Below are positions 1 to 64,000 of a DNA stretch of 64,000 nt, piece after piece. The notes under the pieces are model-generated. The model was not told where the DNA came from, did no database searches, and saw only the letters and a list, made by a program, of their open reading frames with translations. The stretch spans positions 3,981 to 67,980 of the forward strand of contig JYNZ01000005.1 in the NCBI GenBank assembly GCA_001567355.1, written 5' to 3'. Positions within the stretch are counted from its first letter, which is position 1. Every line of letters starts with the position of its first letter. Origin of the DNA: a candidate division WS6 bacterium OLB20. Its GTDB lineage: Bacteria; Patescibacteriota; Dojkabacteria; B142; OLB20. Both the position numbers and the translations under genes were made by a program.

Positions 1-99
1 GGCTGCAGGTAACTGAGAAACAGCAGCAACCCTTCTGAGCCTATCGGCAGTTTTGCAGGGAGGTAAAGGGAAAGTGCCAGCCTCGGGGTCAGCCGGATC

Positions 100-134
100 A
101 TGTACTTTCTGATCATGTCTGAGTAGGATATAAT
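100..134 (+). promoter_or_regulatory. candidate sigma70-type promoter for folD (TATAAT at 129-134, weak -35 about 107-112)
   Basis: TATAAT hexamer 40 nt upstream of the folD ATG; the -35 is weak. Sequence inspection only. Confidence 0.3.
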
Positions 135-173
135 CTATTAGTTATGTAGTAGTGTAGCAACACGCAAAACGAT

Positions 174-1034
174 ATGCAAACCATCAACGGTAAAGAGCTG
201 GCTCAGAATATTCTCGACAGGATCAGTCTTCAGACAAGAGATCTGTCCCGCCCCCCTCACCTGACAATTATTATCAGCGGAGAAAATCCTGCAAGCGAAG
301 TCTACGTGGCCAGAAAGCAGGAAACCGCTGCAACTGTTGGAATTACTACACATCTGATCCGGACTGAAGTCAGCGAATCCGCACTGCTTGAGGCTGTCAG
401 GGCTGCAGGAAACGATGCCGCCACAGACGGCATTATCGTGCAACTGCCGGTACCGGGACTTGATGCGACATCTGTTCTTGCAGCGATTCCAGCAGACAAG
501 GATGTTGACGGGCTGAACCCTCTCAGTCTCGGCAGACTCTACAACGGTAGCGAGACACTCGTATCCGCGACACCGCTGGCAGTTATGGAGGCACTGAGGT
601 TTATCGCAGAATCCGAAGGCCAGTCAGCAACAGAGTATCTCGAAGGCAGACATGCACTGATAATCAACCGGTCAATACTTTTCGGGAAACCGCTTGCTGC
701 TCTGCTCCTTGAGAAGAACGCTACGGTAACAGTCGCACATTCCCGCACACGGGATCTTGCGGAAGTATCATCTCAAGCTGATATCCTCATCAGTGCAACA
801 GGTCAGCACGGTCTGATTACCGGTGATCATATCAGGCAGAACGCTGTAGTAATTGATGCCGGCTTTGCAAAAGAAGATGGCAGAATCTTCGGTGATGTGG
901 ATCCTGAAAGCGTAAGAGCTAAAGCGTCATGGCTGTCACCGGTTCCGGGCGGAATCGGACCGCTTGGAGTTGCAATGCTGATGAATAACACTCTGAAGGC
1001 TGCATTAGCGCACCTTGAGCAGCATCGTTCCTGA
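174..1034 (+). CDS. folD: bifunctional methylenetetrahydrofolate dehydrogenase/cyclohydrolase
   Basis: 286-aa ORF with typical FolD length and motifs (N-term MQTINGKELA, GxSxxVG-like Rossmann region, C-term PVPGGIGP). Confidence 0.85.
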   Translation: MQTINGKELAQNILDRISLQTRDLSRPPHLTIIISGENPASEVYVARKQETAATVGITTHLIRTEVSESALLEAVRAAGNDAATDGIIVQLPVPGLDATSVLAAIPADKDVDGLNPLSLGRLYNGSETLVSATPLAVMEALRFIAESEGQSATEYLEGRHALIINRSILFGKPLAALLLEKNATVTVAHSRTRDLAEVSSQADILISATGQHGLITGDHIRQNAVVIDAGFAKEDGRIFGDVDPESVRAKASWLSPVPGGIGPLGVAMLMNNTLKAALAHLEQHRS

Positions 1035-3188
1035 CTGGCTGTAAAGCGGCTCAAACTGTGACTGCAGCAGCGGCAGATTAATATCCTGATATTTTGTGTA
1101 CTCCTCCTGCCCGATCACAATGTATTCCACCCCATACTGGTCAAGCAGCTGATGCAGCTCAGTAGCCGACTGGGTTGTGTACATCACCCGTACGTCATCC
1201 GCACGGTCAAATGCCAGACGTGCCTCACCCCGCCACTGCCACTCATGTGTCGGCCAGCCCATCACCGTTCTGAATCCGGTATGGGTAGAGATCCTTGCTG
1301 CATAAGTATATGCCTCACCCACAGCCTCAAGTATTACCGGCTGTCCTTCGATATTGGCGTTCATCCAGTCTATCAAAGCATCATCTGCCGGATGGTCAGT
1401 GGTAATCCATGCAGTTCCGTCCAGCGTCCGTTCTATCGGAATATTTGCATTAACCGGATAGAAGTCGTTCACAGCCTTGAATATGTACGACGTGGACATG
1501 CAGAAGAGAATAAAACCTGTCAGGGCAACGGCAGACAGAAGCCGCGGCCGCCCCTTGACAGCAGTCAGTATCCGGAAGAAGAACCAGCTGACCGCAATGC
1601 CCCAGAGCACCCATGCATGGTAGTAAAATTTGAATACCGTGTTTGTCCGGAAATAGTCAGGATTTGAGGTGTAGAAAATATCCTTGAAGAAGAATATCTC
1701 AACCCCCTCGATCAGACAGAATGCCGCGACGGCAAAAAGAGGTGCAACAAACAGAGTCTTTTTATCAGCAAATCTGTTCCAGAGGAGTACGGCAAATCCC
1801 GCCATTGCTGTGATGCGTACGATACTCCATCCGATCAGCCACATGGCGTTCCCCTTTAGTGCTTCAGCATTCGCAGACTCAACTGCAAACATAGCCAGTA
1901 TCACCACGACAACCGCTGCAAGAAGGCCGAGCTGAGAACGTTCGCGCTTTCTCAACACCACAAACGAGGCATACGCAAGCGAACCGATGATAAAGAATCC
2001 CCACATCTGCACCCACGGGACTATCGGGCTTCGCTGATCAAACTGGACAAGTCCCACTCCTCCTACAGCAGGTGTAAAGTTGAAGATGTACGGGAGCATA
2101 AGCAGCAGACCAGGAACTACCAGCGCCAGCTGAAGTCTGACAAAATCCGAAGCAAGTTTTTTCCAGTGGCGTCCTGTCTGATACGCCTGCACAGCATGCA
2201 TTGCTGTAAACAGGAACAGCATTGTGATGATATCCCAGCTGTTGACGCCGTACATGCTGATGATAAACACAGAGATGATCGCAGTAAGTTTCAGTTTTCT
2301 AGCATCGTCAAAAGCCACTCTGGATGATGCAATTAACAGTGCCAGACCCAGAACAAAAAACGGCAGCGAGATATAATGTCCGTGCACGTCACCAAGAACG
2401 ATACTGTAGGCCGGAAACTCATCTATTGCAAAAGGAATGATTCGTGTGGGGTCCGGGAAAAAGTATTTAAAGACTTCACCCGAAAATACACTTTCAATAA
2501 ATTTATACGGGTAATGCAGGTTGCCGCCAAAACTGATCCAGACCGCTCCAAGCAGGGCGGCGTTGTCTGCGATAAAAGATTCCCGTTTTACCGTCAGCCG
2601 TCGGATAATCGCATACACAGAAACAGTAAACTGGGCAATAATCGAAGTCAGTGCAAGGTTATAGACGAGTCCTGTCGAAATGCCCAGCAACTTGGCAATA
2701 AACACATACATATAGTGTCCGAGGTAGTAGTAGTTTATCGTTCCACCTGTGTACCAGGGATCTGCAGGCGGCATATACTCAGTCAGGTTGATTGAGTTCA
2801 TAAATGCCAGGTTCATCATCTTCTCTGTCCCGAAGATATCTGAGTTGTAGGAACGTATTACGCACCAGACCGCAAAAAATATGAAGAACATCAGCTCCTG
2901 AGCGATCATTCCGCGGGTCAGCTTGATTTTACGTTTGCCGATCAGATAGCCTGCCACCGAAACACCGGCGACGACAAAGATGATTACAGACAGCTGGTTG
3001 AATTGAACAATATGCAGAGATGACAGCAGCCATAGCGGCATCGCCACCAGAAACAGACCTATGTAGCGGGCGAATATGTATCCCTTGTCACGCCAGTCAT
3101 GAAAAAGGTACTGGGCAAGCGGAAGCCCGATGATACTCATCAGTATCATCGCTCCATACCAGTAGATAAACGCAGCTGTATCGCTCAT
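1005..3188 (-). CDS. large polytopic membrane protein, DUF2298-like (possible GT-C-fold glycosyltransferase)
   Basis: 727-aa ORF with about 12 or more hydrophobic helices in the N-terminal two-thirds and a soluble C-terminal domain. Recalled resemblance to the DUF2298 family; no experimental homolog identified from memory. Confidence 0.4.
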   Translation of the reverse strand: MSDTAAFIYWYGAMILMSIIGLPLAQYLFHDWRDKGYIFARYIGLFLVAMPLWLLSSLHIVQFNQLSVIIFVVAGVSVAGYLIGKRKIKLTRGMIAQELMFFIFFAVWCVIRSYNSDIFGTEKMMNLAFMNSINLTEYMPPADPWYTGGTINYYYLGHYMYVFIAKLLGISTGLVYNLALTSIIAQFTVSVYAIIRRLTVKRESFIADNAALLGAVWISFGGNLHYPYKFIESVFSGEVFKYFFPDPTRIIPFAIDEFPAYSIVLGDVHGHYISLPFFVLGLALLIASSRVAFDDARKLKLTAIISVFIISMYGVNSWDIITMLFLFTAMHAVQAYQTGRHWKKLASDFVRLQLALVVPGLLLMLPYIFNFTPAVGGVGLVQFDQRSPIVPWVQMWGFFIIGSLAYASFVVLRKRERSQLGLLAAVVVVILAMFAVESANAEALKGNAMWLIGWSIVRITAMAGFAVLLWNRFADKKTLFVAPLFAVAAFCLIEGVEIFFFKDIFYTSNPDYFRTNTVFKFYYHAWVLWGIAVSWFFFRILTAVKGRPRLLSAVALTGFILFCMSTSYIFKAVNDFYPVNANIPIERTLDGTAWITTDHPADDALIDWMNANIEGQPVILEAVGEAYTYAARISTHTGFRTVMGWPTHEWQWRGEARLAFDRADDVRVMYTTQSATELHQLLDQYGVEYIVIGQEEYTKYQDINLPLLQSQFEPLYSQSGTMLLKVR

Positions 3189-3335
3189 GCTTTTACGAAG
3201 TAACAGGTCATGGTATAGTGCAACCAGTTATACTCCTTGTTCATGCTCAAACTCAGTCTGAACGGAACACTTCTATACTGGTCGTAGGCTTATACTATCA
3301 CGAGCCTTTCTTACTTTCCAGATTCATTATTCTCA

Positions 3336-4695
3336 ATGGATACAACATCACTACAACACACAGACCCCGAGCTGTTCGGCATTCTTAAATCAGAAGAAGA
3401 AAAAACAGCAGAACAAGCTGTCAATGATCCCGTCAGAGAACTTTGCCTCAAAGGCTGTCCGTGAGGCGGTTGGATCAGTATTTATGCATAAATACTCAGA
3501 GGGTTACCCGTTCAAACGTTACTACGAGGGCAACTATAACATCGATGACCTTGAGGAACTCGCAAAGACACGGGCAGCAGAACTGTTCAGCATCCCCGAT
3601 GACTGGAGCGTCAATGTGCAGGCATTGTCGGGAAGCCCTGCCAATCTGGCAGTTTATCTGGGTCTCTTGAAACCCGGTGACACAATTATGGGAATGTACC
3701 TTCCTGATGGAGGGCACCTTTCACACGGATGGTCATACGAACCAAAAGAGAAGCAGAATCCTGCCGAGCTGAAATATGAGGGAGGCAGCCGTAAAGTCAA
3801 TGTGACCTCGCAGTTTTACAGGAGTGTTCAGTACAAAACAGACCCCGAAACACAACTGCTGGATTACGACGTAATCGAAAAAATCGCACTGGACGAAAAG
3901 CCCAAACTGATCGTGACCGGAGGCACTGCCTATCCCCGTGAGATTGATTACAGACGCATGAAAGCTATTGCCGAAAAAGCCGGAGCATACTACCTTGCTG
4001 ACATCGCGCACGAAGCCGGTCTGGTTTCAGCCGGGGTAAATGCTTCACCGGTTGGCATTGCAGACGTAGTTACATTTACGACACACAAGACATTGCGCGC
4101 ATCACGCGGAGCGATCATACTCGGACGATCTGAGCTGATGAAACAGATTGACCGTGCTGTCTTTCCGGGCCTGCAGGGCGGTCCGCACAATCACAGTATT
4201 GCCGGTATCGCGGTCGGTCTGCATGAGGCAATGCAGCCGGAGTTTAAAGTGTACGCACAGCAGGTTGTTACCAATGCGCAGACTCTTGCTAAAGCACTGG
4301 CAGAGCATAACTTTTCGATCGTAAGTGGCGGAACAGACAAGCACCTTGTTCTGATCGACCTCACAGGCAAGGGTGTCTTTGGACGCAAATACGCTCGCGC
4401 ACTTGATTACGCGGGTATTATTGCAAACATGAACACCATGCCCCAGGAGACAAGACCACCTGCGGATCCGTCTGCCCTTCGTGTGGGTACCCCGTGGATC
4501 ACCACCCGCGGACTGAAAGAAGAACATATGTGGCAGATCGCGGACTGGATGAACCGGGTGATGGAACAGGTTGCAGGATACGACTCTGAGCTTGAATTTG
4601 AGGACTTTGACAAACGAGCGGCATCAGATAAGGAGCTTGCAGGCATTGCTGACGAAGTCAGATCGCTTTGCAAAAAGTACCCGCTGGAAATCTGA
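3336..4695 (+). CDS. glyA: serine hydroxymethyltransferase; N-terminal 29 codons are in another frame, with an apparent 1-nt indel in the A6 run at 3400-3405
   Basis: The 3424..4695 ORF is an SHMT core (SENF, YSEGYP, PLP-Lys region TTHKTLRG). The upstream frame from the ATG at 3336 encodes the canonical SHMT N-terminus MDTTSLQHTDPELFGILKSEEEK. The two frames join at the GAAGAAGAAAAAACAG homopolymer to give ...EEEKKQQNKLSMIPSENF, matching the consensus ...ERQ..IELIASENF. Confidence 0.8.
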
Positions 4696-5403
4696 TCAGA
4701 GGCCGTTTTCTGTCCTGACAAGCCAGTCTTCCACCTTGACCGGTGTTTTCACTGCAAAGTCCAGCGCATTAGCCGGAGGGTGCATTGGTGATGTCGCCTG
4801 CCAGACAGCAACAAGCAGTACATATATTACTCCCATCAGAACAGGTGCAACCAATGCAACCGTAAGAGGATGGACCCTGCCTGCTCTGCTCTGCTTCTCT
4901 TCAGCTTCAGGTGTAAGTCCGCTGACACTGTAAAGCAGTGGAAGCATGACCATGCCAAGTCCCACTCCCCACAGGGTGCCCGTAAGCATTCGCATCAGAT
5001 TTGTGCTCATATACAGCGGGTCAGCAGATACATATCCGAAGATGGTTGCAACCGTCTGTATTACTCCATCAAGAGCGATCGGGACAGTAAACGGAATAAT
5101 CCAGTACCAGGGCATGGGCTTGATACCTTTAAACCTTACAATCAGAGCAACGAGAAGAAACGATCCCCAGATAAATACATCCCTCGTGCACCAGGCGACC
5201 TGATGATCAAAGATGTGAATGCTGCGCCAGTCAAACTGATGACACAGAAACGAGTACACCCGGTAAATAATTTCAGCGGGAAGTTCCCAGCCGATATGTG
5301 CAAATACCGGAGCAAGAAATGGCGCTGCGTTGAGAACGACGAGGAAGCCCAGAAACAGATCGAAAAAATGTGCACTGACAAACAGGTCAAGACGCTTGAG
5401 CAT
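4696..5403 (-). CDS. DUF2085-like integral membrane protein (CHQ motif)
   Basis: 235-aa ORF with multiple TM helices and the CHQFDWRS motif, which resembles the DUF2085 signature as recalled. Confidence 0.45.
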   Translation of the reverse strand: MLKRLDLFVSAHFFDLFLGFLVVLNAAPFLAPVFAHIGWELPAEIIYRVYSFLCHQFDWRSIHIFDHQVAWCTRDVFIWGSFLLVALIVRFKGIKPMPWYWIIPFTVPIALDGVIQTVATIFGYVSADPLYMSTNLMRMLTGTLWGVGLGMVMLPLLYSVSGLTPEAEEKQSRAGRVHPLTVALVAPVLMGVIYVLLVAVWQATSPMHPPANALDFAVKTPVKVEDWLVRTENGL

Positions 5404-7023
5404 TACGGATATCCTTTATATGTAACTGCAACGCGGTTCTGCCCTGCCAGGTGTTTTCTGCGAGGCTGCCGACAACGTCAATACTATCACATGCACTGAC
5501 ATCCTGAAACAGATCACCTTTACCAAAACCAAGCAGTTCCAGTTCATGAGTCCCGTCGCTCACTCTGCACTTAAGATGGTCCCTGTCTCGACCGATCGTC
5601 CGGCAGTCGGTAAGCCTCAGGCCCGACAGCTGAAATACAGGCTTGGGGTTTGCCATTCCAAACGGCTCAAGCCGTGCCAGCTGGGTGACAAGATCAGATG
5701 TGACATCCGCCAGGCTGATCTGGGCATCGACCTTGAGCAGCCGCTCACGTAACTCATCTGTCAGAGCCTCGGTTGCGGACTGAAGCAGGATGGACTTGAA
5801 CTCCTCAAGATTATCACGATGCAGTGTAAAACCAGCTGCCTGTGCGTGACCGCCATAACGCATCAGGATATGTGCGGCCCGCTCGATAGCGGCAGTTATG
5901 TCAAAACCGGGAATACTGCGTGCTGATCCCTTTACTGTTGTGCCACTTACGCTGGCTGCTAGTGCTGGCCGGTAATACCGGTCACTGATCTTTCCTGCAA
6001 CAAGCCCGACCACACCTTCTGACCAGCCGTCAGCATGCACGAACAGCAGATCAGAAGAAACATCCTTCAGCTGCTGGTCCGCCTCTGCAAGCATTGTCTG
6101 CGTCAGCTGCTGCCGCTCCGAATTAAGCCGGTCAAGCCGTTGCGCAAGTGACCTGATGGCATCAGCATTGCGGGTGGTAAACAGCCTCACACCATCAAGC
6201 GCATGGGCGATCCTTCCACCGGCATTAATGCGCGGACCGATGGTAAAGCCGAGATGATACGCCTCTGCCTCACGGTGTGATACTCCTGCAATTTCAAACA
6301 GAGCCCTGAGACCTGGATTCGGTTCTGTTCTCATTCTTCTCAAACCGAGCGATACAAGCAGCCTGTTTTCGCCTGTCAGCGGCATCACGTCGCAGACGGT
6401 TGCCAGGGCCACAAGATCCAGGTATTCATCTTCATCGGGCTCTGTCTTCAGGAGTCTGCTATGTCGTGCCGTTATGGCAAGCTGTTGTACAAGTTTCCAT
6501 GCTACTGCTGCTCCGCAGATGTCGCGTCGGGATATGGTGTTTCGGGGTGCCCGGGATGCACAACAGCTGCAGCTGAGACCGGGACGCCCTCGGGAGGCAA
6601 TGTGTGATGATCAGTGATGACAAACTCCAGTCTGCCCGCAAATTTGCTGACAAGTCCCTCATCCCGAATGCCGCAGTCAACTGTTATCACAAGCCCGGTG
6701 CCGCTATCCGCAAGGTCCTGCAGCGCATCCGCATTCATTCCATACCCCTCATCAAACCTGTCCGGGATATACGGAACAACCTCGGCTCCCAGCTTTCGGT
6801 AGAGAAAATCAAAGAGTATCGAGGTTGCACATACACCATCAACATCGTAGTCGCCGAACACAGCAATCTTCGTACCTGCTTTTACTGCAGCCAGTATCAG
6901 ATCTGCAGCTTTTTCGACCTCACCCAGTCCTGCAGGAGCAAGCAGTAACGACTGATCAGCAGTCAGAAAAACGTTTAAGTTCTGCTTCTGTGCGTATGCC
7001 ACGGTTCCATACGATTTGCGCAA
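5387..7023 (-). CDS. recJ: single-stranded-DNA-specific exonuclease RecJ, split into two ORFs (6502..7023 and 5387..6412) by a frameshift near 6520-6540
   Basis: The upstream ORF carries the DHH domain (DYDVDGV, ITDHH). The downstream ORF carries ...LVALATVCDVMPLTGENR and the DHHA1 region. Manual translation shows the third frame reads ...DICGAAVAWKLVQQL..., matching the RecJ consensus YPF..LCGAGVAFKL, so the gene is continuous except for a 1-nt frame change. Confidence 0.75.
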
Positions 7024-7127
7024 TCAGAGGATGGACGCCGAATCCGGCAATATATTCTGAAGGGATTTTATCTGCAGTTACCCAACGCATAGACCACTAT
7101 AACATCCGCATCTTAAGCAGGGGCAAA

Positions 7128-7805
7128 TCAGGTTTCGGGGTCAGGAGTATTGAGGTACGCGCGAAAGCGCTTAATCCCCATGACTATAAGGATGACGATT
7201 ACCGAGACGGCAAAGATCACAACTGCCCAGTTAAGAACTGTTGAGATGATCTTTGAACGCTGATACTCGGCACTCTGAGGGATCAGTTCCATATCAGGTG
7301 TAAAGGTACCTTCAACATTGGTAGCACTGAGGTAGTTAACATCCTGCACAAAGGCATTTACACGGACACCGATTTCGACCCGCTTGTTGTTAGAATTAAT
7401 AACACGCAGTCCCTCACGGGGGACAAATTCCTTGGTAAATGTGGTCACCTGCCCCTCCCGCACCGATACAACATCCCGCAGCGGTCCCTGAATCAGGAAC
7501 AGTGTGGACGGATACTCCCAGTCCAGACTGACACGGTCCGAAGTAATCTGCGAATCAATGGTTACATTTACCCTGATTCGCTTATCAGGCCACTGCTGAA
7601 CAGGGTCAATCGTAAGAGCAGGTTTTAGGGCAGGGTCAATGATCTCCTGTGTTTCACCTACACCGTACTCATCAACTTCGATATCCTCCTGGGCGATTAC
7701 CAGCTGTATCGTCACAAGCGACAGAGCAAGAACAAGTACAGTTGCAGTTGTAAGCAATTTAAACATTCGTGGTGCTATGGTTGTGGTATGGGTCAGAAGG
7801 TTCAA
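7128..7805 (-). CDS. hypothetical membrane-anchored protein
   Basis: 225-aa ORF with an N-terminal hydrophobic segment and a C-terminal TM helix; no recognisable domain. Confidence 0.4.
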   Translation of the reverse strand: MNLLTHTTTIAPRMFKLLTTATVLVLALSLVTIQLVIAQEDIEVDEYGVGETQEIIDPALKPALTIDPVQQWPDKRIRVNVTIDSQITSDRVSLDWEYPSTLFLIQGPLRDVVSVREGQVTTFTKEFVPREGLRVINSNNKRVEIGVRVNAFVQDVNYLSATNVEGTFTPDMELIPQSAEYQRSKIISTVLNWAVVIFAVSVIVILIVMGIKRFRAYLNTPDPET

Positions 7806-7825
7806 CGAACCATGATTACTGACCT

Positions 7826-9259
7826 TTATGATAAGCGCTTTTGCAGGATGCGGTCAACAGATTTAGGATCAGCACTGCCTTTTGTCTCCCGCATAACCTG
7901 CCCGAGCAGAAACTTGACGGCATTCGGATTTTTTGCGGCATCTGCAACAACCTTCGGATTAGCAGCAATAACAGCATCAACAACCGACTCAAGAGCCGAC
8001 TCGTCAGATACCACTTCAAGCCCTTCCCGCTCGACGATTTCTTCCGCAGTGCCACCTTCACGGTACATTCTCTCCAGAACCTGTTTTGCAAGCGTGCCTG
8101 AGAGCCTGCCGCTCTGCAGCATCACGACAAGTGACCGTAACTGCTCAGGTGCGACTTTAACCTGGGACAGACCGATCCTGTCTGCCTTCATCAGACCGAA
8201 CAGGTCTCCTATCATCCATTTTGCAATCTCCTTTGCTGTTTTCTTTTCGGATACACCTGTGACTGCCTGCTCAAACCACTCTGCACGCTTTCGTGAGGCA
8301 ATGATCACTTCTGCAGTGTCAGGCTCGATACCGAAGTCGTTGAAATACCGTGATTTTTTATGCTGCGGCAGCTCCGTAAGCTCAGAACGAATCTCCTCGA
8401 TATAATGTTCATCAAACTGCAGCGGTGGAATATCCGGCTCGGGGAAGTAACGATAATCGTCAGCATCCTCCTTCAGTCTCTGCGCTACCGTTTCTCCAGT
8501 CATATCCCTGAGCCCCCTGGTCTCCTGAAGTGGCGTTTTGCCCCCGGCAAGAATTGCCGCCTGACGTTTTGTTTCAAAAGCGATCACTTTTTCAAGTACG
8601 GAGATCGAGCCGATATTTTTTACCTCCACTTTATAGTCGGGCAGCCCGTCAGAACCGGCCTCACGCAGGGACATGTTCAGCTCAAATCTCATCTGTCCTT
8701 TTTCCATATCAGCATCACTGATATCCAGATAGCGAACAGTCTGCCGCAGGCGTTTGGCAAACTGCAGGACCTCATCAACCGATACAAAGTCAGGTTCAGT
8801 CACTACCTCAATCAGCGGAACTCCTGCCTTGTTGAAGTCAAGCAGCGTGAGATCGCCGTCATGCATCGACTTACCGGTATCCTCCTCAAGATGAATACGT
8901 CTGATCCTTATCCTGCGATCGTCTCCGTCCACATCAACCTCCATAAATCCTTCATAGCCTATCGGCAAATCGTACTGTGAGATCTGATAACCCTTGGGCA
9001 GATCAGGATAAAAGTAGTTTTTACGGTCAAACTTGCTGTGCATATTTATACTGCAATCGAGAGTCAGGGCCAGCCGGATACATTTTCTGACCGCAAGCCT
9101 GTTTGGCACCGGTAACGCACCGGGCAAACCGAGGGTTACAGGATCAACGAATGTGTTGGGTTCATGATTGAAGTAATCAGCACGCACTCTGCTGAACATT
9201 TTTGTTTTAGTTTTTACCTGCAGATGAATCTCCAGGCCGATTACAGGTTCGTATGTCAT
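7826..9259 (-). CDS. gatB: aspartyl/glutamyl-tRNA(Asn/Gln) amidotransferase subunit B
   Basis: 477 aa with the typical GatB N-terminus MTYEPVIGLEIHLQ and a GatB/YqeY C-terminal domain. Its stop overlaps the gatA start (ATGA). Confidence 0.9.
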   Translation of the reverse strand: MTYEPVIGLEIHLQVKTKTKMFSRVRADYFNHEPNTFVDPVTLGLPGALPVPNRLAVRKCIRLALTLDCSINMHSKFDRKNYFYPDLPKGYQISQYDLPIGYEGFMEVDVDGDDRRIRIRRIHLEEDTGKSMHDGDLTLLDFNKAGVPLIEVVTEPDFVSVDEVLQFAKRLRQTVRYLDISDADMEKGQMRFELNMSLREAGSDGLPDYKVEVKNIGSISVLEKVIAFETKRQAAILAGGKTPLQETRGLRDMTGETVAQRLKEDADDYRYFPEPDIPPLQFDEHYIEEIRSELTELPQHKKSRYFNDFGIEPDTAEVIIASRKRAEWFEQAVTGVSEKKTAKEIAKWMIGDLFGLMKADRIGLSQVKVAPEQLRSLVVMLQSGRLSGTLAKQVLERMYREGGTAEEIVEREGLEVVSDESALESVVDAVIAANPKVVADAAKNPNAVKFLLGQVMRETKGSADPKSVDRILQKRLS

Positions 9260-10665
9260 CGTGAAGTCTGATAAAAGTGCGCTGCGTTAAACAGTGTCTG
9301 CTCATCAAACCGTTTAGCCATAAGCTGCAGTCCTACGGGCATATCACCTGCCCCCATTCCGCACGGGATACTGATTGCAGGACAGCCGGTAAGGTTTGCT
9401 GTTACCGTATAGATGTCACTGAGATACATCTGCAGGAGATTATTGACCAGTTCACCCAGTTTAAATGCCACCGAGGGAGCAGTCGGTCCTGCGATCAGAT
9501 CATAGGACTTGAAAACAGTTTCGATCTCTTTTGTCAGTTTGACACGTACTTTTAGTGCAGTATTGTAAAACTGGTCAGCATACCCGGCACTGAGCGCATA
9601 GGTCCCTATCATTACACGGCGTTTGACCTCGTCTTCCATGTATGCGCCTCTTGTTTTTCTCAGGTTCTCATCATAGTCGGCAAAATCCTTATGTCCAAAT
9701 CGCACGCCATCGTACCGGGCCATGTTTGAAGAAATCTCAGACGGAACCAGAACGTAGTACATTGCGATGGCATATTTAAGGATCGGCAGTGAAACCCGTT
9801 CCACCGTTGCTCCTGCTTTTCTGTATTTCTCCAGTGCTTCTTCAACTCGCTGCTCAACAAGGGGTTCGATTCCTTCGGAAAAATACTCCTCAGGAACTGC
9901 AATCCTCAACCCGCTGACACTTTCTTTGAGATCCCGTGAATATGCCGGTACAGGCATATCGTACGTTGTAGCATCATTACTGTCCTTTCCTGCAAGCACT
10001 TCTTCTACAAGTGCGACATCTTCAACAGAGTTACCAAGAACACCGACCGTATCAAACGATGATGCCATGGCTATCAGACCGTAGCGTGAATTGCGGCCGT
10101 AGGTGGGTTTGAAACCGGTCACCCCAACAAATGCAGAGGGCTGGCGAACGCTTCCACCGGTGTCAGTCCCGAGTGCAAACATTCCAATTCCTGCTGCCTG
10201 TGCGGCTGCAGCACCCGAACTTGATCCGCCGGGGACACGTTCGCGGTCAAGGGGATTGAGTGCAGGTCCGAAGCCGGAGTTTTCGCCGCTGCCACCGAAG
10301 GCAAACGGGTCAGAGTTGGTTTTGCCGATTATCACAGCACCGGCAGCTTCAATACGCTCTACTGCTGTTGCCGAATAGGGAGCAATAAAATTCTCGAGCA
10401 GCCGCGACGATGCTGTTGTCCTGATATCCTTTGTCATAATCACGTCCTTGACCGTGCATGGTATCCCAGCCAGCACTCCAGGATCTTCACCTCGCGCCAC
10501 CATTTCGTCAATCTGTTTTGCACGCTCAATGGCCTGGTCAATGACAGTGATAAACGCATTGAGTTCCTTACCTGTCGTGTGAGCTGCCTTAAGGTGTTCA
10601 GCAGCAAGATCGACTGCTTTCAATTCACCTGAGCGGATTTTGGCTGCCGTTTCACTGATAGTCAT
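9256..10665 (-). CDS. gatA: glutamyl-tRNA(Gln) amidotransferase subunit A (amidase signature family)
   Basis: 469 aa with the amidase signature GGSSSGAAAAQAAG and Ser-cisSer-Lys triad context. Sits in gatC-gatA-gatB order. Confidence 0.9.
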   Translation of the reverse strand: MTISETAAKIRSGELKAVDLAAEHLKAAHTTGKELNAFITVIDQAIERAKQIDEMVARGEDPGVLAGIPCTVKDVIMTKDIRTTASSRLLENFIAPYSATAVERIEAAGAVIIGKTNSDPFAFGGSGENSGFGPALNPLDRERVPGGSSSGAAAAQAAGIGMFALGTDTGGSVRQPSAFVGVTGFKPTYGRNSRYGLIAMASSFDTVGVLGNSVEDVALVEEVLAGKDSNDATTYDMPVPAYSRDLKESVSGLRIAVPEEYFSEGIEPLVEQRVEEALEKYRKAGATVERVSLPILKYAIAMYYVLVPSEISSNMARYDGVRFGHKDFADYDENLRKTRGAYMEDEVKRRVMIGTYALSAGYADQFYNTALKVRVKLTKEIETVFKSYDLIAGPTAPSVAFKLGELVNNLLQMYLSDIYTVTANLTGCPAISIPCGMGAGDMPVGLQLMAKRFDEQTLFNAAHFYQTSR

Positions 10666-10955
10666 TACTGGATATTGCCTGTAATAAACGTACTGCCCTT
10701 TTTCCGGTTGTGACTGTTTTTAAAGGTATCTTCAGGAAGCATGGGATCAACCGGCACGTCCTCCTGCAAAACTGTATCGTTAAAGTCATCCACATGCGAA
10801 GCGTAACTTATATCACTTGTATCAACCTCTCTCAGCTGTGCAGCATAGTCGATAATTGGCGACAGTTCAGCGGAAAAACGTTCCAGCTCGGCATCGTTCA
10901 ATTCGATACGAGCGAGGTCTGCGATCTTCTTCAGTTCTGCTGGTGTTACATTCAT
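10665..10955 (-). CDS. gatC: glutamyl-tRNA(Gln) amidotransferase subunit C
   Basis: 96 aa, N-terminus MNVTPAELKKIADLARIEL typical of GatC; stop overlaps the gatA start. Confidence 0.85.
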   Translation of the reverse strand: MNVTPAELKKIADLARIELNDAELERFSAELSPIIDYAAQLREVDTSDISYASHVDDFNDTVLQEDVPVDPMLPEDTFKNSHNRKKGSTFITGNIQ

Positions 10956-10974
10956 AGTCCGATACTAGCATATT

Positions 10975-11049
10975 TGGCTGGGCGGGGTGGATTCGAACCA
11001 CCAATCCTTCGGTTAACAGCCGAGCGCATTACCTTTATGCTACCGCCCA
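10975..11049 (-). tRNA. tRNA-Asn (GTT), CCA encoded
   Basis: Manual cloverleaf: acceptor TGGGCGG/CCGCCCA (U1-A72 as in many bacterial tRNA-Asn), anticodon loop CTGTTAA, T-arm GGTGG-TTCGAAT-CCACC, discriminator G, CCA. Confidence 0.85.
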
Positions 11050-11056
11050 ATAGTAC

Positions 11057-11085
11057 GAAAAAATCCCCTTTCGGGGATCTGATTT
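11057..11085. terminator. GC hairpin (ATCCCC-TTTC-GGGGAT) flanked by an A-run and a T-run; bidirectional terminator-like or leader structure
   Basis: A perfect 6-bp stem with a 4-nt loop. It is preceded by AAAAAA and followed by CTGATTTTGTTTT. It lies between a candidate minus-strand promoter (11173-11201) and tRNA-Asn, so its function is ambiguous. Confidence 0.4.
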
Positions 11086-11172
11086 TGTTTTCTGATTGCA
11101 ATAACAAAACCGCCCCGCTAGGAGGTGTGATTTTGATTATTGTTATTCAGAACTGCTGTAAGCATGGAATGT

Positions 11173-11201
11173 TTATACCATGCAATGCATTCCGGCGTCA
11201 A
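11173..11201 (-). promoter_or_regulatory. candidate sigma70 promoter (TTGACG - 18 nt - TGGTATAAA) reading toward tRNA-Asn/gatCAB
   Basis: The minus strand reads TTGACGccggaatgcattgcaTGGTATAAA, an extended -10-like element. Sequence inspection only. Confidence 0.35.
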
Positions 11202-11232
11202 TCGGGCATAGAGAAACTGACAGCACAACTGC

Positions 11233-12030
11233 TCAGGAGTCGTTGTTAAATGGTGCATCATCAAAGAACAGAGGGATCTGCGGACGCTGCAGTGCTCCCT
11301 CTTTGTAGTACCTGTACAGCTGCTGCTCCCTGGGTGTTAAGTCGATACGTACCCCCTGACTGACAGCTTTATCGATTACCATGTTGCGCATCCATTCGGC
11401 GCTTGAACCGATCACCTCATTCGGAAGCTGTGAAGACATCATATTGGTGGCATGAAGACCAAGATACAAAGTCTGTGCAATATCAGCCACAGTCCTGACC
11501 GGGTCACGCCGGGCTCTGTCACTGATGGTATGATGCACTGCAATAAACGGGATAGTCTCGATGATTGAGCCAGCTGTCGAAGCCGTAATATCCACCATAC
11601 TGTGAAGGATACGTCGTCTGCCGATCGATGTATCATGCAACACATACAGCAGCTCATACCCTGCGCTGCCAGGGGCCGGAGCGCCGGACTGAAGCTGAAG
11701 ATGGTAGTTTACATAACTGAACATTGCATTGACCAGCTTTTTATCCTCAGGCGACGCGTTTGCCCTGATCCATTCCACACCAGCCTGATACAGCATCGCA
11801 GTCAATGACGGGTCCTCCATCTCTTCAGACTCTTCTGGAAACTCGTACCCCTCGGGCAGCTCTTCGGGCTCAATCGGGCGACCGTCAAATGTCACTGCTC
11901 GGACCTCGCTGAAATCCAGGTCAGTTTCAGTCGTAAATGCCGATCCTCCCTGAAAAACCAAATCAAACGTACGGTTAATTGGTAAACCGGTGTAATACTG
12001 TCTGTCCTGCGGATGCTGCTGCTCTATCAT
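11233..12030 (-). CDS. hypothetical protein
   Basis: 265-aa ORF with an acidic N-terminal region and no recognisable domain. Confidence 0.4.
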   Translation of the reverse strand: MIEQQHPQDRQYYTGLPINRTFDLVFQGGSAFTTETDLDFSEVRAVTFDGRPIEPEELPEGYEFPEESEEMEDPSLTAMLYQAGVEWIRANASPEDKKLVNAMFSYVNYHLQLQSGAPAPGSAGYELLYVLHDTSIGRRRILHSMVDITASTAGSIIETIPFIAVHHTISDRARRDPVRTVADIAQTLYLGLHATNMMSSQLPNEVIGSSAEWMRNMVIDKAVSQGVRIDLTPREQQLYRYYKEGALQRPQIPLFFDDAPFNNDS

Positions 12031-12119
12031 GATGATCCATTATATACCATAGCGATTGGCGGGAAAAGTGCCAAATCCCCCGAAAAGCTTGACCTTACAG
12101 GATAATAATGGAATAATGG

Positions 12120-13883
12120 TTGTTCCCCTTTACAAGACCTGTGATGCTTAAGATTCTGCGGATATTCTACCGCTACAATCTGCGCTACCCGTATGCATTT
12201 GTTGCGGGTGCAATTATTCTGGTTCTGTCGCGTGTTGCGGCTAATGCTGCCACATACCAGTTCAGGTTTCTGGTTGACAGTCTGCAGCCGTTCAGCATTG
12301 ACCTGCTTGTGCAGGCACTTGGTGTCTACATAGCTATACGGGTTGCAAATGTGATACTCGAAACTATTGCCGACACGGTTAATGACATTTACTTCATCAA
12401 CTCGGCAAGGGACGTTCGAACAGACATATTTGCGCACCTCCACAAACTCGACTACGCATACCACGCGACAAAGAGGAGCGGCAGCCTGATCTCAGCTATG
12501 AAGCGCGGCGACAGTGCGTTCTTCAGCATGAATATCGAGATCAACCGCAACCTTGTCAGACTGTTCATCAACTTTATTATCGTGTCTGCGATTTTCTGGA
12601 CACTGAATCCGAAGATGCTTGCTGTGGTGGTTGTTATTGTTTTTGTAAACCTGCTTACAACCATGTGGCTTGTGCGCAGAAATATCAGCAGACGGTCCGT
12701 GCTTAATGCAGAAGAAGATACTCTGTCAGGAATAATCGTCGACAACATGATCAACTATGAGACAGTCAAGTATTTTGCCAAGGAGGAGCAGGAGGTTAAC
12801 AGGGTAAAAAAACAGTATAAAAAGTGGCACAAGGCAGTGTGGGGCTATGCAAATACATTCCGGATGATTGATATTGTGACTGGTGCACTATCAATTACCG
12901 GAGCCGGACTGGTTCTTCTCATCGCTTTGCAGGAGACGGCAGCCGGCGGACTCTCGATTGGAGAGTTTGTTGTTGTAACCGGCTTTGTGACAACGTTCTT
13001 CCCCAACCTCGAGGATGTTGTCTGGCGATTTCGAGAGATTGCAAAACACTACAGTGACCTGGAACGCTACCTCGGCATCCTTGATGTTCCGGTTGAAATC
13101 ACAGAAACAGACAAACCCGCGGTGCTCCGAAACGTTACCGGTGCCGTTTCATTCAACAGTGTCAGCTTTGCGTACAAAGGCCGTGACCGGGTTATACATG
13201 ATATTGATCTGCAGATTAAACCTGGTGAAACTGTTGCACTCGTTGGGAGTTCCGGAGCAGGAAAATCCACTCTGACAAAACTGCTGATGCGCTTTTACGA
13301 TGTCATTAGCGGCTCAATTACGATTGATGGCATAGATATCCGTGATATGAAGAAACACGACCTGAGATCACTGATCGGCATTGTTCCGCAGGAACCGGTC
13401 CTGTTTAACGAAAGCATTGCTTACAACATTGCGTATGCGCGGGATGATGCATCGCTTGAGCAGGTACGTGCAGCAGCAGAGATCGCCCATCTTGATGAGT
13501 TTATTATGCAGCTGCCTGAGGGTTACGAAACAGAGGTTGGAGAACGCGGAATCAAGCTGTCCGGCGGACAGAAGCAACGGCTTGCGATAGCCAGGATGTT
13601 TATTGAGGATCCTGAAATCATCATCTTTGACGAGGCGACAAGCCAGCTTGATTCCGAGTCAGAAAAGCTGATACAGAATGCATTCTGGAAGGTCAGCGCC
13701 GGGCGCACAACCATCATCATCGCCCACCGGCTATCAACCATTCTCCGGGCTGACCGGATCATAGTCCTTGACAACGGATCAATAGCAGAACAGGGTACAC
13801 ATGCACAACTCCTTGAACGCAATGGTATCTACAAACGTCTCTGGAACATTCAGCAGGGGGAGTTTATCAACGATCTGGACTGA
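12120..13883 (+). CDS. ABC transporter, fused permease/ATP-binding protein (MsbA-like exporter)
   Basis: 587 aa. Six predicted TM helices are followed by an NBD with Walker A GSSGAGKST, ABC signature LSGGQKQR and Walker B IIIFDEATS. Confidence 0.85.
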   Translation: MFPFTRPVMLKILRIFYRYNLRYPYAFVAGAIILVLSRVAANAATYQFRFLVDSLQPFSIDLLVQALGVYIAIRVANVILETIADTVNDIYFINSARDVRTDIFAHLHKLDYAYHATKRSGSLISAMKRGDSAFFSMNIEINRNLVRLFINFIIVSAIFWTLNPKMLAVVVVIVFVNLLTTMWLVRRNISRRSVLNAEEDTLSGIIVDNMINYETVKYFAKEEQEVNRVKKQYKKWHKAVWGYANTFRMIDIVTGALSITGAGLVLLIALQETAAGGLSIGEFVVVTGFVTTFFPNLEDVVWRFREIAKHYSDLERYLGILDVPVEITETDKPAVLRNVTGAVSFNSVSFAYKGRDRVIHDIDLQIKPGETVALVGSSGAGKSTLTKLLMRFYDVISGSITIDGIDIRDMKKHDLRSLIGIVPQEPVLFNESIAYNIAYARDDASLEQVRAAAEIAHLDEFIMQLPEGYETEVGERGIKLSGGQKQRLAIARMFIEDPEIIIFDEATSQLDSESEKLIQNAFWKVSAGRTTIIIAHRLSTILRADRIIVLDNGSIAEQGTHAQLLERNGIYKRLWNIQQGEFINDLD

Positions 13884-14186
13884 ATACAGCACTATCCTCA
13901 CGAAGCAGATACTCATTAGCTCACAACCAGGCAATACCTGGTCGTATTACAATTCACTTCATGCCACACAGTGAGACATATATGAGTTCGCACATGAGTT
14001 CGCAAACCTGAGGAAGAAAACAATTGGTGAGAAGATTGTACTTACCCAGAACTCTCTTAAGCCGCAGGCGAGGTTTGAGTATGTGATTGAGGGTATTGAT
14101 GTTAAGCTTAAGCGGTTCGATTAATCATCGGATTCAGAAAGATGATTAGTTCCTTCTTTTGTTATAATTTAACAAATTAGTAGGTT

Positions 14187-14867
14187 TTGATGATTAGAAA
14201 TATTCTTTTTGACCTTGATGAGACTTTATATAACGATCAAGACGTAAAGGCACAAGCTGATGTCGATGTATTGTCCTATTTTTCAGATAACATTGATGGC
14301 ATAAGTCTCACTGAACACTATCAATTATATAAAGATAGTGACAAGGAATTGGTATTTGATTGGTTCATAAACTTTCTTAGTAATTTCACCAACAAGGATT
14401 CTGAAATAAAAGAGCATGCTGAGAACGCAGAATCAATATATTGGAAATCACTTTCAAATATTAAACTGTATCCTGACGCGCTGGTTTTCTTAAACGCTGT
14501 CTCTGGTAAGTTTGAGCTTGGAATACTAAGCGACGGATCAAGAAATAAACAACTAAAAAAACTAGATTTCCTCGGTCTGGAAAGTTTCTTTAACAGTGAA
14601 AACCTTGTCTTCTCAGAAGATGTCGGGGAGAAAAAACCGTCAAAGCTTATGTTTGATAAAATAATCGAAAAGATGAATTTAAATCCCGCTGAGACATTAT
14701 ATATAGGCGACAGGGTTGATAGAGATATAGTTGGCGGTAACCAAGCTGGGTTTGTTACCGTGTTGCTAAGAAGAAATCGAAGTTTCAATGTCTCAATCAT
14801 TAATGAAGAAGAAAAGCCAACTTACGAAATTACAAACTTTTTTGATTTGTTAAGGATAATAGAGTAA
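14187..14867 (+). CDS. HAD-superfamily hydrolase
   Basis: N-terminal DxD motif (FDLDETL), ...SDGS..., and a C-terminal GDRVDRDIVGG motif. The gene and its flanks are markedly AT-rich compared with the rest of the window. Confidence 0.7.
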   Translation: MMIRNILFDLDETLYNDQDVKAQADVDVLSYFSDNIDGISLTEHYQLYKDSDKELVFDWFINFLSNFTNKDSEIKEHAENAESIYWKSLSNIKLYPDALVFLNAVSGKFELGILSDGSRNKQLKKLDFLGLESFFNSENLVFSEDVGEKKPSKLMFDKIIEKMNLNPAETLYIGDRVDRDIVGGNQAGFVTVLLRRNRSFNVSIINEEEKPTYEITNFFDLLRIIE

Positions 14868-14952
14868 TAGGAACTTCAACTTGACTATCTAGACCTGCTT
14901 GCACTTGAGATAGGCTGTTAAGATTATTTGGGAACGCCTCAGAATAGAAGAG

Positions 14953-15027
14953 TGGTGAGTCGGGAGGGACTCGAACCCTCAACCAATGGCTTAAAAGGCC
15001 ACTGCTCTACCATTGAGCTACCGACCC
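14953..15027 (-). tRNA. tRNA-Lys (TTT), CCA encoded
   Basis: Manual cloverleaf: acceptor GGGTCGG/CCGACTC (one G-U pair), anticodon loop CTTTTAA, T-arm GAGGG-TTCGAGT-CCCTC. Confidence 0.8.
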
Positions 15028-15055
15028 GGAAGAGTTGTTAATTATACCGCAAAAC

Positions 15056-15412
15056 CTAGAAAATTGCGTTCTCCAGGTGTACCAGACGCTCGATTCTGCC
15101 CTTTTGCATCTCAACACCGACAAAATCAATTCTCCAGTCAGCATCTGACGCATTGTGCTTCTGCAACCAGTAGCGGCACGTCCTGATCAGCACAGCACGC
15201 TTACGTTCAGATACCATCTCGACAGCACTCATAGCGCCGGACGAGCTTTTGACTTCAAAAAACACGACCTGCTCACCGTCGCGTGCAATTATATCAATTT
15301 CTCCACCGCGGATGGTATAGTTACGCCCGACAATTTCAAATCCGCGTGAACGCAGATACCCTGCCGCTGCATGCTCTGCACGATTTCCCTTTGTTCTGCT
15401 GGTTACTCCCAT
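15056..15412 (-). CDS. yraN: YraN family (UPF0102) endonuclease
   Basis: 118 aa with RGE..EIDII..DG..VFVEVK-type motifs characteristic of the UPF0102/YraN family; conserved position downstream of rnhB. Confidence 0.75.
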   Translation of the reverse strand: MGVTSRTKGNRAEHAAAGYLRSRGFEIVGRNYTIRGGEIDIIARDGEQVVFFEVKSSSGAMSAVEMVSERKRAVLIRTCRYWLQKHNASDADWRIDFVGVEMQKGRIERLVHLENAIF

Positions 15413-16149
15413 AATCTTTTCTGCTCGGCGATCTCCGCGATCGGCCTGAAACTCATACGATGTACAGGACAGATACCGAACCGGTCGAGCGCATCCAGAT
15501 GCTCCGGCGACGGATAACCGACGTTGGTGACAAATCCATAACTGTCATAGCGAACTGCCATTTTTTGCATAACAAGGTCACGCGCATGTTTGGCAAGTAT
15601 TGATGCAGCAGCAATACTATAGTGCTGTAGATCACCACCGATAATCTGACGGGAAAGACGATGAAAGGATGGCGCAAATCTGCCATCTATCAGAAAATAG
15701 GTCGCTCCGTCATCAAACCGATTGATAATCGAAGAAATCAGCCGCTCGATAGTCTTACCGATACCGAGACGGTTTATCACATCTACTGATCCGAACGAGA
15801 CAATACTCTCATGACCGGAGAGCCGATGCGACAGAACGGACCTGCGTTCCGGAGAAAGGAGTTTAGAGTCGGCAACGCCGGAAATACGGGAGTTAACGGG
15901 AGAAAAAACGTATGCTCCTACAGCAACCGGACCCGCCCAGGCTCCGCGACCGACTTCGTCGATTCCAACTATTCGTGAAAAGCCTTCGGAGACAAGTGAA
16001 CGTTCGAGTGTAGCCGAAGCGGTTTTACGCCGCCTTGGTTTCGTCTTTTGTCTCTGAGGATTCTGCTGTTTCAGGCTCTGGCGCTGCCTCTGGCTGTTCG
16101 CTGTCTGCAGGCTCTTCTGAACCGTCCTCATAGACATTAAGTTCTTCAT
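15403..16149 (-). CDS. rnhB: ribonuclease HII; true start uncertain, since the ORF as drawn has about 60 aa of basic N-terminal extension overlapping the rplS 3' end
   Basis: Core motifs VGIDEVGRGAWAGPV and DSK present, with conserved rplS-rnhB-yraN synteny. There is no in-frame ATG/GTG/TTG between M7 and the catalytic VGIDE motif. Confidence 0.8.
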   Translation of the reverse strand: MKNLMSMRTVQKSLQTANSQRQRQSLKQQNPQRQKTKPRRRKTASATLERSLVSEGFSRIVGIDEVGRGAWAGPVAVGAYVFSPVNSRISGVADSKLLSPERRSVLSHRLSGHESIVSFGSVDVINRLGIGKTIERLISSIINRFDDGATYFLIDGRFAPSFHRLSRQIIGGDLQHYSIAAASILAKHARDLVMQKMAVRYDSYGFVTNVGYPSPEHLDALDRFGICPVHRMSFRPIAEIAEQKRLWE

Positions 16150-16525
16150 CTGAATACATCTGGCCCTCAGCTACTTTAAGGGCACGTTTACCTACGCGTC
16201 CGCGCATGTAGTAAATCTTTGAGCTTGTTACATGTCCGCTCTTCAGTACTTCGATCTTGTCAACATTCGGGCTGTGCAGAGGAAAAATCTTCTCCACTCC
16301 GATCCCTGAACTGATCTTTCGGACAGTGAATGTACGACCAAGACCTTCGCCCTTGATAGCAAGAACAATACCCTTGAAAATCTGAACCCTCTGTTTATCA
16401 CCTTCACGCACGATTGCGTGAACTGCAACAGTATCGCCAACTTCAAAGCGGGGAGCCTTCTTCAGAAAAGGTTTTTCAATTTTTGTAAGCACGGTATCCA
16501 TAACTCGTATGTTCAAAATAAACAA
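16025..16525 (-). CDS. rplS: 50S ribosomal protein L19 with a ~45-aa acidic C-terminal extension
   Basis: The L19 core (KIEKPFLKK..PRFEVGDTVAVH...RVQIFKGIVLAIKGEGLGRTFTVRKIS.GIGVEKIFPLHSP) is followed by an E/D/P/A-rich tail that overlaps rnhB. Confidence 0.85.
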   Translation of the reverse strand: MFILNIRVMDTVLTKIEKPFLKKAPRFEVGDTVAVHAIVREGDKQRVQIFKGIVLAIKGEGLGRTFTVRKISSGIGVEKIFPLHSPNVDKIEVLKSGHVTSSKIYYMRGRVGKRALKVAEGQMYSDEELNVYEDGSEEPADSEQPEAAPEPETAESSETKDETKAA

Positions 16526-16574
16526 GGACGGAAAAGTCCACTGATTGTATCAGATGTCAGTGCTTTTCTCAATA

Positions 16575-16889
16575 TCACCTGTCCAGATCTATTGTCTGGG
16601 ACAGGGCTTTAATTTCACGCAGTTCACGGCGGATATCCCGTAGCATTATCTCGACTGCGCGCAGTCGTGACGAGATACGATAATCTTTAGGATCTGTGCC
16701 GAGAAAATACGTTATCGGCTTCTTAAACAGATCTGCCAGCTTCTGAAGCTTGTCGATCGGAGGGCTGATCCTGCCTGATTCGTAGCCTGAAATAGTTTTA
16801 TCAGAAACCCCGAGCGCAACCCCGACCTGAAGCTGGGAGAGCTTTGCCTCTTCGCGGGCTGCTTTAATGCGATCGCTAAACGTCTTCAT
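16575..16889 (-). CDS. XRE-family helix-turn-helix transcriptional regulator
   Basis: 104 aa with an N-terminal HTH_XRE signature (AREEAKLSQLQVGVALGVSDKTISGYESG). Confidence 0.7.
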   Translation of the reverse strand: MKTFSDRIKAAREEAKLSQLQVGVALGVSDKTISGYESGRISPPIDKLQKLADLFKKPITYFLGTDPKDYRISSRLRAVEIMLRDIRRELREIKALSQTIDLDR

Positions 16890-16907
16890 CTACCTGAAGA
16901 TAACAAG

Positions 16908-17534
16908 TTATAAAGCACTGCTGATTGCATCCCAGCCGAAACCCTTCCGTCTGAGATACTGCATCATCTTCTGACGGTACTCTTTGTCCGTCGTACTTTT
17001 TGAGCGGATGCGGGAAGAATGTCTGGCGATCAGATCTTTAACCACCTGCTTCTGATCATCCCCACCTTCATCCAGCACCTGTTCCACGATGTCCCGGCTG
17101 ATGCCCCGGCTGGCAAGCTTCTTTCGCAATTCGGCCGTGCTGTACCTGGCTTTTGCAAGCAGGGAATCCCTGTACTGCCTTGCGAAATCAAGATCATCAC
17201 TATACCCCTGTTGCCTGAGCTTTTCAAGAACCGACTCAACTACACTGTCAGTAGAGCCATCCCACTCAAGTTTACGCAACTTTTCCCGCAGATACCGTCG
17301 CATCTCAAACTCACTGCGTGCCCTGCGAGAGAGCAGTGCCAGCACCCTCAGGTACAGATATTCAACCCTGTCTGCAAGACGTATCCTGTCGACCTCTTCC
17401 TGGGTCAGATACTGCCTGTTGGCAAGACCCTCCCGCACAAGAGTATTTAGTTCTACACTAAAACCATACTCTCCGTCAAGATAGACGCCGATTCTACTGC
17501 CCTTTTTGAGTTTACGCAAACCGGTTATCAGCAT
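16908..17534 (-). CDS. recX: regulatory protein RecX
   Basis: 208 aa with three repeated alpha-helical RecX motifs (..RARSEFEMRRYLREK.., ..ARYSTAELRKKLASRGIS..); recX-like size. Confidence 0.7.
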   Translation of the reverse strand: MLITGLRKLKKGSRIGVYLDGEYGFSVELNTLVREGLANRQYLTQEEVDRIRLADRVEYLYLRVLALLSRRARSEFEMRRYLREKLRKLEWDGSTDSVVESVLEKLRQQGYSDDLDFARQYRDSLLAKARYSTAELRKKLASRGISRDIVEQVLDEGGDDQKQVVKDLIARHSSRIRSKSTTDKEYRQKMMQYLRRKGFGWDAISSAL

Positions 17535-17559
17535 ACACGCATACTATCACACTATTCTA

Positions 17560-18534
17560 CTAATAGCGTAGAAGATAATATGCTTTCACACCGGGCTGCA
17601 CTGAAATGCGACTCTCCGGAAGAATGTACGAAGCGATCTGGATCACAAAACTGTTAAAGCTGTTCTCCTGATCATTGTAATGAACAAAGCGCGGATCATC
17701 CAGATCTGTAATATCGGCAGCGACAGCAAATGCTTCCTGCTGCTCCCCAAGTGAATCAACAAGACCGATATCCAACGCCTGTTTTCCACTGAATACACGG
17801 GCATCAGAAAACGACAGCACCTTCTCCTCAGTCATCCCACGACCATCGACCACAACCTGCACGAAGTTATCCTGCACATCGTCTGCCACACCCTGCAACA
17901 CCTTGTAACTCTGACTCTCAGGATCATCCAGGTTCTCAAGCACTTTCAATTCACCCTCGGAATTGGCGATTGTGATGTTTTTGATGCCGATTTTGTCATA
18001 CAGTCCACTCAGATCCTGTGTCTGAAACACGACGCCGATACTGCCGGTCAGGGTCATCTCCGAGGCTACGATATGATCGGCCGGAGCTGAAATGTAGTAG
18101 CCACCTGATGCAGCCATGTCCTGCATGAGGACAGTAAGTGTTTTACCCTCCTCCTTAAGCTCCAGAAGCTTGTTGTATATAACACGCGTCGCATACACCT
18201 CACCTCCGGGAGTATTAACCCGCAGAACGACCCCCTGCACAGAGTCATCATCAATCGCCTGCTGGATCTTTCTTACCGTGCGTGTAGTCATATCTGTTGT
18301 CTCGGCTCCGAACAGGTCGACAACCGAAGTTGAACTGATCACCTCATCCACATCAATCACTGCAATTGTCTGATCATATGCCCCATCGGACAATACCGTG
18401 GCATCGACCCCGCTGATAAATCCGTTTCCGCTCACCGCAGCGACAGCAAACAGAAGAAACGCACAGAACACAAGCACCATGCTGATGAGCAGCAGCACGA
18501 GAAAGGCAATAACTACTTTTTTGGAGTTGGACAT
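17560..18534 (-). CDS. sppA: signal peptide peptidase SppA (36K type, S49 family)
   Basis: N-terminal TM anchor followed by an S49 domain with the ASGGYYISAPADHIVASEMTLTGSIGV catalytic-serine region. Confidence 0.8.
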   Translation of the reverse strand: MSNSKKVVIAFLVLLLISMVLVFCAFLLFAVAAVSGNGFISGVDATVLSDGAYDQTIAVIDVDEVISSTSVVDLFGAETTDMTTRTVRKIQQAIDDDSVQGVVLRVNTPGGEVYATRVIYNKLLELKEEGKTLTVLMQDMAASGGYYISAPADHIVASEMTLTGSIGVVFQTQDLSGLYDKIGIKNITIANSEGELKVLENLDDPESQSYKVLQGVADDVQDNFVQVVVDGRGMTEEKVLSFSDARVFSGKQALDIGLVDSLGEQQEAFAVAADITDLDDPRFVHYNDQENSFNSFVIQIASYILPESRISVQPGVKAYYLLRY

Positions 18535-18655
18535 GGTAAATCAGAACGAAATAACACTGAAGTATACCACTCCGATATAGAACAGGACAGCTGATTTTTC
18601 TGGACGCACTGCCTGGCATCGTTTACTATAAACATATCTGTTATCTGCCTTTTGC

Positions 18656-19714
18656 ATGCGACGCGATGATATCGCAACCGTACTGATGATTGCGATGGTC
18701 TGGATACTGTCTCTCAGTATCGGTTATCTCTATCAGACTCTTGTAATCAGCAGCAGGTCGACATCCGCACAGACGTCTGACGCTGTTTCCGCACTCCCCG
18801 TGCAGACTGGTGACAACCAGCCCCCCAGAATCCTTGGCATCGACGAGGTACAACCCGTTGTAAGCACCTCAGCCTCATTTAAGATAGCAACTGATGAAGA
18901 ACTTTCACCTGCAGACAGTGACGGCTATTCACTGGAACTTATCGAAGAGGACTCTGGACAGTACACCTACCTTGTCAAGCTGGACAACCTTGCTCCGGGA
19001 CAGAACAGAATGGCAATCAGCCTCAGTGACTACACAGGCAACGTAAACCAGCACCAGCTCAGCATAGACAGACTTGCCGTACCCGAATGCTGGGATGGAA
19101 GACCCCGAACCATTGCTTCGGCTGTGTTTCCGCACGCCATCGATACGGTTGTTGACAAATACTACAAACTGGACAGCAGCTATTACCCGGCAGACCTTGT
19201 AAACGGGGCATATAGCGGTATCCCCGTCTACCACGGTGGCAGTGCCTACGTGCGAGTTCCGGTAGTGCAGCCGCTCAAGCAGATGCTCAGCGATGCTAGA
19301 GCCGCGGGGATATCAGTCTACGTGAGCAGCGGATTCAGAAGCTACGCCGCCCAGGGACGTGCCCATAACTACTGGACCGGACTGGTCGGTGGCGGTGCCG
19401 CCAACTACTTCGCCGCCCTGCCCGGTCACAGCGAACACCATCTCGGCACTACCGTTGATCTGCTGACGTCCGAAAACGGCTACACTATCTCAGAGGCATA
19501 TGAAAACACACGCCTTGGCCGCTGGCTGCAGGAGAACGCACATAAATACGGATTTGTCATGTCGTACCCGAAAGGCAAAGAGGCAATCACCGGCTACAAA
19601 TATGAACCCTGGCACTGGCGCTATCTGGGGATCGATCACGCTTCCCGCATCCGCGAACTGGGCATTACGCCGACAGAATATCTCTACAGTATCAACAAGC
19701 TGGCCTGCAATTAA
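18656..19714 (+). CDS. D-alanyl-D-alanine carboxypeptidase, peptidase M15B (VanY-like), membrane anchored
   Basis: C-terminal M15 motifs SGFRSY..Q, HSEHHLGTTVDL and EPWHWRYLG, with an N-terminal TM helix. Confidence 0.8.
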   Translation: MRRDDIATVLMIAMVWILSLSIGYLYQTLVISSRSTSAQTSDAVSALPVQTGDNQPPRILGIDEVQPVVSTSASFKIATDEELSPADSDGYSLELIEEDSGQYTYLVKLDNLAPGQNRMAISLSDYTGNVNQHQLSIDRLAVPECWDGRPRTIASAVFPHAIDTVVDKYYKLDSSYYPADLVNGAYSGIPVYHGGSAYVRVPVVQPLKQMLSDARAAGISVYVSSGFRSYAAQGRAHNYWTGLVGGGAANYFAALPGHSEHHLGTTVDLLTSENGYTISEAYENTRLGRWLQENAHKYGFVMSYPKGKEAITGYKYEPWHWRYLGIDHASRIRELGITPTEYLYSINKLACN

Positions 19715-19744
19715 GTTGTACGGCCTGATTAGCGCATAGTACAA

Positions 19745-22117
19745 TTGGTGACAATGCGTATCGGAATAGACATCACATTTCTCTTTGATCAGTACTCAAG
19801 CCGCGGTATCGGAACATACGGCAAGGCAGTAGTTTCGCGCCTGATCACAGACAGCTCTCACACATGGATACTCTTCGGCTTCAAGTCGATGCGCGAGAAC
19901 CTCGACGAACTTGGTGTGACAAAGCACAAGCAACTGAGCTTTGTAAGTCTTGGCAAACCCCGCAGTTCCAACCCGCTCAATCTGTTACGGTTCAGGTTCT
20001 CGGTATTACCCAAGATACGCCGAGCCAAACTTGATGTATTTTTTGCGCCTCATTTTGAACGCGGCCTTCCGGTCGGTTCCGTGAAGACAGCGGTCATGAT
20101 GCATGACGTGATTCCGTTTGTCACCGGGGTCTACTCGCGCAAAGGAGGACTTGCAAATACCATTAAAGGGATTTTTTACCGGCGTAATCTGGCTCAGGCC
20201 AGAAAGGCGGATCTTGTAATTACGAACTCCGACTTTTCGGAACGCGAACTGATCCAGAAAGGCGGGTTTTCCCCCGAAAAAGTTGAGCGTATCTATCTTG
20301 GTGTTAACGAGCAGTTCCGCAAGGGCAATATTTCCGGAGATGACCGTGATATCAGACGTGTTCTGATGATGTACAAGATCAGCCAGCCATACATTCTCTA
20401 CTACGGGGGTCTGGAGACAAACAAAAATGTATCTGCGCTTATTCACGCATTCAAAGGCACAACAACGCGCTACCCCGATCTCAAGCTTGTACTTGTCGGC
20501 AAGGACTACAAAGTAGGATGGGACAACAAACCTGTACCTCAGACTCCTGAGGCACGTGCAATTCTTGAACTTATTGAAGAACTCAAGCTCAGGCACAAAG
20601 TACTGATTACCGGCGAGGTTGACTTTGGACATATGCCGATTGTTCTGCAGAATGCAAAAGCATTTGTCCACCTGTCAACATACGAAGGCTTCGGTTTCTC
20701 AGTTCTTGAGGCTGCCAGTGCAGGCATTCCCGTTATCATACCGCGCAGATCCAGTTATCCGGAGCTTTTGGGAGAGGCCCCGCTGTTTGTCAATCCGGAG
20801 GAACCGCAGACCGTAACTGACGCCATACTCGAAACTCTCAGCGATGAAAAATCATCAGCGCGAATGATAAAAGCCGGAATCCAGGCTGCACAGAATTTCA
20901 ACTGGGAGCAGACGGCTGCTGCAACAAAGGACAAGCTGCTTGACCTTGCAGGGACGGTCAGTCCGCTCAGGATTGGAATGCTGCTGCCATACTTTCATCC
21001 CTTTAAAGGTGGTGCGGAGACCAACGGGCTTGAACTTGCCCGCCGGATGGTTGATATCGGGCACAGTGTTGAGGTATTTACAGGTACGATCCCCGGCGAG
21101 GAGGATCTGCCGCTAGAAGATGAATATGCGGGTATCAGGATTCACCGTCTGCCCAGAAAAAACTCCGCATACTATCTGAGTTTTTACCCGGCACTGTTCA
21201 TGCGTCTGCTTCGAACTCATCTGGATCTATTGCATGTTCACGGCTTCGGGTTTATCTGGCACGATTTCTGCCTCCTCTTTAAACGGCTGCTCAGCAGGAC
21301 GGTCATGATCAATACACCACACGGACCGTTTATGGCCCACGGTGACTACTCGTTCAGGCAAAAGCTGTTCCGGTCTGTTTTTACATTCATGCAATCACTC
21401 TACCTTCGGTGGCTTTACCGCGGCGTTATCGAGGTAAATCCGAGCCAGAAGGACTGGATCATGCGCTACCGCATTCCCGAACACAAAATCGGATACCTCC
21501 CCAACGGCATCAGTGAAGAATGCTTCGGCGAGATCAACACAGATGATTTTGACAGTGAATACGACACAAAGGGCAGGTTTGTCATCACCTGCATCGGGCG
21601 CTACGAGAAATACAAAGGACTTGAAGATCTGATCCATGTAACAGGCGACCTGATCGAGAAACGCAAGGATATTGTGATTGTTGCGATTGGACGCAGCGGT
21701 GACTACCTGTCCGAGCTGCAGAACCTGGTCAAGGAGATGAAGCTGCAGGACCATGTAAAACTGCTGGTCGGCAGCGATGACACGACAAAACTTGCGGCAC
21801 TTGCACGCTCTGAAGTCTTTGTCATGCCAAGCAGATGGGAGGCATTCGGCATCAGCATGCTCGAGGCAATGGCACAGGAAAATGCTATAATTTCAACGCG
21901 TACCGAGGGTGGAGAGTTTTTGATCAAAGACGGCGTCAACGGACTTCTGTATGATTACGGTGATCAGCGGGAACTTCGAAGTCACCTGCAGAAACTGCTT
22001 GACGAACGTGATCTGAGACGGTCAATGCAGGATGAAAACAAAAAGAAGGCTCGAGACTTCACCTGGGACAAGATTGCTGACGAATACGCTGATTACATTA
22101 AGCTGATAACCCGCTGA
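19745..22117 (+). CDS. fused double glycosyltransferase (two GT4/GT1-fold domains)
   Basis: 790 aa. Two separate GT-B C-terminal signatures: EGFGFSVLEAASAGIPVI (about aa 315) and EAFGISMLEAMAQENAIIS (about aa 700). Its stop overlaps the next gene start (ATGA at 22115-22119). Confidence 0.8.
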   Translation: MVTMRIGIDITFLFDQYSSRGIGTYGKAVVSRLITDSSHTWILFGFKSMRENLDELGVTKHKQLSFVSLGKPRSSNPLNLLRFRFSVLPKIRRAKLDVFFAPHFERGLPVGSVKTAVMMHDVIPFVTGVYSRKGGLANTIKGIFYRRNLAQARKADLVITNSDFSERELIQKGGFSPEKVERIYLGVNEQFRKGNISGDDRDIRRVLMMYKISQPYILYYGGLETNKNVSALIHAFKGTTTRYPDLKLVLVGKDYKVGWDNKPVPQTPEARAILELIEELKLRHKVLITGEVDFGHMPIVLQNAKAFVHLSTYEGFGFSVLEAASAGIPVIIPRRSSYPELLGEAPLFVNPEEPQTVTDAILETLSDEKSSARMIKAGIQAAQNFNWEQTAAATKDKLLDLAGTVSPLRIGMLLPYFHPFKGGAETNGLELARRMVDIGHSVEVFTGTIPGEEDLPLEDEYAGIRIHRLPRKNSAYYLSFYPALFMRLLRTHLDLLHVHGFGFIWHDFCLLFKRLLSRTVMINTPHGPFMAHGDYSFRQKLFRSVFTFMQSLYLRWLYRGVIEVNPSQKDWIMRYRIPEHKIGYLPNGISEECFGEINTDDFDSEYDTKGRFVITCIGRYEKYKGLEDLIHVTGDLIEKRKDIVIVAIGRSGDYLSELQNLVKEMKLQDHVKLLVGSDDTTKLAALARSEVFVMPSRWEAFGISMLEAMAQENAIISTRTEGGEFLIKDGVNGLLYDYGDQRELRSHLQKLLDERDLRRSMQDENKKKARDFTWDKIADEYADYIKLITR

Positions 22118-23835
22118 TGGCCGAGGGAAAACGACTCAGGAGCAGAGCTGATCTGATCTTCGAAAAAATTCCGCCGCTGCTGACGTTTATTCTTATCCTG
22201 CTCCCGTTCTGGGGTGGCTTTATTATTCCCGAGATCACTGCCTACTTTGTGATCCTTTTCAACGTCTACTTCCTTTATAAATCGATGTCGTTTGCGGTGT
22301 TCTTTGCCATCAGCCTGATCAGGATACGGCACAGTGAACAGATCGACTGGCTTGGCAGGCTCAGGGAGCTGGATGACATCGACCTTGCAATCAGCACCCG
22401 GCAGGAACAGCTTGATGCCTTGCGCTCGCACAAATACCAGTCAAAGAAGAAGGTTGATGCAAATGATCCTCTGAACAGGATTATCAGCACCAAACTGCCT
22501 GGCCCGGTGCGAAGGCTTATCTTCTGGTACGAGAAACAGAAGATCGCAGGCTTTCTGCGAGGCGAGCTGCGGCGGCTGAGAGACCTCAAAAATACCCCAC
22601 CTCACACTGACTGGAACAGTCTTCATCATGTCATTATCATTCCTCACTGGAAGGAGCCGTACCATGTTCTCGAAACAACGCTGGAACGAATCAGCAAGGG
22701 TAATTACCCCAGCAAAAAGATTTCGATTATGCTCGGTGCTGAGGAACGTGACCCGACCGGGGTATCAGTTTCAGAGCAGCTGCGCGAACAGTTTAAAGAC
22801 AGATTTGAGCATATCTGGATTAACAGCCATGTACTTACTGAGACAGAGATTGTCGGAAAATCATCCAACATGGCCTCTGCAGGCAAAACAGCTGCACAGG
22901 AGATTGCCCGTCTCGGCTGGGACCTTAAGCACGTTACCGTCACAAGTTGCGACGCCGATTCCCAGCTGCCGCCTGATTACTTTGCAAATGTTACGTACGA
23001 GTACGTCAACAGAAAGGATTCGGAGTATAAATTCTTTAACGGGGCGATGATCCTGTATGCCAATATCTGGAGATTGCCGTTTTATGCCAGGGTCAAAAAC
23101 TCCATGTCGACGATCTACAATGTCGGTCGCCTCGTCAGAACTGATAAACTGGTACCCTTTTCGACCTATACGACTTCTTACTGGCTGATCGATCAGATCG
23201 GATACTGGACACCTGATATCACTCCTGAGGACTTTCATATTTTCTTCAAGTCATCGTTCAGGTTTGGCGGTGTTGTCTCAACCGTTCCGGTTTTTCAAAA
23301 AGTCATGGCTGATGCCGCAGAAGGAGAGACACATCTGGAGACGATTAAAAACAACTATTTTCAGGAACGCCGCTGGTCATGGGGGATTTCGGATGACGGC
23401 TGGGTACTGAAGAATCTGCTGAAGATGATACTCAAAGGTAAAATCAGCATTGCTGTCCTGTACCGCGGGCTGCATGTCGTTATGGACCACATCATCGGCC
23501 CCGTGTCTTCGATCATTATTCTGTTCGGGGGAAACATACCTCTGCTCGTCAACCCTCAATTTGCTGCAACGACGACAGGTATCAATCTCCCGCGCGTATC
23601 GTCATTTATGATTCAGCTGACAATCTGGTTTCTGCTGATTTCAATTCTGCTGGACCAGTATCTGAAGCCAGAGCGTCCCGGACGACAGTCGCCGGTCAAA
23701 CGGATTTTCGGACTCGTGGAGTGGATCGTGCAGCCGGTCGTCGGCTTTATCCTGGTTGCACTTCCGGGTCTCGAAGCACATACCCGGCTGCTGTTTGGCC
23801 GCTACCTCGAGTACTACCTGACCAAGAAAAAGTAG
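22117..23835 (+). CDS. membrane-embedded processive family-2 glycosyltransferase (cellulose/hyaluronan synthase-like)
   Basis: 572 aa with N- and C-terminal TM helices. The cytoplasmic domain carries DAD/DXD (SCDADSQ) and the processive GT2 motif QERRW (QxxRW). Translationally coupled to the upstream GT4 fusion. Confidence 0.65.
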   Translation: MAEGKRLRSRADLIFEKIPPLLTFILILLPFWGGFIIPEITAYFVILFNVYFLYKSMSFAVFFAISLIRIRHSEQIDWLGRLRELDDIDLAISTRQEQLDALRSHKYQSKKKVDANDPLNRIISTKLPGPVRRLIFWYEKQKIAGFLRGELRRLRDLKNTPPHTDWNSLHHVIIIPHWKEPYHVLETTLERISKGNYPSKKISIMLGAEERDPTGVSVSEQLREQFKDRFEHIWINSHVLTETEIVGKSSNMASAGKTAAQEIARLGWDLKHVTVTSCDADSQLPPDYFANVTYEYVNRKDSEYKFFNGAMILYANIWRLPFYARVKNSMSTIYNVGRLVRTDKLVPFSTYTTSYWLIDQIGYWTPDITPEDFHIFFKSSFRFGGVVSTVPVFQKVMADAAEGETHLETIKNNYFQERRWSWGISDDGWVLKNLLKMILKGKISIAVLYRGLHVVMDHIIGPVSSIIILFGGNIPLLVNPQFAATTTGINLPRVSSFMIQLTIWFLLISILLDQYLKPERPGRQSPVKRIFGLVEWIVQPVVGFILVALPGLEAHTRLLFGRYLEYYLTKKK

Positions 23836-23888
23836 CCGGCTGTCCTCTTACCTGGCCTGGATGAAGTCTGGTATAATTGCCACACGAT

Positions 23889-23974
23889 GCAGACGTGGCG
23901 GAATGGTAGACGCGCTACCTTGAGGTGGTAGTGGGAGCAATCCTGTGGAGGTTCAAGTCCTCTCGTCTGCACCA
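23889..23974 (+). tRNA. tRNA-Leu (GAG), type II with long variable arm, CCA encoded
   Basis: Acceptor GCAGACG/CGTCTGC, anticodon loop TTGAGGT, long variable arm and T-arm GGAGG-TTCAAGT-CCTCT. Confidence 0.85.
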
Positions 23975-24066
23975 GTTTTATCAGCAATAGTTTTACCGCA
24001 ATTATTGCTGTCTGGTATAATCAGTTCGCTTGCCATAGCAGGCTGTTCCTGAAACAACCACACTGC

Positions 24067-24141
24067 GGGGCCGTAGCTCAACCTGGTTAGAGCACCCGCC
24101 TGTCACGCGGGAGGCTGCGAGTTCGAGCCTCGTCGGCCCCG
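24067..24141 (+). tRNA. tRNA-Asp (GTC), CCA not encoded
   Basis: Acceptor GGGGCCG/CGGCCCC, anticodon stem CCCGC/GCGGG with loop CTGTCAC, T-loop TTCGAGC. The flanks form an extended inverted repeat (CACTGC...GCAGTG). Confidence 0.85.
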
Positions 24142-24224
24142 CAGTGTGGTTGATCACATCCCTCCCCCAAAACTCACCTGACCGCAATTTGAATTTCTTG
24201 CTGTGCGTACTCTACACTGCTGGT

Positions 24225-24986
24225 ATGAAACCATCAGTCGTTACCCTTTGCCTTCTGCTGCTCACTGCCTGCACACCTGCAGAAAAAACCATACCTGATG
24301 CCCCCGATCCGGTACCTCAGGTTGCCGGTGAGAGCGCAAAGACTGAATCACCTGATACAACAATGCCTGCCAGAGATTCCAGCTCACATGCGGTGCTCGA
24401 GGTCATTGACGGGGACACTGTCAGGATCGAATACGAAGACAAGCCTGTAACTGTACGGCTGATCGGCATCGACACACCCGAGACAAAACACCCGCAAAAA
24501 GGTGTGGAGTGTTTTGGACCGCAGGCCGCAGCGTTTCTGACAACCCTGCTGTCAGATCAGAACGTAACCATCGAACTCGACGAATCCCAGGGAATTTATG
24601 ACCGCTACAGCAGACTGCTTGCCTATCTGTGGCTTGGTGACACAATGATCAACGAGCTGATGGTCAGCGAAGGGTACGCATTTGAGTATACATACAACCT
24701 TCCGTACCGATATCAGGGCAGATTTATGGACGCCCAGCGTTCTGCCCGGGAGCAAAAGCGCGGACTGTGGGGAGCGGCATGCGTCACGCGTATACCTTCT
24801 GCCACAGCTGTGCCATCATGTGCATACGACTGCAACGGCCCCGATCTGGACTGTGGTGATTTTGGCGGTCAGAAGGATGCTCAGGAATTTTTTAACTGCT
24901 GCGGATTCAGCGCAGCCAATGACCCTATGCGCCTGGATAATGCGAAAGGCACAGGCAACGGACTGGCCTGCGAATCACTACCCTGA
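24225..24986 (+). CDS. secreted lipoprotein thermonuclease (SNase-like) with C-terminal Excalibur calcium-binding domain
   Basis: Lipoprotein signal MKPSVVTLCLLLLTAC. SNase motifs VRLIGIDTPET and ...RLLAYLW. C-terminal Excalibur motif DCNGPDLDCGDF..AQEFF. The ORF tool start at 24144 is probably too far upstream. Confidence 0.8.
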   Translation: MKPSVVTLCLLLLTACTPAEKTIPDAPDPVPQVAGESAKTESPDTTMPARDSSSHAVLEVIDGDTVRIEYEDKPVTVRLIGIDTPETKHPQKGVECFGPQAAAFLTTLLSDQNVTIELDESQGIYDRYSRLLAYLWLGDTMINELMVSEGYAFEYTYNLPYRYQGRFMDAQRSAREQKRGLWGAACVTRIPSATAVPSCAYDCNGPDLDCGDFGGQKDAQEFFNCCGFSAANDPMRLDNAKGTGNGLACESLP

Positions 24987-25556
24987 TGAGGGCTTCACAA
25001 ACCAGGCATGGACCTCACTGATTGATCCGTCTATAAGATCAGTCTTCTCATCAACATGATGGATCACATAGCCGCTTGAGCAAAGCTTTCTGCCAGTCCA
25101 GGTAAGGCATGCCGCGCTGTTGTCACACGGGACCTGTCGCGCCTGCATATACTCCTGCCAGTTCTGGCTTTTACCGGGAATGTTATACCATTTACCACGA
25201 ACACCACGGACTTCACCAAACACTCCTGCATCAGCAGCAGCAAGGATGTCAGTCACAAACTGTCCTGCACGCAGATCCGGATGATAACCTTCGGGAGTAA
25301 GGAATCCATACACATCGTCTTCATCTCCCATGAGACGGGTCTTATACGAGAATGATAAAAACCTGTTAGCGGGGTCGATATATGCCTGTGTTACAAACCT
25401 TCTCTCATACTGGGCATCTGCATACCTGATACGAAGGATCTGCCCGTTATCCACCTCGATCTGATAACGGATCGGACGTGACAGACCGGTCTCTGAGGGA
25501 TCAAGGATCCGGTCGACCGCAACCAGTTCAGGATTGAATACCCGGAGATGTTCCAT
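24978..25556 (-). CDS. hypothetical protein
   Basis: 192-aa ORF convergent with the nuclease gene; no recognisable domain. Confidence 0.4.
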   Translation of the reverse strand: MEHLRVFNPELVAVDRILDPSETGLSRPIRYQIEVDNGQILRIRYADAQYERRFVTQAYIDPANRFLSFSYKTRLMGDEDDVYGFLTPEGYHPDLRAGQFVTDILAAADAGVFGEVRGVRGKWYNIPGKSQNWQEYMQARQVPCDNSAACLTWTGRKLCSSGYVIHHVDEKTDLIDGSISEVHAWFVKPSSG

Positions 25557-25561
25557 GATGG

Positions 25562-25939
25562 CTATGAAGTGGGAGTTTGACCCTGCTGTGGATCAGTTAA
25601 ATCGTATTCGACTGTCTCAAATGTGTACGTTCCACCCAGTCCAAAAGGCCTCTCATCAGAGCCGATGCGAAAGCCGTTGCGTTCATAAAACCTTCTTGCT
25701 CGATCCTCACAACCTTCATCTGGAGAAAACACTCCCCTGATCCGCTGCATTCCGCGCATGCGGGCAGCAGTGACAAACATCTCCAGCAGAGAATCTGCAA
25801 GACCGCTGCCGCGCAAGGCGCTTTCAACCCTGATAGTTTTCAGGGTTGCCGTCCGGCTTTGTTCATCAAACGATCCTTCAATGAAGGTACTGCCGGGACG
25901 TCCGCTCTGCTCATCAAACTTGCCGTAGAACCATTCCAC
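25562..25939 (-). CDS. GNAT-family N-acetyltransferase
   Basis: 125 aa with an acetyl-CoA binding-like segment (RGSGLADSLLEMFVTAARMRGMQRI). Confidence 0.6.
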   Translation of the reverse strand: MEWFYGKFDEQSGRPGSTFIEGSFDEQSRTATLKTIRVESALRGSGLADSLLEMFVTAARMRGMQRIRGVFSPDEGCEDRARRFYERNGFRIGSDERPFGLGGTYTFETVEYDLTDPQQGQTPTS

Positions 25940-26137
25940 AGGTATATATTTATTATATTATATTGTACTACTTTTTAATGCTCCTGAAAAGGGTTAAAAC
26001 CTTGTCATGCAACGTTATCTGAAGTAGACTGAGTAGTAAACCCGTAGCTTCGGGTGTACTTAGTATGCATGCACTAACCGTTACTCAATACTGTCTTGCT
26101 GCACAGCATTAGACGATTGCTACACAAAACACTGCCC

Positions 26138-29100
26138 ATGTTCTTTGCAGCACTGATTCTGGCTACCCCTCTGGCCGGGTCGTTCATCCTGCCTGACCGT
26201 GTCGCTGCTGCAAACTGGCTCGCTGACAACTGGGGATACCGCCGTGAGATCACAATTACCGGCAACGGATCCGACCTGACTGATATCCAGTACCAGCTCA
26301 CCGGGATTGACACCCAGACCCTCTACAACGAAGGTAAACTGCAGTTTAACTGTCAGGATGTCCGTTTTACCAATGCAAACGGTGCACTGCTGCACTACTG
26401 GATTGAGGATGACGATACACCCTGTGCCACTGACACCGGAACCGACTTCTGGATACGATTACCGCGGGCAGAGTCTGAAGGCACCACAATCTATATGTAC
26501 TACGGTAATCCCGATGCTGCGCCTTACTCATCAGGCAGTAACACATTTACATTCTTTGACGGACTGGGATACTCACCTGCAGCATGGTACAACTCTTCAT
26601 GGAGTTACCGTAAGCGTCTGACGGTCAATCATACCAGGGTCTTTGACAGCACCGTTAGCAGTTTTCCTGTCTATATAGACATGTCATTACTGGGTGATGA
26701 TTTCTGGACTGGCGTCGATGCGCAGGGTGATGACGTCGTGGTTACCGCAGCAGATGGCACAACAAAACTGCCACGTGAACTGGTTACCATTGATGCAGGT
26801 ACAAAGTCGGGTGAGCTCTGGTTTAATGCACCATCACTTTCAAGCACTGAGGATTCGTACTTTTACATCTACTATGGCAACGGATCTGCAACCGAGACAA
26901 ATGATACAGACACATGGAATTCAGCGTTTACCAATGTGTTTCACTTTGATGATAATCCGACCGTATCAGTTACCGACAGCAAAGGGGGAGTGAGCGGCAC
27001 ATCAGCAGGTAGCATGACCAGTGGCGACGAGGTAGCAGCAAAGGTTGGCAACGGACTTGATTTCGACGGTAATGATGACCGGGTTGACTTCACTGGCACG
27101 ACTTCGGACATTGCGGGACCCTGGACGCTCTCCATGTGGATTTATAATCGTGACACGGCAAATACATTCGCAATTCTGTTTGACTCTGCAACATACTCAA
27201 TCCGGCTTGAACAATCAGGTACAAACAATCTTGGTTATACACGATACTCTGCCGCTGATTACAACGCAGGCTACCGCCTCGAAACATCAGCGTGGAAACA
27301 TGTTACATACATAGATACAGGCTCCCAGATGCGTATTCTTGTTGATGGTGTTCAGGTCTTTTCCTCGGCTACACGGATTAATCTCCCCAGAACACGTATT
27401 GGTCTGTCAGCCACTCACGCTATCAACGGTGTCCTAGACGAGAGTAAACTGTCAAATGTTGCCCGGTCAGACGGATGGATCAGAACCGAGATCAGTAACC
27501 AGTCAGACCCGGATGGATTTATTACCGCGTCCGGTCAGGAGGCAACCTCCGGCTCATACGACCGACTGCTCACTGCGGGTTCACCCGTACAGACAGATGA
27601 GGGAACGATAGAGCTGTCAGATCCATCAGGCATTGAGGGTCTGCAGTCACAGACGCAATATGCCATCAACAGCAAAGCTGTCTTCCGGGTCTCACAGTCT
27701 TCAACTGCACTTAATGCAGGTCGCCTCGGATTTTCTAATACATCATTTGCAGGCGGAACGATGTTTGCAGATGATGCGGCATACGTTGTACTGAATTCCG
27801 CTGTAACCAACTGGGACAGATCCGTCCGCAATGACGGCACTGCCACCAATGGCACAGGAAGCATTGCTGAGACGACAGCACTCAGCGAGTTTGAAGTCGG
27901 CTGGCGCACAGGCGGTGTCGATTTTCGAGTCAATAATGCCAGCAACGGATCACTCACCACGAACGTTCCCAACGAAAGCAGTTATATCCGGTTGGAATCG
28001 GATAACACAGCTGACACCATTACGCTTGACTGGGTTGCCGTTGCCACATACAACGCTGATCCGCCCGACAGTCAGGTCGTCGGGAGCGAAGAAAAAAGTC
28101 AGGCGCCACTGCTTTCCCTGAGTTTTGAAGAGTCCGGCGGACAGACCTTGCTCAATACCGGCAGCATCGGTTCTGCAGCAGTATCGTACACCGGTGACTC
28201 AATATTTGCTGCCAGTGATGATCCGTACAGAACACAAGGGTGTCCGACCGGCAGGTGTCTCAGTTTTGACGGCAGTAACGATTCTGTCACAGTTGATCAC
28301 CATGCCCTGCTTAACACAACGCAGTTTTCCTTCAGTATGTGGTACAAGCCTGCAAGCACGTCGACGCAGTACGGTCTGATCAATAAGCATCTGTCACCCA
28401 GTGCAGGCTGGTGGGTGCGTCAGCAGAGTGACGGGACTGTCAGGTTTCTGATCGTGACTGCCTCAGGTAATATCTACGTTACGACCTCAGCCAGTCTGCC
28501 CGTTGCCACCTGGACACATATTACAGGGACATATGATGGAACAACTCCGCGGATTTACTTTAACGGGATAGAGGCTGCCGGAACAGTAACCAACCCTGGC
28601 AACAGCGGGTCAGCGACAACAAGTACCCGACCGCTAAAAATTGGCGAAAGCTGGGCAGACAACGAGAACACACGTGGCGCTATTGACGAGGTTAGGCTCT
28701 GGCCGAGAGGAATTTCTGCTGATGAAGTACTGAGAGAGTATAACTCATACTCTGCCGTACTGGGTGCAGGTACGAGCAGAATCGAAGAAGGCCTCGCAGC
28801 ATGGTGGCAGATGAACGAGCTGACATGGAACGGAACCTCCGGCGAAGTAAAGGATTCTTCAGGCAGCAGCTACCACGGTACAGCCGTAAGCGGTACAGTG
28901 ACGACACCCGGCTACTTCGGGCGTGCAGGTTCTTTTGATGGAACAAACGACTATATTTCAACCGGTGCCCGCACTGTAGATGAACCACCCTACAGTATAT
29001 GCGCCTGGACGCAGGCAGATGTTGCAGCGCCATCCGAAAATAAATACATCATCACCAACGGTGGCGAGACAGGCAGTTCAAACGGCTTTTCTCTCTCACT

Positions 29101-32041
29101 TTTGACGTCGGGCAGTTATGCATTGACGATGAAGAAGTCATCAGGAGTCGGAGGGACTGCCAGCCTGTCCGGTGCCACAACCGGTTGGACCCATCTGTGC
29201 GGTGTATGGGACGGCAGCAGCAATGCGGATAGTATCCGCCTCTACCGTAATGGCACCCTTGCAGCAACTGCCTCGCCGGGACCGGTTTCTGTTGGAGCAG
29301 ACAGCAGCCTGCTGATCGGTCGACCCGTCTCTACGAACGACTTTCACTGGGACGGCAGACTGGATGACGTCAGAGTCTATAACAGGTTACTGTCAGAGCC
29401 TGAGATCAGCTCAATCTACAATTACAGTCCCGGGCCGCTTGCACAATGGAGATTTGACGAACAATCAGGCACAACTGTTAAAGATGACACACTCAACGCA
29501 ATCGACGGAAGTCTCGTGAACATGAATGATGCAAAACGGGTGCCCGGTCTATCAGGGAATGCGCTGGATTTTGACGGCAGCGGAGATTATGTCTCGTTTT
29601 CCAGTGATGCGCTACTCCCGCTGTCCAGTCAAAACAGGTCGTTCAGCCTGTGGGTCAGTCCAAGAACACTGGTAAGCGGTGACAGATATTTCTCTATGGG
29701 TAACTGGGCTGTAGGAAATTCTTTCGACATTGTGTCAAATACCAGCAACAGAATATCGGTTGTAGGACATACCAACAACTACCTCAGTACAGCAGCGATT
29801 CCACTATCAACCTGGACACATGTGGGGATTGTGCTTAACGGCACAAACCTCAGATTCTATCTGAACGGGAAGCTTGACTCGTCTCATACCGTATCACTCA
29901 ACACAGTAGCCTCAGGGGAGTTCCGCATCGGGGGAGTACTGCCGTCTAGGGGTGCAACTGATTACGACGGTTACATTGATGATTTTGTTATCTGGGGACA
30001 TGCGTTGACCGCCCAGGAGATGGAAAATATTTACGCTTACGGTACTGCTGCTAACAGTCTTGAGCTGGGTGATACATTTAACAGTGAGCTGATCGCCTAC
30101 TGGAAAATGGACGAGACCTCCTGGAACGGTACAACCGATGAGGTTATTGATATTGCCGGTGGTGACCATGACGGTACCCGTGTAGGCAACGCTACGACAT
30201 CAGCAGACGCAAAATTTGGCCGGGCGGGAACTTTTGACGGCAACGGTGATTATGTCAATGTCCCCTACAGCAGTGCTTTCACGACGTCAACGTTTACTGT
30301 GTCAGCCTGGATCAAACCTGACGTCCTCGGCCAGAATAGAACCATTATTACAACTGAGCCGAACTCAACCCCGACCCAGAACGGCTTTGGTATACGATTA
30401 CGGTCTGACAACAAATTCTGGCTTACTATCGGCAGAGCAGGCAACTCAGCGTCCGTCAGCAGCACTAAAACTGCAACAGCTGGAACCTGGACACAGGTTA
30501 CCGCGACATATGATGGAGTAACCGCAAAGATTTATATTGACGGAGAACCGGACGGCACTGCCGTAATCAACCGTACCGTTGACTCGACCCAGGCTCTGCG
30601 TATCGGCTGGTTCAGCAGCAGTTTTGTGAACGAAGCATTTGACGGGCAGATCGATGATGTGAGGCTTTACGGCGTCCAGCTTGAAGAGATGGATATAGAA
30701 ACCATATACAACAGATTCAATACTGTATATGGCGGATCTGAATTTGAGACTGGTGCAAGACCCGTTTTACAACACAACTTTGACCAGAAATCGGGGACAA
30801 CAGCAAACGACTCTTCAGGCAACAGTTTTAACGCAACACTGTTCAACATGGACAGCACCAACTGGGTGGACGGCAGGTATGGAAATGCTCTCCAGTTTAA
30901 CGGATCAAATGAATATGCATCGATTGCAAACCAGACACAACTGAATTCAACTGATTTCTCTGTTTCGGCCTGGATCAGGACCACCAGCTCAGGTGTCTCC
31001 AGAGTGCTGACCAAGGAAGGCAACACAAACGGTCAGCAGCGTTATTCTCTCGGAGCGAATGTGTCAGTTGCCGGCCGGGCTGACGTCAGTTTTTACGGCA
31101 CTTCTGTCAATACAGCGCAAAGTACCTCTTCAGTAAATGATGGCGAGTGGCATCACATCCTGGGCACATTCAGTGACACAAACAATCGCCTGCGTATCTA
31201 CGTTGACGGAGTTCTTCAAGCGACAACCACCACGACCCAGTCCCCGGTGGCAAGCAGCAATCCGCTTGAGATCGGCAGGTTTGACAGTGCTGCAGGCCAG
31301 TACTTTAACGGAAGCATTGATCAGGTCAGGTACTGGGAGCGTGAACTGAGTCCACGAGAGGCAGCAATAGAATTCGACGGTGGCAAGCCTGTTGCATGGT
31401 ATAAATTTGATGAGATCGAAGGCAACACTGCATATGACCACTCCGGAAACGGGGTTCATGGAACACTGACCAATATGTCTGTGCCGTCTGTATGGCAGGA
31501 AGACGCAAACTGCAAATACAACGGATGCCTTAGTTTTGATGGCAGCAATGACTACATCAGTGTCCCTCACAACAACGTTCAGAACCAGAACTCAGTCTCA
31601 ATCTCTCTCTGGGCGCGCTTCACTACCCTGGCAACGAGACCGCACGTGGTTACAAAAGGTATTAGCGGCTCTGCAGGAAAATATGCACTCGTAATAGAAA
31701 CCAACGGCATGTTGCGGCTGTTCTACGATACAGGCAGCGGGTGGACGTCAGTTAGCTCTCCAGCGGGACTGGTATCTGTAAACGAGTGGCATCATTTTGT
31801 GGTGACCTATACACCTGGAAGTACGGCAGTTTACTATGACGGCAGACGTGTCGGTTCTGCTGCCCCGGCCGGTAATCTGCGAAGCATTACAAATGCTATA
31901 TCCATAGGTAACTTCCAGGCGGGAGGATACGGGCACGTCAGCGGACGCATCGATGAAGTCAAGATCTGGAACTATGCCCTCACCCAGGATGACATTAACC
32001 GTGAATATTACGCTAACGGAGCCGCACTGCGATATGAATAA
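26138..32041 (+). CDS. giant secreted surface protein A (~1,967 aa): signal peptide, DUF2341-like module x2, then multiple LamG/ConA-like jellyroll repeats and a conserved C-terminal tail
   Basis: Signal peptide MFFAALILATPLAGSF...VAAANW. N-terminal module WGYRREITITGNGSDLTDIQYQLTGIDTQ...CQDVRFTNANGALLHYWIEDDD...FWIRLPRAESEGTTIYMYYGNP, recognised as DUF2341-like from memory. Repeated about 200-aa units match the Laminin_G_3 pattern (GNALDFDG..DYV..., ...SAW..., ...W.HV..TYDG....LYLNG, ...DG.IDDVRVYNR.LS..EI). The first ATG after the TTG at 26096 was chosen as start. Confidence 0.75.
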   Translation: MFFAALILATPLAGSFILPDRVAAANWLADNWGYRREITITGNGSDLTDIQYQLTGIDTQTLYNEGKLQFNCQDVRFTNANGALLHYWIEDDDTPCATDTGTDFWIRLPRAESEGTTIYMYYGNPDAAPYSSGSNTFTFFDGLGYSPAAWYNSSWSYRKRLTVNHTRVFDSTVSSFPVYIDMSLLGDDFWTGVDAQGDDVVVTAADGTTKLPRELVTIDAGTKSGELWFNAPSLSSTEDSYFYIYYGNGSATETNDTDTWNSAFTNVFHFDDNPTVSVTDSKGGVSGTSAGSMTSGDEVAAKVGNGLDFDGNDDRVDFTGTTSDIAGPWTLSMWIYNRDTANTFAILFDSATYSIRLEQSGTNNLGYTRYSAADYNAGYRLETSAWKHVTYIDTGSQMRILVDGVQVFSSATRINLPRTRIGLSATHAINGVLDESKLSNVARSDGWIRTEISNQSDPDGFITASGQEATSGSYDRLLTAGSPVQTDEGTIELSDPSGIEGLQSQTQYAINSKAVFRVSQSSTALNAGRLGFSNTSFAGGTMFADDAAYVVLNSAVTNWDRSVRNDGTATNGTGSIAETTALSEFEVGWRTGGVDFRVNNASNGSLTTNVPNESSYIRLESDNTADTITLDWVAVATYNADPPDSQVVGSEEKSQAPLLSLSFEESGGQTLLNTGSIGSAAVSYTGDSIFAASDDPYRTQGCPTGRCLSFDGSNDSVTVDHHALLNTTQFSFSMWYKPASTSTQYGLINKHLSPSAGWWVRQQSDGTVRFLIVTASGNIYVTTSASLPVATWTHITGTYDGTTPRIYFNGIEAAGTVTNPGNSGSATTSTRPLKIGESWADNENTRGAIDEVRLWPRGISADEVLREYNSYSAVLGAGTSRIEEGLAAWWQMNELTWNGTSGEVKDSSGSSYHGTAVSGTVTTPGYFGRAGSFDGTNDYISTGARTVDEPPYSICAWTQADVAAPSENKYIITNGGETGSSNGFSLSLLTSGSYALTMKKSSGVGGTASLSGATTGWTHLCGVWDGSSNADSIRLYRNGTLAATASPGPVSVGADSSLLIGRPVSTNDFHWDGRLDDVRVYNRLLSEPEISSIYNYSPGPLAQWRFDEQSGTTVKDDTLNAIDGSLVNMNDAKRVPGLSGNALDFDGSGDYVSFSSDALLPLSSQNRSFSLWVSPRTLVSGDRYFSMGNWAVGNSFDIVSNTSNRISVVGHTNNYLSTAAIPLSTWTHVGIVLNGTNLRFYLNGKLDSSHTVSLNTVASGEFRIGGVLPSRGATDYDGYIDDFVIWGHALTAQEMENIYAYGTAANSLELGDTFNSELIAYWKMDETSWNGTTDEVIDIAGGDHDGTRVGNATTSADAKFGRAGTFDGNGDYVNVPYSSAFTTSTFTVSAWIKPDVLGQNRTIITTEPNSTPTQNGFGIRLRSDNKFWLTIGRAGNSASVSSTKTATAGTWTQVTATYDGVTAKIYIDGEPDGTAVINRTVDSTQALRIGWFSSSFVNEAFDGQIDDVRLYGVQLEEMDIETIYNRFNTVYGGSEFETGARPVLQHNFDQKSGTTANDSSGNSFNATLFNMDSTNWVDGRYGNALQFNGSNEYASIANQTQLNSTDFSVSAWIRTTSSGVSRVLTKEGNTNGQQRYSLGANVSVAGRADVSFYGTSVNTAQSTSSVNDGEWHHILGTFSDTNNRLRIYVDGVLQATTTTTQSPVASSNPLEIGRFDSAAGQYFNGSIDQVRYWERELSPREAAIEFDGGKPVAWYKFDEIEGNTAYDHSGNGVHGTLTNMSVPSVWQEDANCKYNGCLSFDGSNDYISVPHNNVQNQNSVSISLWARFTTLATRPHVVTKGISGSAGKYALVIETNGMLRLFYDTGSGWTSVSSPAGLVSVNEWHHFVVTYTPGSTAVYYDGRRVGSAAPAGNLRSITNAISIGNFQAGGYGHVSGRIDEVKIWNYALTQDDINREYYANGAALRYE

Positions 32042-35000
32042 CATTCATAAACTGAAGCAGAAAATCTACAGCCCGGCAGTCCGGATATTGCTTGTTGCGG
32101 TTGTTCTGATCATGCCAGTTGCAGGTATTACCGTGTTTCCTGCTGATGTATCAGCAGCTCAGTGGCTTGGCGACAGCTGGGGCTACAGGCGTGAGATCAC
32201 AATTACCGGCAATGGATCCGACCTGACTGATATTCAGTACCAGCTGACAGGTATTGATACCCAAGCGCTGTACACAACCGGTAAGCTCCAGTTCAACTGT
32301 GAGGATGTCAGGTTTACAAATGCAAACGGTGCCCTTCTTTACTACTGGATCGAGGATGATGACACCGCCTGCGGTGAGGATACCAGCACAGACTTCTGGA
32401 TCAGACTGCCACGGGCAGAGACCGAAGGAACCACAGTGTACATGTACTACGGCAACCCTGCTGCCGAACCGTACAGCTCGGGTAGCAATACGTTTCATTT
32501 TTTTGATGATCTCAACAGTTACAATGCACCCTGGTACGACCTGAACTGGCCATCGAGAGTCAGCTTCAAGGTTAATCATTCAAAAGTCGAATCATCTTCC
32601 CTGACAGATTTTCCCGTTTACTTTGATCTTTCGTTGCTGGGAGACGACTTCTGGAACAATGTGGATCCTCAGGGAGACGATATCGTAATCACCGCAGCAA
32701 ACGGAACAACAAAACTTTCCCGTGAGCTCGTTTCCCTAAACACCGGTACACAAACTGGTCAGCTATGGTTTAAAGCACCTCAACTGTCGGGCACAGAAGA
32801 TACGCTCTATTACTTATACTTTGGCTACAACTCTGCTGCCGAAACTAATGATACCGGTACATGGACAAATTATGCCAGTGTACACCACCTGGAAAGTGAC
32901 CCCTCTGGCAGTGCGCCTCAGTTTACAGACAGCTCAGCAGCAGGACTCAATGGTACGTCAGGCGGCACAATGAATTCCGGAGATCTTGTCAGCGGCATTA
33001 TCGGTAACTCAATCGAATTTGACGGTGTAAACGACTATATCTCAATCGGCACCAATGCACTGCATGCGTATACAAACAATTTTTCAGTTTCTGCATGGGT
33101 AAATCTGAACACGTTATCCACCGGTGCTCAGCATGTTTTCGGAACATACGGAGGGCGCTGGGTAATTCAGGAGACCGACGGATTATTCCAGTCAAATTCA
33201 TTTACCTCTGGGAACAATATTATCAGCTCAACCTCGAGTACGGGGTGGGTACACCTGGCTATGTCAAAGCGAAGTTCGGGAACAGGATCAGAGCTCTTTA
33301 TCAATGGCCGTTCGGTGTCCAGTTCGTCAGCGACAGCAAACATATCCAATGTTACGAACACCTCGACCCAGATCGGCAGCGACTCGTTCAGCTACCCGGC
33401 CAGAAGTACCGATGGAAGGATTGACGAGGTACGGTTTCACACCACACCGAGAACTGCAGGCTGGTTTGCCACAGAGTACAACAACCAGTCGTCTCCCGAA
33501 GATTTTCTCACTATCTACTCGGTTCAAAGTTCGAATGCATCCGGAACATCAATGGATAATTTTCAGCTTTCAGGTTCTCCCCAGTTCAGCAATGGCACGG
33601 TCTCACTGTCTGATGCGTCAACTGTCGAAGGTATTCAATCCGATGCACAGTTTGGTATCAACAGCAAGGCCATCTTCAGAGCGTCGCAATCAACCACAGC
33701 ATTGCAAACCGGCAGACTGGGTTTCAGCAACAGTGCGTTCCCGACAGGTTTTACCAGTGACGATGCAGCAATGATATTGCTTAACAGCGGAACAAACTGG
33801 CATGGCGAAAACAGCAACGAGGGTTCTGCTACAACAGCAGCAGGATCAATTGCGGAGACGACAGCATTAAGCGAGTTTGAGGTTGGCTGGCGGACAGGCG
33901 GTGTCGACTTCCGGATCAACAATATCAGCAATGGTGCAATCACTACAAACGTTCCCAATGAGAGCAGTTATGTACGGTTTGAGTCGGATAACACAGCTGA
34001 CACCATTACACTAGACTGGATCGCCGTTGCCGGTTACAACGCTGATCCTCCAGACAGCCAGGTGGTCGGCAGCGAAGAACTGGGGAGCGGTCCGGTACTC
34101 TACTTACCACTGGATGAAACATCCGGACAGGAACTCGTCAACAGAGGATCAGGTGGCTCTGCCTTAAACGGTTATCTTGGCAACACAGCTGCAGCATCAA
34201 CCGCAGACCCTCGCAGGATCAGTGACTGTATATCAGGCAACTGTCTCAGCCTTGATGGTACAACCGACATGTTTCAGGTCAATGATCATAATCTGCTCGA
34301 CTTCGGCACCGGAGACTTTACACTGTCACTCTGGATGAAACCCGGTGACCAGGCTGGAGGGAACACAAACTATTCCGCTGTGTTCATCAAGGCATCCAAT
34401 CCTTCACCACCGTATGAAGGGATGACGGCATTCTTTGATACTCCAATCGCAACTCCTGCCGGAAGGACTACATTCAGGGTAAGCAATGCTAGCGAACTGA
34501 CCTCAAATGCATCCGGCATGGACAATAATACCTGGCGTCACTTTACTTACATTCGCAGCAGCAATCAGCTGCAGATATATATCAATGGGGTTCTGGACAG
34601 CACGCTTAACATCTCTTCGCTCAATATTACAAATACCGCCCCGCTCCGATTCGGCTCTAACCATACCTCCACAACAACACAGAATTTCTACGGACTGATG
34701 GATGAGATCAAAGTCTGGCCCAGAGCTCTTTCTCTGTCAGAGATACGTGAGCAATACAACGAGAACGCGTCCGTGCTTGGCAGTTCTGCTAACAGTACAC
34801 TTGATGGTCTTGCGGGCTGGTGGAAGATGGATGATGCCAACTGGAACGGTACTGCAGGAGAGGTCCGTGACAGCTCAGGACTTAACCTGAACGGTACGAC
34901 CGTCAACGGAACAGGTTTAACCTCAGGGATAACACACAGAGCAGCCTCTTTTGATGCAACAAATGACCGGATTGACCTGCCTGCTTCATCGGCACTTGAT

Positions 35001-38000
35001 TTGCAGCGCCTCTCGATTACTGCGTGGATTTATCCAAATGCACTGGATCAGAATGGCAATATCTTTACAAAAACCACGAACGGATCCGATAACACCCAGT
35101 ATCTCTGCTTTCTGCAGGGTACCCCCTACAACACACCACGACTGATCTGGAGAACGGTCAATGGCGCGACGTCCTACGATCTGCATGTCGATATTTCATC
35201 GACTCCGATTACAGCCAGCTCATGGCACCATATTGCCTGTACCTATGACGGATCATTCAAGCGTATATACGTTAACGGAGAACTGGAGGCAGAAGTCGCA
35301 TTCTCCACCCCGATCAACACGAACGCAGCAGGAATAAGCAGAATCGGCTCGCTTGGTGGCGGATTTGTATTTAACGGAAGGATCGACGACGTACGGGTCT
35401 ACAACAGAGGGCTCAGTGAGGAGGAGCTTTACGAAGTCTATACCTACCAACCCGGTCCGCTCGCCCATTGGAAGTTTGACGAGCAGTCCGGAACGACTGT
35501 TTTCGATGATACACTCAACACCTTAAACGGCAGCCTGGTGAACATGGACGACAGCAAGCGGATACAGGGACGTTCAGGCAATGCACTTGATTTTGATGGT
35601 ACCGTGGATTATGTGTCATTCCCAAGTGACAGTATTTTGCCAGCAGGAAATCAAAGCAGATCGTTGAGTTTCTGGGCACGACCGAGAACCCTCGCAAGTG
35701 GCGACAGGTATTTTTCTATGGGGAACTGGGCAGTCGGCAATTCGTTTGATGTTGTCTCTAATGTCAGCAACAGAATATCGGTGGTGGGACATACGAATAA
35801 CTACATAAGTACTGCATCTGTACCCCTTTCCACCTGGACTCATGTTGGTATAGTCCTTAACGGGACTAACCTGCGATTCTATCTTAACGGGAAGCTTGAC
35901 TCATCCCATACCGTATCGCTCAATACAGTAGCCGCAGGAGAGTTCCGCATCGGCGGATCGCTGCCGTCACGAGGTGCGACAGACTATGACGGATACATTG
36001 ATGATATGCGGATTTATGGCTATGCACTCACACAGACAGAACTAGTAGCCCTTTGGCAACATGAAGCTGGAATACATGCCGCTGATGATTCCGCAGACCT
36101 CTACGCCTACTGGAAGTTTGATGAGAGCACATGGACCGGTATATCATCAGAAGTACATGACTCATCAGGCAACAGCAACCACCTGACAGCATTTAACGGC
36201 GTTACAACAACCGGCGACGCTGTCTTTGGCAGAGCCGGCAGCTTCAACGGCAGCAGTCACTATCTCAGCGGTGCCAGTTTTAATGTTACCGGTGATTACA
36301 GCGTGACCGGATGGTTTAAGACCTCAATGGCCGCAGACGGTGATGTGATCGCACTCACATCAGGGGGCAACCACGGAATCCTGATTGAGAAGTCATCCAG
36401 CGTGGCTTCACCACCACACAGTCTGCGCTTTCTTCACCGAAAGCCAGTCGGAATAAGCGGTGGACAGAACCTGCAATCTAATCGAGCCGTAAATGACAGC
36501 ACTTGGCATTTTTTTTGCTGCCGTCCAGTCAAGTACCTCACAGATGGAGTTATACATTGACGGAGCATTATTGACTTCAACCACACCGACAGGCACCTTT
36601 AATGACACATTAACTGCAACAATCGGCAGAATAAGCAACCTTAGTTCTGCACGATACTTCAGCGGTCAGATAGACGAAATCAAGGTATGGAAGAAGGCAC
36701 TGTCCGCAGAAGACGTAAGCGGAGAGTACCTGCGCCAGAATCTAATAGCCGGTTCAGAGAATGACCGTTCGCCTGTACTCAAGCATAACTTTGATCAGAA
36801 GTCAGGTACATCTGCGCTTGACTCATCCGGTAACAGCTTCAATGCGACGCTGTTCAACATGGACAGTACCAACTGGGTGAAGGGTAAAAGCGGGAATGCC
36901 CTGCTGTTTAACGGCTCAAACGAATACGGAACAATTGCCAACCAGACACTGCTTAACTCAACAGACTTCAGTGTATCAGCCTGGTTTAAAACGACCAGCA
37001 CATCACAGGGCAGAATACTGACAAAAGAGTCAAACACCAATGGACGTCAGCGATATTCGCTCGGAGTAAACGTAGCACTGACCGGACGCGCTGAAGTCCG
37101 GTTTGATAGTGGGACTCCAGTAATAGCTCAGAGTACATCCACCATCAACGACGGTAACTGGCATCACATTTTGGGCACGTTCAGTGACTCCAATAATCGA
37201 TTGAGACTTTACATTGATGGCAGGCTGGAGACGACTACTACAACAGCGCTAACTCCTGAAGCAAGTAGCAATCCCGTTGACATCGGCAGATTTGACGGAT
37301 CCTTTGGACATTATTTTAATGGTACGATCGATCAGATCAGATACTGGAACCGTGAGCTGACACCGCGTGAGGCAGTGATGGAATATTCCGGTGGTTCAAC
37401 GATCGCCTGGTATAAGTTTGATGAGAACGAAGGTAACACAGCCTATGATCACTCAGGTAACGCTGCACACGGTACATTATCCAACATGAGCCCCGCATCT
37501 GACTGGCAGGATGAAGCGAACTGTCAGAACAACGGCTGTCTCAGCTTTTCAGGAGGAAACGATTACATTGGTCTTACGAACGAGTCACTGTTTGACTTTG
37601 AACGCACCTCACAGTTCAGTGTCTGCACCTGGGCACGGTTCAATAACATTACTGATACGTCGCACACTCTGGCTGGCAAACTGGATGGCACAAACAGGGG
37701 CTGGGAGTTTACCGCGTACGATGGTGCGACGGGATCGGACGGACTGCTGGTTTACCTGATCAGTACATGGCCATCCAACAGGATTACTAATATCTACGAC
37801 AATGCTCTGAGTGCAAACCGCTGGTACCATCTCTGCCTCACATATGACGGCAGCGTCACGAATGCCGGCGTCAAAGTCTATCGTGACGGACAGCTGCTGA
37901 CGCCGACAAGCACTACAAACACGCTGTCAGGCACTATGCTGCAGAATGCCCCGGCGTATGTCGGGGGCCGGACAGGCGGTTCCGGAAACCTGGGCCATAA

Positions 38001-38100
38001 TGGCAGAATGGATGAGATGAAAATATGGAATTACGAACTGACACAGGAAGACATTAACAGGGAATATACATCTAACGGTGCCGCGCTGCGCTATGAATAG
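32034..38100 (+). CDS. giant secreted surface protein B (paralog of A; ~2,020 aa if the frameshift at the T8 run 36509-36516 is corrected)
   Basis: The start ATG at 32034 overlaps the gene A stop (ATGAATAA). Same architecture as A. Two ORFs (31953..36560 and 36493..38100) overlap at a T8 homopolymer; removing one T gives a continuous LamG repeat ...DSTWHFFAAVQSSTSQMELYIDGALL. The C-terminal tail NREYTSNGAALRYE is conserved. Confidence 0.7.
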
Positions 38101-41100
38101 ACACTTCCGACAGCTGAACAGACGGATCCACAGTAAAACTGCCACTGTTGTGATGGTGCTCATGGTTATTGCAACACCGCTTTTGAGTATGACTGTTTTT
38201 CCTGCTCCGGCAGCAGCAACGGGCTGGCTTGGTGAACAGTGGGAATACAGGCGTGAGATCACGATCAGCGGTAACGGCAGTGACCTTACAGATATTCAGT
38301 ACCAGCTTACAGGAATCGATACTCAGACTTTGTACAATGAGGGGAAACTGCAGTTTGACTGTCAGGATGTCCGATTCACTAATGCGTATGGTGCTCTGCT
38401 GCATTTCTGGATCGAAGATGACAGTTCGTCATGCGGGGTTGATACCTCGACCGACTTCTGGATACGACTGCCGCGCGCTGAAGCTGAAGGTACAACTATA
38501 TTCATGTACTACGGTAATCCCCAGGCACCGGCATACCTTAGTCCCGAGCGTACCTTCGACTTTTTCAGTCAGTTTTCCTCGTTCAGAGTACCCTGGTATA
38601 ACAGTGCCTGGCAGAACAGACTCAAGATCAGTATAAATCGCGAGAAAGTGAGGGGTACTATTCCCAATTTTCCGGTAGCACTCGATCTCTCGATTCTCGG
38701 ATCGGCATTCTGGCAGAACGTTGATCCGCAGGGAGACGATCTGGTGATTACAGCAGCTGACGGAACTACAAAACTAGCCCGTGAACTGGTTACGATAAAC
38801 ACCGGGACAGAAACAGGGACACTCTGGTTTAAAGCACCGGTTGTAACAAATGAAGAAGATACCGACTTCTACCTTTACTACGGAAATCCTGCTGCCACCG
38901 AGACCGATGATACTGCCACCTGGAGCGGTCACGGACTGGTTCAGCATCTTGAAGAATCTCCTACAGGCAGCGCTCCTCAGATAACCGACAGTTCGGGGAG
39001 CAACAATAATGGAACTACGAGCGGGTTTGTTTCGGGAGATCTCGTAGATACTGTAATCGATAGCGGACTTAACTTTGACGGGAACGATAACGAGGTGAAC
39101 AGTGGCATCCCGTTTGCATCGGTCACTAACAACTTCAGTTACTCCTTCTGGGCGTATCCCGAATCCACACGGACCGAGACAGTGCAGGCCAACAGCGGTA
39201 TTACCGGAACAAGCGGCCAGCGGTTTGTTGTCTACCCCGAACACGGGGGCGTGGCTTTCGGCTCAAATGCACGTGCAGGTGCAGGCGTCTCATTCGGGAC
39301 AAACGGAATATCTGTGTTTGAACATTCCGGATCCTATCTGCCATCTCTGCTCGTCCACAATCACCCGTATACCGGCTGGACCCATGTCGTGGTTGTATAC
39401 AGTGCAGGGACACCAGTTCTGTACGTTAACGGAAAATTCGTTAAGACAGGTCTCGCAAGTACCAAAACGGTGCACCCGGGTGCGTCTCTGGCAATCGGAG
39501 CATTCGGTAAATTCGACGGACTTGTTGATGAATTCCGTGTCATCAATTCTGCAGTCACACCCAACTGGATATCGACCGAGTACGAGAACCATTCATCACC
39601 CGAGACGTTTTTTTTACTGTCAGTGAATCGGTTTCTCAGGTTAATGATTCATCAGTTCAGTCGTATCCGCCCGATCCTGCAAGTGCAGATCCTGTCTGGG
39701 TGTACAACGGCACCCCGGATACGCTTGATGGAACGGTTGTACTGCAAGACGTATCGGGAGTTGACCGGTTCAGATCTGAAGAAACATTCGCGGTAAACTC
39801 AAGGCTCATCTTTCGCGCAAGACAGACAGATGTTACTCTCAACAGTGCGACAGCAGGTTTCAGCAACAGCGAACTCTCTGCTGCGGCAACCGCTGATGAC
39901 GCGGCAGTCAGACTGTTTGACAGCTCCAGTGGAGGTAATTTTGAACGCACTGTGGTCAACGAATCCGTTTCCACTTCTGGAACAGGCTCTCTGCTGGAAG
40001 ATACACAATTCCACGATTTTGAGATCGGCTGGCGTTCCGGTGCGATTGACTTCAGGATAGATAACACGTCAGACGGCACCCTGAGTACAAACGTACCAAA
40101 TGAACCATCTTATATCAGGTTCGATAACAACTCAACGTCGGTTTTATTCCAGGTCGACTGGGTTGCAGTTGCGAACTACCATGATGATCCGCCTGACTCA
40201 CAGGTTGTCGGTTCAGAACAGCGTTCTGATCGTCCGGCAGTTTACTATCCTCTGAACAGAAATCAAACAAACAGTCAGATCGCTGATGAGTACTTCAATA
40301 CACGACAGCATAAACTGACACTTGGATCGACAAATCAATCAGACAGTGCTGATCCTGTCTGGTCAGATCAGTGCATTAAAGACAGCTGTCTTCTGTTTGA
40401 CGGTGCAAATGATTTTGCCGGTCCCATCACTGATGGACAGTTTGCGTCTGTCTCAAATACTTTTTCCATGTCAATCTGGGCACATCCGACTGCAACACGC
40501 GTTACAACTGCAGAGGCAAATGGTAACAACTTCAGCGCAGGTCACCAGCACCGGCAGGCAATTGCGGCAAGTCAGGGCACCCTTTTATATGGCAGCGGCA
40601 GGGTTAGCGCAGGATTGTCCGTCGGGACTAACGGTGTCAGTGTGATTGAGCATGGATCCTCATACTTCTCCACTCCGCTCGTGCACGATATGGCATTAAG
40701 CGGCTGGAACCATATTGTTGTTGTCTATGAAAACAAGCAGCCACGCATCTATGTAAACGGATACCTTGTTCATACCGGCATCACCAGCGACCGTACCGCA
40801 ATACATCCCAGCAACTATCTTGGTGACACACAGAGCAATTACGGTACGTTTAAAGGTTTCCTCGATGAATTCAGACTGTATCCGCGCGTTCTGACAGAGA
40901 CTGAGATACGGCAGCAGTATAACGAGGGTTCATCTGTCCTGGGTGTCTCGACTGGTGGCAGTGCTTTGAGCAACGGCCTTGTCGGCTGGTGGAAGATGGA
41001 CGAGACTGCGGCAAACCAGTGCAGCGGTGGTGTCAATGACAGCTGCGATTCTTCGGGCAGCGGCAACGATATGGCCTGGGCTGGTAATACTTCAGCAAGC

Positions 41101-44100
41101 GGCGGCAAATACGGTAATGCAATGCTGTTTGACGGCACGGATGATTACATGCGCAGGACATCACCGTCAAATATTCCGACAGGCGCGAGCCCGCGCACCG
41201 TTTCAGCCTGGGTACATCTTAATGCTCTTGGCACAAAACAGGCTATCTTTCAATACGGACCGATCGGGGTCACCCGCAATACGCTGCTTTTGAATATCAG
41301 CGCTGCAAATGTTCCGGAGTTTACTTCATGGGCTGACGGCGCGACATCATCCACTGCTCTCTCAACCGGTGTCTGGTATCATCTCGTTGGCACCTACGAT
41401 GGTGACCTGACGATGAAGATCTACATCAACGGTGAGCTTGATACCACGCATACGCTTGGCGGTCAGTTGATCTCCACGGTTGATGCAACAGGTATTAATA
41501 TGGGTGCCTGGCAGGCCGGGATACTTGATGACCTCAACGGCAGACTTGATGATGTCAGGCTCTACGACCGCGAACTCAGCGAGGTTGAGGTACAGGAGTT
41601 GTATGGTTACCGTCCCGAGATGCTTGCCCACTGGAAATTTGACGAGAAGTCAGGGACAACCGCATACGACAGTACGATCAATGCCAGAAACGGCACACTT
41701 ACAAACATGCAGAGTCCGGGCTGGATAAACGGCCGGGTCGGAGGAGCACTGGAGTTTGACGGGACAAACGATTTTGTATCGGTCGGTACTCAACAGGCGT
41801 TTGCCTTTCCGCTGAGTTCATCCTTCAGCGTTTCAGCATGGATAAACCCCGCGCTTGATTCGTCCGATGACGTGATCATCGGCAATGCCTGGGATGAGGC
41901 CGGCTGGCATATGCGGGTAACCTCAGCAAACAGAGTGCGATTTATTGTGCTTACGAACGGCAGCAATAACACCTACTCTGATACAGCTGTCCTGTCTGCA
42001 GGCTGGAACCATGTTACTGCCATCTGGAACGGAAGCACTGTGAAAACGTATCTCAACGGAGTTGAAAGCAGCAGTGTTGTGAGTAACGGAACAGTGTCCA
42101 CCATTACTCCTGCAAATCCGCTGCTGATCGGAAATGATATTGCTGACCAGTCACACTACTTTAACGGTACAATTGACGATGTCAGGATCTGGAACTACCA
42201 GCTGACAGATTCAGAGGTCTACAAGGTCTTTCAGGGCGATTCACAAAGCAGCTCACAGTCAGGATTATATGAACGAACAGTTACGCTTTCATCAGCAACC
42301 CCGCTCGACAACTATCAGGTGCGTATTGCCCTGACAGGCTTTGACTACAACAAGGTACAGGCAAACGGCGAGGACATCCGATTCTACGCGGGAGGTAATC
42401 AACTGGATTACTGGATCGAGACATGGAACACTTCCGGAACATCAGTGATCTGGGTCGAGGTACCCTATGCAGGGACCAACGCACTGTCAATGCAGTATGG
42501 TGATGCCTCTGCAGTAGCGGGATCTGACGGCGCAGCAACGTTTATCTTTTTCACTGACCTCTCCAGTGATCCGGGTCTTACCGGTACTAACAGTGCCAAC
42601 GGATACGCAAATTACGATTCGGCAAATGATGATATTGTCTATTACTTCAGACGTGATACCTCATCACTGGTTAACCGCTATTTCGATCTGGGTATGACTA
42701 CCGATCCCACAAACATTGCAATTGATTTCCGCTGGCGCAGAACGTCGCAGCAGCTAAATCAGTTTGGCGACGCATTCGGTTTCATTGGTATATCAAAAGT
42801 CACAGTACCCGGGACAATCATGGGATACAATTACATCAACGATACCGATAGTGCACCAAACGCATTCTTCAGAGGCGCGTATAATGGAATTGCCGGCGGA
42901 TCCGGTATCAGCTCAAATACTACGACCTATCAGGTTTCAAGCGGAATTGACGGCACCGATGCTGAGATGACAGCCTGGCAGAACGGATCTCAGGTCATCA
43001 ATTCTCCCCGTACGATTACCTCTGATGCCGGGGGCTACTCGCGCTTTAATATCTACCGGCAAAACTATGGTAATGCACAGGACTTTAACAACCACGTCGC
43101 CCGTATTGATGACATCCGGATCAGAAAGTTTTCCGCCTCAGTTGAGCCACTGACAACAACCGTTCAGGCAGAAGGGATTGCCCTCTCCTCTGTCAACGTT
43201 ACTGCAGAGCAGACGTCATCCCCGTCTCTGATGCTCAATCTCGACAGCAAGTCCGGAACAACTGCAACAGACAGTGGAACGCTCGGAACAAACGGCACGC
43301 TTACCAATATGGATGACAGCAACTGGGTACGCGGCCGTTTCGGAAGTGCTGTAAACCTTAATGGTACAGATGAATTTATCAGCGTTGCTAACTCAACAGC
43401 ACTGAATTCAACTGATTTCTCTGTTTCCGCCTGGATCAGGACCACCAGCTCAGGTGTCTCCAGAGTGCTGACCAAGGAAGGCAACACAAACGGTCAGCAG
43501 CGTTATTCACTCGGCACCAACGTATCAGTTGCAGGGCGTGCCGATGTCAGTTTCTACGGTACCTCAGTAAACACAGCTCAAAGTACATCTACAGTAAATG
43601 ACGGTGAGTGGCATCACATCCTGGGCACATTCAGTGACACAAACAATCGCCTGCGTATCTACGTTGACGGAGTTCTTGAAGCGACGACAACCACTACGCA
43701 GACGCCGGTTGCAAGCAGCAATCCGCTTGAGATCGGCAGGTTTGACAGTGCTGCAGGTCAGTACTTTAACGGCAGCGTCGATCAGGTCAGGTACTGGGAA
43801 CGAGAACTGAGTCCGCGAGAGGCAGCAATAGAATTCGACGGTGGCAAGCCTGTTGCATGGTATAAATTTGATGAGATCGAAGGCAACACTGCATATGACC
43901 ACTCCGGAAACCAACTGCACGGCACACTCTCTAATATGAGTCCATCCACAGACTGGATAAACGGTAAAATAAACGGAGCTCTTGATTTCGATGGCTCAAA
44001 TGATGGTGTCGACCTGCCGGAAAACTCTATACTGAACTTCGGATTCAATGATGAGGTTACCGTTTCCGCCTGGGTAAAACCTACAGTACTCGGTGATGAT

Positions 44101-44514
44101 TACATATTCAGTCAGCAGAGATGTAACGGGGGTGCCATACAGCTCTATATCACCTCGCTTGGTGCAGCGATATTCAGAGTGCAAGACACTTCCAGTAACC
44201 AGACATTTGCGATATCGGACAACAGCCTGATTCAAACAGGAAGCTGGAATCATATCGTTGGCACGCGGGATAAGGAGACAGATTCTCTCCGGCTGTATGT
44301 AAATGGCAATCTAGTTGAAGATCTGGTGGATAACACCCTCACAACAATAACAAATGCTTCAACAGAGAACTGGGTCGGAAGAAGGTACCCGTGTGCTCTG
44401 ACTGATAACATTAATGCAACGATTGATGAGGTGAAGATCTGGCGCTATGCTCTCATACAAGAGGATGTCAGCAGAGAGTATACTGCAAACGGTGCAGCGC
44501 TCAGGATTGAGTAG
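38093..44514 (+). CDS. giant secreted surface protein C (paralog of A/B; ~2,140 aa if the frameshift at the T8 run 39608-39615 is corrected), with three DUF2341-like modules
   Basis: The start ATG at 38093 overlaps the gene B stop (ATGAATAG). ORFs 38078..39796 and 39700..44514 overlap at the T8 run. A third DUF2341-like module lies about 42250-42560 (...QVRIALTGFDYNKVQANGEDIRFYAGGNQLDYWIETWNTSGTSVIWVEVPYAGTNALSMQYGD). C-terminal tail SREYTANGAALRIE. Confidence 0.7.
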
Positions 44515-44621
44515 TGGTCCAGTACGATGGTCTTACAGACCCTGTGGAGTATTCGTTTGCATCTCCTTCTGCTTTCTGTTACAAATTTAGCTGTAGACGC
44601 TACTTGCGTTTGCATGGGTTA

Positions 44622-44653
44622 GAAAAGACGGTTTCGGCCGTCTTTTCTTTTTT
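44622..44653 (+). terminator. rho-independent terminator after the giant gene array
   Basis: Hairpin GAAAAGACGG-TTTCGG-CCGTCTTTTC followed by TTTTTT, located about 110 nt after the gene C stop. Confidence 0.65.
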
Positions 44654-44678
44654 AATGCTCGGTTATACTGTAGTGCAG

Positions 44679-45608
44679 ATGCAAAATGTTCCGACCACAG
44701 TAGTCACCGGTACGCTCGGTGCAGGTAAAACAACAATCATTATAAATCTGATCAGGCAGCTGCCCGCTGACTACTCCACTGTATGGCTGAAAAACGAATA
44801 CGGTGATGTCAATATTGATTCCGAACTGGCAGCGGCCAGTAACATTCAGACCAAAGAGATACTCAATGGCTGTCTGTGCTGCGTACTTGTGGGCAAGCTC
44901 CATGATGCACTTGAGGAAATCATGCGTACCCTCAAACCTGACCGGCTGATCATCGAGACTGCCGGAACAGCATACCCGTACCCTGTTATTCAGCAGATCC
45001 AGCGCACCGGGGGACTTGAGCTGGACGGGCTGATTGCAGTCGTAGACGCAGTAAATTATGAAGCATTCAGAGACAACAGTATGATGGCCAAACAGCAGGC
45101 ACGGTTTGTAGATCTGGTTATACTGAACAAAACCGGACTCGTAAACGAAAAGCAGCTGGAGAAAGCCCTCGACTTTGTCCACGATCAGTATCCAGGTGTA
45201 CCTAAGCTCAAAACTGCTGACGGAAAGATTCATAAAGATGCTCTGATCGGTCTTGATGCAAGACTTGTCTATCATCCGGAGGATCACGATGACCCCCATG
45301 AACATCACGACCACCATGGCGATCACGCTGACACGGTTGAAGCATTCGGGTTTATCGATAAAAACCGCACCTATTCACAGAAGAACATTGATGAGATGCT
45401 GAAAACCATCGAACACTGGGGTTTTGTTCGTATTAAAGGCATTATTAATACAGAGAAGGGACCCAGGCTGCTGAACGTCGTTTTTGAACGAATCACCTGG
45501 GAGGACATCCCACACTATTCCGGTCCGACCCGCATCACGTTTATGGGTAAGCAGATCAACAGACTACAAGATAAGGTACAGAACCTGTTTGCAGCCTGCG
45601 CAGACTGA
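44679..45608 (+). CDS. COG0523-family GTPase / zinc metallochaperone (CobW/ZigA/YeiR-like)
   Basis: Walker A GTLGAGKTT, metal-binding GCLCC motif, and a His-rich C-terminal tract HPEDHDDPHEHHDHHGDHAD. The ATG at 44679 is preferred over the ORF tool start at 44514 because a TATACT -10 sits at about 44663 and the upstream part overlaps a terminator. Confidence 0.75.
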   Translation: MQNVPTTVVTGTLGAGKTTIIINLIRQLPADYSTVWLKNEYGDVNIDSELAAASNIQTKEILNGCLCCVLVGKLHDALEEIMRTLKPDRLIIETAGTAYPYPVIQQIQRTGGLELDGLIAVVDAVNYEAFRDNSMMAKQQARFVDLVILNKTGLVNEKQLEKALDFVHDQYPGVPKLKTADGKIHKDALIGLDARLVYHPEDHDDPHEHHDHHGDHADTVEAFGFIDKNRTYSQKNIDEMLKTIEHWGFVRIKGIINTEKGPRLLNVVFERITWEDIPHYSGPTRITFMGKQINRLQDKVQNLFAACAD

Positions 45609-46595
45609 CTATCTCCCGGCAAACGCCTGCAGCAGAGTCTCTACGTTGTAGCGGTACATATCCTGATACGCCATCCGTTCGCTTGTCCCGCCTAATGGGT
45701 CCAGCGTATAGACAGATGCACCATAATCATCTGCAAGCGGCTGAATAACCGCATCCGAGAGCTGTGGTTCCTTAAACAGAACAGTGACATTATTCTCCGT
45801 TATCTGTTCACCAACCGACTGCAGATAGGCTGCTGACGGCTCTCTACCAGGAAATTCCTCAATTGATGCGACTATCTCAATTCCTGTTTCATCGGCAAAG
45901 TAGGAGAAGGCATCATGAAACGTGATGATCTCCGGATCAGATACCTGCGAAAACCGTGTTGCTGCATCATCTCGCAGCGCCAGCAACTCAGTACGCAGTC
46001 TGTCCAGGTTTGCATCAAATACCTCACTGTGCTCCGGAGCCAGCTTTTTCAGTTCTTCGGTGATTGTTTCTGCCATCAGCACTGCATTGCCTGCTGACAT
46101 CCAGTAGTGCGGATCTGTGCCGGTGTGTTCTTCATGCTCTTCACCGGTCTCTTCCTCATGCTCTTCACCTTCGGTGTGACTAGCCTCTTCCTCGTGCTCT
46201 TCACCTTCGTGTCCGTGTTCATCATCATAATCAAGCAGCTCGATAGTACGATCAAGCGTGACTATTCTCTCCTGTTCAACAAATTCTCCACTGACCCAGT
46301 CATCAATGCCATGACCGATGACAAAGACCAGAGCGGACTGCTCAAGGTTTTCCCTGTCCGATACCTTCAGCGAATATGTGTGCGGACTCGCACCTGCAGG
46401 CAGTATTTGTACAACTTCTATATGATCTCCGGCAATCTGACGGGTAAGACTTGCAACAGGAGGGATTGACGCAGCCACAGTCTCCTTTGATACATGTACC
46501 GGTGACCCCGTAAGAAGGACAGCAACACCGGCTGCTATGAGAATGAATGCGACAACAACTGGGAATAGTTTTTTCATGTATCTATCAATAAACAA
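45609..46595 (-). CDS. znuA: zinc ABC transporter substrate-binding protein (ZnuA/TroA family) with His/Glu-rich loop
   Basis: Signal peptide, cluster-9 SBP-like length (328 aa), and a flexible metal-binding loop HGHEGEEHEEEASHTEGEEHEEETGEEHEEHTGTDPHY typical of ZnuA. Convergent and abutting the COG0523 gene. Confidence 0.7.
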   Translation of the reverse strand: MFIDRYMKKLFPVVVAFILIAAGVAVLLTGSPVHVSKETVAASIPPVASLTRQIAGDHIEVVQILPAGASPHTYSLKVSDRENLEQSALVFVIGHGIDDWVSGEFVEQERIVTLDRTIELLDYDDEHGHEGEEHEEEASHTEGEEHEEETGEEHEEHTGTDPHYWMSAGNAVLMAETITEELKKLAPEHSEVFDANLDRLRTELLALRDDAATRFSQVSDPEIITFHDAFSYFADETGIEIVASIEEFPGREPSAAYLQSVGEQITENNVTVLFKEPQLSDAVIQPLADDYGASVYTLDPLGGTSERMAYQDMYRYNVETLLQAFAGR

Positions 46596-46642
46596 TATCC
46601 GGATGGTAACAGGTTACGGCCTTTTTTGCAAACGATTTGCAA

Positions 46643-47389
46643 TTACATTAAGAGATTCTTAACCGCAGCGGACGGAACAGGCTCTGACCTGCCAACATCC
46701 GTATGCTCTCCAGCCTTTCCAAGTGGAGTGTCCGAACTGATCTTGCCGATTACATATCCCGTATCCTCTGTTTCTGTCAGAAATGTGTCGTGAACATATT
46801 GGGTCCAGTCCCATTCGGCGATCACTTCGGGCTGACCTGAATCCCTGCAGGCAGCAAGAGCAAACTTCCACATGATTGGCATAAACCGGTGACCGGGCAT
46901 GCTGTCTTCTAATCCCAGCTTTAACAGTTCGTGAGTCATCCGCTCACTGGTGGCAGTCAGTTGTGCCAGGCGGGCATAGTGATTGGCCAGATCAATGCCA
47001 GAAAGGCGCTGCCCCGGCCCTTTCAGGACAAGCTTATTGCCATCGTAAAGGTCCTGCGGCATCCGCAGATCAATTACATACGTATCTATCCAGGGCAGGT
47101 AGCAGGTGTCATCCATGGCGAGAATAACATCAAAACCGAGACCTGCAAGTCCTTGCTGTGCTTTGGCTGCTTTAGCTCTGGCTCGCTCCTGCATTGTTGT
47201 ATAGGTACGTTCCTCCTGATCCGTGATAGCGGTAGCTGCAGCAAGTGAACTGTCCAGCATGAAGGGCGCAACGAGATCCGGCTTGTTGTCCCCGAACCAG
47301 CGGGCCACTCTGTCGAACTTATCCCTGTTTCCTGTAGCAACAAATATTTTCATCAGCCGTTGTCTAAAAGGTATATCCGACTCTAACAA
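46643..47389 (-). CDS. hypothetical protein with Ham1/ITPase-like N-terminal region (MKIFVATGNRDK...AMDDTC...)
   Basis: 248 aa. The N-terminus resembles the non-canonical purine NTP pyrophosphatase signature (LATGNxGK ... DDSGL); the C-terminal ~80 aa are unassigned. Weak, motif-level only. Confidence 0.35.
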   Translation of the reverse strand: MLESDIPFRQRLMKIFVATGNRDKFDRVARWFGDNKPDLVAPFMLDSSLAAATAITDQEERTYTTMQERARAKAAKAQQGLAGLGFDVILAMDDTCYLPWIDTYVIDLRMPQDLYDGNKLVLKGPGQRLSGIDLANHYARLAQLTATSERMTHELLKLGLEDSMPGHRFMPIMWKFALAACRDSGQPEVIAEWDWTQYVHDTFLTETEDTGYVIGKISSDTPLGKAGEHTDVGRSEPVPSAAVKNLLM

Positions 47390-47409
47390 AACAGCATCTA
47401 TGATACTAT

Positions 47410-48063
47410 GTGCATATTACACATTTAATACAGATGAAAGTATTCTTCGGGTGCACAGCTGCCCAGATTCAGGATTACAAGGATTATTATCTTGGTATAC
47501 GGGACTGCCTTATCAGTGAGGGCCATATTCTTACTCGTGACTGGCTTCCGCATGCATGGGAGCGCTACCAGAAGCAGGGAGAGCTGCGCAACTTTGAACC
47601 CAGACAGATGTTTCGGGCAGTGAAGCAGGCACTGATTGATGCAGAAGCGGTGATTATCGAGGATACGGTCTCAAATTTCAGCACCGGATATGAGATAACA
47701 TTTGCCCTGCAGCAGAATAAACCGGTACTTGTACTCTGGCTGGAAGAAAAATACCATCCGTTTGAACGTACATTTCTGCATGGAGTCGAAGCCGACAACC
47801 TTGAGATCGCGGTCTACAATGCTGATACTTATGCGTCAATCATCCGCCGCTTTCTTAATAAATACGAGAACGCAAGCGAACGTCACCGGTTTAATCTTGT
47901 GCTTGGTGAAGTTGAGCGTAAGTACATAGACTGGGCGCACTACACAAAGGGCCTCAGCAGAACACATCTGATCCGCACGGCACTTCGCAATCTGATAGAC
48001 AGTGATGAGGAGTACAGTCAGTATCTGGATAATCCCTCAAAGATCAGGCCAGATGCGAGCTGA
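47410..48063 (+). CDS. hypothetical protein: nucleoside 2-deoxyribosyltransferase/LOG-like (SLOG-type Rossmannoid) domain fused to a C-terminal ribbon-helix-helix-like segment
   Basis: MKVFFG...AEAVIIEDTVSNFSTGYEITFALQQNKPVLVLW matches the NDT-like pattern (...D.GT.FE.G.A...KPV..L). The C-terminal SRTHLIRTALRNLIDSDEEY resembles a CopG/Arc RHH strand-helix. Motif-level inference. Confidence 0.4.
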   Translation: MHITHLIQMKVFFGCTAAQIQDYKDYYLGIRDCLISEGHILTRDWLPHAWERYQKQGELRNFEPRQMFRAVKQALIDAEAVIIEDTVSNFSTGYEITFALQQNKPVLVLWLEEKYHPFERTFLHGVEADNLEIAVYNADTYASIIRRFLNKYENASERHRFNLVLGEVERKYIDWAHYTKGLSRTHLIRTALRNLIDSDEEYSQYLDNPSKIRPDAS

Positions 48064-49177
48064 GCAGCATATTGGGAGTAACCGGCCGGGTATAGACCCG
48101 TCGTAAGAGAGCCTCTTTATCTTCTGTCTTGCGATACAGATCCGTCATAAAGTTGAATGCGGCAAAATACACATGCGCATAGCGTCCGTAGCGTTTGTCT
48201 GTTGCAAACCCGATTGCCTGATCAAGATCTTCTTCGCGGATATCCATTCCTTCAAGCTCGGTGCGAACCTCTTTTTTATCTCTGCCGTCATCAAAATGCA
48301 GGTATGTCGCGATGTTCTGCACTGCCATGAGCAGTCTGTTGTAGTACCACAAAAGCATTGCCTCCCGTGTGGCCGGGTTGACCTCAAATATCTGATACGC
48401 GCTTTCTGCAATAGCTTCACTGATAAAGGTCTGCGGACTGAATGTGATAACGATCCCATGCTCGCCCCGTTCTTCACGCATCAGCAGATTGTCTTTTAGA
48501 GACAGCTCTGTATGATGCCCGCCGAATCCCTCATGTGCAGCAAGCTGCAACAGGTCCAGATTGGTAAATGAGACGTCTTTATTGAGAATCAGCTCGGATG
48601 TAAATGGTGCCGTATGCTTATTGAACGCACTCCAGGGCTTACGCGAAGTTGTGGATACAGAGAACTTTGCTTCATCAGGAAGTTGGAGAAATGGTGGCAG
48701 TTTTTCCGATGCAGTTGCCAGGTTGTCTGAAAAAATCCGTGTCAGAGAACGTCTGTCTGCCAGATTCTTCTCGATTACCTCATACCGTGTCATGCGCAGC
48801 CTGTTTTCAAGATCAATGATGCGATCATCCAGACGTTTGATGTCAACATCCGACGCGCGTCTGACCATGATTCCGAAGCAGTGCTTGTTAAAGTCTGCAA
48901 AACTGCTTTGCCTGTTTTCCAGAACCTCTGTTATCTGAAAGATAATCGATTTTGCCACTGCGCTCAGATAGGCCTTGCGTTCTTTATCAAGGAGAAGTGT
49001 GATCTCGGAGTTTAGCTCAAACGAGAGTTTGTCGAGATCTATCTCTTTGGGAACGTCAGCCTTGAGTTCTTTTTTCAGTGCGGGGCTGATCCACAGCTCA
49101 GACACCGCACCCGGATCAATACTGTCCAGATACAGTGCAACACTGATAAGTTTTCTGCTTACTTTGTCAATCCTCAT
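48044..49177 (-). CDS. hypothetical protein, possibly DUF1704/QEGLA-like (HEGFGGHH motif)
   Basis: 377 aa, with AAHEGFGGHHTE reminiscent of the QEGLA-motif family or of a degenerate metal site. Low-confidence assignment. Confidence 0.3.
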   Translation of the reverse strand: MRIDKVSRKLISVALYLDSIDPGAVSELWISPALKKELKADVPKEIDLDKLSFELNSEITLLLDKERKAYLSAVAKSIIFQITEVLENRQSSFADFNKHCFGIMVRRASDVDIKRLDDRIIDLENRLRMTRYEVIEKNLADRRSLTRIFSDNLATASEKLPPFLQLPDEAKFSVSTTSRKPWSAFNKHTAPFTSELILNKDVSFTNLDLLQLAAHEGFGGHHTELSLKDNLLMREERGEHGIVITFSPQTFISEAIAESAYQIFEVNPATREAMLLWYYNRLLMAVQNIATYLHFDDGRDKKEVRTELEGMDIREEDLDQAIGFATDKRYGRYAHVYFAAFNFMTDLYRKTEDKEALLRRVYTRPVTPNMLLSSHLA

Positions 49178-49190
49178 CCGTCAGATATCA

Positions 49191-49329
49191 ATAGTGACAT
49201 CAAAGTTTTTCTTCATGCGTTCACGCTCTTCGGGTGTGATCTTTTTTGCATCACGGTTTACTTTGACAACAAATGTGGTCAGGAATGCTACTGCCGCACT
49301 GATGACACCGATAAGTATGATCTGTCCCA
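49191..49329 (-). CDS. small single-TM protein (45 aa, MGQIILIGVISAAVAFLTTFVV...)
   Basis: Short ORF, not in the supplied track (below its size cutoff), that fills the gap between 49177 and 49330. It has one hydrophobic helix followed by a K/E-rich tail. Confidence 0.3.
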
Positions 49330-49575
49330 TCAGTCGAAGTCCTCCTCAGATACAGCAGGGAGCGTGCTGTCGAGATCCTCGACCAGACTGTCAAGCTCAC
49401 TGTCGATGGTATCAAGGTCGCCCTGCTCAAGAATCGGACCGGTTGCCTCTTCTGTAAGTGCTGTCCCCTGATCTACCTCCTGTATGTCAGTAGCAGTAGT
49501 TACCGGTCTGCATGCGCTCAGGCTGGCACCCGCAAGCAACGCGACGGCAATTACAAGCGGCTTGATATTCTTCAT
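49330..49575 (-). CDS. small acidic lipoprotein
   Basis: Lipobox signal MKNIKPLVIAVALLAGASLSAC followed by a D/E-rich segment; start overlaps the upstream gene stop (ATGA). Confidence 0.45.
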   Translation of the reverse strand: MKNIKPLVIAVALLAGASLSACRPVTTATDIQEVDQGTALTEEATGPILEQGDLDTIDSELDSLVEDLDSTLPAVSEEDFD

Positions 49576-50258
49576 TGCTGACCCTCTTCAGAAATAAGCT
49601 GTCTGATTATCGGTATGATCTCAGTATCAACGACCTCGACAGCATCAGCCACGGCATTGCGCGCGACCCTGAAATGTTCGTTTGCTGACATGATTACCTG
49701 TCCCTGATTGAATCCTTCATCTTCACATACCTGATCAAGAGCACTCTGCAGATCTGCAATTCCTAGGTCAATCTCTTCGGAAGCAGTCCGGACATGATCA
49801 CTGTATGTTTCGAGTGCTGTCTGCAGTTGTGATGTATTTACACCCTGTGCTGACAGCTGGTTGATTGTGTTCTGCACGCGCTGTTCAACAACCGCCAGAC
49901 GGCTTTCAATCCTGTTTCCATTTGTAACGAATATCTCCAGCAGACGCTCAATTCTGGTGCTGATCCGTTCACAGCGTGCATTCTGTCTTCCTTCACGCCG
50001 TGCTTCACGTTCGCTGATACGCTGCTCAAGCAGCTCCTGCCGGGTACTCTGTCGTTCCTGGGCACGTTCCAGTCTGACATCAGCACGTTCGTTACGATTA
50101 TCCTGCCGCTGTTCCTGGCGTTCCTGCCGTGTCTGCTCGCGGGTCGGGCGTACAGTCGGATCCGCAGACTCTGCAGACACCGTAACTGGCAGCAGTACCA
50201 TCAAAGTCAGGGTTATCAGAAGTTTACGTACTGTTTTCATTGCGGATTCTGTAACCAC
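49572..50258 (-). CDS. secreted low-complexity coiled-coil protein (R/Q/E-rich)
   Basis: Signal peptide plus a central RQERQEQRQDNRNERADVRLERAQERQ repeats region. Confidence 0.45.
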   Translation of the reverse strand: MVTESAMKTVRKLLITLTLMVLLPVTVSAESADPTVRPTREQTRQERQEQRQDNRNERADVRLERAQERQSTRQELLEQRISEREARREGRQNARCERISTRIERLLEIFVTNGNRIESRLAVVEQRVQNTINQLSAQGVNTSQLQTALETYSDHVRTASEEIDLGIADLQSALDQVCEDEGFNQGQVIMSANEHFRVARNAVADAVEVVDTEIIPIIRQLISEEGQQ

Positions 50259-50313
50259 TAAAGTATAGTTAGATACAGCTTATGTCCTGAAGACAGTAAC
50301 GTCAACTCATACC

Positions 50314-50553
50314 ATGCACAGAATACGCAAGTCAGCACGCAATCTTTCAGTACTCGCATTTGAGCCCGAACGCGGTGTCTGTGCCCTTACAGGCAGACGG
50401 TCCCGAACACTGATAACTGCTTCAGCAGTTATGATCGCAGTTATTACAGTAATTTACGCACTGTCTGAACTGAACGTTGCAGCAGAGTCAATCGGCGTGC
50501 CGGTTGCAGCCCTGTACGGGGCGACAGTCGCAGTCGTAAACACAGGCTCGTAG
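50314..50553 (+). CDS. small hypothetical membrane protein
   Basis: 79-aa ORF with hydrophobic segments; weak. Confidence 0.25.
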   Translation: MHRIRKSARNLSVLAFEPERGVCALTGRRSRTLITASAVMIAVITVIYALSELNVAAESIGVPVAALYGATVAVVNTGS

Positions 50554-50582
50554 CTCTTACACTTCTGGTTCTCTATGGGGGA

Positions 50583-50885
50583 TTGCGCCTGTTGCGCGAG
50601 AAGCTTTCGTTTCGCAGGTTCTTTTCGGTTATGATTGTCATCTCCCTGGCTGCACTCACTTTGGACAGGATTATGTTCCTTGTGCTCGTTCTCCTGCAGG
50701 ACACCGACATCCATCTGTCGACAATCAGGCTTGTCTCTGACCTGACCATACTTGTATTAACGCTCTGGCAGACGCTCTATCTGCGTGCGCTGCTGATGCG
50801 ACTGCTGCGTGGCAAGTCGGAACGGCTGATTACGCTTTCGCTGCTGTATTACTTTATACTGCTGCTGCTGATTAACGGCCGCTAG
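50583..50885 (+). CDS. small hypothetical membrane protein (3 TM)
   Basis: 100-aa ORF with three hydrophobic helices. Confidence 0.35.
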   Translation: MRLLREKLSFRRFFSVMIVISLAALTLDRIMFLVLVLLQDTDIHLSTIRLVSDLTILVLTLWQTLYLRALLMRLLRGKSERLITLSLLYYFILLLLINGR

Positions 50886-52131
50886 CGGTTAAGACAGCCG
50901 CACGTGCCGCTCCCGAAAGTCCCGAACGCTCAATGGTGGTGATCTTTACTCCGGGTTTATAAATATGTGTTGACCGCGCGCTGATTCTGTCTGTGAATCC
51001 GGGAAGATTATGCGCAACAGAACCGTCAGCAGTAACCTGCAGCGGCTCTGAGAATCCTTTGAATAATGCCGCGCCGGCGAGCTGAAATGCCACAACATCA
51101 GCTGCCCGGTCGCGCAGAAATACCGACAGTTCATGCATATGGTTGCGCCGGTGTTCTGGCAAGGTCAGTTTCTCGGATTCAAACGCTCCCCAGTCCCTGT
51201 TCAGAGCGCTTGTCAGCGCGCCTGTCTGAAGCGTGCTGATCGCATTAATTGTCTCATGGTCACAGTCTCCGATCATACACAAACCCATGATCAGAAGCTG
51301 ATACAGATATTTGCCGCCTACCTGAAGTTCTGACGGCTTGCGCAGCTGGATATTTGTTTTGGGATCGACATCAAGCTTCAGCAGTCTGCGTTCGATATCG
51401 TTGGTAAAAGCAGTCAAAAGTGCAGGATTATGCTCGCTGAGAAGCGGTGAACTGTAAAAACCGGCTTCAGTATTATAGAGATCACCTTCTGCATCGGTAA
51501 CGCCAATATTGTAACCTGTTCCCGCGATAAATGATGCGTGGACTCCAGGGCGGGCAAGCATCAGCGCACTGACATCATTGAGTGTTACCCAGCGCCGTGC
51601 CGAGATCCCGATCTTTGAAAATGCTTCACGCATATAGGCAGTGATATTGATATCCGAGTCTGCAATGACAAACCCTTTACCCCATTCCGGTCCAAGGTCG
51701 CTGCGGTCTGCGTCGATATTATCACCTGTCTGGACAATCCTTGCCGGAAATGAGTATACGAGTGCAATGACATCGGGATCATGTCCCTCTACTGCCATGC
51801 GAGCCACGTCTGCAAATCTTGCCGTGTAGTCCGCGACAGTCATAAATCCTCCGGTAAACTCAGCTTCTTGGGGCGAAACTGTTTCGTGCAGATCCTGATC
51901 AAACCTGAACATCGTGGCTCGCATGGTGCTGCCGCCGACATCAAGGCACAGGACCGACAGGGGATCACCTGACAGTTCTGACTGTCTGACAAAGGCAGGG
52001 AACATAGGTAACGTACTGTCTCTGCCGGCTGCACCATCACGCGCCTGGGACGCAAAATCATGCGCCAGTTCGTTCATCACATCGACGGGGAGTTCCTTAA
52101 AACCTGGATCAATTACGGGTAATGTGTCCAT
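50872..52131 (-). CDS. hexokinase-family sugar kinase (ASKHA superfamily)
   Basis: LCLDVGGSTMRATMFRF (hexokinase LDLGGTNFRV phosphate-1 motif), VYSFPARIVQ...WGKGF (sugar-binding region), VTLNDVSALMLA and ASFIAGTGYNIGV. The start at M30 (MDTLPVID) was chosen to avoid overlap with 52157..52990. Confidence 0.7.
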   Translation of the reverse strand: MDTLPVIDPGFKELPVDVMNELAHDFASQARDGAAGRDSTLPMFPAFVRQSELSGDPLSVLCLDVGGSTMRATMFRFDQDLHETVSPQEAEFTGGFMTVADYTARFADVARMAVEGHDPDVIALVYSFPARIVQTGDNIDADRSDLGPEWGKGFVIADSDINITAYMREAFSKIGISARRWVTLNDVSALMLARPGVHASFIAGTGYNIGVTDAEGDLYNTEAGFYSSPLLSEHNPALLTAFTNDIERRLLKLDVDPKTNIQLRKPSELQVGGKYLYQLLIMGLCMIGDCDHETINAISTLQTGALTSALNRDWGAFESEKLTLPEHRRNHMHELSVFLRDRAADVVAFQLAGAALFKGFSEPLQVTADGSVAHNLPGFTDRISARSTHIYKPGVKITTIERSGLSGAARAAVLTASGR

Positions 52132-52156
52132 GGACAATTGTAGCTTTTGAATTTGT

Positions 52157-52990
52157 TTATAACAAGAAGAAGTGAACCTGCTCCGGCGAAAGCTCTGATA
52201 GCGTCTCGGATGTGTCAAAGTTTACGGTAAGGGTATAACCGTCAGGGCTTCCGGCACGTTCTGGATCCTTCTTCAGTGTGCCTGATCCGACATAATACAG
52301 ATCAGGCTGTGAGGGATCCGGGATCACCTGTGCAAAAACAGGCCGGTTTTCTGCAGCTGCGCTCTGCATCGAGGGGATAAGCTGCGAAAAGGCGAATACG
52401 GTAGATGACCCTGACTCTTCTGTGCTGACAAGACTGGCGTTTTCTGCTGATACGGATATCGATACATCCTGGGCGGCAATAGTAATGTCGCCAGCACCAT
52501 CCCCTACACTTACGAGCTGCGGTCTGATATATATCTTACGGTCAGGGTAAAAGGCCCAGACCGTATTGGCCCTGAGCAGTTCCTCTTCAGAAACTGTACC
52601 CTGCGATCCTATCCCTGCCGTAGACAGGCCTGCCAGCGACGGGAAACTGCCGGACTTCTGTGCTGTTACAAGAACCTTTGCAACGCAGGTGTTACAACCC
52701 TCTTCAGCATCATCCTTTACACCGTCGCTGTTTTTGTCATAAAAGACAACCGCTGTCCGGTCTGTTGCACCCATGACTGCAGCAGGAGCATCCTGCTGGT
52801 CGTCAGATGTCTGTCCCTCTGCCGGAAGCTCGTCAGGCACTTCTACACCCTGCTCCTGCTGCTGAATCTCATCAGACTGATTAATCTTTCTTACCTGGCC
52901 AAGATTTACACTTACTGCTGCAACTATCAGCAGCACCAGCGCTGCAACTGTTTTCTGAAACGAAGATAACGAAGAAAGCCGTTCTTTCAT
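52157..52990 (-). CDS. secreted hypothetical protein
   Basis: 277 aa with an N-terminal signal/TM (VAALVLLIVAAVSVNL) and no recognisable domain. Confidence 0.45.
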   Translation of the reverse strand: MKERLSSLSSFQKTVAALVLLIVAAVSVNLGQVRKINQSDEIQQQEQGVEVPDELPAEGQTSDDQQDAPAAVMGATDRTAVVFYDKNSDGVKDDAEEGCNTCVAKVLVTAQKSGSFPSLAGLSTAGIGSQGTVSEEELLRANTVWAFYPDRKIYIRPQLVSVGDGAGDITIAAQDVSISVSAENASLVSTEESGSSTVFAFSQLIPSMQSAAAENRPVFAQVIPDPSQPDLYYVGSGTLKKDPERAGSPDGYTLTVNFDTSETLSELSPEQVHFFLL

Positions 52991-53088
52991 AATATTTGTA
53001 CTACATCACAATGATTAAATCGCAGGGGCGGACTAGAATGCTACCGTAACTCACACGAAACTGCCTGCTTAGTTTAGCAGAAGTTGTT

Positions 53089-53763
53089 ATGTATTCACTA
53101 CTTATCGTCGAGGATGATGCGCGATTGTCTGCATGTATCTCTGAGTACCTGCACGGATATCAGGTATTTACAGAATCGACTGTCAAAGGTGGTATCCGGG
53201 TTGCCCGTAACCGCCAGGTCGATGCTGTCCTGCTCGATCTTCAGCTCGGGACTGAAAACGGACTGTCGCTGCTCAAACATCTCAGGTCTGATCTCATTGA
53301 GACACCTGTACTCATCCTGACATCTGATGAGACAACAGACACAGTATGCACTGCCATGCAGCTTGGTGCGGATGGATATATGACGAAACCATTCAGCATG
53401 CGCGAGCTTAAGGCTCGAATTGATGCACTTCTTAACCGGCCTCCACTCACACGCAAAGATATCATTGCGGTTCACGATCTTGTTCTTGACTGTAATAACT
53501 GTCAGGTGCGGCGCGGAAGGCAGACTGTAAATCTGCGCAAACGGGAGTTTGAGATTCTCAGTTACCTTGCACGTCATCAGGGCACTATTGTTACGAGACA
53601 GCAGCTGATCAGTAATGTGTGGGACAGCTACAGCGAGCCATATGCAGGAACGATCGATGTTCATATCAGCAACATCCGCAAGCAGCTTCGTTCAACCTTC
53701 GGCACTGACATGATTACGACAGCGCATGGCCTTGGCTACCAGGTACATTCACGAAAAGTGTGA
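53089..53763 (+). CDS. two-component response regulator, OmpR/PhoB family
   Basis: REC domain (LLIVEDD...D55-like LLDLQLG...K105-like MTKPF) plus a winged-helix trans_reg_C domain (...LRKREFEILSYLARHQGTIVTRQQL...). Confidence 0.85.
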   Translation: MYSLLIVEDDARLSACISEYLHGYQVFTESTVKGGIRVARNRQVDAVLLDLQLGTENGLSLLKHLRSDLIETPVLILTSDETTDTVCTAMQLGADGYMTKPFSMRELKARIDALLNRPPLTRKDIIAVHDLVLDCNNCQVRRGRQTVNLRKREFEILSYLARHQGTIVTRQQLISNVWDSYSEPYAGTIDVHISNIRKQLRSTFGTDMITTAHGLGYQVHSRKV

Positions 53764-53796
53764 CAGAAAATAAAAGAGCTGTATAATACCAGCTAT

Positions 53797-54729
53797 ATGC
53801 CGGTTTCGGAATTTGAAAAAAAACTGCGCAAGTATGCTGTCTACTCTCCCGAGCGGATAGAAGAGGCACCCATTGAAGACATCTTTGCAGGCCACGAGTT
53901 TAAACCGCTCAGCCAGGGTCTGCAGGCTCGAGCCTTTCGCATGCTCGGAACAGAATGGGTGGTCAAGGAGGGGCGCTGGGATCTTGATCTGTCATTCCTG
54001 TTCGGTCAGTCGAACATCCCTATGCCTGCCCTGATGACACAAAAGATAATGCGGATCTTTCAGTTTCAGTTTCTGCCCGATCTGAAGGAAATACAGCATC
54101 AGTACCGTATGTATATGAACTTTGTCCGCTACTTCGGATACTTCCGCAAAGACGATTATTACTATCACCCCAACCGTGACCTGATCTTCTCCTCACAACG
54201 TACAATCCGGGACTCGCTGCTCCTGTACCGACCTGAGATAGAAAAATATTATGATCTGAAGTTTCCGGATAAAATTGAGGAGATCCTGACATCCAGGCTC
54301 AAATATCATAATTTTCTTCCCAAAGAATATCTGCTCTACGGTCCGTCGATCTCGCCTGAAAACAAAGGCAGAATGACTTACTTTATAGTGCAGGACTTTA
54401 TCAAGGGACGACTGCTGCACGATCTTGAAGATGACGATTTTTCAGAGGATGTGATCTATCAGCTCATCATCATGATCTACCTGATACTTCTCATGCGCAT
54501 CCATGAACATCTGCTTCCTGACACCAGACCGCGCTACCCTGTTAAAGAGGCAAGTGACTGGGTTATGAAGACAGACAATATCATAGTCTCAAAGAAGCGG
54601 GTCACGTTTATTGATACACGCTGGTTCTGGGATATGCGTGACAACTGGGTCAAGCGTGGCGGAATAATCCCGGGCCAGATTATCCGGCTCTCCAAATTCT
54701 ATTTACAGCATCTACTTGATCATGTCTGA
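53797..54729 (+). CDS. hypothetical protein with protein-kinase-like fold features
   Basis: 310 aa. Kinase-like elements are ...WVVKEG (beta3-like), HEHLLPDTRPRY (catalytic-loop-like) and VTFIDTRWF (DFG-like). Its stop overlaps the start of the next gene. Confidence 0.35.
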   Translation: MPVSEFEKKLRKYAVYSPERIEEAPIEDIFAGHEFKPLSQGLQARAFRMLGTEWVVKEGRWDLDLSFLFGQSNIPMPALMTQKIMRIFQFQFLPDLKEIQHQYRMYMNFVRYFGYFRKDDYYYHPNRDLIFSSQRTIRDSLLLYRPEIEKYYDLKFPDKIEEILTSRLKYHNFLPKEYLLYGPSISPENKGRMTYFIVQDFIKGRLLHDLEDDDFSEDVIYQLIIMIYLILLMRIHEHLLPDTRPRYPVKEASDWVMKTDNIIVSKKRVTFIDTRWFWDMRDNWVKRGGIIPGQIIRLSKFYLQHLLDHV

Positions 54730-55276
54730 AGCTCTTCTTCTTGCTATCTGGTTTTTTCTGCCAGCCGGTATTGCCAATACAGTCCCGGTATTTGCGGTTA
54801 AAATCCCTGTACTCAAAAACTTCAATGCGCCGCTCGACTTTGGTATAACGGTTGGCGGAACAAGGCTGCTGGGCAAAAACAAGACTATCCGCGGGCTCGT
54901 ATGCGGGATTATTGTCGGTATCCTGATAGTCTGGATTCAGCAGCAGATCTGGATAGGTAATGAGGCTGTCAGATCAGTTATCCGGCTTGACTACAGCTCG
55001 CTCAGTCCTGTAATCCTTGGAACACTTCTCGCTGCCGGAGCACTCGTTGGCGATGCTGTCGAGAGTTTCTTTAAGCGCAGAAGTGGAATTGAACCTGGCA
55101 GAGCATGGTTTCCATTTGATCAGACCGATTATATTATCGGCGGCATTCTGATGACACTGCCGTACGTGCAGCTCAGTATCCTTGAGTATATGCTCCTGTT
55201 TGTGATCTGGTTTATTCTGCACCCGATCTCTACAGTAGCCGGATATCTGCTTAAACTGAAGGATTCTCCGATCTGA
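54716..55276 (+). CDS. CarS/DUF46-family membrane protein (CDP-archaeol synthase-like, within the CTP-dependent cytidylyltransferase / polyprenol kinase superfamily)
   Basis: 186 aa with 5 TM helices. N-terminus LAIWFFLPAGIANTVPV, LDFG...G.R.LGKNKTIRG and C-terminal ESFFKRRSGIEPG...PFDQTDYIIG resemble CarS as recalled. Confidence 0.5.
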   Translation: MIMSEALLLAIWFFLPAGIANTVPVFAVKIPVLKNFNAPLDFGITVGGTRLLGKNKTIRGLVCGIIVGILIVWIQQQIWIGNEAVRSVIRLDYSSLSPVILGTLLAAGALVGDAVESFFKRRSGIEPGRAWFPFDQTDYIIGGILMTLPYVQLSILEYMLLFVIWFILHPISTVAGYLLKLKDSPI

Positions 55277-55952
55277 CCTTGTAGAACCGTATCAGAAAAC
55301 ACGCCCCCTTTCCTCTGCTGACAGACGTTATCCTGGCACCGAAACGGTCACGCAGCAAATCCTTTGCCAGCGACAACCCCATCCCCCTGTCCATCCCTTT
55401 GCTGCTGATTCCTTTCCGGAACAACCTGCTTTGGATTTTTTCGGGTATACCCGGCCCGTTATCCGTGATTTCTATCTGAAACCATTCTCTGGTTCTGCGT
55501 GTGCGCAACAGGACATATCCCGGATCACTGACGGTCTCAAGCGCCTCGAGGGCATTCTGAATAAGGTTACCGATTATTCTTCTGAACAGCGTAACCTCGC
55601 CCGCAATCATCCTGTCGTCATCATATTCTTCAAGCAGCCTCACGCCACGTGCTCCGGCAAAGGGCCCGTACATCTCGGCAATTGCGTGCAGCTCTGCTGC
55701 GACAGAAAAGACGGTCTCATCAGAATTTCCGTTCAGCATCCTGCGCGTTGCGATGACCATTCTGTTAAGATTGTTGAGATTTAGCGCTGCCGAGTTAAGA
55801 ATGTCTGCAATGTACTGCTGCTGGTCTTCAGTCAGTGTCGAGGATGCGCGATCGAGCTGGTACTGAATCACAGTCAGAGGACTTGTGATATCATGCAGAA
55901 AACCTTTAAACTCGTCCTTAAGGCTGAGCTCAGGGTCTTTGGTCTGTTTCAT
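55251..55952 (-). CDS. cytoplasmic sensor histidine kinase (HisKA + HATPase_c, no TM or sensor domain)
   Basis: H-box FLHDITSPLTV, N-box IGNLIQNALEA, G1 DNGPGIP and G2 GMGLSLAK. Confidence 0.8.
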   Translation of the reverse strand: MKQTKDPELSLKDEFKGFLHDITSPLTVIQYQLDRASSTLTEDQQQYIADILNSAALNLNNLNRMVIATRRMLNGNSDETVFSVAAELHAIAEMYGPFAGARGVRLLEEYDDDRMIAGEVTLFRRIIGNLIQNALEALETVSDPGYVLLRTRRTREWFQIEITDNGPGIPEKIQSRLFRKGISSKGMDRGMGLSLAKDLLRDRFGARITSVSRGKGACFLIRFYKVRSENPSV

Positions 55953-56029
55953 GGTTTATGTAATAACTGCTATTCAGGCAGTACACTGAGAATAGCGTGT
56001 CTCTCAATTCTGCGCATTGTGCCGGAATA

Positions 56030-56066
56030 CAAATATGGAATAAATCGTGTCCTGTTGCTATAATTG
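56030..56066 (+). promoter_or_regulatory. candidate promoter for tRNA-Arg (TATAAT at 56061-56066)
   Basis: TTGCTATAAT lies 37 nt upstream of the tRNA 5' end; no clear -35. Confidence 0.25.
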
Positions 56067-56102
56067 GCTTCTGCCAGAACGTCTCCGGCAGCAGATTTTT
56101 AT

Positions 56103-56175
56103 GCGCTGATAGCTCAATGGATAGAGCAACTGCCTTCTAAGCAGTAGGTTGAAGGTTCGAGTCCTTCTCAGCGCA
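56103..56175 (+). tRNA. tRNA-Arg (TCT), CCA not encoded
   Basis: Acceptor GCGCTGA/TCAGCGC, anticodon stem ACTGC/GCAGT with loop CTTCTAA, T-arm GAAGG-TTCGAGT-CCTTC. Confidence 0.85.
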
Positions 56176-56256
56176 GATCTTCCGGTATCTGCATTATCTC
56201 CGTTTATGTTGACATGGTGCGTCGCAACACTTACGCTGGAGGTGTATCAGAACATA

Positions 56257-57189
56257 ACCATGAGAAAGATTCCTGTTCTTCTGACAGTCACAGTTCTGCT
56301 GTTGTCTGCTCCTCTCAGCACATCTGCTGCAATCAGTTTTGACATGAGCCCTGAGCATGCTGTTTTCCGGACCGGTGTTACTACCGGCTCGGTATTCGCG
56401 ACTGGAACCGGTGCGGACAATGACAACTTTGCGACATACAGCCCCGACGGCAGCATTTTTGCCTTTGACCTGATGCCGCAGGATGAGCCGCGAAGCGGAG
56501 TCGTTGCAGGTGCTGCAGATGACAAGGACCTGATCCTGAAGTTTGCAGAGGTCAATCTCCCGCTTTACAAACAGGATTACTACTGGGGTAAATACCTGAA
56601 CGGAGCCGCTGGTGCAAAAGAGCTGAATAAAATGCCGGTTCTCAGGCCGGGCGACAGAATAAGCGTTATCAGGGATGGCTACCTTACTCTCAGCCCGAAA
56701 AGCGGATATGTCCGACCGACCAACGGCTACTATTACGGGTCGGGTCTGTGCTGGAGCACAAGCGCTCTCGGTCAGATGATGGATTACGCAAATACAGAAT
56801 TTCGCAAAAAATTCGGTATTGATCTGTTTGTCTTCAGCGGACGTGACAGAGCTCCACACGGAACATGGTACAAGTCCTACGAACACAGCAACAGAGGCTA
56901 CGGATACACGGTAATCAAAATCAGCTCCGGAGGTGGTCAGGACTATTCGTTCACCGTTAATCCTGCAATCAGCAGCCTGCCAAACATGAATGACTTCAAG
57001 CTCAAGATTGTGATGACCTACCGGACCGACTTTCCGGGAGCCTACTTTGGTCAGTCTATCGGAGGCTATATAATGACCAACAAAGACCTGCGCCTGGTCA
57101 GCTACACAAACCCGAGAATCTTTCTTGAGGAAGTGAAGCTGAATTACACAGATCACTTCCGATCGTTCCGTCGCAGCCACAACGAATGA
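56257..57189 (+). CDS. secreted hypothetical protein
   Basis: Signal peptide MRKIPVLLTVTVLLLSAPLSTSAA. The start was moved to M37 of the ORF tool call because the tool start overlaps the tRNA. No recognisable domain. Confidence 0.45.
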   Translation, partial: TMRKIPVLLTVTVLLLSAPLSTSAAISFDMSPEHAVFRTGVTTGSVFATGTGADNDNFATYSPDGSIFAFDLMPQDEPRSGVVAGAADDKDLILKFAEVNLPLYKQDYYWGKYLNGAAGAKELNKMPVLRPGDRISVIRDGYLTLSPKSGYVRPTNGYYYGSGLCWSTSALGQMMDYANTEFRKKFGIDLFVFSGRDRAPHGTWYKSYEHSNRGYGYTVIKISSGGGQDYSFTVNPAISSLPNMNDFKLKIVMTYRTDFPGAYFGQSIGGYIMTNKDLRLVSYTNPRIFLEEVKLNYTDHFRSFRRSHNE

Positions 57190-57196
57190 TTTCACA

Positions 57197-57940
57197 ATGC
57201 GCAACCGCAGAAAAACAATTCTGACAGTTTCTGCGTTCCTGATGATTGGATTGATTGCAGTAATCGTTTTCATCATTGCACGCCCGTATCGTGCGGATGA
57301 CGGTGCACGCTCTGCGCTGGCAGGAGATGGCAAGGTTGTCGTCAACGATTTTGCCGGTTTTATCCGCTTTGCACCGGCTGAAACCAAAGATCTGACAGGC
57401 ATTATCATTTATCCTGGAGGACTTGTAGAAGCTGAGAGTTACGCGCCGCTTGCCTACGAACTGGCACTGGATGGCTATACCACATTTATCGTGCGTATGC
57501 CGTTTAACCTGGCAGTACTGGATCCAGGTAAGGCGGATCAGGTGATTGCTGCCAATCCTCAGTTCGACACATGGATCGTAGGCGGACATTCTCTTGGTGG
57601 CGCAATGGCAGCCCAGTTTGCTGATAACAATACAGAGGTTGACGGACTGTTTCTGCTGGCAGCCTATCCTCCAGACAGCACAGATCTGAGAGACGAGCCA
57701 TATCCTGCAGTCAGTATCTACGGAAGCAGCGATACTGTTCTCAACCGTGACGCTGTGTCCAAATCAAACCTGCCTGCTGAAAATGAAATTATCGTGATCG
57801 AAGGCGGCAACCATGCTCAGTTTGGCTCCTACGGTGCACAGGCCGGCGACAGCCCCCCTTCTGTAAGTGTAACGGAGCAGATCAGCAGAACAGTATCAGC
57901 GATCGAAACCTACCTGCTTGCAGCTCCTTTGCAGCAGTAA
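57197..57940 (+). CDS. alpha/beta-hydrolase fold protein, membrane anchored
   Basis: N-terminal TM helix and nucleophile elbow GHSLGG. Confidence 0.6.
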   Translation: MRNRRKTILTVSAFLMIGLIAVIVFIIARPYRADDGARSALAGDGKVVVNDFAGFIRFAPAETKDLTGIIIYPGGLVEAESYAPLAYELALDGYTTFIVRMPFNLAVLDPGKADQVIAANPQFDTWIVGGHSLGGAMAAQFADNNTEVDGLFLLAAYPPDSTDLRDEPYPAVSIYGSSDTVLNRDAVSKSNLPAENEIIVIEGGNHAQFGSYGAQAGDSPPSVSVTEQISRTVSAIETYLLAAPLQQ

Positions 57941-58019
57941 ACAGCCAGCCTTTACAAAACGTCTTGCCCAATTTCAGGTGTGGTGATAAAGTCTACTTAG
58001 TTTATGTACTTAGTGGACT

Positions 58020-58760
58020 ATGGACGATTCAATACTCATTTTTGTCATTGTTGGTTTTATTGCACAGATGATAGACGGAGCACTGGGCATGGCTTACGGA
58101 GTAAGCTCCACAAGTTTCATGCTTGCAACAGGAGTGCCTCCTGTTACTGCCAGTGCAAGTGTGCATGCTGCCGAGGTCTTCACGACTTTTGTTTCGGGTA
58201 CGTCGCACTTTAAACTAGGTAATGTAAACAGGGAGCTGCTTGTGAGACTTGCAATCCCCGGATCGATTGGTGGCGTCCTTGGAGCATTGGTGCTGACGTC
58301 CGTACCAGCCGAGACAATAAAGCCCGTCATAGCTATGTATCTGTTCTGTATGGGGCTGTACATAGTCTGGCGTGCATTGCATTACCGGGAACGCAACACC
58401 CGCATACACCGGATCAGGCACGTCGCACCGCTCGGCTTTGCAGGAGGTATGCTTGATGCGACAGGGGGCGGCGGCTGGGGACCCGTTGTGACATCAACAC
58501 TGCTTGCAGGAGGTAATGCTCCGGCTGAGACCATTGGCTCGGTAAGTGCTTCTGAATTTTTTGTTACGCTTGTACAGTCTGCAGCATTCTTTCTGCTGAT
58601 CGGCAGCGTTCCTTTTCATGCAGTCGCGGGTCTGATAATTGGCGGTGTAATCGCAGCCCCGTTTGCCGCTTTGCTGGTAAAACGAGCGAAACCTCGCAGG
58701 CTTATGTTTATCGTGGGCATTCTGATCTGTGTGCTGCAGATACGGACACTAATGATTTAA
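58020..58760 (+). CDS. TauE/SafE-family sulfite/anion exporter
   Basis: 246 aa, about 7 TM helices, and a duplicated 4-TM architecture with the GGG-rich motif ATGGGGWGPVV. Confidence 0.65.
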   Translation: MDDSILIFVIVGFIAQMIDGALGMAYGVSSTSFMLATGVPPVTASASVHAAEVFTTFVSGTSHFKLGNVNRELLVRLAIPGSIGGVLGALVLTSVPAETIKPVIAMYLFCMGLYIVWRALHYRERNTRIHRIRHVAPLGFAGGMLDATGGGGWGPVVTSTLLAGGNAPAETIGSVSASEFFVTLVQSAAFFLLIGSVPFHAVAGLIIGGVIAAPFAALLVKRAKPRRLMFIVGILICVLQIRTLMI

Positions 58761-58765
58761 CCGAT

Positions 58766-59344
58766 CTAGGTGCTGCAGATAACTGCCACCTGCAGTTCAA
58801 AACTGGCATTATCGAGATGCCTGGCTGCGCAGTTCCAGAGGTTACCGGTCGGATAACTTTGAGTAATCATCACACGTGAGGGATCAGTATTGTTGCCGCG
58901 GCATCCGCCTCCAAGTGGCCGGGGTCGTTCTGCCGGACAGACAGCGGTTACCGAGATCTTGCCTGATCCGCTGTCAGAGTTGTAGTAAACTTCGGGCGAG
59001 ATTGCAGATGGTCCCGTCTCACCTGTGTCACCCTTGTCTCCTTTTACACCCTGTTCGCCTTGCAGCTCGTTTGCGTAGTTAGTAAACAGGTACTTTGACA
59101 CATCCGCAACAAGCTTGTCACCTGCCTCCGCTGGCGTATCATCGGGGAGAACGGCTTCCGGATCAGGCTCATCTTCAGGTACAATTGCGTTCCAGCTGTC
59201 ATTTTCAAGCTCCGCTATACGCTGCTCCAGAAAACGTACATGGTCGCGGGTCTGAAGCGACATAATCAGCGCTGCTGCAAGAAACAGCCCGATAACAATG
59301 AGAACGGTGGTGACAATTGTCCAGCGCAACAGCTTTCTTTTCAT
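58766..59344 (-). CDS. membrane-anchored protein with short collagen-like GXY repeat and Cys-containing C-terminal domain
   Basis: N-terminal TM, coiled-coil segment, GEQGVKGDKGDTGETGPS (6 GXY triplets). Confidence 0.45.
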   Translation of the reverse strand: MKRKLLRWTIVTTVLIVIGLFLAAALIMSLQTRDHVRFLEQRIAELENDSWNAIVPEDEPDPEAVLPDDTPAEAGDKLVADVSKYLFTNYANELQGEQGVKGDKGDTGETGPSAISPEVYYNSDSGSGKISVTAVCPAERPRPLGGGCRGNNTDPSRVMITQSYPTGNLWNCAARHLDNASFELQVAVICST

Positions 59345-59453
59345 GGGAATGTGTAACTATTGCCTCAGTGTACAAAGACTATCTCAGCGCGTCCAGAAAA
59401 ACTATTGACGTGACAGTATCGTTCAGACAAAATGTACCTGTACTACGTAATAC

Positions 59454-59954
59454 ATGTCTGAACATTCACCTGCACAACTCCTGGATTCCGTACTTGATCA
59501 GATGCTCGAAGGACTGCAGATACTCTCCCCTGACTGGACATATCTATACGTCAACGAGACCGTTGCACAGCAGGCTCATACGACAAAAGAGGAACTGACA
59601 GGCAAAAAATTTACCGAGCTTTATCCTGAAGCTTTAAAAACAGAACTGTTTGCCACAATGGAGCGCGTAATGCAGACTCGTTCAAGTGAGCGTATGGAGA
59701 ATGAGTTCAGTTTTCCGGATGGCAGCAGCGGCTGGTTTCAACTGTTCATTCATCCGTGTGACGAAGGCATCCTGATACTTTCACTTGATATTTCAGAACA
59801 GGTTAAACTGCGGGAGAAGCTGGACGACAGCCTTCAGAAACTTGACACACTGATGGATGCAGCCATCACAAGAGAAAAAAGAATGATCGAGCTGAAAGAA
59901 GTTATCCGGCAGATATGGGAGCAGTTGCGCAATTTCGGTCAGGAGACGGTCTGA
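59454..59954 (+). CDS. stand-alone PAS-domain protein
   Basis: 166 aa with a PAS fold pattern (...DWTYLYVNETVAQQAHTTKEELTGKKFTELYPE...GWFQLFIHPCDEGILILSLDISE). Confidence 0.6.
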   Translation: MSEHSPAQLLDSVLDQMLEGLQILSPDWTYLYVNETVAQQAHTTKEELTGKKFTELYPEALKTELFATMERVMQTRSSERMENEFSFPDGSSGWFQLFIHPCDEGILILSLDISEQVKLREKLDDSLQKLDTLMDAAITREKRMIELKEVIRQIWEQLRNFGQETV

Positions 59955-61262
59955 TTACTCTTTCACCTTCTGCGCATACTGCGCCGCTAACACCTTGTAT
60001 GAACGCAGGCGCATAGCAAGCAGCGTCAGCACAAAGCCGAGAAAACCGGTCGCCGTAAATAAAAGCGCAATCCCCCTGCCCGTCCCGACCCCGAACCATG
60101 CGCCGATGAGATCAACACCGGCACCATCAGTCATAAACGGTACAAAGACAAACTGTGCAACAGGACCGATCAGCAATGTGACGACAGGCGTTGCAATCTG
60201 CTCAATACTGACCGCCAGACCAAATACCCTGCCCTGAATGTTTACCGGGACAACGTTCTGGACAATAGTGTGTTCGATCGCTTCAATAAACGGAACAAAC
60301 AGAAAGTAACCGAACACACCGGCAGCAAACAGCACGATACTCGGCTGCAGAGCGAACAGAACGGTAATTCCCCACATGACAAGATTGACCTTGAACAGAT
60401 TTTTCACAGGCGTGCTGCCGACGCCGCGCCGCGTAATAATTAGTCCGCCGAGAATAAAACCGATACTGAGCACCCCCGATAAAATACCCCACTGTTCCTG
60501 CCGCATAAGCGAGAGCGCGTACGGATCGATCAACGGCATAAACACTCCACCAAGCATATTGTTGAAGCTGTTAAACAGAAACAGCCCCCAGAGCCCAGGT
60601 ACTGTCCCGATCGCTTTGAGGGTAGTCCTCACACTGAAGCTGCGATCGCTTGTTTCGTCAGTTTCGAGGTGGATTGTATCCTGCGGAATCCTGACGATCA
60701 ACAGATGTAAAACGGTTACTATTCTGATGACTATCGCCAGCAGCAGAATCCAGAACATCCCTGCCAGTGCAAGCAGTATGCCGCCAAGCATGGGAGCAAT
60801 AATAAAACCGACACCGGTAATCGTTCCGACCAGACCGTTGGCGCGGTCACGTTCCTCTTTTTTTACAAGAATGGTGATCAGTGCAGGCAGTGCAACATTC
60901 CGGACACCGGAGATGATAACTCCCAGAAATATCATCAGCACCATCCCCCAGAGCACGACACTGCCGTCACTCCTGAACTGCTCGACAGGTGTCTGCTGAT
61001 AGATTACAAATCCGATCACCAGGAAGATAAGCGAAATGATGTCGCCCCAGAGCATGACACTGCGCTTACTGCTGCGGTCGACGATGGGGCCGTAGATGAA
61101 TCCCGTCAGCACCATTGAGAGTGCATAGAATGCACTCATGATTGACGTGGCAAGCACAGAACCTGTTTCCAGGTATACCCAGATACTGACACCAAACCAG
61201 ACAAGAAACGTGATGACACTCGAAAGCAGCGTATTAAACGCTACCGCATAAAATGTACCCAT
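59955..61262 (-). CDS. MFS transporter
   Basis: 435 aa with 12 predicted TM helices and a G..R-type MFS loop motif. Confidence 0.7.
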   Translation of the reverse strand: MGTFYAVAFNTLLSSVITFLVWFGVSIWVYLETGSVLATSIMSAFYALSMVLTGFIYGPIVDRSSKRSVMLWGDIISLIFLVIGFVIYQQTPVEQFRSDGSVVLWGMVLMIFLGVIISGVRNVALPALITILVKKEERDRANGLVGTITGVGFIIAPMLGGILLALAGMFWILLLAIVIRIVTVLHLLIVRIPQDTIHLETDETSDRSFSVRTTLKAIGTVPGLWGLFLFNSFNNMLGGVFMPLIDPYALSLMRQEQWGILSGVLSIGFILGGLIITRRGVGSTPVKNLFKVNLVMWGITVLFALQPSIVLFAAGVFGYFLFVPFIEAIEHTIVQNVVPVNIQGRVFGLAVSIEQIATPVVTLLIGPVAQFVFVPFMTDGAGVDLIGAWFGVGTGRGIALLFTATGFLGFVLTLLAMRLRSYKVLAAQYAQKVKE

Positions 61263-61329
61263 GAGAAAAATCTGGACAACAGATCAATTGTATCAGGAAC
61301 ATCCGGCTGCATGTGCAGCACTTTAACTT

Positions 61330-62448
61330 TTGACGGCATTCCCGTACAATTCTTTTATTCATTACTCTCTTATTATGAACACAAAGGAGAAAGCTCTTCT
61401 CGGTGGAGGCATCCTGGGCGGCGTACTTGTCGCCGGCAATGCGAACAAGATTATCAAGGGGATTGCTGTCGGTATCGTCTGTATTCTGCTGGCCTTGTTT
61501 CTGACATGGAACAGTGTCAACGGAGTACGTGAGACATCCGTTGAAGTTGCCGGTCTCCCTCTGCTTGCAGCCGAAGAGGCCCGTGATCAGCGAGGTCTGG
61601 TAAAAGTGTACGGACAGCTGTCGACAGACGAACCAGTAGATGTCCAGGTTCTGCGCTGTAATGAAGCAGTCTGCATTAATCCCGAGACAGCATTTGAACG
61701 TGATGGAATGCTATACGCCCGCGTTGAGCTGCAGCGTTTTGAAGTGGAACGCGAGGTTGAGGAATCAGAGAAGACAGGAGACAGAGTCAGCGAAACGGTT
61801 AATTATACGAACAAATGGGTGACAAAAAGCGATACAAGCCAGTGGGCCGACGTGGCGCTGGACGGAATCGATGTTAATATCGACCGCGCCAGAACAATCA
61901 TTGACATGGAGCGCGAAGAGGTCGAGAACGTATATATCGAAGGTCTGACGCAGATTGAGACATTCGGCAGAACACCAGAAGAAGATGAGCCGGCATTTGG
62001 CACAACACGCGCGCTGATCACCTATCTTGATCAGGATGACCGCGAGTACACTGTTGTTGGCGAGATGCGCAGCGATGGCCTAAGCTCAGGCGATCCGTTT
62101 ATAGTCTCGGATAAATCTGACACACAGCTGATCGGCCAGCTCGGGGGCGAAGAGACGACATCCCGCTGGGTAATGCGCTTTATCGCTTTTGCACTGCTCA
62201 CCTTCGGGTTCACCTCCATGCTCAGTCCGATCCTGGTGTTTACCGACCTGATCCCTGTTGCAGGTACAGCAGCACGCAGTCTGGCAACGCTGATCAGCGC
62301 CATACTTGCAGGATTTATCGTTCTGCTGACAGTGTTCCTGCTTAACTACTGGTGGGTCATCCTGCTGATAATCATGCTTGCGATAGCGGCATTTGGATTC
62401 GTCACCTATCAGAAGGCAAAAGCTAAAGAGACGGCAGCAAAGAAGTAG
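61330..62448 (+). CDS. hypothetical membrane protein (N-terminal TM, central soluble domain, C-terminal 3 TM)
   Basis: 372-aa ORF; M16 (MNTKEK...) is an alternative start. No recognisable domain. Confidence 0.45.
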   Translation: MTAFPYNSFIHYSLIMNTKEKALLGGGILGGVLVAGNANKIIKGIAVGIVCILLALFLTWNSVNGVRETSVEVAGLPLLAAEEARDQRGLVKVYGQLSTDEPVDVQVLRCNEAVCINPETAFERDGMLYARVELQRFEVEREVEESEKTGDRVSETVNYTNKWVTKSDTSQWADVALDGIDVNIDRARTIIDMEREEVENVYIEGLTQIETFGRTPEEDEPAFGTTRALITYLDQDDREYTVVGEMRSDGLSSGDPFIVSDKSDTQLIGQLGGEETTSRWVMRFIAFALLTFGFTSMLSPILVFTDLIPVAGTAARSLATLISAILAGFIVLLTVFLLNYWWVILLIIMLAIAAFGFVTYQKAKAKETAAKK

Positions 62449-62713
62449 CGGATAAAGGGGTAAGGGAATAGCGTTGTCGTTGGAATACAATGGTCCAATA
62501 CTTAACCTTCCTGCTGGTTCTTAACCCTCTATCCGCAGAATCCGGGATTTACCAAATACAGGGATTATCAGCGCGAGAGGATGAACATCAGCATAGCACC
62601 GACAACTGCGATACCGATGACGATCGCCAGCCCGAGCTTAAGCATCTGTTTACTGTTGTAGTCCATTGTGAAATGTCTAACTGAGATATTGTAGCCTGCC
62701 CGCTGACAGGTGT

Positions 62714-63442
62714 CTAATATCCAAGCTGCGAATAGATGACGTCCCACTTCGGATACTCGTGAAAGAGCGGGTTTTTTGCCTGAAACACTTCGCGACCGTG
62801 AAAGACCATACGCAGACTGGTCCCCATCCAGTCGGACTTTGGGAGCAGCCGCATCATATCCTGTTCGATCTTTTCAGGCGCTGAGGCATCAGTCAGCAGA
62901 AGAGCTCGCGTGACACGGTTAACATGCGTATCAACAACAAATCCGGAAGGTGTGACACTGCCCCGTGGTAGTGCATTGTAGCGGTCCGGTTCGCTCTCTC
63001 CTTCATAGGGCGGATTCTCCGACGCAGGTGTAGCATACCAGTCGTTCAGGATAACATTGGCCACCTTGCGTCCCACACCTGGCAGCTTAAGCATGTCATC
63101 CATACTTGCCGGCACTTTGCCGTCAAACCGTTCCAAAAGCATACGTGCTGCCTGAATGATGCGTGCGGTCTTTGTTTTGTTGTAATTGATACGGCGGATG
63201 ATGTTCAATACTTCTTCAGGATCTGCCGCAGCAAGCGCTTCGGGGCTGCTGTAACGTTCAAACAGAACAGGAGTGACCAGGTTTGTTGTCTCGTCATTGG
63301 TCTGGGGTGAGAGCATGACAGCAATCAGAAACTCAAACGCGTTGCGGTGAAACAGCGGCGACCTTACAACGGGATAGTCTTCTTTGAGGTACCGGTTGAT
63401 GGTGTCAGCCTTTTCCTGTCCTGTAAGTGATAGATAGTCCAT
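62714..63442 (-). CDS. endonuclease III-like HhH-GPD DNA glycosylase lacking the [4Fe-4S] Cys cluster
   Basis: HhH-GPD motif LPGVGRKVANVIL with a downstream catalytic Asp (VVDTHVNRV). No C-x6-C-x2-C-x5-C cluster in the C-terminus. Confidence 0.65.
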   Translation of the reverse strand: MDYLSLTGQEKADTINRYLKEDYPVVRSPLFHRNAFEFLIAVMLSPQTNDETTNLVTPVLFERYSSPEALAAADPEEVLNIIRRINYNKTKTARIIQAARMLLERFDGKVPASMDDMLKLPGVGRKVANVILNDWYATPASENPPYEGESEPDRYNALPRGSVTPSGFVVDTHVNRVTRALLLTDASAPEKIEQDMMRLLPKSDWMGTSLRMVFHGREVFQAKNPLFHEYPKWDVIYSQLGY

Positions 63443-63537
63443 GCAGAAATTGTACCATGCTGACCCGAACAGGCCTGAGTCTTAGACTGTTTCTTCTGTC
63501 CAGACCATCCACAGTGATTTGCCAGCTGTAACCGTCG

Positions 63538-64000
63538 GTGCTACAGTTGATCATGGTAAAAGCACTTATTCTTGTTTTCCTGTTCATCAGTACTCTGGCA
63601 GCTCCGCTTAAGGTTTCTGCATTTGAGTCTGCGACTCTCCCGTTTGATAACCCCGCACCTCCCGTGCCGACGCCTTCTGTTCAACGGCCGGCACTCCAGA
63701 ACCTGCGCCGACAGTTGTTCCAACCAGCAATCCACTGGAAAACATAGCCCAGCAGACAGTTGTTGAACCAGCGCAAAACCAGCCACAGGTGACAGCAACT
63801 CAACAACCAGGTGCAACACAATCCGAAAATCAGCCGACCGGCCAGGTTACAGTTACAGCGACAACCCCGGCACAGGCCACACAGACATCGGCACCGCAGC
63901 CGACTCAGTCAGCTTCAAATGATCCTGTCGCCCAGGGCAGTAATTCTGCTGATGATGTCTTGCGTCTGCGTGAGTCCGCAGGCAGGACCCCGCAACCACA
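63538..64000 (+). CDS. secreted Pro/Thr/Gln-rich protein, partial (runs off the window), with a probable frameshift near 63680-63700
   Basis: Signal peptide MVKALILVFLFISTLAAPLKVSA in the 63538 frame, which stops at 63747. A second frame opens from about 63650 and runs to the window end without a stop, reading P/T/Q-rich sequence (...PEPAPTVVPTSNPLENIAQQTVVEPAQNQ...). Confidence 0.4.

Follow-up and report, generated by a model that had tools for sequence, protein, structure and literature searches.

The question raised by this locus is what a run of giant genes does for an ultra-small bacterium, and how much of it can still be read into full-length protein. Genes for giant LamG/DUF2341 proteins rank with the largest and commonest unexplained genes in ultra-small bacteria and archaea, whose attachment to hosts is routinely put down to such proteins. 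The 64-kb stretch of DNA that we analysed (the window) is GenBank contig sequence of candidate division WS6 bacterium OLB20 (Dojkabacteria), which was recovered from an anammox reactor; for WS6 organisms, the source paper goes no further than to suggest that they live by fermentation in the core of the granules (PMC4821891). An earlier reading of this DNA, made from the letters and an ORF list (the sequence-only reading), had described a tandem array of three giant paralogs here, and the ORF list together with sequence comparison placed three collinear paralogous units on the + strand at ~26.1-44.5 kb. The same reading had taken each of the three, at about 2,000 aa, to be intact. In the sequence as given this is true of A alone; B and C each contain one frameshift of a single base, and the array comprises five ORFs (A, 1981 aa; B, 1535 and 535 aa; C, 572 and 1604 aa), with KXK25994.1-KXK25998.1 as the corresponding GenBank CDS. 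The array sequence has been publicly deposited since 2016. Its parts are as follows.

26096/26138-32041, + strand: gene A, the sole intact paralog (1981 aa from TTG 26096; 1967 aa from ATG 26138)
26096-26212, + strand: predicted Sec signal peptide of A (aa 1-39; RR..HK n-region, hydrophobic core, site VAAA/NW)
26228-26995, + strand: pair of DUF2341 beta-sandwich domains of A (about aa 45-165 and 170-300; Pfam PF10102)
27065-27469, + strand: LamG1 of A (aa 324-458; Pfam and an HMM from the window's own repeats)
27578-28165, + strand: domain X of A (aa 495-690; all-beta, no annotation)
28268-31987, + strand: LamG2 to LamG7 of A (aa 725-1964; Pfam and HMM)
32034-32041, + strand: stop/start overlap of A and B, ATGAATAA (8 nt, read from the sequence)
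32034-36560, + strand: 5' part of gene B, frame 0 (1508 aa from ATG 32034)
36509-36516, + strand: T8 tract of B, the frameshift site, inside LamG5 (WHFF/AAV)
36517-38100, + strand: 3' part of gene B, +1 frame (remainder of LamG5, then LamG6 and LamG7)
38093-38100, + strand: stop/start overlap of B and C, ATGAATAG (8 nt, read from the sequence)
38093-39796, + strand: 5' part of gene C, frame 0 (567 aa from ATG 38093; signal peptide, two DUF2341, LamG1)
39608-39615, + strand: T8 tract of C, the frameshift site, in the linker after LamG1
39616-44514, + strand: 3' part of gene C, -1 frame (X, LamG2-4, third DUF2341, domain Y, LamG5-6)
42364-43299, + strand: third DUF2341 of C (42364-42570, Pfam 62.5 bits), then domain Y of ~240 aa
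44621-44653, + strand: intrinsic-terminator-like hairpin and T-run (12 bp, 5 GC pairs; 107 nt past the C stop)

The product of A is an exact match to KXK25994.1, which is annotated 'Laminin G domain protein'. Its start is ambiguous: GenBank uses ATG 26138, and TTG 26096 adds a basic n-region resembling those of B and C. The 5' part of B (signal peptide, two DUF2341, LamG1, X, LamG2-4 and a truncated LamG5) is deposited as KXK25995.1 (1523 aa, from an ATG earlier than 32034) and its 3' part as KXK25996.1 (518 aa from ATG 36544), which has no signal peptide of its own. For C, the corresponding records are KXK25997.1 (5' part, 547 aa) and KXK25998.1 (3' part, 1520 aa from GTG 39952).

We read the array as one operon because an 8-nt overlap lies at each junction, a single strong terminator follows C, and the same overlap occurs in another Dojkabacteria genome (GCA_046753765.1). 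The coupled layout and the rho-independent terminator after C had both been claimed by the sequence-only reading and were both found, as were the flanks that it had named, with GT4 and GT2-like glycosyltransferase genes upstream and CobW-like and ZnuA genes downstream. An Rfam scan of the 64-kb window returned five tRNAs and nothing else. Our preferred reading, which we hold with somewhat better than even confidence, is that the array is a three-gene translationally coupled operon for Sec-exported, non-enzymatic, beads-on-a-string proteins with an adhesive role.

The modules of these proteins had been recognised by eye as DUF2341-like and LamG, with an HMM check proposed. In that check, both families scored far over their Pfam gathering cutoffs (23.4 bits for DUF2341, PF10102; 27.6 bits for Laminin_G_3, PF13385, of the ConA-like lectin/glucanase superfamily), with E-values from 1e-17 to 1e-169. 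DUF2341 reached 93.8 bits in A, 83.7 bits in B and 88.3 bits in the 5' part of C, with two copies in each, and 62.5 bits for one copy in the 3' part of C, which agrees with the two copies per protein and the third in C that had been proposed. Laminin_G_3 scored 556, 308, 200, 54 and 393 bits over the five ORFs. All three proteins share a common order of signal peptide, DUF2341 pair, LamG1, domain X and further LamG, to which C adds the third DUF2341 and domain Y; beyond the conserved beta-sandwiches of the DUF2341 pair, the chain is thus read as one of concanavalin-A-like jelly rolls. LamG1 of A ends with the family-typical '...ARSDGWIRTEISNQSDP' motif, also present in homologs. The sequence-only reading had counted 8-9 repeats per protein and assigned all of them to LamG; this was too many, as Pfam together with the HMM built from the window's own repeats gave seven LamG domains in A, seven in B and six in C, and the remaining modules are X (in all three) and Y (in C).

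Domain X, a separate family that had been lumped in with the repeats, is a rare, unannotated partner domain of DUF2341. It is probably a ConA-like jelly roll (structure model of low confidence, pLDDT 51.5); the DUF2341 pair of A was modelled by AlphaFold2 over aa 42-320 with a pLDDT of 83. We considered whether X is a diverged LamG and whether Y is a copy of X, and both ideas were rejected at hhalign probabilities of 0.2-3.5%. Domain Y has no Pfam match and no profile similarity to X or to LamG.

Conservation across the three paralogs is a mosaic. The best-conserved part of the family is the DUF2341 pair (pN 0.21-0.26 between paralogs); LamG4 of A and B differs by a pN of 0.107, and other LamG positions are only 25-35% identical. 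The proportion of synonymous differences, pS, is 0.72-0.85 everywhere except in LamG6 of A and C, where the DNA is 87% identical (dS 0.46, dN 0.05, dN/dS ~0.11). Judged from these values, the paralogs are old, because synonymous sites are saturated, and they are under purifying selection. Recent gene conversion as the source of the mosaic was rejected for every segment except LamG6 of A and C, given the saturation elsewhere. The array separates constrained modules from those with freedom to diverge. The ~15 mutually divergent LamG modules may have different binding specificities, and the strongly conserved ones (the DUF2341 pair, X, LamG4 of A and B, and LamG6) would probably have shared structural or anchoring roles.

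Turning to location, the AxA-type sites VAAANW (A), VSAAQW (B) and AAATGW (C) quoted by the sequence-only reading are present at the N-termini, and by hydropathy each protein has one hydrophobic segment, at its N-terminus, and no other. This supports the claim of secretion; the signal pattern was read by eye, and the proteins are predicted to be Sec-exported, with an uncleaved signal anchor also possible. A Tat-like 'RR' occurs in the N-terminus of A and is absent from B. The protein composition is acidic and rich in N, S, T and G. Pfam and hydropathy gave no LPXTG, SLH or C-terminal transmembrane segment as a wall or membrane anchor, so nothing recognised in these sequences accounts for surface retention, and simple release from the cell is an alternative. 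The lineage of OLB20, the Candidate Phyla Radiation (CPR), has no outer membrane, so the earlier wording 'outer-surface' should give way to 'cell-surface or extracellular'. The proteins would be shown on, or released from, a monoderm cell, and would bind glycans or proteins, either those of partner cells or those of the granule matrix.

An adhesive role is the standard reading for proteins of this type. As the sequence-only reading had said, they have no experimentally defined function, and the literature infers only adhesion or pilus association (PMC4858521, PMC11809585, PMC11310336). For attachment in CPR and DPANN, the proteins usually proposed are LamG/concanavalin surface proteins (PMC11310336, PMC9563170), taken to be secreted lectin-like adhesins, and a putative link of the array to an episymbiotic lifestyle is plausible. 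The array resembles the SPEARE and LamG surface proteins of DPANN and CPR symbionts in being giant, secreted and built of LamG/concanavalin-like modules, and in coming from a reduced-genome, ultra-small organism of the kind for which such proteins are read as serving host attachment (PMC9563170, PMC11310336). It differs from the SPEARE proteins of Nanohaloarchaeota in that it has DUF2341 and X and lacks protease and restriction-endonuclease domains; Pfam showed DUF2341 and LamG-type families only.

Two neighbouring features could point elsewhere, namely the glycosyltransferase pair 2-6 kb upstream of the array and the EPS-rich nature of the granule core that OLB20 inhabits (PMC4821891). Both would suit proteins that are not adhesins but are secreted to capture polysaccharide, as binding proteins or as a scaffold, or that form a structural layer of the cell envelope. 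However, two tRNA genes, a nuclease gene and two opposite-strand genes separate the glycosyltransferases from the array, the operon has no catalytic partner (neither Pfam nor NCBIfam found a catalytic domain in the array proteins), and such extreme divergence from domain to domain is unexpected for envelope-layer proteins. We consider a scaffold or layer role quite unlikely.

A place on a type IV pilus-like filament, as accessory or tip adhesins, was also weighed. Large DUF2341 proteins (arCOG03508) are encoded in the type IV pilus loci of Methanococci, where they are proposed tip adhesins (Makarova et al. 2016, PMC4858521). DUF2341 has the annotation 'predicted component of type IV pili-like system' (MJ1470), which has also been transferred to giant DUF2341 proteins noted in Patescibacteria (PMC11809585). 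Like the proteins of Methanococci, those of the array are very large, secreted and equipped with DUF2341, and adhesion has been proposed for both; for the Methanococci proteins that role is itself only a hypothesis. The array proteins differ in that the ~45 ORFs scanned in the 64-kb window include no pilus ATPase, platform protein, prepilin peptidase or pilin, and in that their signal peptides resemble signal peptidase I substrates (AxA) rather than class III prepilin signals. A link to type IV pili through the gene neighbourhood was rejected on the same scan. A second filament comparison came from the haloarchaeal Tat-fimbriae, whose protein TafC has a LamG domain as its distal module, placed by modelling at the filament tip as a presumed adhesin (PMC11821415). 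The array LamG repeats match the LamG part of the NCBIfam TafC model (NF052521) weakly, with 237.8 bits over six LamG stretches, covering only model positions 153-354 of 373; the score, to which the LamG repeats alone contribute, falls short of the family cutoff of 410, and the array has neither the donor-strand N-domain nor a taf gene cluster. A pilus-borne adhesin is, on this evidence, very unlikely.

How much of that operon yields full-length product depends on the two T8 tracts, which are the only T runs of at least 8 nt in the 64-kb window. The frame of B is restored by a +1 shift, or by T7 or T10 at 36509-36516, and that of C by a -1 shift, or by T9 or T6 at 39608-39615; frame-restored B would have the junction peptide ...STWHFFAAVQSSTSQ..., and frame-restored C would have ...PETFFFTVSES... 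after slippage or ...PETFFLTVSES... after a -1 ribosomal frameshift. Past the shifts, the frames are free of stops for 527 codons (B) and 1,632 codons (C). As the sequence stands, a full-length secreted protein comes from A only. B and C would give truncated secreted products of ~1,508 and 567 aa, and their 3' parts would be expressed only if slippage, in transcription or at the ribosome, brought them back into frame.

The simplest objection is that both frameshifts are Ion Torrent homopolymer-length errors and that all three genes are intact. The OLB genomes were assembled from Ion Torrent PGM reads only, and their authors fixed 'persistent frameshifts' by script and by hand (PMC4821891); both shifts lie at the longest T runs of the window, recJ in the same window is also split by two shifts, and the frames are otherwise clean. 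Against this stand Logan contigs of the later run SRR29904086, which matched the window at 1-15016, 14991-24113, 31421-43458 and 43882-56145 without a mismatch or gap, a total of 48.4 kb that includes both T8 tracts (those of B and C in contig L002 are the same as in GenBank), the recJ shifts and an in-frame A8. The independence and platform of the SRR299040xx runs were inferred from their accession range (2024-range) and contig quality: contigs of SRR29904086 measure 9-19 kb, with ends at the true repeat shared by A and C, whereas the 2015-range runs SRR1797697 and SRR1797700 gave contigs of ~1 kb only. SRR29904083 also carries the strain. In addition, two of the sites at which recJ is shifted are short homopolymers (T5 and C3), of a length at which Ion Torrent base calling is normally correct. 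Because the later contigs match over 48.4 kb, both T8 tracts included, the frameshifts of B and C are probably real, and sequencing error, which we downgraded as the main explanation on the same identity, is distinctly improbable.

If the shifts are real, the tracts could be functional switches, through phase variation or through transcriptional or translational slippage that gives a minority of full-length protein, so that each gene would have a short and a long isoform. Homopolymer contingency genes are known among the phase-variable surface proteins of Campylobacter, Helicobacter and Mycoplasma, and slippage-rescued genes include those with poly-A/T slippage in endosymbionts, Shigella mxiE and Thermus dnaX. 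The array resembles them in that each frameshift lies exactly at a mononucleotide run, in a paralogous family of variable surface-protein genes. B needs +1 and C needs -1, and RNA polymerase slippage can supply both. At the C site, T_TTT_TTA (39610-39616) is in phase and forms the classical -1 slippery heptamer U_UUU_UUA, as in slippage-rescued genes; the B site, needing +1, is unsuited to a -1 ribosomal frameshift model. A downstream frame in C as free of stops as the one observed has a chance of 0.03 under neutral drift at 2% divergence, and LamG6, which lies 3' of the C shift, is the segment with a dN/dS of ~0.11 against A.

Several observations weigh in the other direction. The GenBank record and the later runs agree on T8/T8, as do all consensus contigs compared, so that the array tracts, unlike those of contingency genes, show no length variation among these contigs. 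DNA pattern scans that allowed the tract length to vary found no in-frame allele in JGI metagenome contigs, and a protein search with a query over both junctions returned known fragments only; the public protein collection holds no other tract-length allele or junction-spanning protein, every cluster being single-member. Folding gave no significant stimulatory RNA structure 3' of either tract (z-scores of -1.3 and +0.5), eight nucleotides are short for an efficient slippage tract, and in the Dojkabacteria orthologs, which read through without interruption, all T runs are shorter than 7 nt, so the sites are not conserved. A functional role of the tracts is therefore unlikely, if worth keeping in view. 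The specific proposal that they switch B and C between short N-terminal stubs and full-length, 2,000-residue adhesins is fairly improbable; if true, a clonal CPR population would gain a variable surface repertoire, and no contingency or recoding locus would have been described in the CPR before these tracts. As two reproducible homopolymer frameshifts, they can be used to ask whether such genes are being switched or are decaying.

The preferred reading of a coupled operon for secreted, adhesin-like proteins draws further on the relatives of the array. The Dojkabacteria MAG GCA_046753765.1 has the same order of modules (signal peptide, DUF2341 pair, LamG, X, more LamG), an N-module that is 55% identical and, in common with the OLB20 array, the ...RYE/RFE C-terminus and an 8-nt overlap, here ATGAGTAA after ...RYE. 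It has two genes, intact at 2676 and 2139 aa, compared with three in OLB20, and lacks the T8 tracts that frameshift two of the three. The OLB20 array adds an example that is clean and has well-defined limits, and its coupled tandem layout is conserved. It is a further member of a common, catalogued and uncharacterised protein type, and its unusual point is the T8 frameshifts in two of its genes. Homologs were found across CPR, DPANN, Thermoplasmata, Planctomycetes and other groups, and tandem arrays were the minority layout among them (5/59 related loci).

The array lies on the + strand at 26.1–44.5 kb of the window, where the sequence-only reading had described three coupled genes of about 2,000 aa. 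The window sequence instead holds five long ORFs, which group into three collinear paralogous units (A, B and C), with B and C each split by a frameshift into a 5′ and a 3′ piece:

26096-32041, + strand, ORF of A, 1981 aa
31953-36560, + strand, 5′ piece of B, 1535 aa
36493-38100, + strand, 3′ piece of B, 535 aa
38078-39796, + strand, 5′ piece of C, 572 aa
39700-44514, + strand, 3′ piece of C, 1604 aa

The stop/start overlaps were found as quoted (ATGAATAA at 32034-32041 and ATGAATAG at 38093-38100), and the neighborhood also matched the earlier description, with GT4 and GT2-like genes, tRNA-Leu, tRNA-Asp, a nuclease gene and a GNAT gene upstream and CobW-like and ZnuA genes downstream. A 12-bp hairpin followed by a T-run lies at 44621-44648. 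Starting A at TTG 26096 adds a basic n-region resembling those of B and C, which ATG 26138, the start used in GenBank and in the sequence-only reading, would not. GenBank already lists the five CDS (KXK25994.1 to KXK25998.1; contig of 138,667 bp), and KXK25995.1 (candidate division WS6 bacterium OLB20) is 100% identical to the 5′ piece of B; database names are "Laminin G domain protein", "hypothetical protein" and, in UniRef, "DUF2341 domain-containing protein". OLB20, placed in Candidatus Dojkabacteria by NCBI taxonomy, is a genome bin obtained from a partial-nitritation/anammox reactor run at full scale (PMC4821891).

Both frame changes fall at runs of eight T (T8), the only T runs of at least 8 in the 64 kb window. 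The B tract (36509-36516) is within a LamG core strand (...STWHFF|AAVQ...), and removing one T gives an uninterrupted 2048-codon frame. The C tract (39608-39615) is in the linker after the first LamG domain (...SPETFF|TVSES...), and adding one T gives an uninterrupted 2145-codon frame. Because the OLB genomes were sequenced on Ion Torrent PGM only and later "corrected for persistent frameshifts" (PMC4821891), a homopolymer artefact was a serious possibility. The data speak against one: Logan contigs (assemblies of SRA runs) from SRR29904086, 9–19 kb long, matched window positions 1-15016, 14991-24113, 31421-43458 and 43882-56145 with zero mismatches and zero gaps, totaling ~48.4 kb and covering both T8 tracts. 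The strain is also in SRR29904083; the independence and platform of these later runs are what we infer. We consider it highly probable that both frameshifts are present in the DNA. The contigs end (31421, 43458, 43882) inside a 635-nt repeat, 87% identical between A and C (30844-31477 vs 43305-43938), as expected of short-read k-mer assembly; this repeat could produce mis-joins in assemblies of the locus. Logan contigs of the 2015-range runs SRR1797697 and SRR1797700, presumably the original reads, are only ~1 kb. Elsewhere in the window, recJ (5387-7023, - strand) is in three frame pieces owing to single-base shifts at two sites, a T5 run and a position near TATCCCGACGCGAC, which separate the ORF with DHH from the one with DHHA1 and the OB fold. 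The SRR29904086 contig shows exactly this split, which is probably real and would reflect a pseudogene or a recoded gene.

As sequenced, B encodes a predicted secreted product of 1,508 aa ending in a truncated LamG5 and C a product of 567 aa made up of a predicted signal peptide, two DUF2341 domains and LamG1; neither 3′ piece carries its own signal peptide. The downstream frames are stop-free over 527 (B) and 1,632 (C) codons; under neutral drift, a stop would be expected in the C frame after ~0.6% divergence, and a frame still open at 2% divergence has a probability of 0.03. This implies frameshifts that are either recent or rescued in part. Both the +1 shift that B needs and the -1 shift that C needs could come from slippage on a U/T run, and T_TTT_TTA is in phase at the C site. 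However, there is no significant RNA structure downstream of the tracts, the public protein collection contains neither another tract-length allele nor a junction-spanning protein, the GenBank record and the later runs give the same consensus, and orthologs lack such T tracts. We consider it unlikely that the tracts serve switching or recoding; recent truncating mutations in B and C are the leading reading.

Pfam searches confirmed two DUF2341 copies per protein, a third in C, and Laminin_G_3 repeats. Counted with an HMM trained on the repeats of the window itself, LamG domains number 7 (A), 7 (B) and 6 (C), fewer than the 8–9 estimated before; at the LamG5 position, C has the third DUF2341 and an unassigned ~240-residue domain (domain Y) instead. 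The DUF2341 pair was modeled confidently (pLDDT 83) as two small beta-sandwiches, for which no informative solved relative was found. Each protein's sole hydrophobic segment is N-terminal and followed by an AxA motif, and no C-terminal anchor was found in the three proteins. Between LamG1 and LamG2 lies an unannotated all-beta domain of ~195 residues (A aa 495-690), here domain X:

27578-28165, + strand, domain X of A
33573-34151, + strand, domain X of B
about 39710-40290, + strand, domain X of C

Domain X matched no Pfam family, and profile comparison showed no similarity to LamG. A profile search of 1.84 billion representative proteins found 176 relatives at E <= 1e-3 (13 at E <= 1e-30), usually with the domain directly after DUF2341 and often in proteins of only ~300 aa; one has a weak GH16 match at this position. 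Judged by sequence, domain X is a small unannotated family and a candidate new domain family.

Whole-protein identity is 51% (A/B), 43% (A/C) and 41% (B/C), and it varies greatly from one part of the proteins to another. Synonymous substitutions have reached saturation (pS 0.72–0.85) throughout, with the single exception of LamG6 in the A-C comparison (dS 0.46, dN 0.05). It follows that the duplications are old and that A and C later exchanged one segment, which has been under purifying selection since; in C, the exchanged LamG6 is now 3′ of the frameshift. Strong conservation is seen in the DUF2341 pair, in domain X and in LamG4 of A and B (pN 0.107), while remaining LamG positions are 25–35% identical between paralogs, no closer than any two LamG repeats. 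The array as a whole thus offers ~15 different LamG modules, set in a scaffold that is conserved in part.

Among 5.8 billion proteins searched, 153 matched at E <= 1e-10, all large DUF2341 and/or LamG proteins, from Patescibacteria, DPANN and other archaea, Actinobacteria and others. The gene is usually single, with at least 2 copies in 5/59 related loci of GTDB representative genomes. A Dojkabacteria MAG (GCA_046753765.1) has the same architecture (N-module 55% identical) and shares the 8-nt overlap (tATGAGTAA) and the ...RYE/RFE C-terminus, but its two genes are intact (2676 and 2139 aa). Right after them, at 24765-28031 of its locus L001, is a gene for a further giant protein of 3183 aa, predicted to be secreted, with a signal peptide and no Pfam match whatever.

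No enzymatic domains were found in the operon products, and the best-supported reading is that A, B and C are exported, elongated, lectin-like binding proteins. The same has been proposed for LamG/concanavalin proteins of CPR and DPANN (PMC11310336, PMC9563170) and for DUF2341 giant proteins of Patescibacteria (PMC11809585). The sequence-only reading stands in part: its domain types and coupled layout hold, its three intact genes and its repeat count do not, and its proposal of a surface binding or adhesion apparatus is partly supported, with export and binding as probable properties. The array, public since 2016, adds one more member to a class that is widespread and catalogued but uncharacterised; its notable features are the pair of reproducible T8 frameshifts, a coupled layout that is conserved, the mosaic constraint and the rare domain X. 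Two other candidates are not supported here: a type IV pilus link (no pilus gene among the roughly 45 ORFs scanned in the 64 kb; signal peptides unlike the prepilin type) and TafC kinship (a weak NCBIfam match arising only from LamG-to-LamG similarity).

Beyond the array, four consecutive ORFs adjoining ZnuA (46643-50258) had no Pfam match, and neither of the partners to be expected, ZnuB and ZnuC, was recognised. A 448-aa ORF (50872-52218, - strand) weakly matched both hexokinase domains (E about 5e-6); the ORF upstream (52157-52990) had no match. The window's sole other 8-mer homopolymer, an A8 at 53816-53823, is in frame (GAA AAA AAA CTG) near the start of a 310-aa ORF (53797-54729) that lacks a Pfam match and directly follows a response-regulator gene. 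The ORF at 54716-55276 (+ strand) matched the CarS-like CDP-archaeol synthase family (PF01864, E 5e-29) in this bacterial (CPR) genome, and a 727-aa DUF2298 membrane protein (1005-3188, - strand; E 5e-94) is encoded between folD and glyA.

Follow-up and report, generated by a model that had tools for sequence, protein, structure and literature searches.

Three adjacent hypothetical genes of the candidate division WS6 (Dojkabacteria) bacterium OLB20, here called A, B and C, raise the question of whether they work together and, if so, at what. A first reading of the 64,000 nucleotide stretch in which they lie (the window), made without database searches and referred to below as the sequence-only reading, had described them as a Ham1/ITPase-like protein, a fusion of a nucleoside 2-deoxyribosyltransferase (NDT)-like domain to an RHH segment, and a DUF1704-like protein, together forming a possible salvage or sanitisation module, with defence as another possible role. 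The features concerned are as follows, in positions of the window:

46643-47389, (-) strand: gene A open reading frame, 248 aa; includes MKIFVATGNRDK and AMDDTC
46643..47353, (-) strand: gene A from its annotated start; diverged Ham1/ITPase-like, predicted non-canonical NTP pyrophosphatase and predicted regulated partner of B
47354-47433: divergent A-B intergenic region, 80 bp, which must house both promoters
47408-47435, (+) strand: operator-like repeat array, a window variant of the family consensus with 3 mismatches
47410-48063, (+) strand: gene B open reading frame, 217 aa; includes AEAVIIEDTVSNFSTGYEITFALQQNKPVLVLW and SRTHLIRTALRNLI
47434..47868, (+) strand: N-terminal domain of B, residues ~1-145; DNPH1/MilB-like NDT fold, predicted nucleotide-binding sensor
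47878..48003, (+) strand: C-terminal RHH-like segment of B, residues ~149-190; an RFNLVL strand leads into two helices
48044..49177, (-) strand: gene C, 377 aa; includes HEGFGGHH; compact DUF885-fold, gluzincin-like predicted zinc metallopeptidase
48512..48535, (-) strand: HEGFGGHH motif of C, residues 215-222; predicted zinc-binding site

All three open reading frames, and the motifs quoted from them in the sequence-only reading, are present where that reading placed them, as is the SNase-type protein it named elsewhere in the window (24144-24986; Pfam SNase, E=7e-26). Because database searches return relatives for each (216 for B at E<=1e-3, 29 for C and 7 for A), these are real conserved genes and not chance open reading frames; a search for A among 1.84 billion representatives gave 14 matches, four of them short fragments or marginal. 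Homologues and the NCBI record place the start of A at 47353 (MKIFVATGN; KXK26001.1, 236 aa) and that of B at 47434 (MKVFFGC; KXK26002.1, 209 aa). C is convergent with B and overlaps its 3' end by 20 bp.

Gene C stands apart from the other two. It adjoins B only in the window and in the closest relative (locus L001), and no B gene was found near the C homologues of loci L042-L044; C is for this reason placed outside the A-B module, as a compact DUF885-fold, zinc-peptidase-like neighbour. Its AF2 model (pLDDT 94.6) finds its best Foldseek matches in the DUF885 structures 3o0y, 3iuk and 3u24 (E=1e-5 to 7e-5, probability 1.00, TMq 0.47-0.53). Weaker matches include an M3 oligoendopeptidase (3sks) and ACE/ACE2 (M2), and no solved structure was found with the sequence profile of C. 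Pfam gives weak matches to DUF885 in 15 and to MATCAP (PF08014, formerly DUF1704) in 10 of 28 family members; at the gathering threshold the window protein matches neither, and the best relative reaches 25.5 bits against 27 for MATCAP and 15.8 bits against 32.4 for DUF885. The weak DUF885 matches cover exactly the HEGFGGHH stretch, which has the invariant form HE(G/A)xGGHH, and H215, E216, G220, H221, H222, E224, E239, H240, E254 and E258 are invariant in the 28 homologues. The DUF1704-like assignment of the sequence-only reading thus holds for the motif and for the weak MATCAP matches, but the model fits the DUF885 structures best; relative to these gluzincin-type metallopeptidases C is ~200 residues shorter (377 vs 546-585 aa), and its TM is modest.

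The independence of C from B in other genomes, together with the gene density of CPR genomes, favours a view in which A, B and C are all unrelated neighbours in a compact genome and any conserved DNA motif among them is the promoter of B only. The gene directly upstream of B speaks against this. In all 36 distinct loci, which come from many lineages of the ultra-small CPR bacteria, it is divergent from B, and Pfam assigns 27 of these partners to NUDIX, 3 to NTPase_I-T (YjjX-type) and 3 to Ham1p_like; the remaining 3 loci include small open reading frames (L004, L006) with a NUDIX gene next to them on the side away from B. A single NUDIX partner, that of locus L011, was tested further and proved to be an MTH1/NUDT1 homologue (E=3e-23). 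Such a set of divergent partners, drawn from three sanitising-enzyme families, is not expected by chance, and because three structurally different enzymes fill the same slot a functional link between B and its partner is indicated. What is conserved is B together with a divergent gene that almost always encodes a nucleotide-pool sanitising NTP pyrophosphatase, and it is this pair, not the trio, that survives of the proposed salvage/sanitisation module: the synteny of B with A or its equivalents is conserved, but that with C, whose homologues occur elsewhere without B nearby, is not.

In the window the slot held elsewhere by MTH1-like NUDIX, YjjX or Ham1 genes is occupied by A, a diverged Ham1-like version. 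The N-terminal phosphate and metal motifs of the Ham1/RdgB/ITPA family (TGNxxK, E...ENAxxKA, DDS/T) are present in A, and residues N9, K12, E48, K61, D81 and T83 are invariant among its homologues and align with both the Ham1-type partners of other B loci and the RdgB motifs. Hhalign against those partners gives P=55% and E=1e-4 over the N-terminal 77 columns, in which TGNxxK, ExxxxE(N/R)AxxKA and DD(T/S) are aligned. The Ham1/ITPase reading of A is borne out to this extent, but its score lies below the gathering threshold of Pfam Ham1p_like (PF01725; 17.2 bits, cut-off 22.5) and far below that of TIGR00042 (11.7 bits vs 145). All 7 members of the A family match Ham1p_like weakly (best E=2e-5). 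Unlike bona fide members of that family, A aligns only over its N-terminal third, belongs to a very rare family, and gives no profile alignment beyond approximately residue 95, its C-terminal half being without detectable match. Every checkable A homologue is paired with B, and those in L001, L165 and L166 are likewise divergent from it.

What B itself does depends on its two parts. Its N-terminal domain belongs by fold to the nucleoside 2-deoxyribosyltransferase / DNPH1 superfamily, as the sequence-only reading had guessed: the family profile matches DNPH1/Rcl in the PDB (E=1.8e-7, residues 3-146), weak PF05014 matches occur in 39 of 55 members, and the best 50 Foldseek matches listed for the AF2 model (pLDDT 89.7) are all DNPH1/Rcl, MilB or BcmB (target-normalised TM <=0.85). 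DNPH1 is a 2'-deoxynucleoside 5'-phosphate N-hydrolase and MilB and BcmB are CMP N-glycosidases; B shares their fold over ~140 residues and keeps the strand-loop-helix motif that holds the nucleophile (STGYEIT in the window, GVGYELG in rat Rcl). The catalytic triad, by contrast, is not conserved, and most B family members have lost the DNPH1 catalytic residues. At the nucleophile position (human DNPH1 E104, rat E93, MilB E103) 111 of 120 members have Gln and 5 have Glu, the others having Ala, Leu, Ile or Val. The general-acid Asp (human DNPH1 D80) is absent throughout the 120 members, residue 63 being Cys in 99 and Val in the window protein. The sugar is underlain by residue 4, for which 106 of 120 members have Tyr and the window protein has Phe, so that the triad equivalents of window B are F4, V63 and E87, the last a Glu retained within GYE. 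The prevalent Glu to Gln change is the same as the substrate-trapping E104Q of DNPH1, a published inactivating mutation with which substrate binding is retained (PMC10603095); Tyr at the sugar position is deoxyribo-specific and Phe, as in MilB (F17), ribo-specific (PMC10603095). The domain nonetheless contains ~35 invariant residues, E76, D77, T78, S80 and N81 among them. At T34, D36, E76, D77 and N81 (invariant) and R35 and W37 (nearly so) the aligned residues of Rcl differ, with the sole exceptions of rat Rcl T43 and E82, which coincide with T34 and E76.

These residues bear on a second alternative, in which B is an active nucleotide N-glycosidase acting after A, its tail serving only for dimerisation or simple autoregulation. 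The A, NUDIX or YjjX enzyme would turn a non-canonical (d)NTP into the (d)NMP, which B would cleave to base and (deoxy)ribose 5-phosphate, barring re-salvage; B would then be a bifunctional enzyme-repressor of the kind of PutA or BirA. Its nearest relatives in sequence and structure are indeed the NMP N-glycosidases DNPH1, MilB and BcmB, and the order of NTPase then glycosidase parallels the sanitising logic of DNPH1 (PMC10603095); a two-step pathway of this kind accounts for the pairing with NTP pyrophosphatases just as well. The residues of the pocket are in many cases invariant, and the ~35 invariant residues of the domain would suit an enzyme with a different mechanism too. Window B and its nearest relatives, moreover, keep GYE with its Glu and share with MilB the ribonucleotide-favouring Phe (F17 in MilB), so the window protein could still be catalytic. 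Against this stand the near-universal replacement of the nucleophile by Gln, a change that inactivates DNPH1 (PMC10603095), or by aliphatic residues, and the family-wide lack of the general acid. Even B proteins with A-type partners vary at the nucleophile (Glu, Gln or Ile), and partners in a pathway are usually co-transcribed, not divergent around a shared repeat array. We consider the N-glycosidase explanation unlikely on balance.

The second part of B is a probable RHH domain. In the AF2 model the tail forms an extended segment (150-158) followed by helices at 159-172 and 176-190, which gives the strand-helix-helix order; a G-x-S/T turn precedes helix 2. Individual comparisons are sub-threshold or moderate: 11 of 55 members show a weak Pfam RHH_1 match (best E=0.011), the CopG-family antitoxin 7ak7, which is the PDB sequence closest to the tail, aligns with it in register (E=0.31), and hhalign against a hand-entered set of Arc, Mnt, CopG, NikR, ParD, omega and TacA sequences gives P=61% and a pairwise E=8e-5 over 41 in-register columns. 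In that alignment the invariant RF.L strand and G.SRT turn of B are in register with all seven, and R152-F-N/H154-L-V156 falls on the DNA-contacting strand of Arc, Q9-F-N11-L-R13. Among 120 B members R152, F153, L155, E161, R162, S175 and T177 are invariant and R176 is present in 119. The RHH-like tail noticed in the sequence-only reading is accordingly retained, and the fusion it described is real and family-wide; what changes is its interpretation, since a protein whose catalytic residues are not conserved and whose gene is preceded by an operator-like repeat is probably not an enzyme with a DNA-binding addition. The same two observations argue for B as a regulator with an enzyme-derived sensor.

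The repeat in question has the family consensus ATGCACAT-N2-TGCACAT-N4-5-TGCACAT and lies upstream of B. A single occurrence of its 16-specified-base pattern is found in each of 25 of the 41 B loci, invariably immediately ahead of B and on the + strand, and at <=3 mismatches the array adjoins B in 40 of 41 loci (385 kb searched); in L030 it is inverted and ~240 nt upstream. Within the same 385 kb all sites with <=2 mismatches are just upstream of B, and elsewhere only six matches with 3 mismatches occur. This conservation is found beside proteins that are only ~45-50% identical and in intergenic DNA that otherwise differs among loci. In the window the repeats are ATGTGCAT (47408-47415), TACACAT (47418-47424) and TACAGAT (47429-47435), the last overlapping the ATG of B at 47434. 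With 3 mismatches to the consensus ATGCACATNTTGCACAT this array is by itself not significant (0.97 chance matches expected in 64 kb), and it counts only because of its position and because L001 has the same variant arrangement; between the two loci the repeat array beside the start of B is the best conserved block of the intergenic region.

The array also has a fixed relation to a promoter-like element. A -10-like hexamer (TAnnnT) follows the TTGCAC of repeat 2 by 16-18 nt (17 in all but three) and ends 5-10 nt ahead of the ATG in 26 of 37 loci, against a mean of 3.9 and a maximum of 9 in shuffled controls; from this spacing, the array would span the -35 element and spacer of the predicted B promoter. 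Part of the conserved DNA is itself a -35-like hexamer, and some of the conservation could stem from promoter and not operator function, as the unrelated-neighbours explanation would have it; the absence of a canonical promoter from the A-B intergenic region of the window also counts on its side. A promoter, however, leaves unexplained three heptads of the same sequence at ~10-11 bp spacing and a conserved 8-mer upstream of the -35 element, and the array stays beside B even in those loci (window, L001, L022, L036) where it lies against the start codon, a placement that rules out a role as -35 element. Taken with the 36 divergent partners, this makes mere adjacency an improbable explanation. 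Residue 154 on the predicted DNA-contacting strand adds a further connection: B members with Asn in place of His carry variant operator-like arrays, with TACACAT as second repeat in 3 of 5 Asn154 and 0 of 32 His154 members, a co-variation that represents perhaps 2-3 independent events. Together the array and this co-variation lend indirect support to the binding of short repeated sites by B as dimers or oligomers.

Antitoxin-like features invite one other explanation, a toxin-antitoxin-like or antiphage nucleotide-signalling module made up of an NDT/SLOG sensor or effector, an antitoxin-style RHH domain and a signal-degrading NUDIX partner. RHH domains are typical of antitoxins (including 7ak7, the closest PDB sequence to the tail), ThsB_TIR is matched weakly by 2 of 55 B members, and the family is patchy, occurring in 36 species' genomes of GTDB scattered over CPR lineages. 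Yet PADLOC-DB defence models gave no match to A, B or C at E<=1, no B relative was found among the 2.9 million viral contigs of IMG/VR, and none of the 50 listed Foldseek matches is a TIR or SLOG protein. The gene order is divergent and not operonic, the partner slot holds housekeeping sanitisers of the classic kind (MTH1, ITPase, YjjX), and the flanking genes are ordinary cellular ones, none recognisably defence-related. The defence role raised in the sequence-only reading thus finds no support, and we regard it as very improbable; signs of mobility were likewise absent.

We favour, with somewhat better than even confidence, the explanation that A and B are a divergent regulator-target pair to which C is unrelated, with B an RHH repressor that senses nucleotides and acts on its own gene as well as on that of the sanitising enzyme. 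B would be a one-component transcription factor that joins a dimeric DNPH1-fold nucleotide sensor to a C-terminal RHH DNA-binding domain, and that binds the tandem heptad array, which lies in the short intergenic region that the two genes share and overlaps the promoter or start codon of B. Binding would repress both B and the back-to-back NTP pyrophosphatase gene, which is the diverged Ham1/ITPase-like A here, an MTH1-like NUDIX in most relatives and a YjjX- or Ham1-type ITPase in a few. A nucleoside monophosphate in the DNPH1-like pocket may then alter DNA binding (a non-canonical purine (d)NMP is the most plausible, although this identity is a guess), such that sanitising capacity would track contamination of the nucleotide pool.

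Regulators of comparable design are known. NikR and MetJ are ligand-responsive RHH regulators, and arrays of 7-bp heptads are recognised by the omega repressor of pSM19035. B resembles this group in its predicted strand-helix-helix DNA-binding unit linked with a small-molecule-binding domain, and in an apparent target of tandem 7-8 bp repeats, approximately one helical turn apart, that overlap a promoter. B differs from them in that its RHH is C-terminal instead of N-terminal and its sensor has the NDT/DNPH1 fold, for which we know of no described role as a transcription-factor sensor and literature searches returned none; from DNPH1/Rcl, MilB and BcmB it differs in having an RHH-like domain and a preceding array at all. 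A further parallel in design is NrtR, the Nudix-related transcriptional regulator, in which a catalytically degenerate nucleotide-metabolising enzyme fold serves as effector-binding domain. Our reading of B follows the same principle for a local regulator of nucleotide metabolism, with an NDT/DNPH1 in place of a Nudix fold, RHH in place of a winged helix, and predicted targets in NTP-pool sanitation instead of NAD metabolism.

No description of the B family was found in the searchable literature. A more specific proposal, which we hold with a little less than even confidence, is that B is the founding member of a transcription-factor family not described before, in which a natural substrate-trap DNPH1, with Gln for the nucleophile Glu and fused to a C-terminal RHH domain, senses a damaged or non-canonical purine nucleotide and de-represses an MTH1-, ITPase- or YjjX-type enzyme via an operator that is near-identical across CPR phyla. 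With this family, one-component regulators would gain a further sensor type, the DNPH1/NDT-fold pseudoenzyme. CPR regulators are, as far as we know, almost entirely uncharacterised, and a conserved protein that comes with a conserved putative operator, one that is easy to synthesise, is a rare experimental opening for them; synteny with B likewise offers a context-based handle for annotating the orphan A family as sanitising NTPases. Enzymes such as MutT/MTH1 and ITPase are, to our knowledge, usually regarded as constitutively expressed housekeeping enzymes, and CPR bacteria are thought to be largely dependent on salvaged nucleotides. Salvage is a known entry route of oxidised and modified nucleotides (PMC12887539). 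A dedicated sensor-regulator of sanitising enzymes would show that some bacteria gauge how contaminated their nucleotide pool is and react accordingly, and, if the proposal is true, the A-B pair would give bacteria living off salvaged nucleotides an inducible circuit for sanitising the nucleotide pool.

All three open reading frames of the trio were found where the sequence-only reading had put them, together with every peptide string it had quoted, and homologues and the NCBI records give the true starts of the first two. A and B are each 100% identical to KXK26001.1 and KXK26002.1, respectively, whose source is candidate division WS6 (Dojkabacteria) bacterium OLB20.

46643-47353 (-): A, a diverged Ham1/ITPase-like gene; true start 47353 (MKIFVATGN, 236 aa)
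47434-48063 (+): B, a DNPH1/MilB-like domain with a C-terminal ribbon-helix-helix (RHH)-like segment; true start 47434 (MKVFFGC, 209 aa)
48044-49177 (-): C, a DUF885-fold zinc-peptidase-like gene with an HEGFGGHH motif

Because of these corrected starts, A and B are divergent across an 80-bp spacer; B and C are convergent, and their 3' ends share 20 bp (48044-48063) versus 4 bp in L001, the locus of the nearest relative. Base composition in the window is not unusual, and the only RNA genes found in it are tRNAs. A succession of very large ORFs before the trio (26096-44514, +; 1981, 1535, 535, 572 and 1604 aa) probably encodes giant surface or adhesion proteins; the three ORFs scanned (36493-44514) are full of Laminin_G_3/concanavalin-like and DUF2341 repeats. 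Beyond C, a 448-aa protein (50872-52218, -) matches both hexokinase domains barely over Pfam cut-offs (E ~5e-6), and a CarS-like protein (54716-55276, +; CDP-archaeol synthase family, PF01864, E=5e-29), here in a bacterial genome, adjoins a two-component system (53089-53763 and 55251-55952).

Single-sequence searches of A, B and C were uninformative (B had no match in Pfam, NCBIfam, PADLOC or PDB sequences), and family profiles were therefore needed. At E<=1e-3 there are 216 relatives of B; the best 120 of these are nearly all ~200 aa and matched over at least 91% of B length, so that the two domains are both part of the architecture shared by the family. An alignment of 55 members contains ~35 invariant residues, the block EDTVSNFSTG among them. 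The guess of a nucleoside 2-deoxyribosyltransferase (NDT)-type fold was correct: the family profile matches DNPH1/Rcl in the PDB (E=1.8e-7, residues 3-146), PF05014 is weakly matched by 39 of the 55 members, and the best 50 Foldseek matches of the AlphaFold model (pLDDT 89.7) are exclusively DNPH1/Rcl, MilB or BcmB. The domain more precisely resembles the nucleoside-monophosphate N-glycosidase branch; the same 50 matches dispose of the LOG/SLOG identity also proposed for it, and of a TIR/ThsB identity. The UniRef name of the window protein ('Nucleoside 2-deoxyribosyltransferase') describes its fold only, and the JGI label of its homologue P0029 ('antirestriction protein') finds no support in any result.

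In the monomer model, B residues ~149-190 begin with an extended stretch and continue into two helices, a predicted layout that looks like an RHH prior to dimerisation. RHH_1 is weakly matched by 11 of 55 members, the tail aligns in register with a CopG-family protein (E=0.31), and hhalign matches it to a small panel of classic RHH proteins (P=61%, E=8e-5), placing R152-F-(N/H)154-L-V156 on the DNA-reading strand of Arc. The fusion that had been read from the window sequence is family-wide, and its RHH part is moderately supported.

The catalytic triad of DNPH1 consists of Y24, D80 and E104, and the E104Q variant loses activity while still binding substrate (PMC10603095). These residues were mapped onto the best 120 of 216 B proteins through the family profile alignment.

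Residues of the B family at the DNPH1 catalytic positions
DNPH1 E104 (nucleophile): Gln in 111/120, Glu in 5/120; Glu in window B
DNPH1 D80 (general acid): Cys in 99/120; Val in window B
DNPH1 Y24 (under the sugar): Tyr in 106/120; Phe in window B

Judged by these residues, the B family as a whole is not a canonical DNPH1/NDT enzyme, because nucleophile and general acid are replaced in most members and the nucleophile position varies (Glu, Gln or Ile) even among B proteins with A-type partners. B shares the NDT/DNPH1 superfamily fold but does not carry the complete catalytic triad, and the family looks like a ligand-binding derivative of such an enzyme. At positions 4, 86 and 87, window B shares with three close relatives the combination Phe/Tyr/Glu, which is MilB-like; the Phe in MilB marks ribonucleotide preference (PMC10603095). 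The main alternative, that B is still an N-glycosidase completing the work of the NTPase encoded beside it and uses its RHH for autoregulation, we consider unlikely given the replaced nucleophile and general acid, and most plausible for window B, where the Glu is retained. We favour, with moderate confidence, the reading of B as a nucleotide-sensing RHH repressor.

We compared 36 B loci, taken from one genome per GTDB species, plus five from look-ups. Most of the 36 are labelled as Patescibacteria/CPR lineages, and B occurs in Dojkabacteria, Saccharibacteria, WWE3, Paceibacterota, Gracilibacteria, Peribacteria, Shapirobacteria and Doudnabacteria. In 36/36 distinct loci a gene lies immediately 5' of B on the opposite strand. 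By Pfam this partner is NUDIX in 27/36 loci, NTPase_I-T (YjjX-type ITPase/XTPase) in 3/36 and Ham1p_like in 3/36; the other 3/36 have no match at E<=0.001, among them L004 and L006, where the gene is a small ORF with a NUDIX gene right behind it. The one NUDIX partner that was tested is homologous to MTH1/NUDT1 over its full length (E=3e-23), and most others appear, from the alignment consensus, to be its orthologues. Every type of partner is a non-canonical-purine NTP pyrophosphatase. Across the B loci there is no conserved gene 3' of B. Within L002 (4820-9662) B is embedded among clustered sanitising genes, which comprise NTPase_I-T, an Mrr-like nuclease and three NUDIX genes, and in L005 it is likewise surrounded by three NUDIX genes. 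One sub-lineage has a conserved ORF of 97-107 aa between B and the NUDIX gene (L004 5612-5935, L006 4612-4905, and L015), with the C-terminus ...DDETYSSLVDYA...EHEYEH.

In the window the partner is A, for which single-sequence searches gave a weak Ham1 match in Pfam, nothing meaningful in NCBIfam, none in PADLOC and nothing significant among PDB sequences. The A family is very rare (14 matches in 1.84 billion representatives, including four that are marginal or short fragments), and it adjoins B in all four checkable cases (window, L001, L165, L166). Its Ham1/ITPase signature is borne out for the N-terminal motifs: hhalign of A with the Ham1-type genes that partner B elsewhere (P=55%, E=1e-4, N-terminal 77 columns) aligns the phosphate and metal motifs. 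Ham1p_like itself is matched below threshold by all seven A relatives (best E=2e-5), and the C-terminal half matches nothing searched. A is predicted to be a sanitising NTP pyrophosphatase, the strongest argument being its position in the partner slot.

C had also been read as a nucleotide-handling protein, which it does not appear to be. Single-sequence searches found nothing in Pfam or PADLOC, nothing meaningful in NCBIfam and nothing significant among PDB sequences; family members match Pfam DUF885 and MATCAP weakly over the motif region, and the family profile (29 members) had no match among PDB sequences, so only structure comparison placed it. The model (pLDDT 94.6) best matches DUF885 structures (3o0y, 3iuk, 3u24; E=1e-5 to 7e-5), with much weaker matches including M3 oligoendopeptidase (3sks) and ACE/ACE2 (M2). 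HE(G/A)xGGHH is invariant, as are several downstream Glu and His residues. The model points to a compact gluzincin-like predicted peptidase.

The trio is not the conserved module that had been supposed: the window and L001 alone have the order A-B-C, and three more distant C homologues (L042-L044) lie in unrelated contexts without B. That all three genes are unrelated neighbours is improbable, a reading that fails on the constant divergent partner of B. A CobW/COG0523-type GTPase (+) and a ZnuA zinc-binding protein (-) with a long His/Glu-rich insert (44514-46595) form a zinc-homeostasis pair directly beside A and close to C; in L001 the adjacency is lost, the neighbour of the trio being a GSDH/TrAA12-type gene, and we treat the closeness as coincidental.

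Upstream of B in nearly all loci lies an operator-like heptad repeat array with the consensus ATGCACAT-N2-TGCACAT-N4-5-TGCACAT, conserved despite B proteins being only ~45-50% identical. Its core of 16 specified bases occurs as a single exact copy in 25 loci, always on the B strand and directly before B. At <=3 mismatches the array is beside B in 40/41 loci; all matches at <=2 mismatches are B-linked, and elsewhere in 385 kb there are only six 3-mismatch sites. It is degenerate in L027, and in L030 (4744-4760, -) it is inverted, the sole such case, ~240 nt upstream of B within an 814-bp gap ahead of a YjjX-type partner, which may be a rearrangement. A TAnnnT hexamer lies 16-18 nt past the TTGCAC of repeat 2 in 26/37 loci (17 nt in all but three), ending 5-10 nt ahead of the B ATG; against these 26, shuffles yielded 3.9 on average and 9 at most. 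From this spacing, the array covers the -35 element and spacer of the predicted B promoter, whose mRNA would be leaderless or near-leaderless. Spacers between B and its partner are typically 53-115 bp, leaving only ~10-70 bp between array and partner start, so the partner promoter would lie beside or over the array.

The window carries the variant ATGTGCAT-AT-TACACAT-TTAA-TACAGAT, with its final repeat overlapping the B start codon, and the layout in L001 is identical. Alone, the window array is not significant, because 0.97 chance matches are expected; a simple sigma-70 scan of the window A/B intergenic region had no match. Repeats are altered in members whose strand position 154 is Asn and not His (TACACAT as second repeat in 3/5 Asn members versus 0/32 His members), a suggestive co-variation resting on few independent events.

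No further array site was found in the window, nor a second one at <=2 mismatches in the B loci. The exact 17-mer has at least 120 matches in metagenomes, with B directly downstream in 11 among the matches listed; the listed matches without B lack the third repeat, except for one simple GCACAT repeat, and look like chance. With no further sites of weight, nothing here points to targets other than the local pair.

As a nucleotide-sensing repressor, B would bind the heptad array and control its own gene together with the divergent sanitising NTPase, and a presumed nucleotide ligand would change that binding. Of this reading, the fold, the lost catalytic residues, the synteny and the array are observed; DNA binding, ligand and direction of control are predicted. 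Enzyme-derived sensors joined to DNA-binding domains are exemplified by NrtR, and ligand-responsive RHH regulators by NikR, MetJ and the omega repressor; B may be functionally like these. The defence role once suggested, or a toxin-antitoxin module, is very improbable: PADLOC has no match for A, B or C, B has no relatives in IMG/VR, the partners are of housekeeping type, and nothing in the flanking genes points that way. The absence of IMG/VR relatives also led us to reject a phage origin.

In the searchable literature we found no account of NDT/DNPH1 fused to an RHH, nor of a NUDIX link for such a protein. B and its array are a candidate protein-operator pair open to direct testing, and the pairing of B with its partner suggests that CPR bacteria dependent on salvage regulate the sanitation of their nucleotide pool.

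Follow-up and report, generated by a model that had tools for sequence, protein, structure and literature searches.

CPR bacteria make up a large share of bacterial diversity and are reportedly without lipid synthesis, yet they have ordinary acyl-lipid membranes (PMC7242380, PMC8080830), and this raises the question of how acquired lipids might enter their metabolism. Two small overlapping genes of OLB20, a tiny host-dependent CPR bacterium of candidate division WS6/Dojkabacteria, form a candidate route; they lie within a stretch of 64 kb (contig JYNZ01000005.1, referred to here as the window), and encode a kinase-like protein (KIN) and a membrane protein resembling the archaeal enzyme CarS. 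If this reading is true, it would explain host-lipid membranes with their own head-group composition in cells that have no fatty-acid or glycerolipid synthesis. A bacterial branch of CarS also bears on how sharply the CarS/CdsA step divides the two lipid worlds (PMC9385802).

The KIN ORF occupies positions 53797-54729 of the + strand (310 aa, ATG start), and the CarS-like ORF is found directly downstream on the same strand at 54716-55276 (186 aa counted from the TTG at 54716). In the public annotation of this organism the CarS-like gene begins with the ATG at 54722, which gives a protein of 184 aa (P0121, 100% identical). The overlap of the KIN stop and the CarS-like start (54722..54729, + strand, ATGTCTGA) measures 8 nt from this ATG and 14 nt from the TTG, and the latter is the overlap given in an earlier note on this sequence, which also had the coordinates of the ORF pair right. 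The pairing proposed there is tight and conserved: the CarS-like gene is directly 3' of KIN on the same strand in all 14 Dojkabacteria-type loci, with an overlap of 8-17 nt in 11 of these (measured from the longest ORF), and a CarS-like gene is near KIN in 32/42 loci overall, hence the arrangement is no chance feature of the OLB20 genome. Fusions of the two were not seen, with KIN matches of at most 381 aa and CarS-like matches of at most 225 aa.

Upstream of KIN we found a promoter-like site (GTGACA-16 nt-TATAAT, 53760..53787, + strand) which ends 9 nt ahead of the KIN ATG, has 11/12 consensus matches and is the best such site between 52900 and 56200, a region in which promoter-like sites are no more frequent than in shuffled sequence; as a lead only, it suggests a candidate promoter giving a leaderless or very short-leader transcript of the gene pair. 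The pair is flanked by two genes given here as context only. An OmpR-type response regulator (53089..53763, + strand, Response_reg and Trans_reg_C domains) precedes KIN, and a histidine kinase of 233 aa without a sensor domain (55251..55952, - strand, HisKA below the Pfam cutoff and HATPase_c) is convergent with the CarS-like gene and overlaps its 3' end by 26 nt; in L006 and L007, which are close relatives, the same two families are found upstream and downstream, respectively. HMM searches of the 64-kb window gave no CDP-alcohol transferase, PS decarboxylase, DgkA or PHP gene, and Pfam scans found no lipid-backbone genes among about 40 of its ORFs.

With regard to the downstream protein (54722..55276, + strand, 184 aa), the earlier note had described five transmembrane segments and a CarS-type member of the CarS/CdsA superfamily, and both descriptions held. 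It matches PF01864 with 101.9 bits (cutoff 22, E 5e-29), its residues 5-184 aligning with model positions 3-173 of 175, whereas the match to PF01148 (CTP_transf_1) is partial (28.6 bits, residues 42-125 on model positions 153-230 of 264) and that to NF008635 (CdsA) reaches 19.6 bits (cutoff 385); the full-length match and architecture of CdsA are absent. The NCBIfam equivalog NF003114, which stands for the same function as archaeal CarS, was matched with 134.2 bits, under its cutoff of 148. The PDB sequence match is 5guf, the CarS of A. pernix (E 5e-13, about 29% identity), which is also the top Foldseek match (E 1.1e-5, TM 0.66/0.76, rmsd 4.0) of the AF2 model (pLDDT 88.5), compared with a Foldseek TM of 0.42 (E 0.2) for TmCdsA. 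The model contains five long hydrophobic helices (residues 2-25, 56-79, 96-120, 132-145 and 153-176), with the cytidylyltransferase signature G110-D111-x3-S115-F-F-K118-R119 ... D133-Q134-x-D136 (55049..55129, + strand) on the cytoplasmic side. The signature residues do not vary among 34-36 bacterial CarS-like proteins and align with identical residues of A. pernix CarS, and the motifs previously quoted from this protein (PAGIANTVPV, GKNKTIRG, ESFFKRRSGIEPG and PFDQTDY) are all present in the translation. These matches show the gene product to be a CarS-type integral-membrane CTP:lipid-phosphate cytidylyltransferase whose catalytic signature is intact.

PF01864 is in use as a universal archaeal marker (PMC10134863), and our survey shows that it has a large, well-conserved bacterial branch within bacterial-type phospholipid gene clusters; homologue searches gave 1349 CarS-like matches vs about 125 for KIN. 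An E. coli CdsA query found weak matches to CarS-like ORFs only in about 760 kb of loci, a sample too small to conclude that CdsA is absent. No paper that deals with bacterial homologues of CarS or with the KIN kinase family turned up in our literature search.

The upstream protein (53797..54729, + strand) is a soluble protein of 310 aa for which sequence searches were uninformative. KIN matched no family in Pfam (E 0.1 or better) or NCBIfam and no PDB sequence in a profile search; ten distant relatives likewise matched no Pfam family, and none of the 125 profile matches from a broadened search had a precomputed Pfam domain. HMMs of small-molecule kinases (APH, choline kinase, Kdo/WaaP, RIO, ABC1/UbiB) were unmatched by KIN or these ten relatives, and KIN did not match PF01219 (DgkA) or PF00781 (DgkB/DAGK_cat). 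Alignment with PKA using hhalign was confined to 19 residues of the Gly-rich loop (KIN 33-51 on PKA 45-63, probability 5%), and neither HMMER nor single-sequence hhalign gave a significant relationship of KIN to known kinases. The 123 KIN homologues are all unnamed CPR proteins. When 1.84 billion proteins were searched exhaustively with a profile, 87 representatives of the family and no other family were retrieved, and all bacteria in which KIN proteins were seen are either labelled CPR or unclassified.

It is the structural model (AF2, pLDDT 90.7) that bears out the kinase-like fold proposed for this protein. Among the top 50 Foldseek matches practically all have protein-kinase-like folds (best E 1.4e-3, probability of about 1), including CK2alpha, OspG, AceK, PknG, PKR, PINK1, Ark kinases and APH(3'). 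The TM-scores are weak, at 0.27-0.36 with normalisation to the query and 0.54 with normalisation to OspG (169 residues); with E-values this marginal, the model places KIN in the bilobal kinase fold at the level of the superfamily only. In 38 sequences with identities down to 20% only K57, Q199, D242, N261 and D273 are invariant, and K57/D242/N261/D273 correspond to the Lys/Asp/Asn/Asp set of kinases in canonical order and at the canonical structural positions (strands, helix E) of the model. The nucleotide-binding elements of the N-lobe (53917..53967, + strand) comprise a Gly-rich-loop analogue (G41, R45) between strands 35-40 and 44-49, and the strand-3 lysine K57 in WVVKEGRWD. In the catalytic core (54520..54615, + strand), D242-T-R244-P, comparable to the D-L-K-P loop of Ser/Thr protein kinases, is followed by a 14-residue insertion, N261 directly ahead of strand 262-264, and then strand 269-271 and the DFG-like D273-T-R-W. 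Two motifs singled out earlier (HEHLLPDTRPRY and FIDTRWF, both in the translation) contain the catalytic-loop D242 and the DFG-like D273, respectively.

KIN differs from protein kinases in that only 37 residues follow D273, and therefore the activation segment and helices F-I are absent, and in that its model has an inserted helical stretch, about 110 residues long, that separates strand 3 from strand 4; the features of eukaryotic-type Pkinase proteins (activation segment/APE, helices F-I, match to the Pkinase HMM) were not found. KIN is a previously undescribed family in the protein-kinase-like superfamily, absent from profile libraries. Genuine tandem duplicates of KIN are found in L014 and L016 only. 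Apparent tandem copies in L020 and L022 were rejected as the same clustering artefact as that in L018/L019, in which a 532-aa fusion of KIN to an N-terminal acetyltransferase (AAC-APH-like) proved to be an upstream in-frame extension: the N-terminal 220 residues are of low complexity and rich in Arg/His/Asp, and the true start is the internal MMTD...

What the pair might do was addressed by surveying the neighbourhoods of 42 unique, phylogenetically clustered KIN loci, counting partners at distances of up to 10 kb. A CarS-like gene accompanies KIN in 32/42 loci and so, in 32/42, does a gene for a CDP-alcohol phosphatidyltransferase, with at least one of the two in 35/42 and neither within reach in the other seven. 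They are the only neighbours common to all three lineage groups, bar a generic ABC-transporter family (7/1/1 loci), and the linkage is kept through at least four gene orders, at KIN identities of 32-45%. The linked transferase is PssA-like and accompanied by PS decarboxylase in the code-25 Gracilibacteria, PgsA-like and accompanied by PgpA in the Peribacteria, and AIP/PIP-synthase-like and adjacent to KIN in the Dojkabacteria (NF040950, 165 bits vs a cutoff of 180). Because the type of transferase (serine, glycerophosphate or inositol phosphate) varies by lineage, KIN tracks a common step rather than one head group. Saccharibacteria have the same cluster of CarS, transferase and PHP genes without KIN, so that CarS function does not strictly require KIN; the genes of 214 aa and 230 aa flanking CarS in Saccharibacteria L047 were considered as substitutes and rejected, neither being KIN-like and the first encoding a PHP phosphoesterase. 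Similarly, an APH-family gene adjoining a distant KIN in L052 has no detectable relationship to KIN.

Since the neighbours of the KIN clade are CDP-alcohol phosphatidyltransferases, PS decarboxylase and PgpA, they point to glycerophospholipid head-group metabolism and not to envelope glycan assembly. The activation of a polyprenol or lipid carrier for envelope glycans, as put forward in the earlier note, is not supported; a polyprenol link is seen in two distant KIN paralogues only (<30% identity), one between an undecaprenyl-diphosphate-synthase-like gene (UppS) and BacA (L050) and the other in a PMT_2/EamA/Wzy_C cluster (L051). Taken as a whole, the earlier interpretation is partly supported.

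Pairs of a kinase and a nucleotidyltransferase are a standard form of salvage pathway, as in LicA-LicC, AmgK-MurU and the Kennedy pathway, and our preferred reading, to which we give a probability of roughly 0.4, is that the KIN and CarS-like genes are a conserved CPR operon of head-group metabolism which serves as a kinase/cytidylyltransferase pair for lipid salvage. KIN would be an ATP-dependent lipid kinase that makes phosphatidate from a neutral glycerolipid scavenged from other cells, namely diacylglycerol or perhaps monoacylglycerol. In place of a CdsA, the CarS-like enzyme would turn phosphatidate and CTP into CDP-diacylglycerol, and the linked transferases would add glycerol phosphate, inositol phosphate or serine, the serine product being decarboxylated to phosphatidylethanolamine. 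The pair could thus place new head groups on scavenged lipids in bacteria unable to make lipids. The putative role of KIN as a lipid kinase is one of guilt by association, and phosphatidate as the substrate of the bacterial CarS-like clade is an assumption, since archaeal CarS discriminates against fatty-acyl phosphatidate (PMC9385802). The reading is in line with the absence of lipid synthesis in CPR bacteria and with the lipids of CPR-rich small-cell fractions, which are acylglycerols only and include 31% lysolipids (PMC7242380), with the Saccharibacteria, which retain the CDP-diacylglycerol steps 'if provided' phosphatidate (PMC6031116), and with the phospholipases encoded by Vampirococcus and a Gracilibacteria bin (PMC8080830, PMC9530719). 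The broader claim, that a new kinase-fold lipid kinase and a bacterial CarS branch replacing CdsA form an unrecognised two-enzyme entry into phospholipids in Dojkabacteria and Gracilibacteria/Peribacteria, is put forward more tentatively still.

Several observations count against this reading: the Foldseek similarity of KIN is weak, its D-x-R-P loop is closer to that of Ser/Thr protein kinases than to that of known small-molecule kinases, the known bacterial diacylglycerol kinases are of other folds, the Saccharibacteria cluster does without KIN, and seven of the 42 loci have neither partner within reach. A DgkA homologue is encoded two genes from KIN in five Dojkabacteria-type loci, where a second diacylglycerol kinase may be redundant.

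The structural matches could also be read as those of a minimal protein kinase or ATPase switch (OspG/Bud32/RIO-like), with KIN regulating the CarS-like enzyme or the transferases and no lipid intermediate involved, which we consider unlikely. The best Foldseek matches of KIN are indeed protein kinases, of which OspG and the Ark kinases are cut short in a similar way, there is a likeness between D242-T-R244-P and the D-L-K-P loop of Ser/Thr kinases, and the large hydrophobic rear surface of CarS could bind other proteins (review, PMC9385802); however, KIN is without the activation segment and the substrate-binding helices of the C-lobe, and it would be unusual for a dedicated protein kinase to be kept beside a lipid enzyme in three lineage groups and through several gene orders. 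The overlap of the two genes, which may be translationally coupled, rather suggests 1:1 partners in a pathway, and the presence of distant paralogues in other lipid-linked contexts fits a lipid substrate better than a single protein target.

Those same paralogues, in L050 and L051, agree with a different proposal, the polyprenol or lipid-carrier idea of the earlier note, in which KIN would act on a polyprenol or archaeol-like alcohol and the CarS-like enzyme, like its archaeal counterpart, would activate the phosphate of an isoprenoid lipid. The enzyme is of the CarS type and not the CdsA type, archaeal CarS prefers geranylgeranyl substrates and discriminates against fatty-acyl phosphatidate (PMC9385802), and GGGP and DGGGP synthases are reported to be encoded in a Parcubacteria genome (PMC7852524). 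We nevertheless regard an isoprenoid substrate as quite improbable, given that the clade of the window gene is partnered by PssA-like transferases with PS decarboxylase, PgsA-like transferases with PgpA, and PIP-synthase-like transferases, that no prenyltransferase or GGGP/DGGGP synthase was found by Pfam among the approximately 40 scanned window ORFs (about 10 small ones being left out), and that the lipids of CPR-enriched fractions are all acylglycerols (PMC7242380). A CDP-polyprenol pathway is not known to exist.

The PI and PIP kinases of eukaryotes are protein-kinase-like, and the Dojkabacteria transferase is of the AIP/PIP-synthase-like type which requires inositol phosphate, so KIN might instead phosphorylate a head-group precursor or a finished lipid (inositol, glycerol or phosphatidylinositol); this is highly unlikely, as the same KIN clade is linked elsewhere to serine-type transferases (with PS decarboxylase) and glycerophosphate-type transferases, serine requires no phosphorylation, and the constant partner is the CarS-like gene. 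Finally, that the adjacency is merely inherited gene order without functional coupling, with an unrelated role for KIN, would fit the seven of 42 loci with neither partner nearby, the phylogenetic clustering of the sampled loci and the far greater number of CarS-like genes (1349 vs about 125 matches), but is the least credible reading, as the linkage has outlasted rearrangements that gave at least four architectures, with KIN proteins 32-45% identical, and no further neighbour beyond the generic ABC-transporter family is common to the lineage groups.

The proposed salvage pair of KIN and the CarS-like enzyme can be set against several known systems. With archaeal CarS (PF01864, 5GUF) the OLB20 protein shares the full-length HMM match, about 29% identity, the fold (TM 0.66/0.76), five TM helices and the signature, but it is bacterial (CPR and some Chloroflexi), scores below the NF003114 cutoff (134 vs 148), and, in the surveyed CPR loci, its relatives are found among PssA/Psd, PgsA/PgpA and PIP-synthase-like genes and not among archaeal ether-lipid genes; its likely substrate would be fatty-acyl phosphatidate, a poor substrate for archaeal CarS (PMC9385802). 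CdsA (PF01148; T. maritima 4Q2G) has the same proposed reaction, the same place in phospholipid clusters and the C-terminal catalytic motif, but is a protein of about 260-285 aa, as opposed to 184 aa with five helices, and superimposes with a Foldseek TM of 0.42 only.

As for KIN, OspG, Ark1/ArkI, AceK and APH(3') have the same bilobal core with Lys/Asp/Asn/Asp and no activation segment, and differ in lacking the two insertions of KIN, one helical and about 110 residues long between strands 3 and 4, the other of 14 residues in the catalytic loop. DgkA (PF01219) and DgkB (PF00781) catalyse the reaction proposed for KIN, from lipid alcohol and ATP to lipid phosphate, feeding CDP-diacylglycerol synthesis, but their folds are unrelated to that of KIN and there is no sequence match, so that the analogy is functional only. 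The LicA-LicC, AmgK-MurU and Kennedy choline/ethanolamine pairs similarly place a protein-kinase-like small-molecule kinase beside a nucleotidyltransferase which activates its product, for the salvage of an external building block, although by sequence KIN falls outside the APH/choline-kinase family, and the substrates of those pairs are soluble and their transferase is a soluble Rossmann-type enzyme, in contrast to the integral-membrane transferase and presumed membrane-lipid substrate here. Lastly, the CTP-dependent dolichol and phytol kinases are also membrane proteins of the cytidylyltransferase superfamily, with lipid alcohols as substrates; the match of the CarS-like protein to the CarS model over its full length, together with its linkage to enzymes which consume a CDP-activated lipid, argues for cytidylyl transfer rather than CTP-dependent phosphorylation as the probable reaction.

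Both genes of the pair lie where the earlier note had placed them, and every motif it quoted is present in the translations: the kinase-like protein (KIN) is encoded at 53797-54729 (+ strand, 310 aa, ATG start) and the CarS-like membrane protein at 54716-55276 (+ strand), with 186 aa from a TTG codon or 184 aa from the ATG at 54722. The overlap is real and comes to 14 nt counted from the TTG; because the public copy of the membrane protein (P0121, 184 aa, 100% identical, same organism) begins at ATG 54722, we count it as 8 nt (ATGTCTGA). P0121 bears the source name candidate division WS6 bacterium OLB20, an organism assigned by NCBI taxonomy to Candidatus Dojkabacteria (bacterial candidate phyla), and G+C around the locus is even (~48-52%). 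A σ70-like site (GTGACA-16 nt-TATAAT, 53760-53787, + strand, 11/12 consensus) ends 9 nt before the KIN startcodon, in a region where such sites show no excess over shuffled sequence, and the sequence suggests that the transcript of the pair may be leaderless or have a very short leader. A Shine-Dalgarno sequence is absent before this startcodon (53760-53797). The pair is bracketed by an OmpR-type response regulator upstream (53089-53763, + strand) and a convergent histidine kinase downstream (55251-55952, - strand, 233 aa, without sensor or membrane domain), whose gene and the 3' end of the CarS-like gene overlap in antisense by 26 nt; this bracket recurs in the two closest relatives (loci L006 and L007). 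Elsewhere in the window, the gene at 50872-52218 (- strand, 448 aa), 1.6 kb upstream of KIN, appears to encode a very divergent sugar-kinase-like protein, with weak matches to both hexokinase domains (~27 bits each) and none in NCBIfam, and RecJ is apparently divided over two ORFs at 5387-7023 (- strand; DHH at 6502-7023, DHHA1 and RecJ_OB at 5387-6412); a frameshift, pseudogene formation or misassembly may explain this. Five consecutive large ORFs at 26096-44514 (+ strand; 1981, 1535, 535, 572 and 1604 aa) with Laminin_G_3/concanavalin-like and DUF2341 repeats probably encode giant surface proteins of the kind known from other members of the CPR.

The membrane protein matched PF01864 end to end (101.9 bits, E 5e-29) and PF01148, the CdsA family, over the C-terminal motif alone (28.6 bits), while the NCBIfam CarS equivalog model gave 134.2 bits, under its cutoff of 148. 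The single solved structure found by sequence search was A. pernix CarS (5GUF, E 5e-13), which has G-D-x3-S-F-x-K-R-R-x-G-I-E-x-G-R ... D-Q-x-D in common with the window protein, and the AlphaFold model (pLDDT 88.5, five long helices) also retrieved 5GUF first in Foldseek (E 1.1e-5, TM 0.66/0.76), with T. maritima CdsA following far behind in second place (TM 0.42). The cytidylyltransferase signature residues are invariant across 34 bacterial homologues. Because the Pfam, structure, Foldseek and signature evidence agree, the CarS assignment of the earlier note is right: the protein is a cytidylyltransferase of the CarS type, and its signature is intact. The assignment is not new, being visible already in database annotation: the bacterial branch is large (1349 matches), and among the best 120 of these, all with identity of at least 49%, many carry the source label 'CDP-archaeol synthase' and the named organisms are Dojkabacteria, Saccharimonadales and Ktedonobacter. 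A Ktedonobacter-type (Chloroflexi) gene (L046:5215-5769), whose product shares 49% identity with the window protein, is solitary, none of its neighbours being a lipid gene.

KIN had no match in Pfam or NCBIfam, and a sequence search of the PDB found no relative. Its 123 homologues are all unnamed, the few organism labels being CPR bacteria; a profile search run exhaustively over 1.84 billion representatives recovered 87 members only, a broadened profile gave 125 matches of which none has a Pfam domain, and a Pfam scan of ten distant members found no meaningful match. AlphaFold gave a model of high confidence (pLDDT 90.7, pTM 0.89), and a Foldseek search of the PDB returned essentially only protein-kinase-like folds (CK2alpha, OspG, AceK, PknG, PKR, Ark kinases, PINK1 and APH(3')), with probabilities near 1, marginal E-values (best 1.4e-3) and TM 0.27-0.36. 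The sole invariant residues are K57, Q199, D242, N261 and D273 (38 sequences, down to 20% identity). In the model K57 sits in the third strand, D242 right after the strand that succeeds the long helix 217-237, N261 immediately before strand 262-264 and D273 immediately after strand 269-271, a placement of K57, D242, N261 and D273 that fits a kinase core, and the residue pattern supports an active kinase. The D242-T-R-P sequence is comparable to D-L-K-P in the protein-kinase loop, although the stretch leading to the Asn is 14 residues longer, and hhalign placed residues 33-51 on the PKA glycine-rich loop with low probability. KIN differs from protein kinases in having ~110 helical residues inserted between strands 3 and 4 and in ending 37 residues after D273, which leaves it without an activation segment and without helices F-I. 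The kinase fold suspected by the earlier note is thus correct at superfamily level (Foldseek, invariant residues), and KIN is best placed in a new family of that superfamily, the protein-kinase-like one, as a member predicted to be catalytically competent.

Genomic context, which supplies most of the new evidence, was compared across 42 unique loci (39 from a scan of GTDB species representatives, together with look-ups of three homologues and the window), with ORFs called de novo, using code 25 where needed, and clustered by BLAST, and with partner presence scored by HMM on six-frame translations. Code 25 was needed for sensible gene lengths in L004, L005, L028, L030-L040 and L042, some of which are labelled Peribacteria. 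A CarS-like gene is within reach of KIN in 32/42 loci, as is a CDP-alcohol phosphatidyltransferase (32/42); one or both are present in 35, and neither in seven. Divided into a Dojkabacteria-type group, a code-25 Gracilibacteria group and a group of Peribacteria with others, the loci number 14 in each, and the only families found in all three are the CarS-like protein, the transferase and a generic ABC-transporter family (7/1/1 loci), the remaining neighbour families each being restricted to one group. Gene order varies by group. The Dojkabacteria-type order is transferase (reverse), optionally a PHP phosphoesterase, KIN and CarS (all forward), with the CarS-like gene immediately 3' of KIN in 14/14 loci and overlapping it in 11; in Gracilibacteria it is PGA_cap, KIN, an optional membrane protein, transferase and CarS (all forward) and PS decarboxylase (reverse); and Peribacteria have, on mixed strands, KIN, a gene that may encode a glycosyl hydrolase (Pfam match below threshold), transferase, PgpA and CarS. 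In two genomes KIN is truly duplicated in tandem, with the CarS-like gene directly downstream of the copies (L014:8987-10918 and L016:10001-12066). In Gracilibacteria the transferase resembles PssA or archaetidylserine synthase and adjoins a clear PS decarboxylase; in Dojkabacteria it resembles archaetidylinositol-phosphate/PIP synthase (165 bits vs a cutoff of 180), and in Peribacteria PgsA (100 bits vs 109). Since the transferase type differs among the groups, KIN tracks the common step, the making of a CDP-activated lipid, and no single head group. Linkage of KIN and the CarS-like gene to enzymes consuming CDP-activated glycerolipid is conserved; within the 64-kb window itself there are no transferase, decarboxylase, DgkA or PHP genes.

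The PHP phosphoesterase (~215 aa; L008, L010, L011 and L013, Dojkabacteria-type) is flanked by the PIP/AIP-synthase-like transferase on one side and by KIN and the CarS-like gene on the other, and is a candidate phosphatase making phosphatidylinositol from phosphatidylinositol phosphate. Saccharibacteria have a cluster of transferase, optional PHP and CarS without KIN, and at L047:5360-6004, in a Saccharibacteria-type genome lacking KIN, the PHP gene likewise separates the transferase from the CarS-like gene. In the code-25 Gracilibacteria L004 (L004:3953-4999) and L030-L038, KIN is preceded, at a distance of 1 nt, by the gene of a membrane-anchored PGA_cap protein (237 bits). Its family is metallophosphoesterase-like, and the protein could thus act as a phosphodiesterase stripping head groups off acquired lipids; the adjacency could equally reflect shared gene order inside one lineage.

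Our literature search turned up no publication describing either bacterial homologues of CarS or the KIN family. Archaeal CarS and bacterial CdsA are each substrate-discriminating, and A. fulgidus CarS does not complement an E. coli cdsA mutant (PMC9385802); PF01864 is among the universal archaeal markers of CheckM (PMC10134863). Complete lipid synthesis is absent from CPR bacteria, and small-cell fractions rich in CPR bacteria contained acylglycerols as their only lipids, of which 31% were lysolipids, with other organisms thought to be the source (PMC7242380). Saccharibacteria keep the CDP-diacylglycerol head-group steps 'if provided' phosphatidate (PMC6031116), and Vampirococcus and a Gracilibacteria bin encode phospholipases and lack phospholipid synthesis (PMC8080830, PMC9530719). 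We propose, with a probability of roughly 0.4, a salvage route to CDP-diacylglycerol in which KIN would make phosphatidate by phosphorylating a neutral glycerolipid scavenged by the cell (diacylglycerol or perhaps monoacylglycerol), the CarS-like enzyme, standing in for CdsA, would convert this to CDP-diacylglycerol, and lineage-specific transferases would attach the head group.

Four distant KIN relatives (<30% identity) lie in other contexts: one between an acylphosphatase-undecaprenyl-diphosphate-synthase fusion and BacA (L050:6001-6855), one inside a PMT_2/EamA/Wzy_C cluster (L051:6001-7071), a third adjoining an APH-family kinase and a fourth without informative context. The first two hint that some branches of the family may act on polyprenols. 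That KIN is a minimal regulatory protein kinase, as its nearest folds and D-x-R-P loop would allow, is unlikely, since the substrate-binding lobe is missing and the paralogue contexts are lipid-linked. Less likely again is the isoprenoid or polyprenol substrate proposed in the earlier note: the CarS type of the enzyme and two of the distant paralogues speak for it, whereas the partners are PssA/Psd and PgsA/PgpA and CPR lipids are acyl. A role as head-group or phosphatidylinositol (PI) kinase is slightly more doubtful still, as the head-group enzymes vary, and we consider it very improbable that KIN and the CarS-like gene have no functional link. Lipid phosphorylation followed by cytidylyl activation, as the earlier note guessed, is therefore plausible, but its placement in envelope glycan assembly is not upheld, the context being phospholipid head-group metabolism. 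The novelty lies in a kinase-like family that had gone unrecognised, found only in bacteria that are labelled as CPR or are unclassified, and in the conserved pairing of this family with a bacterial CarS; an experimental test of the system would be cheap. The proposed glycerolipid salvage by KIN and CarS has the form of the classical salvage pairs of kinase and nucleotidyltransferase, LicA-LicC, AmgK-MurU and the Kennedy pathway.
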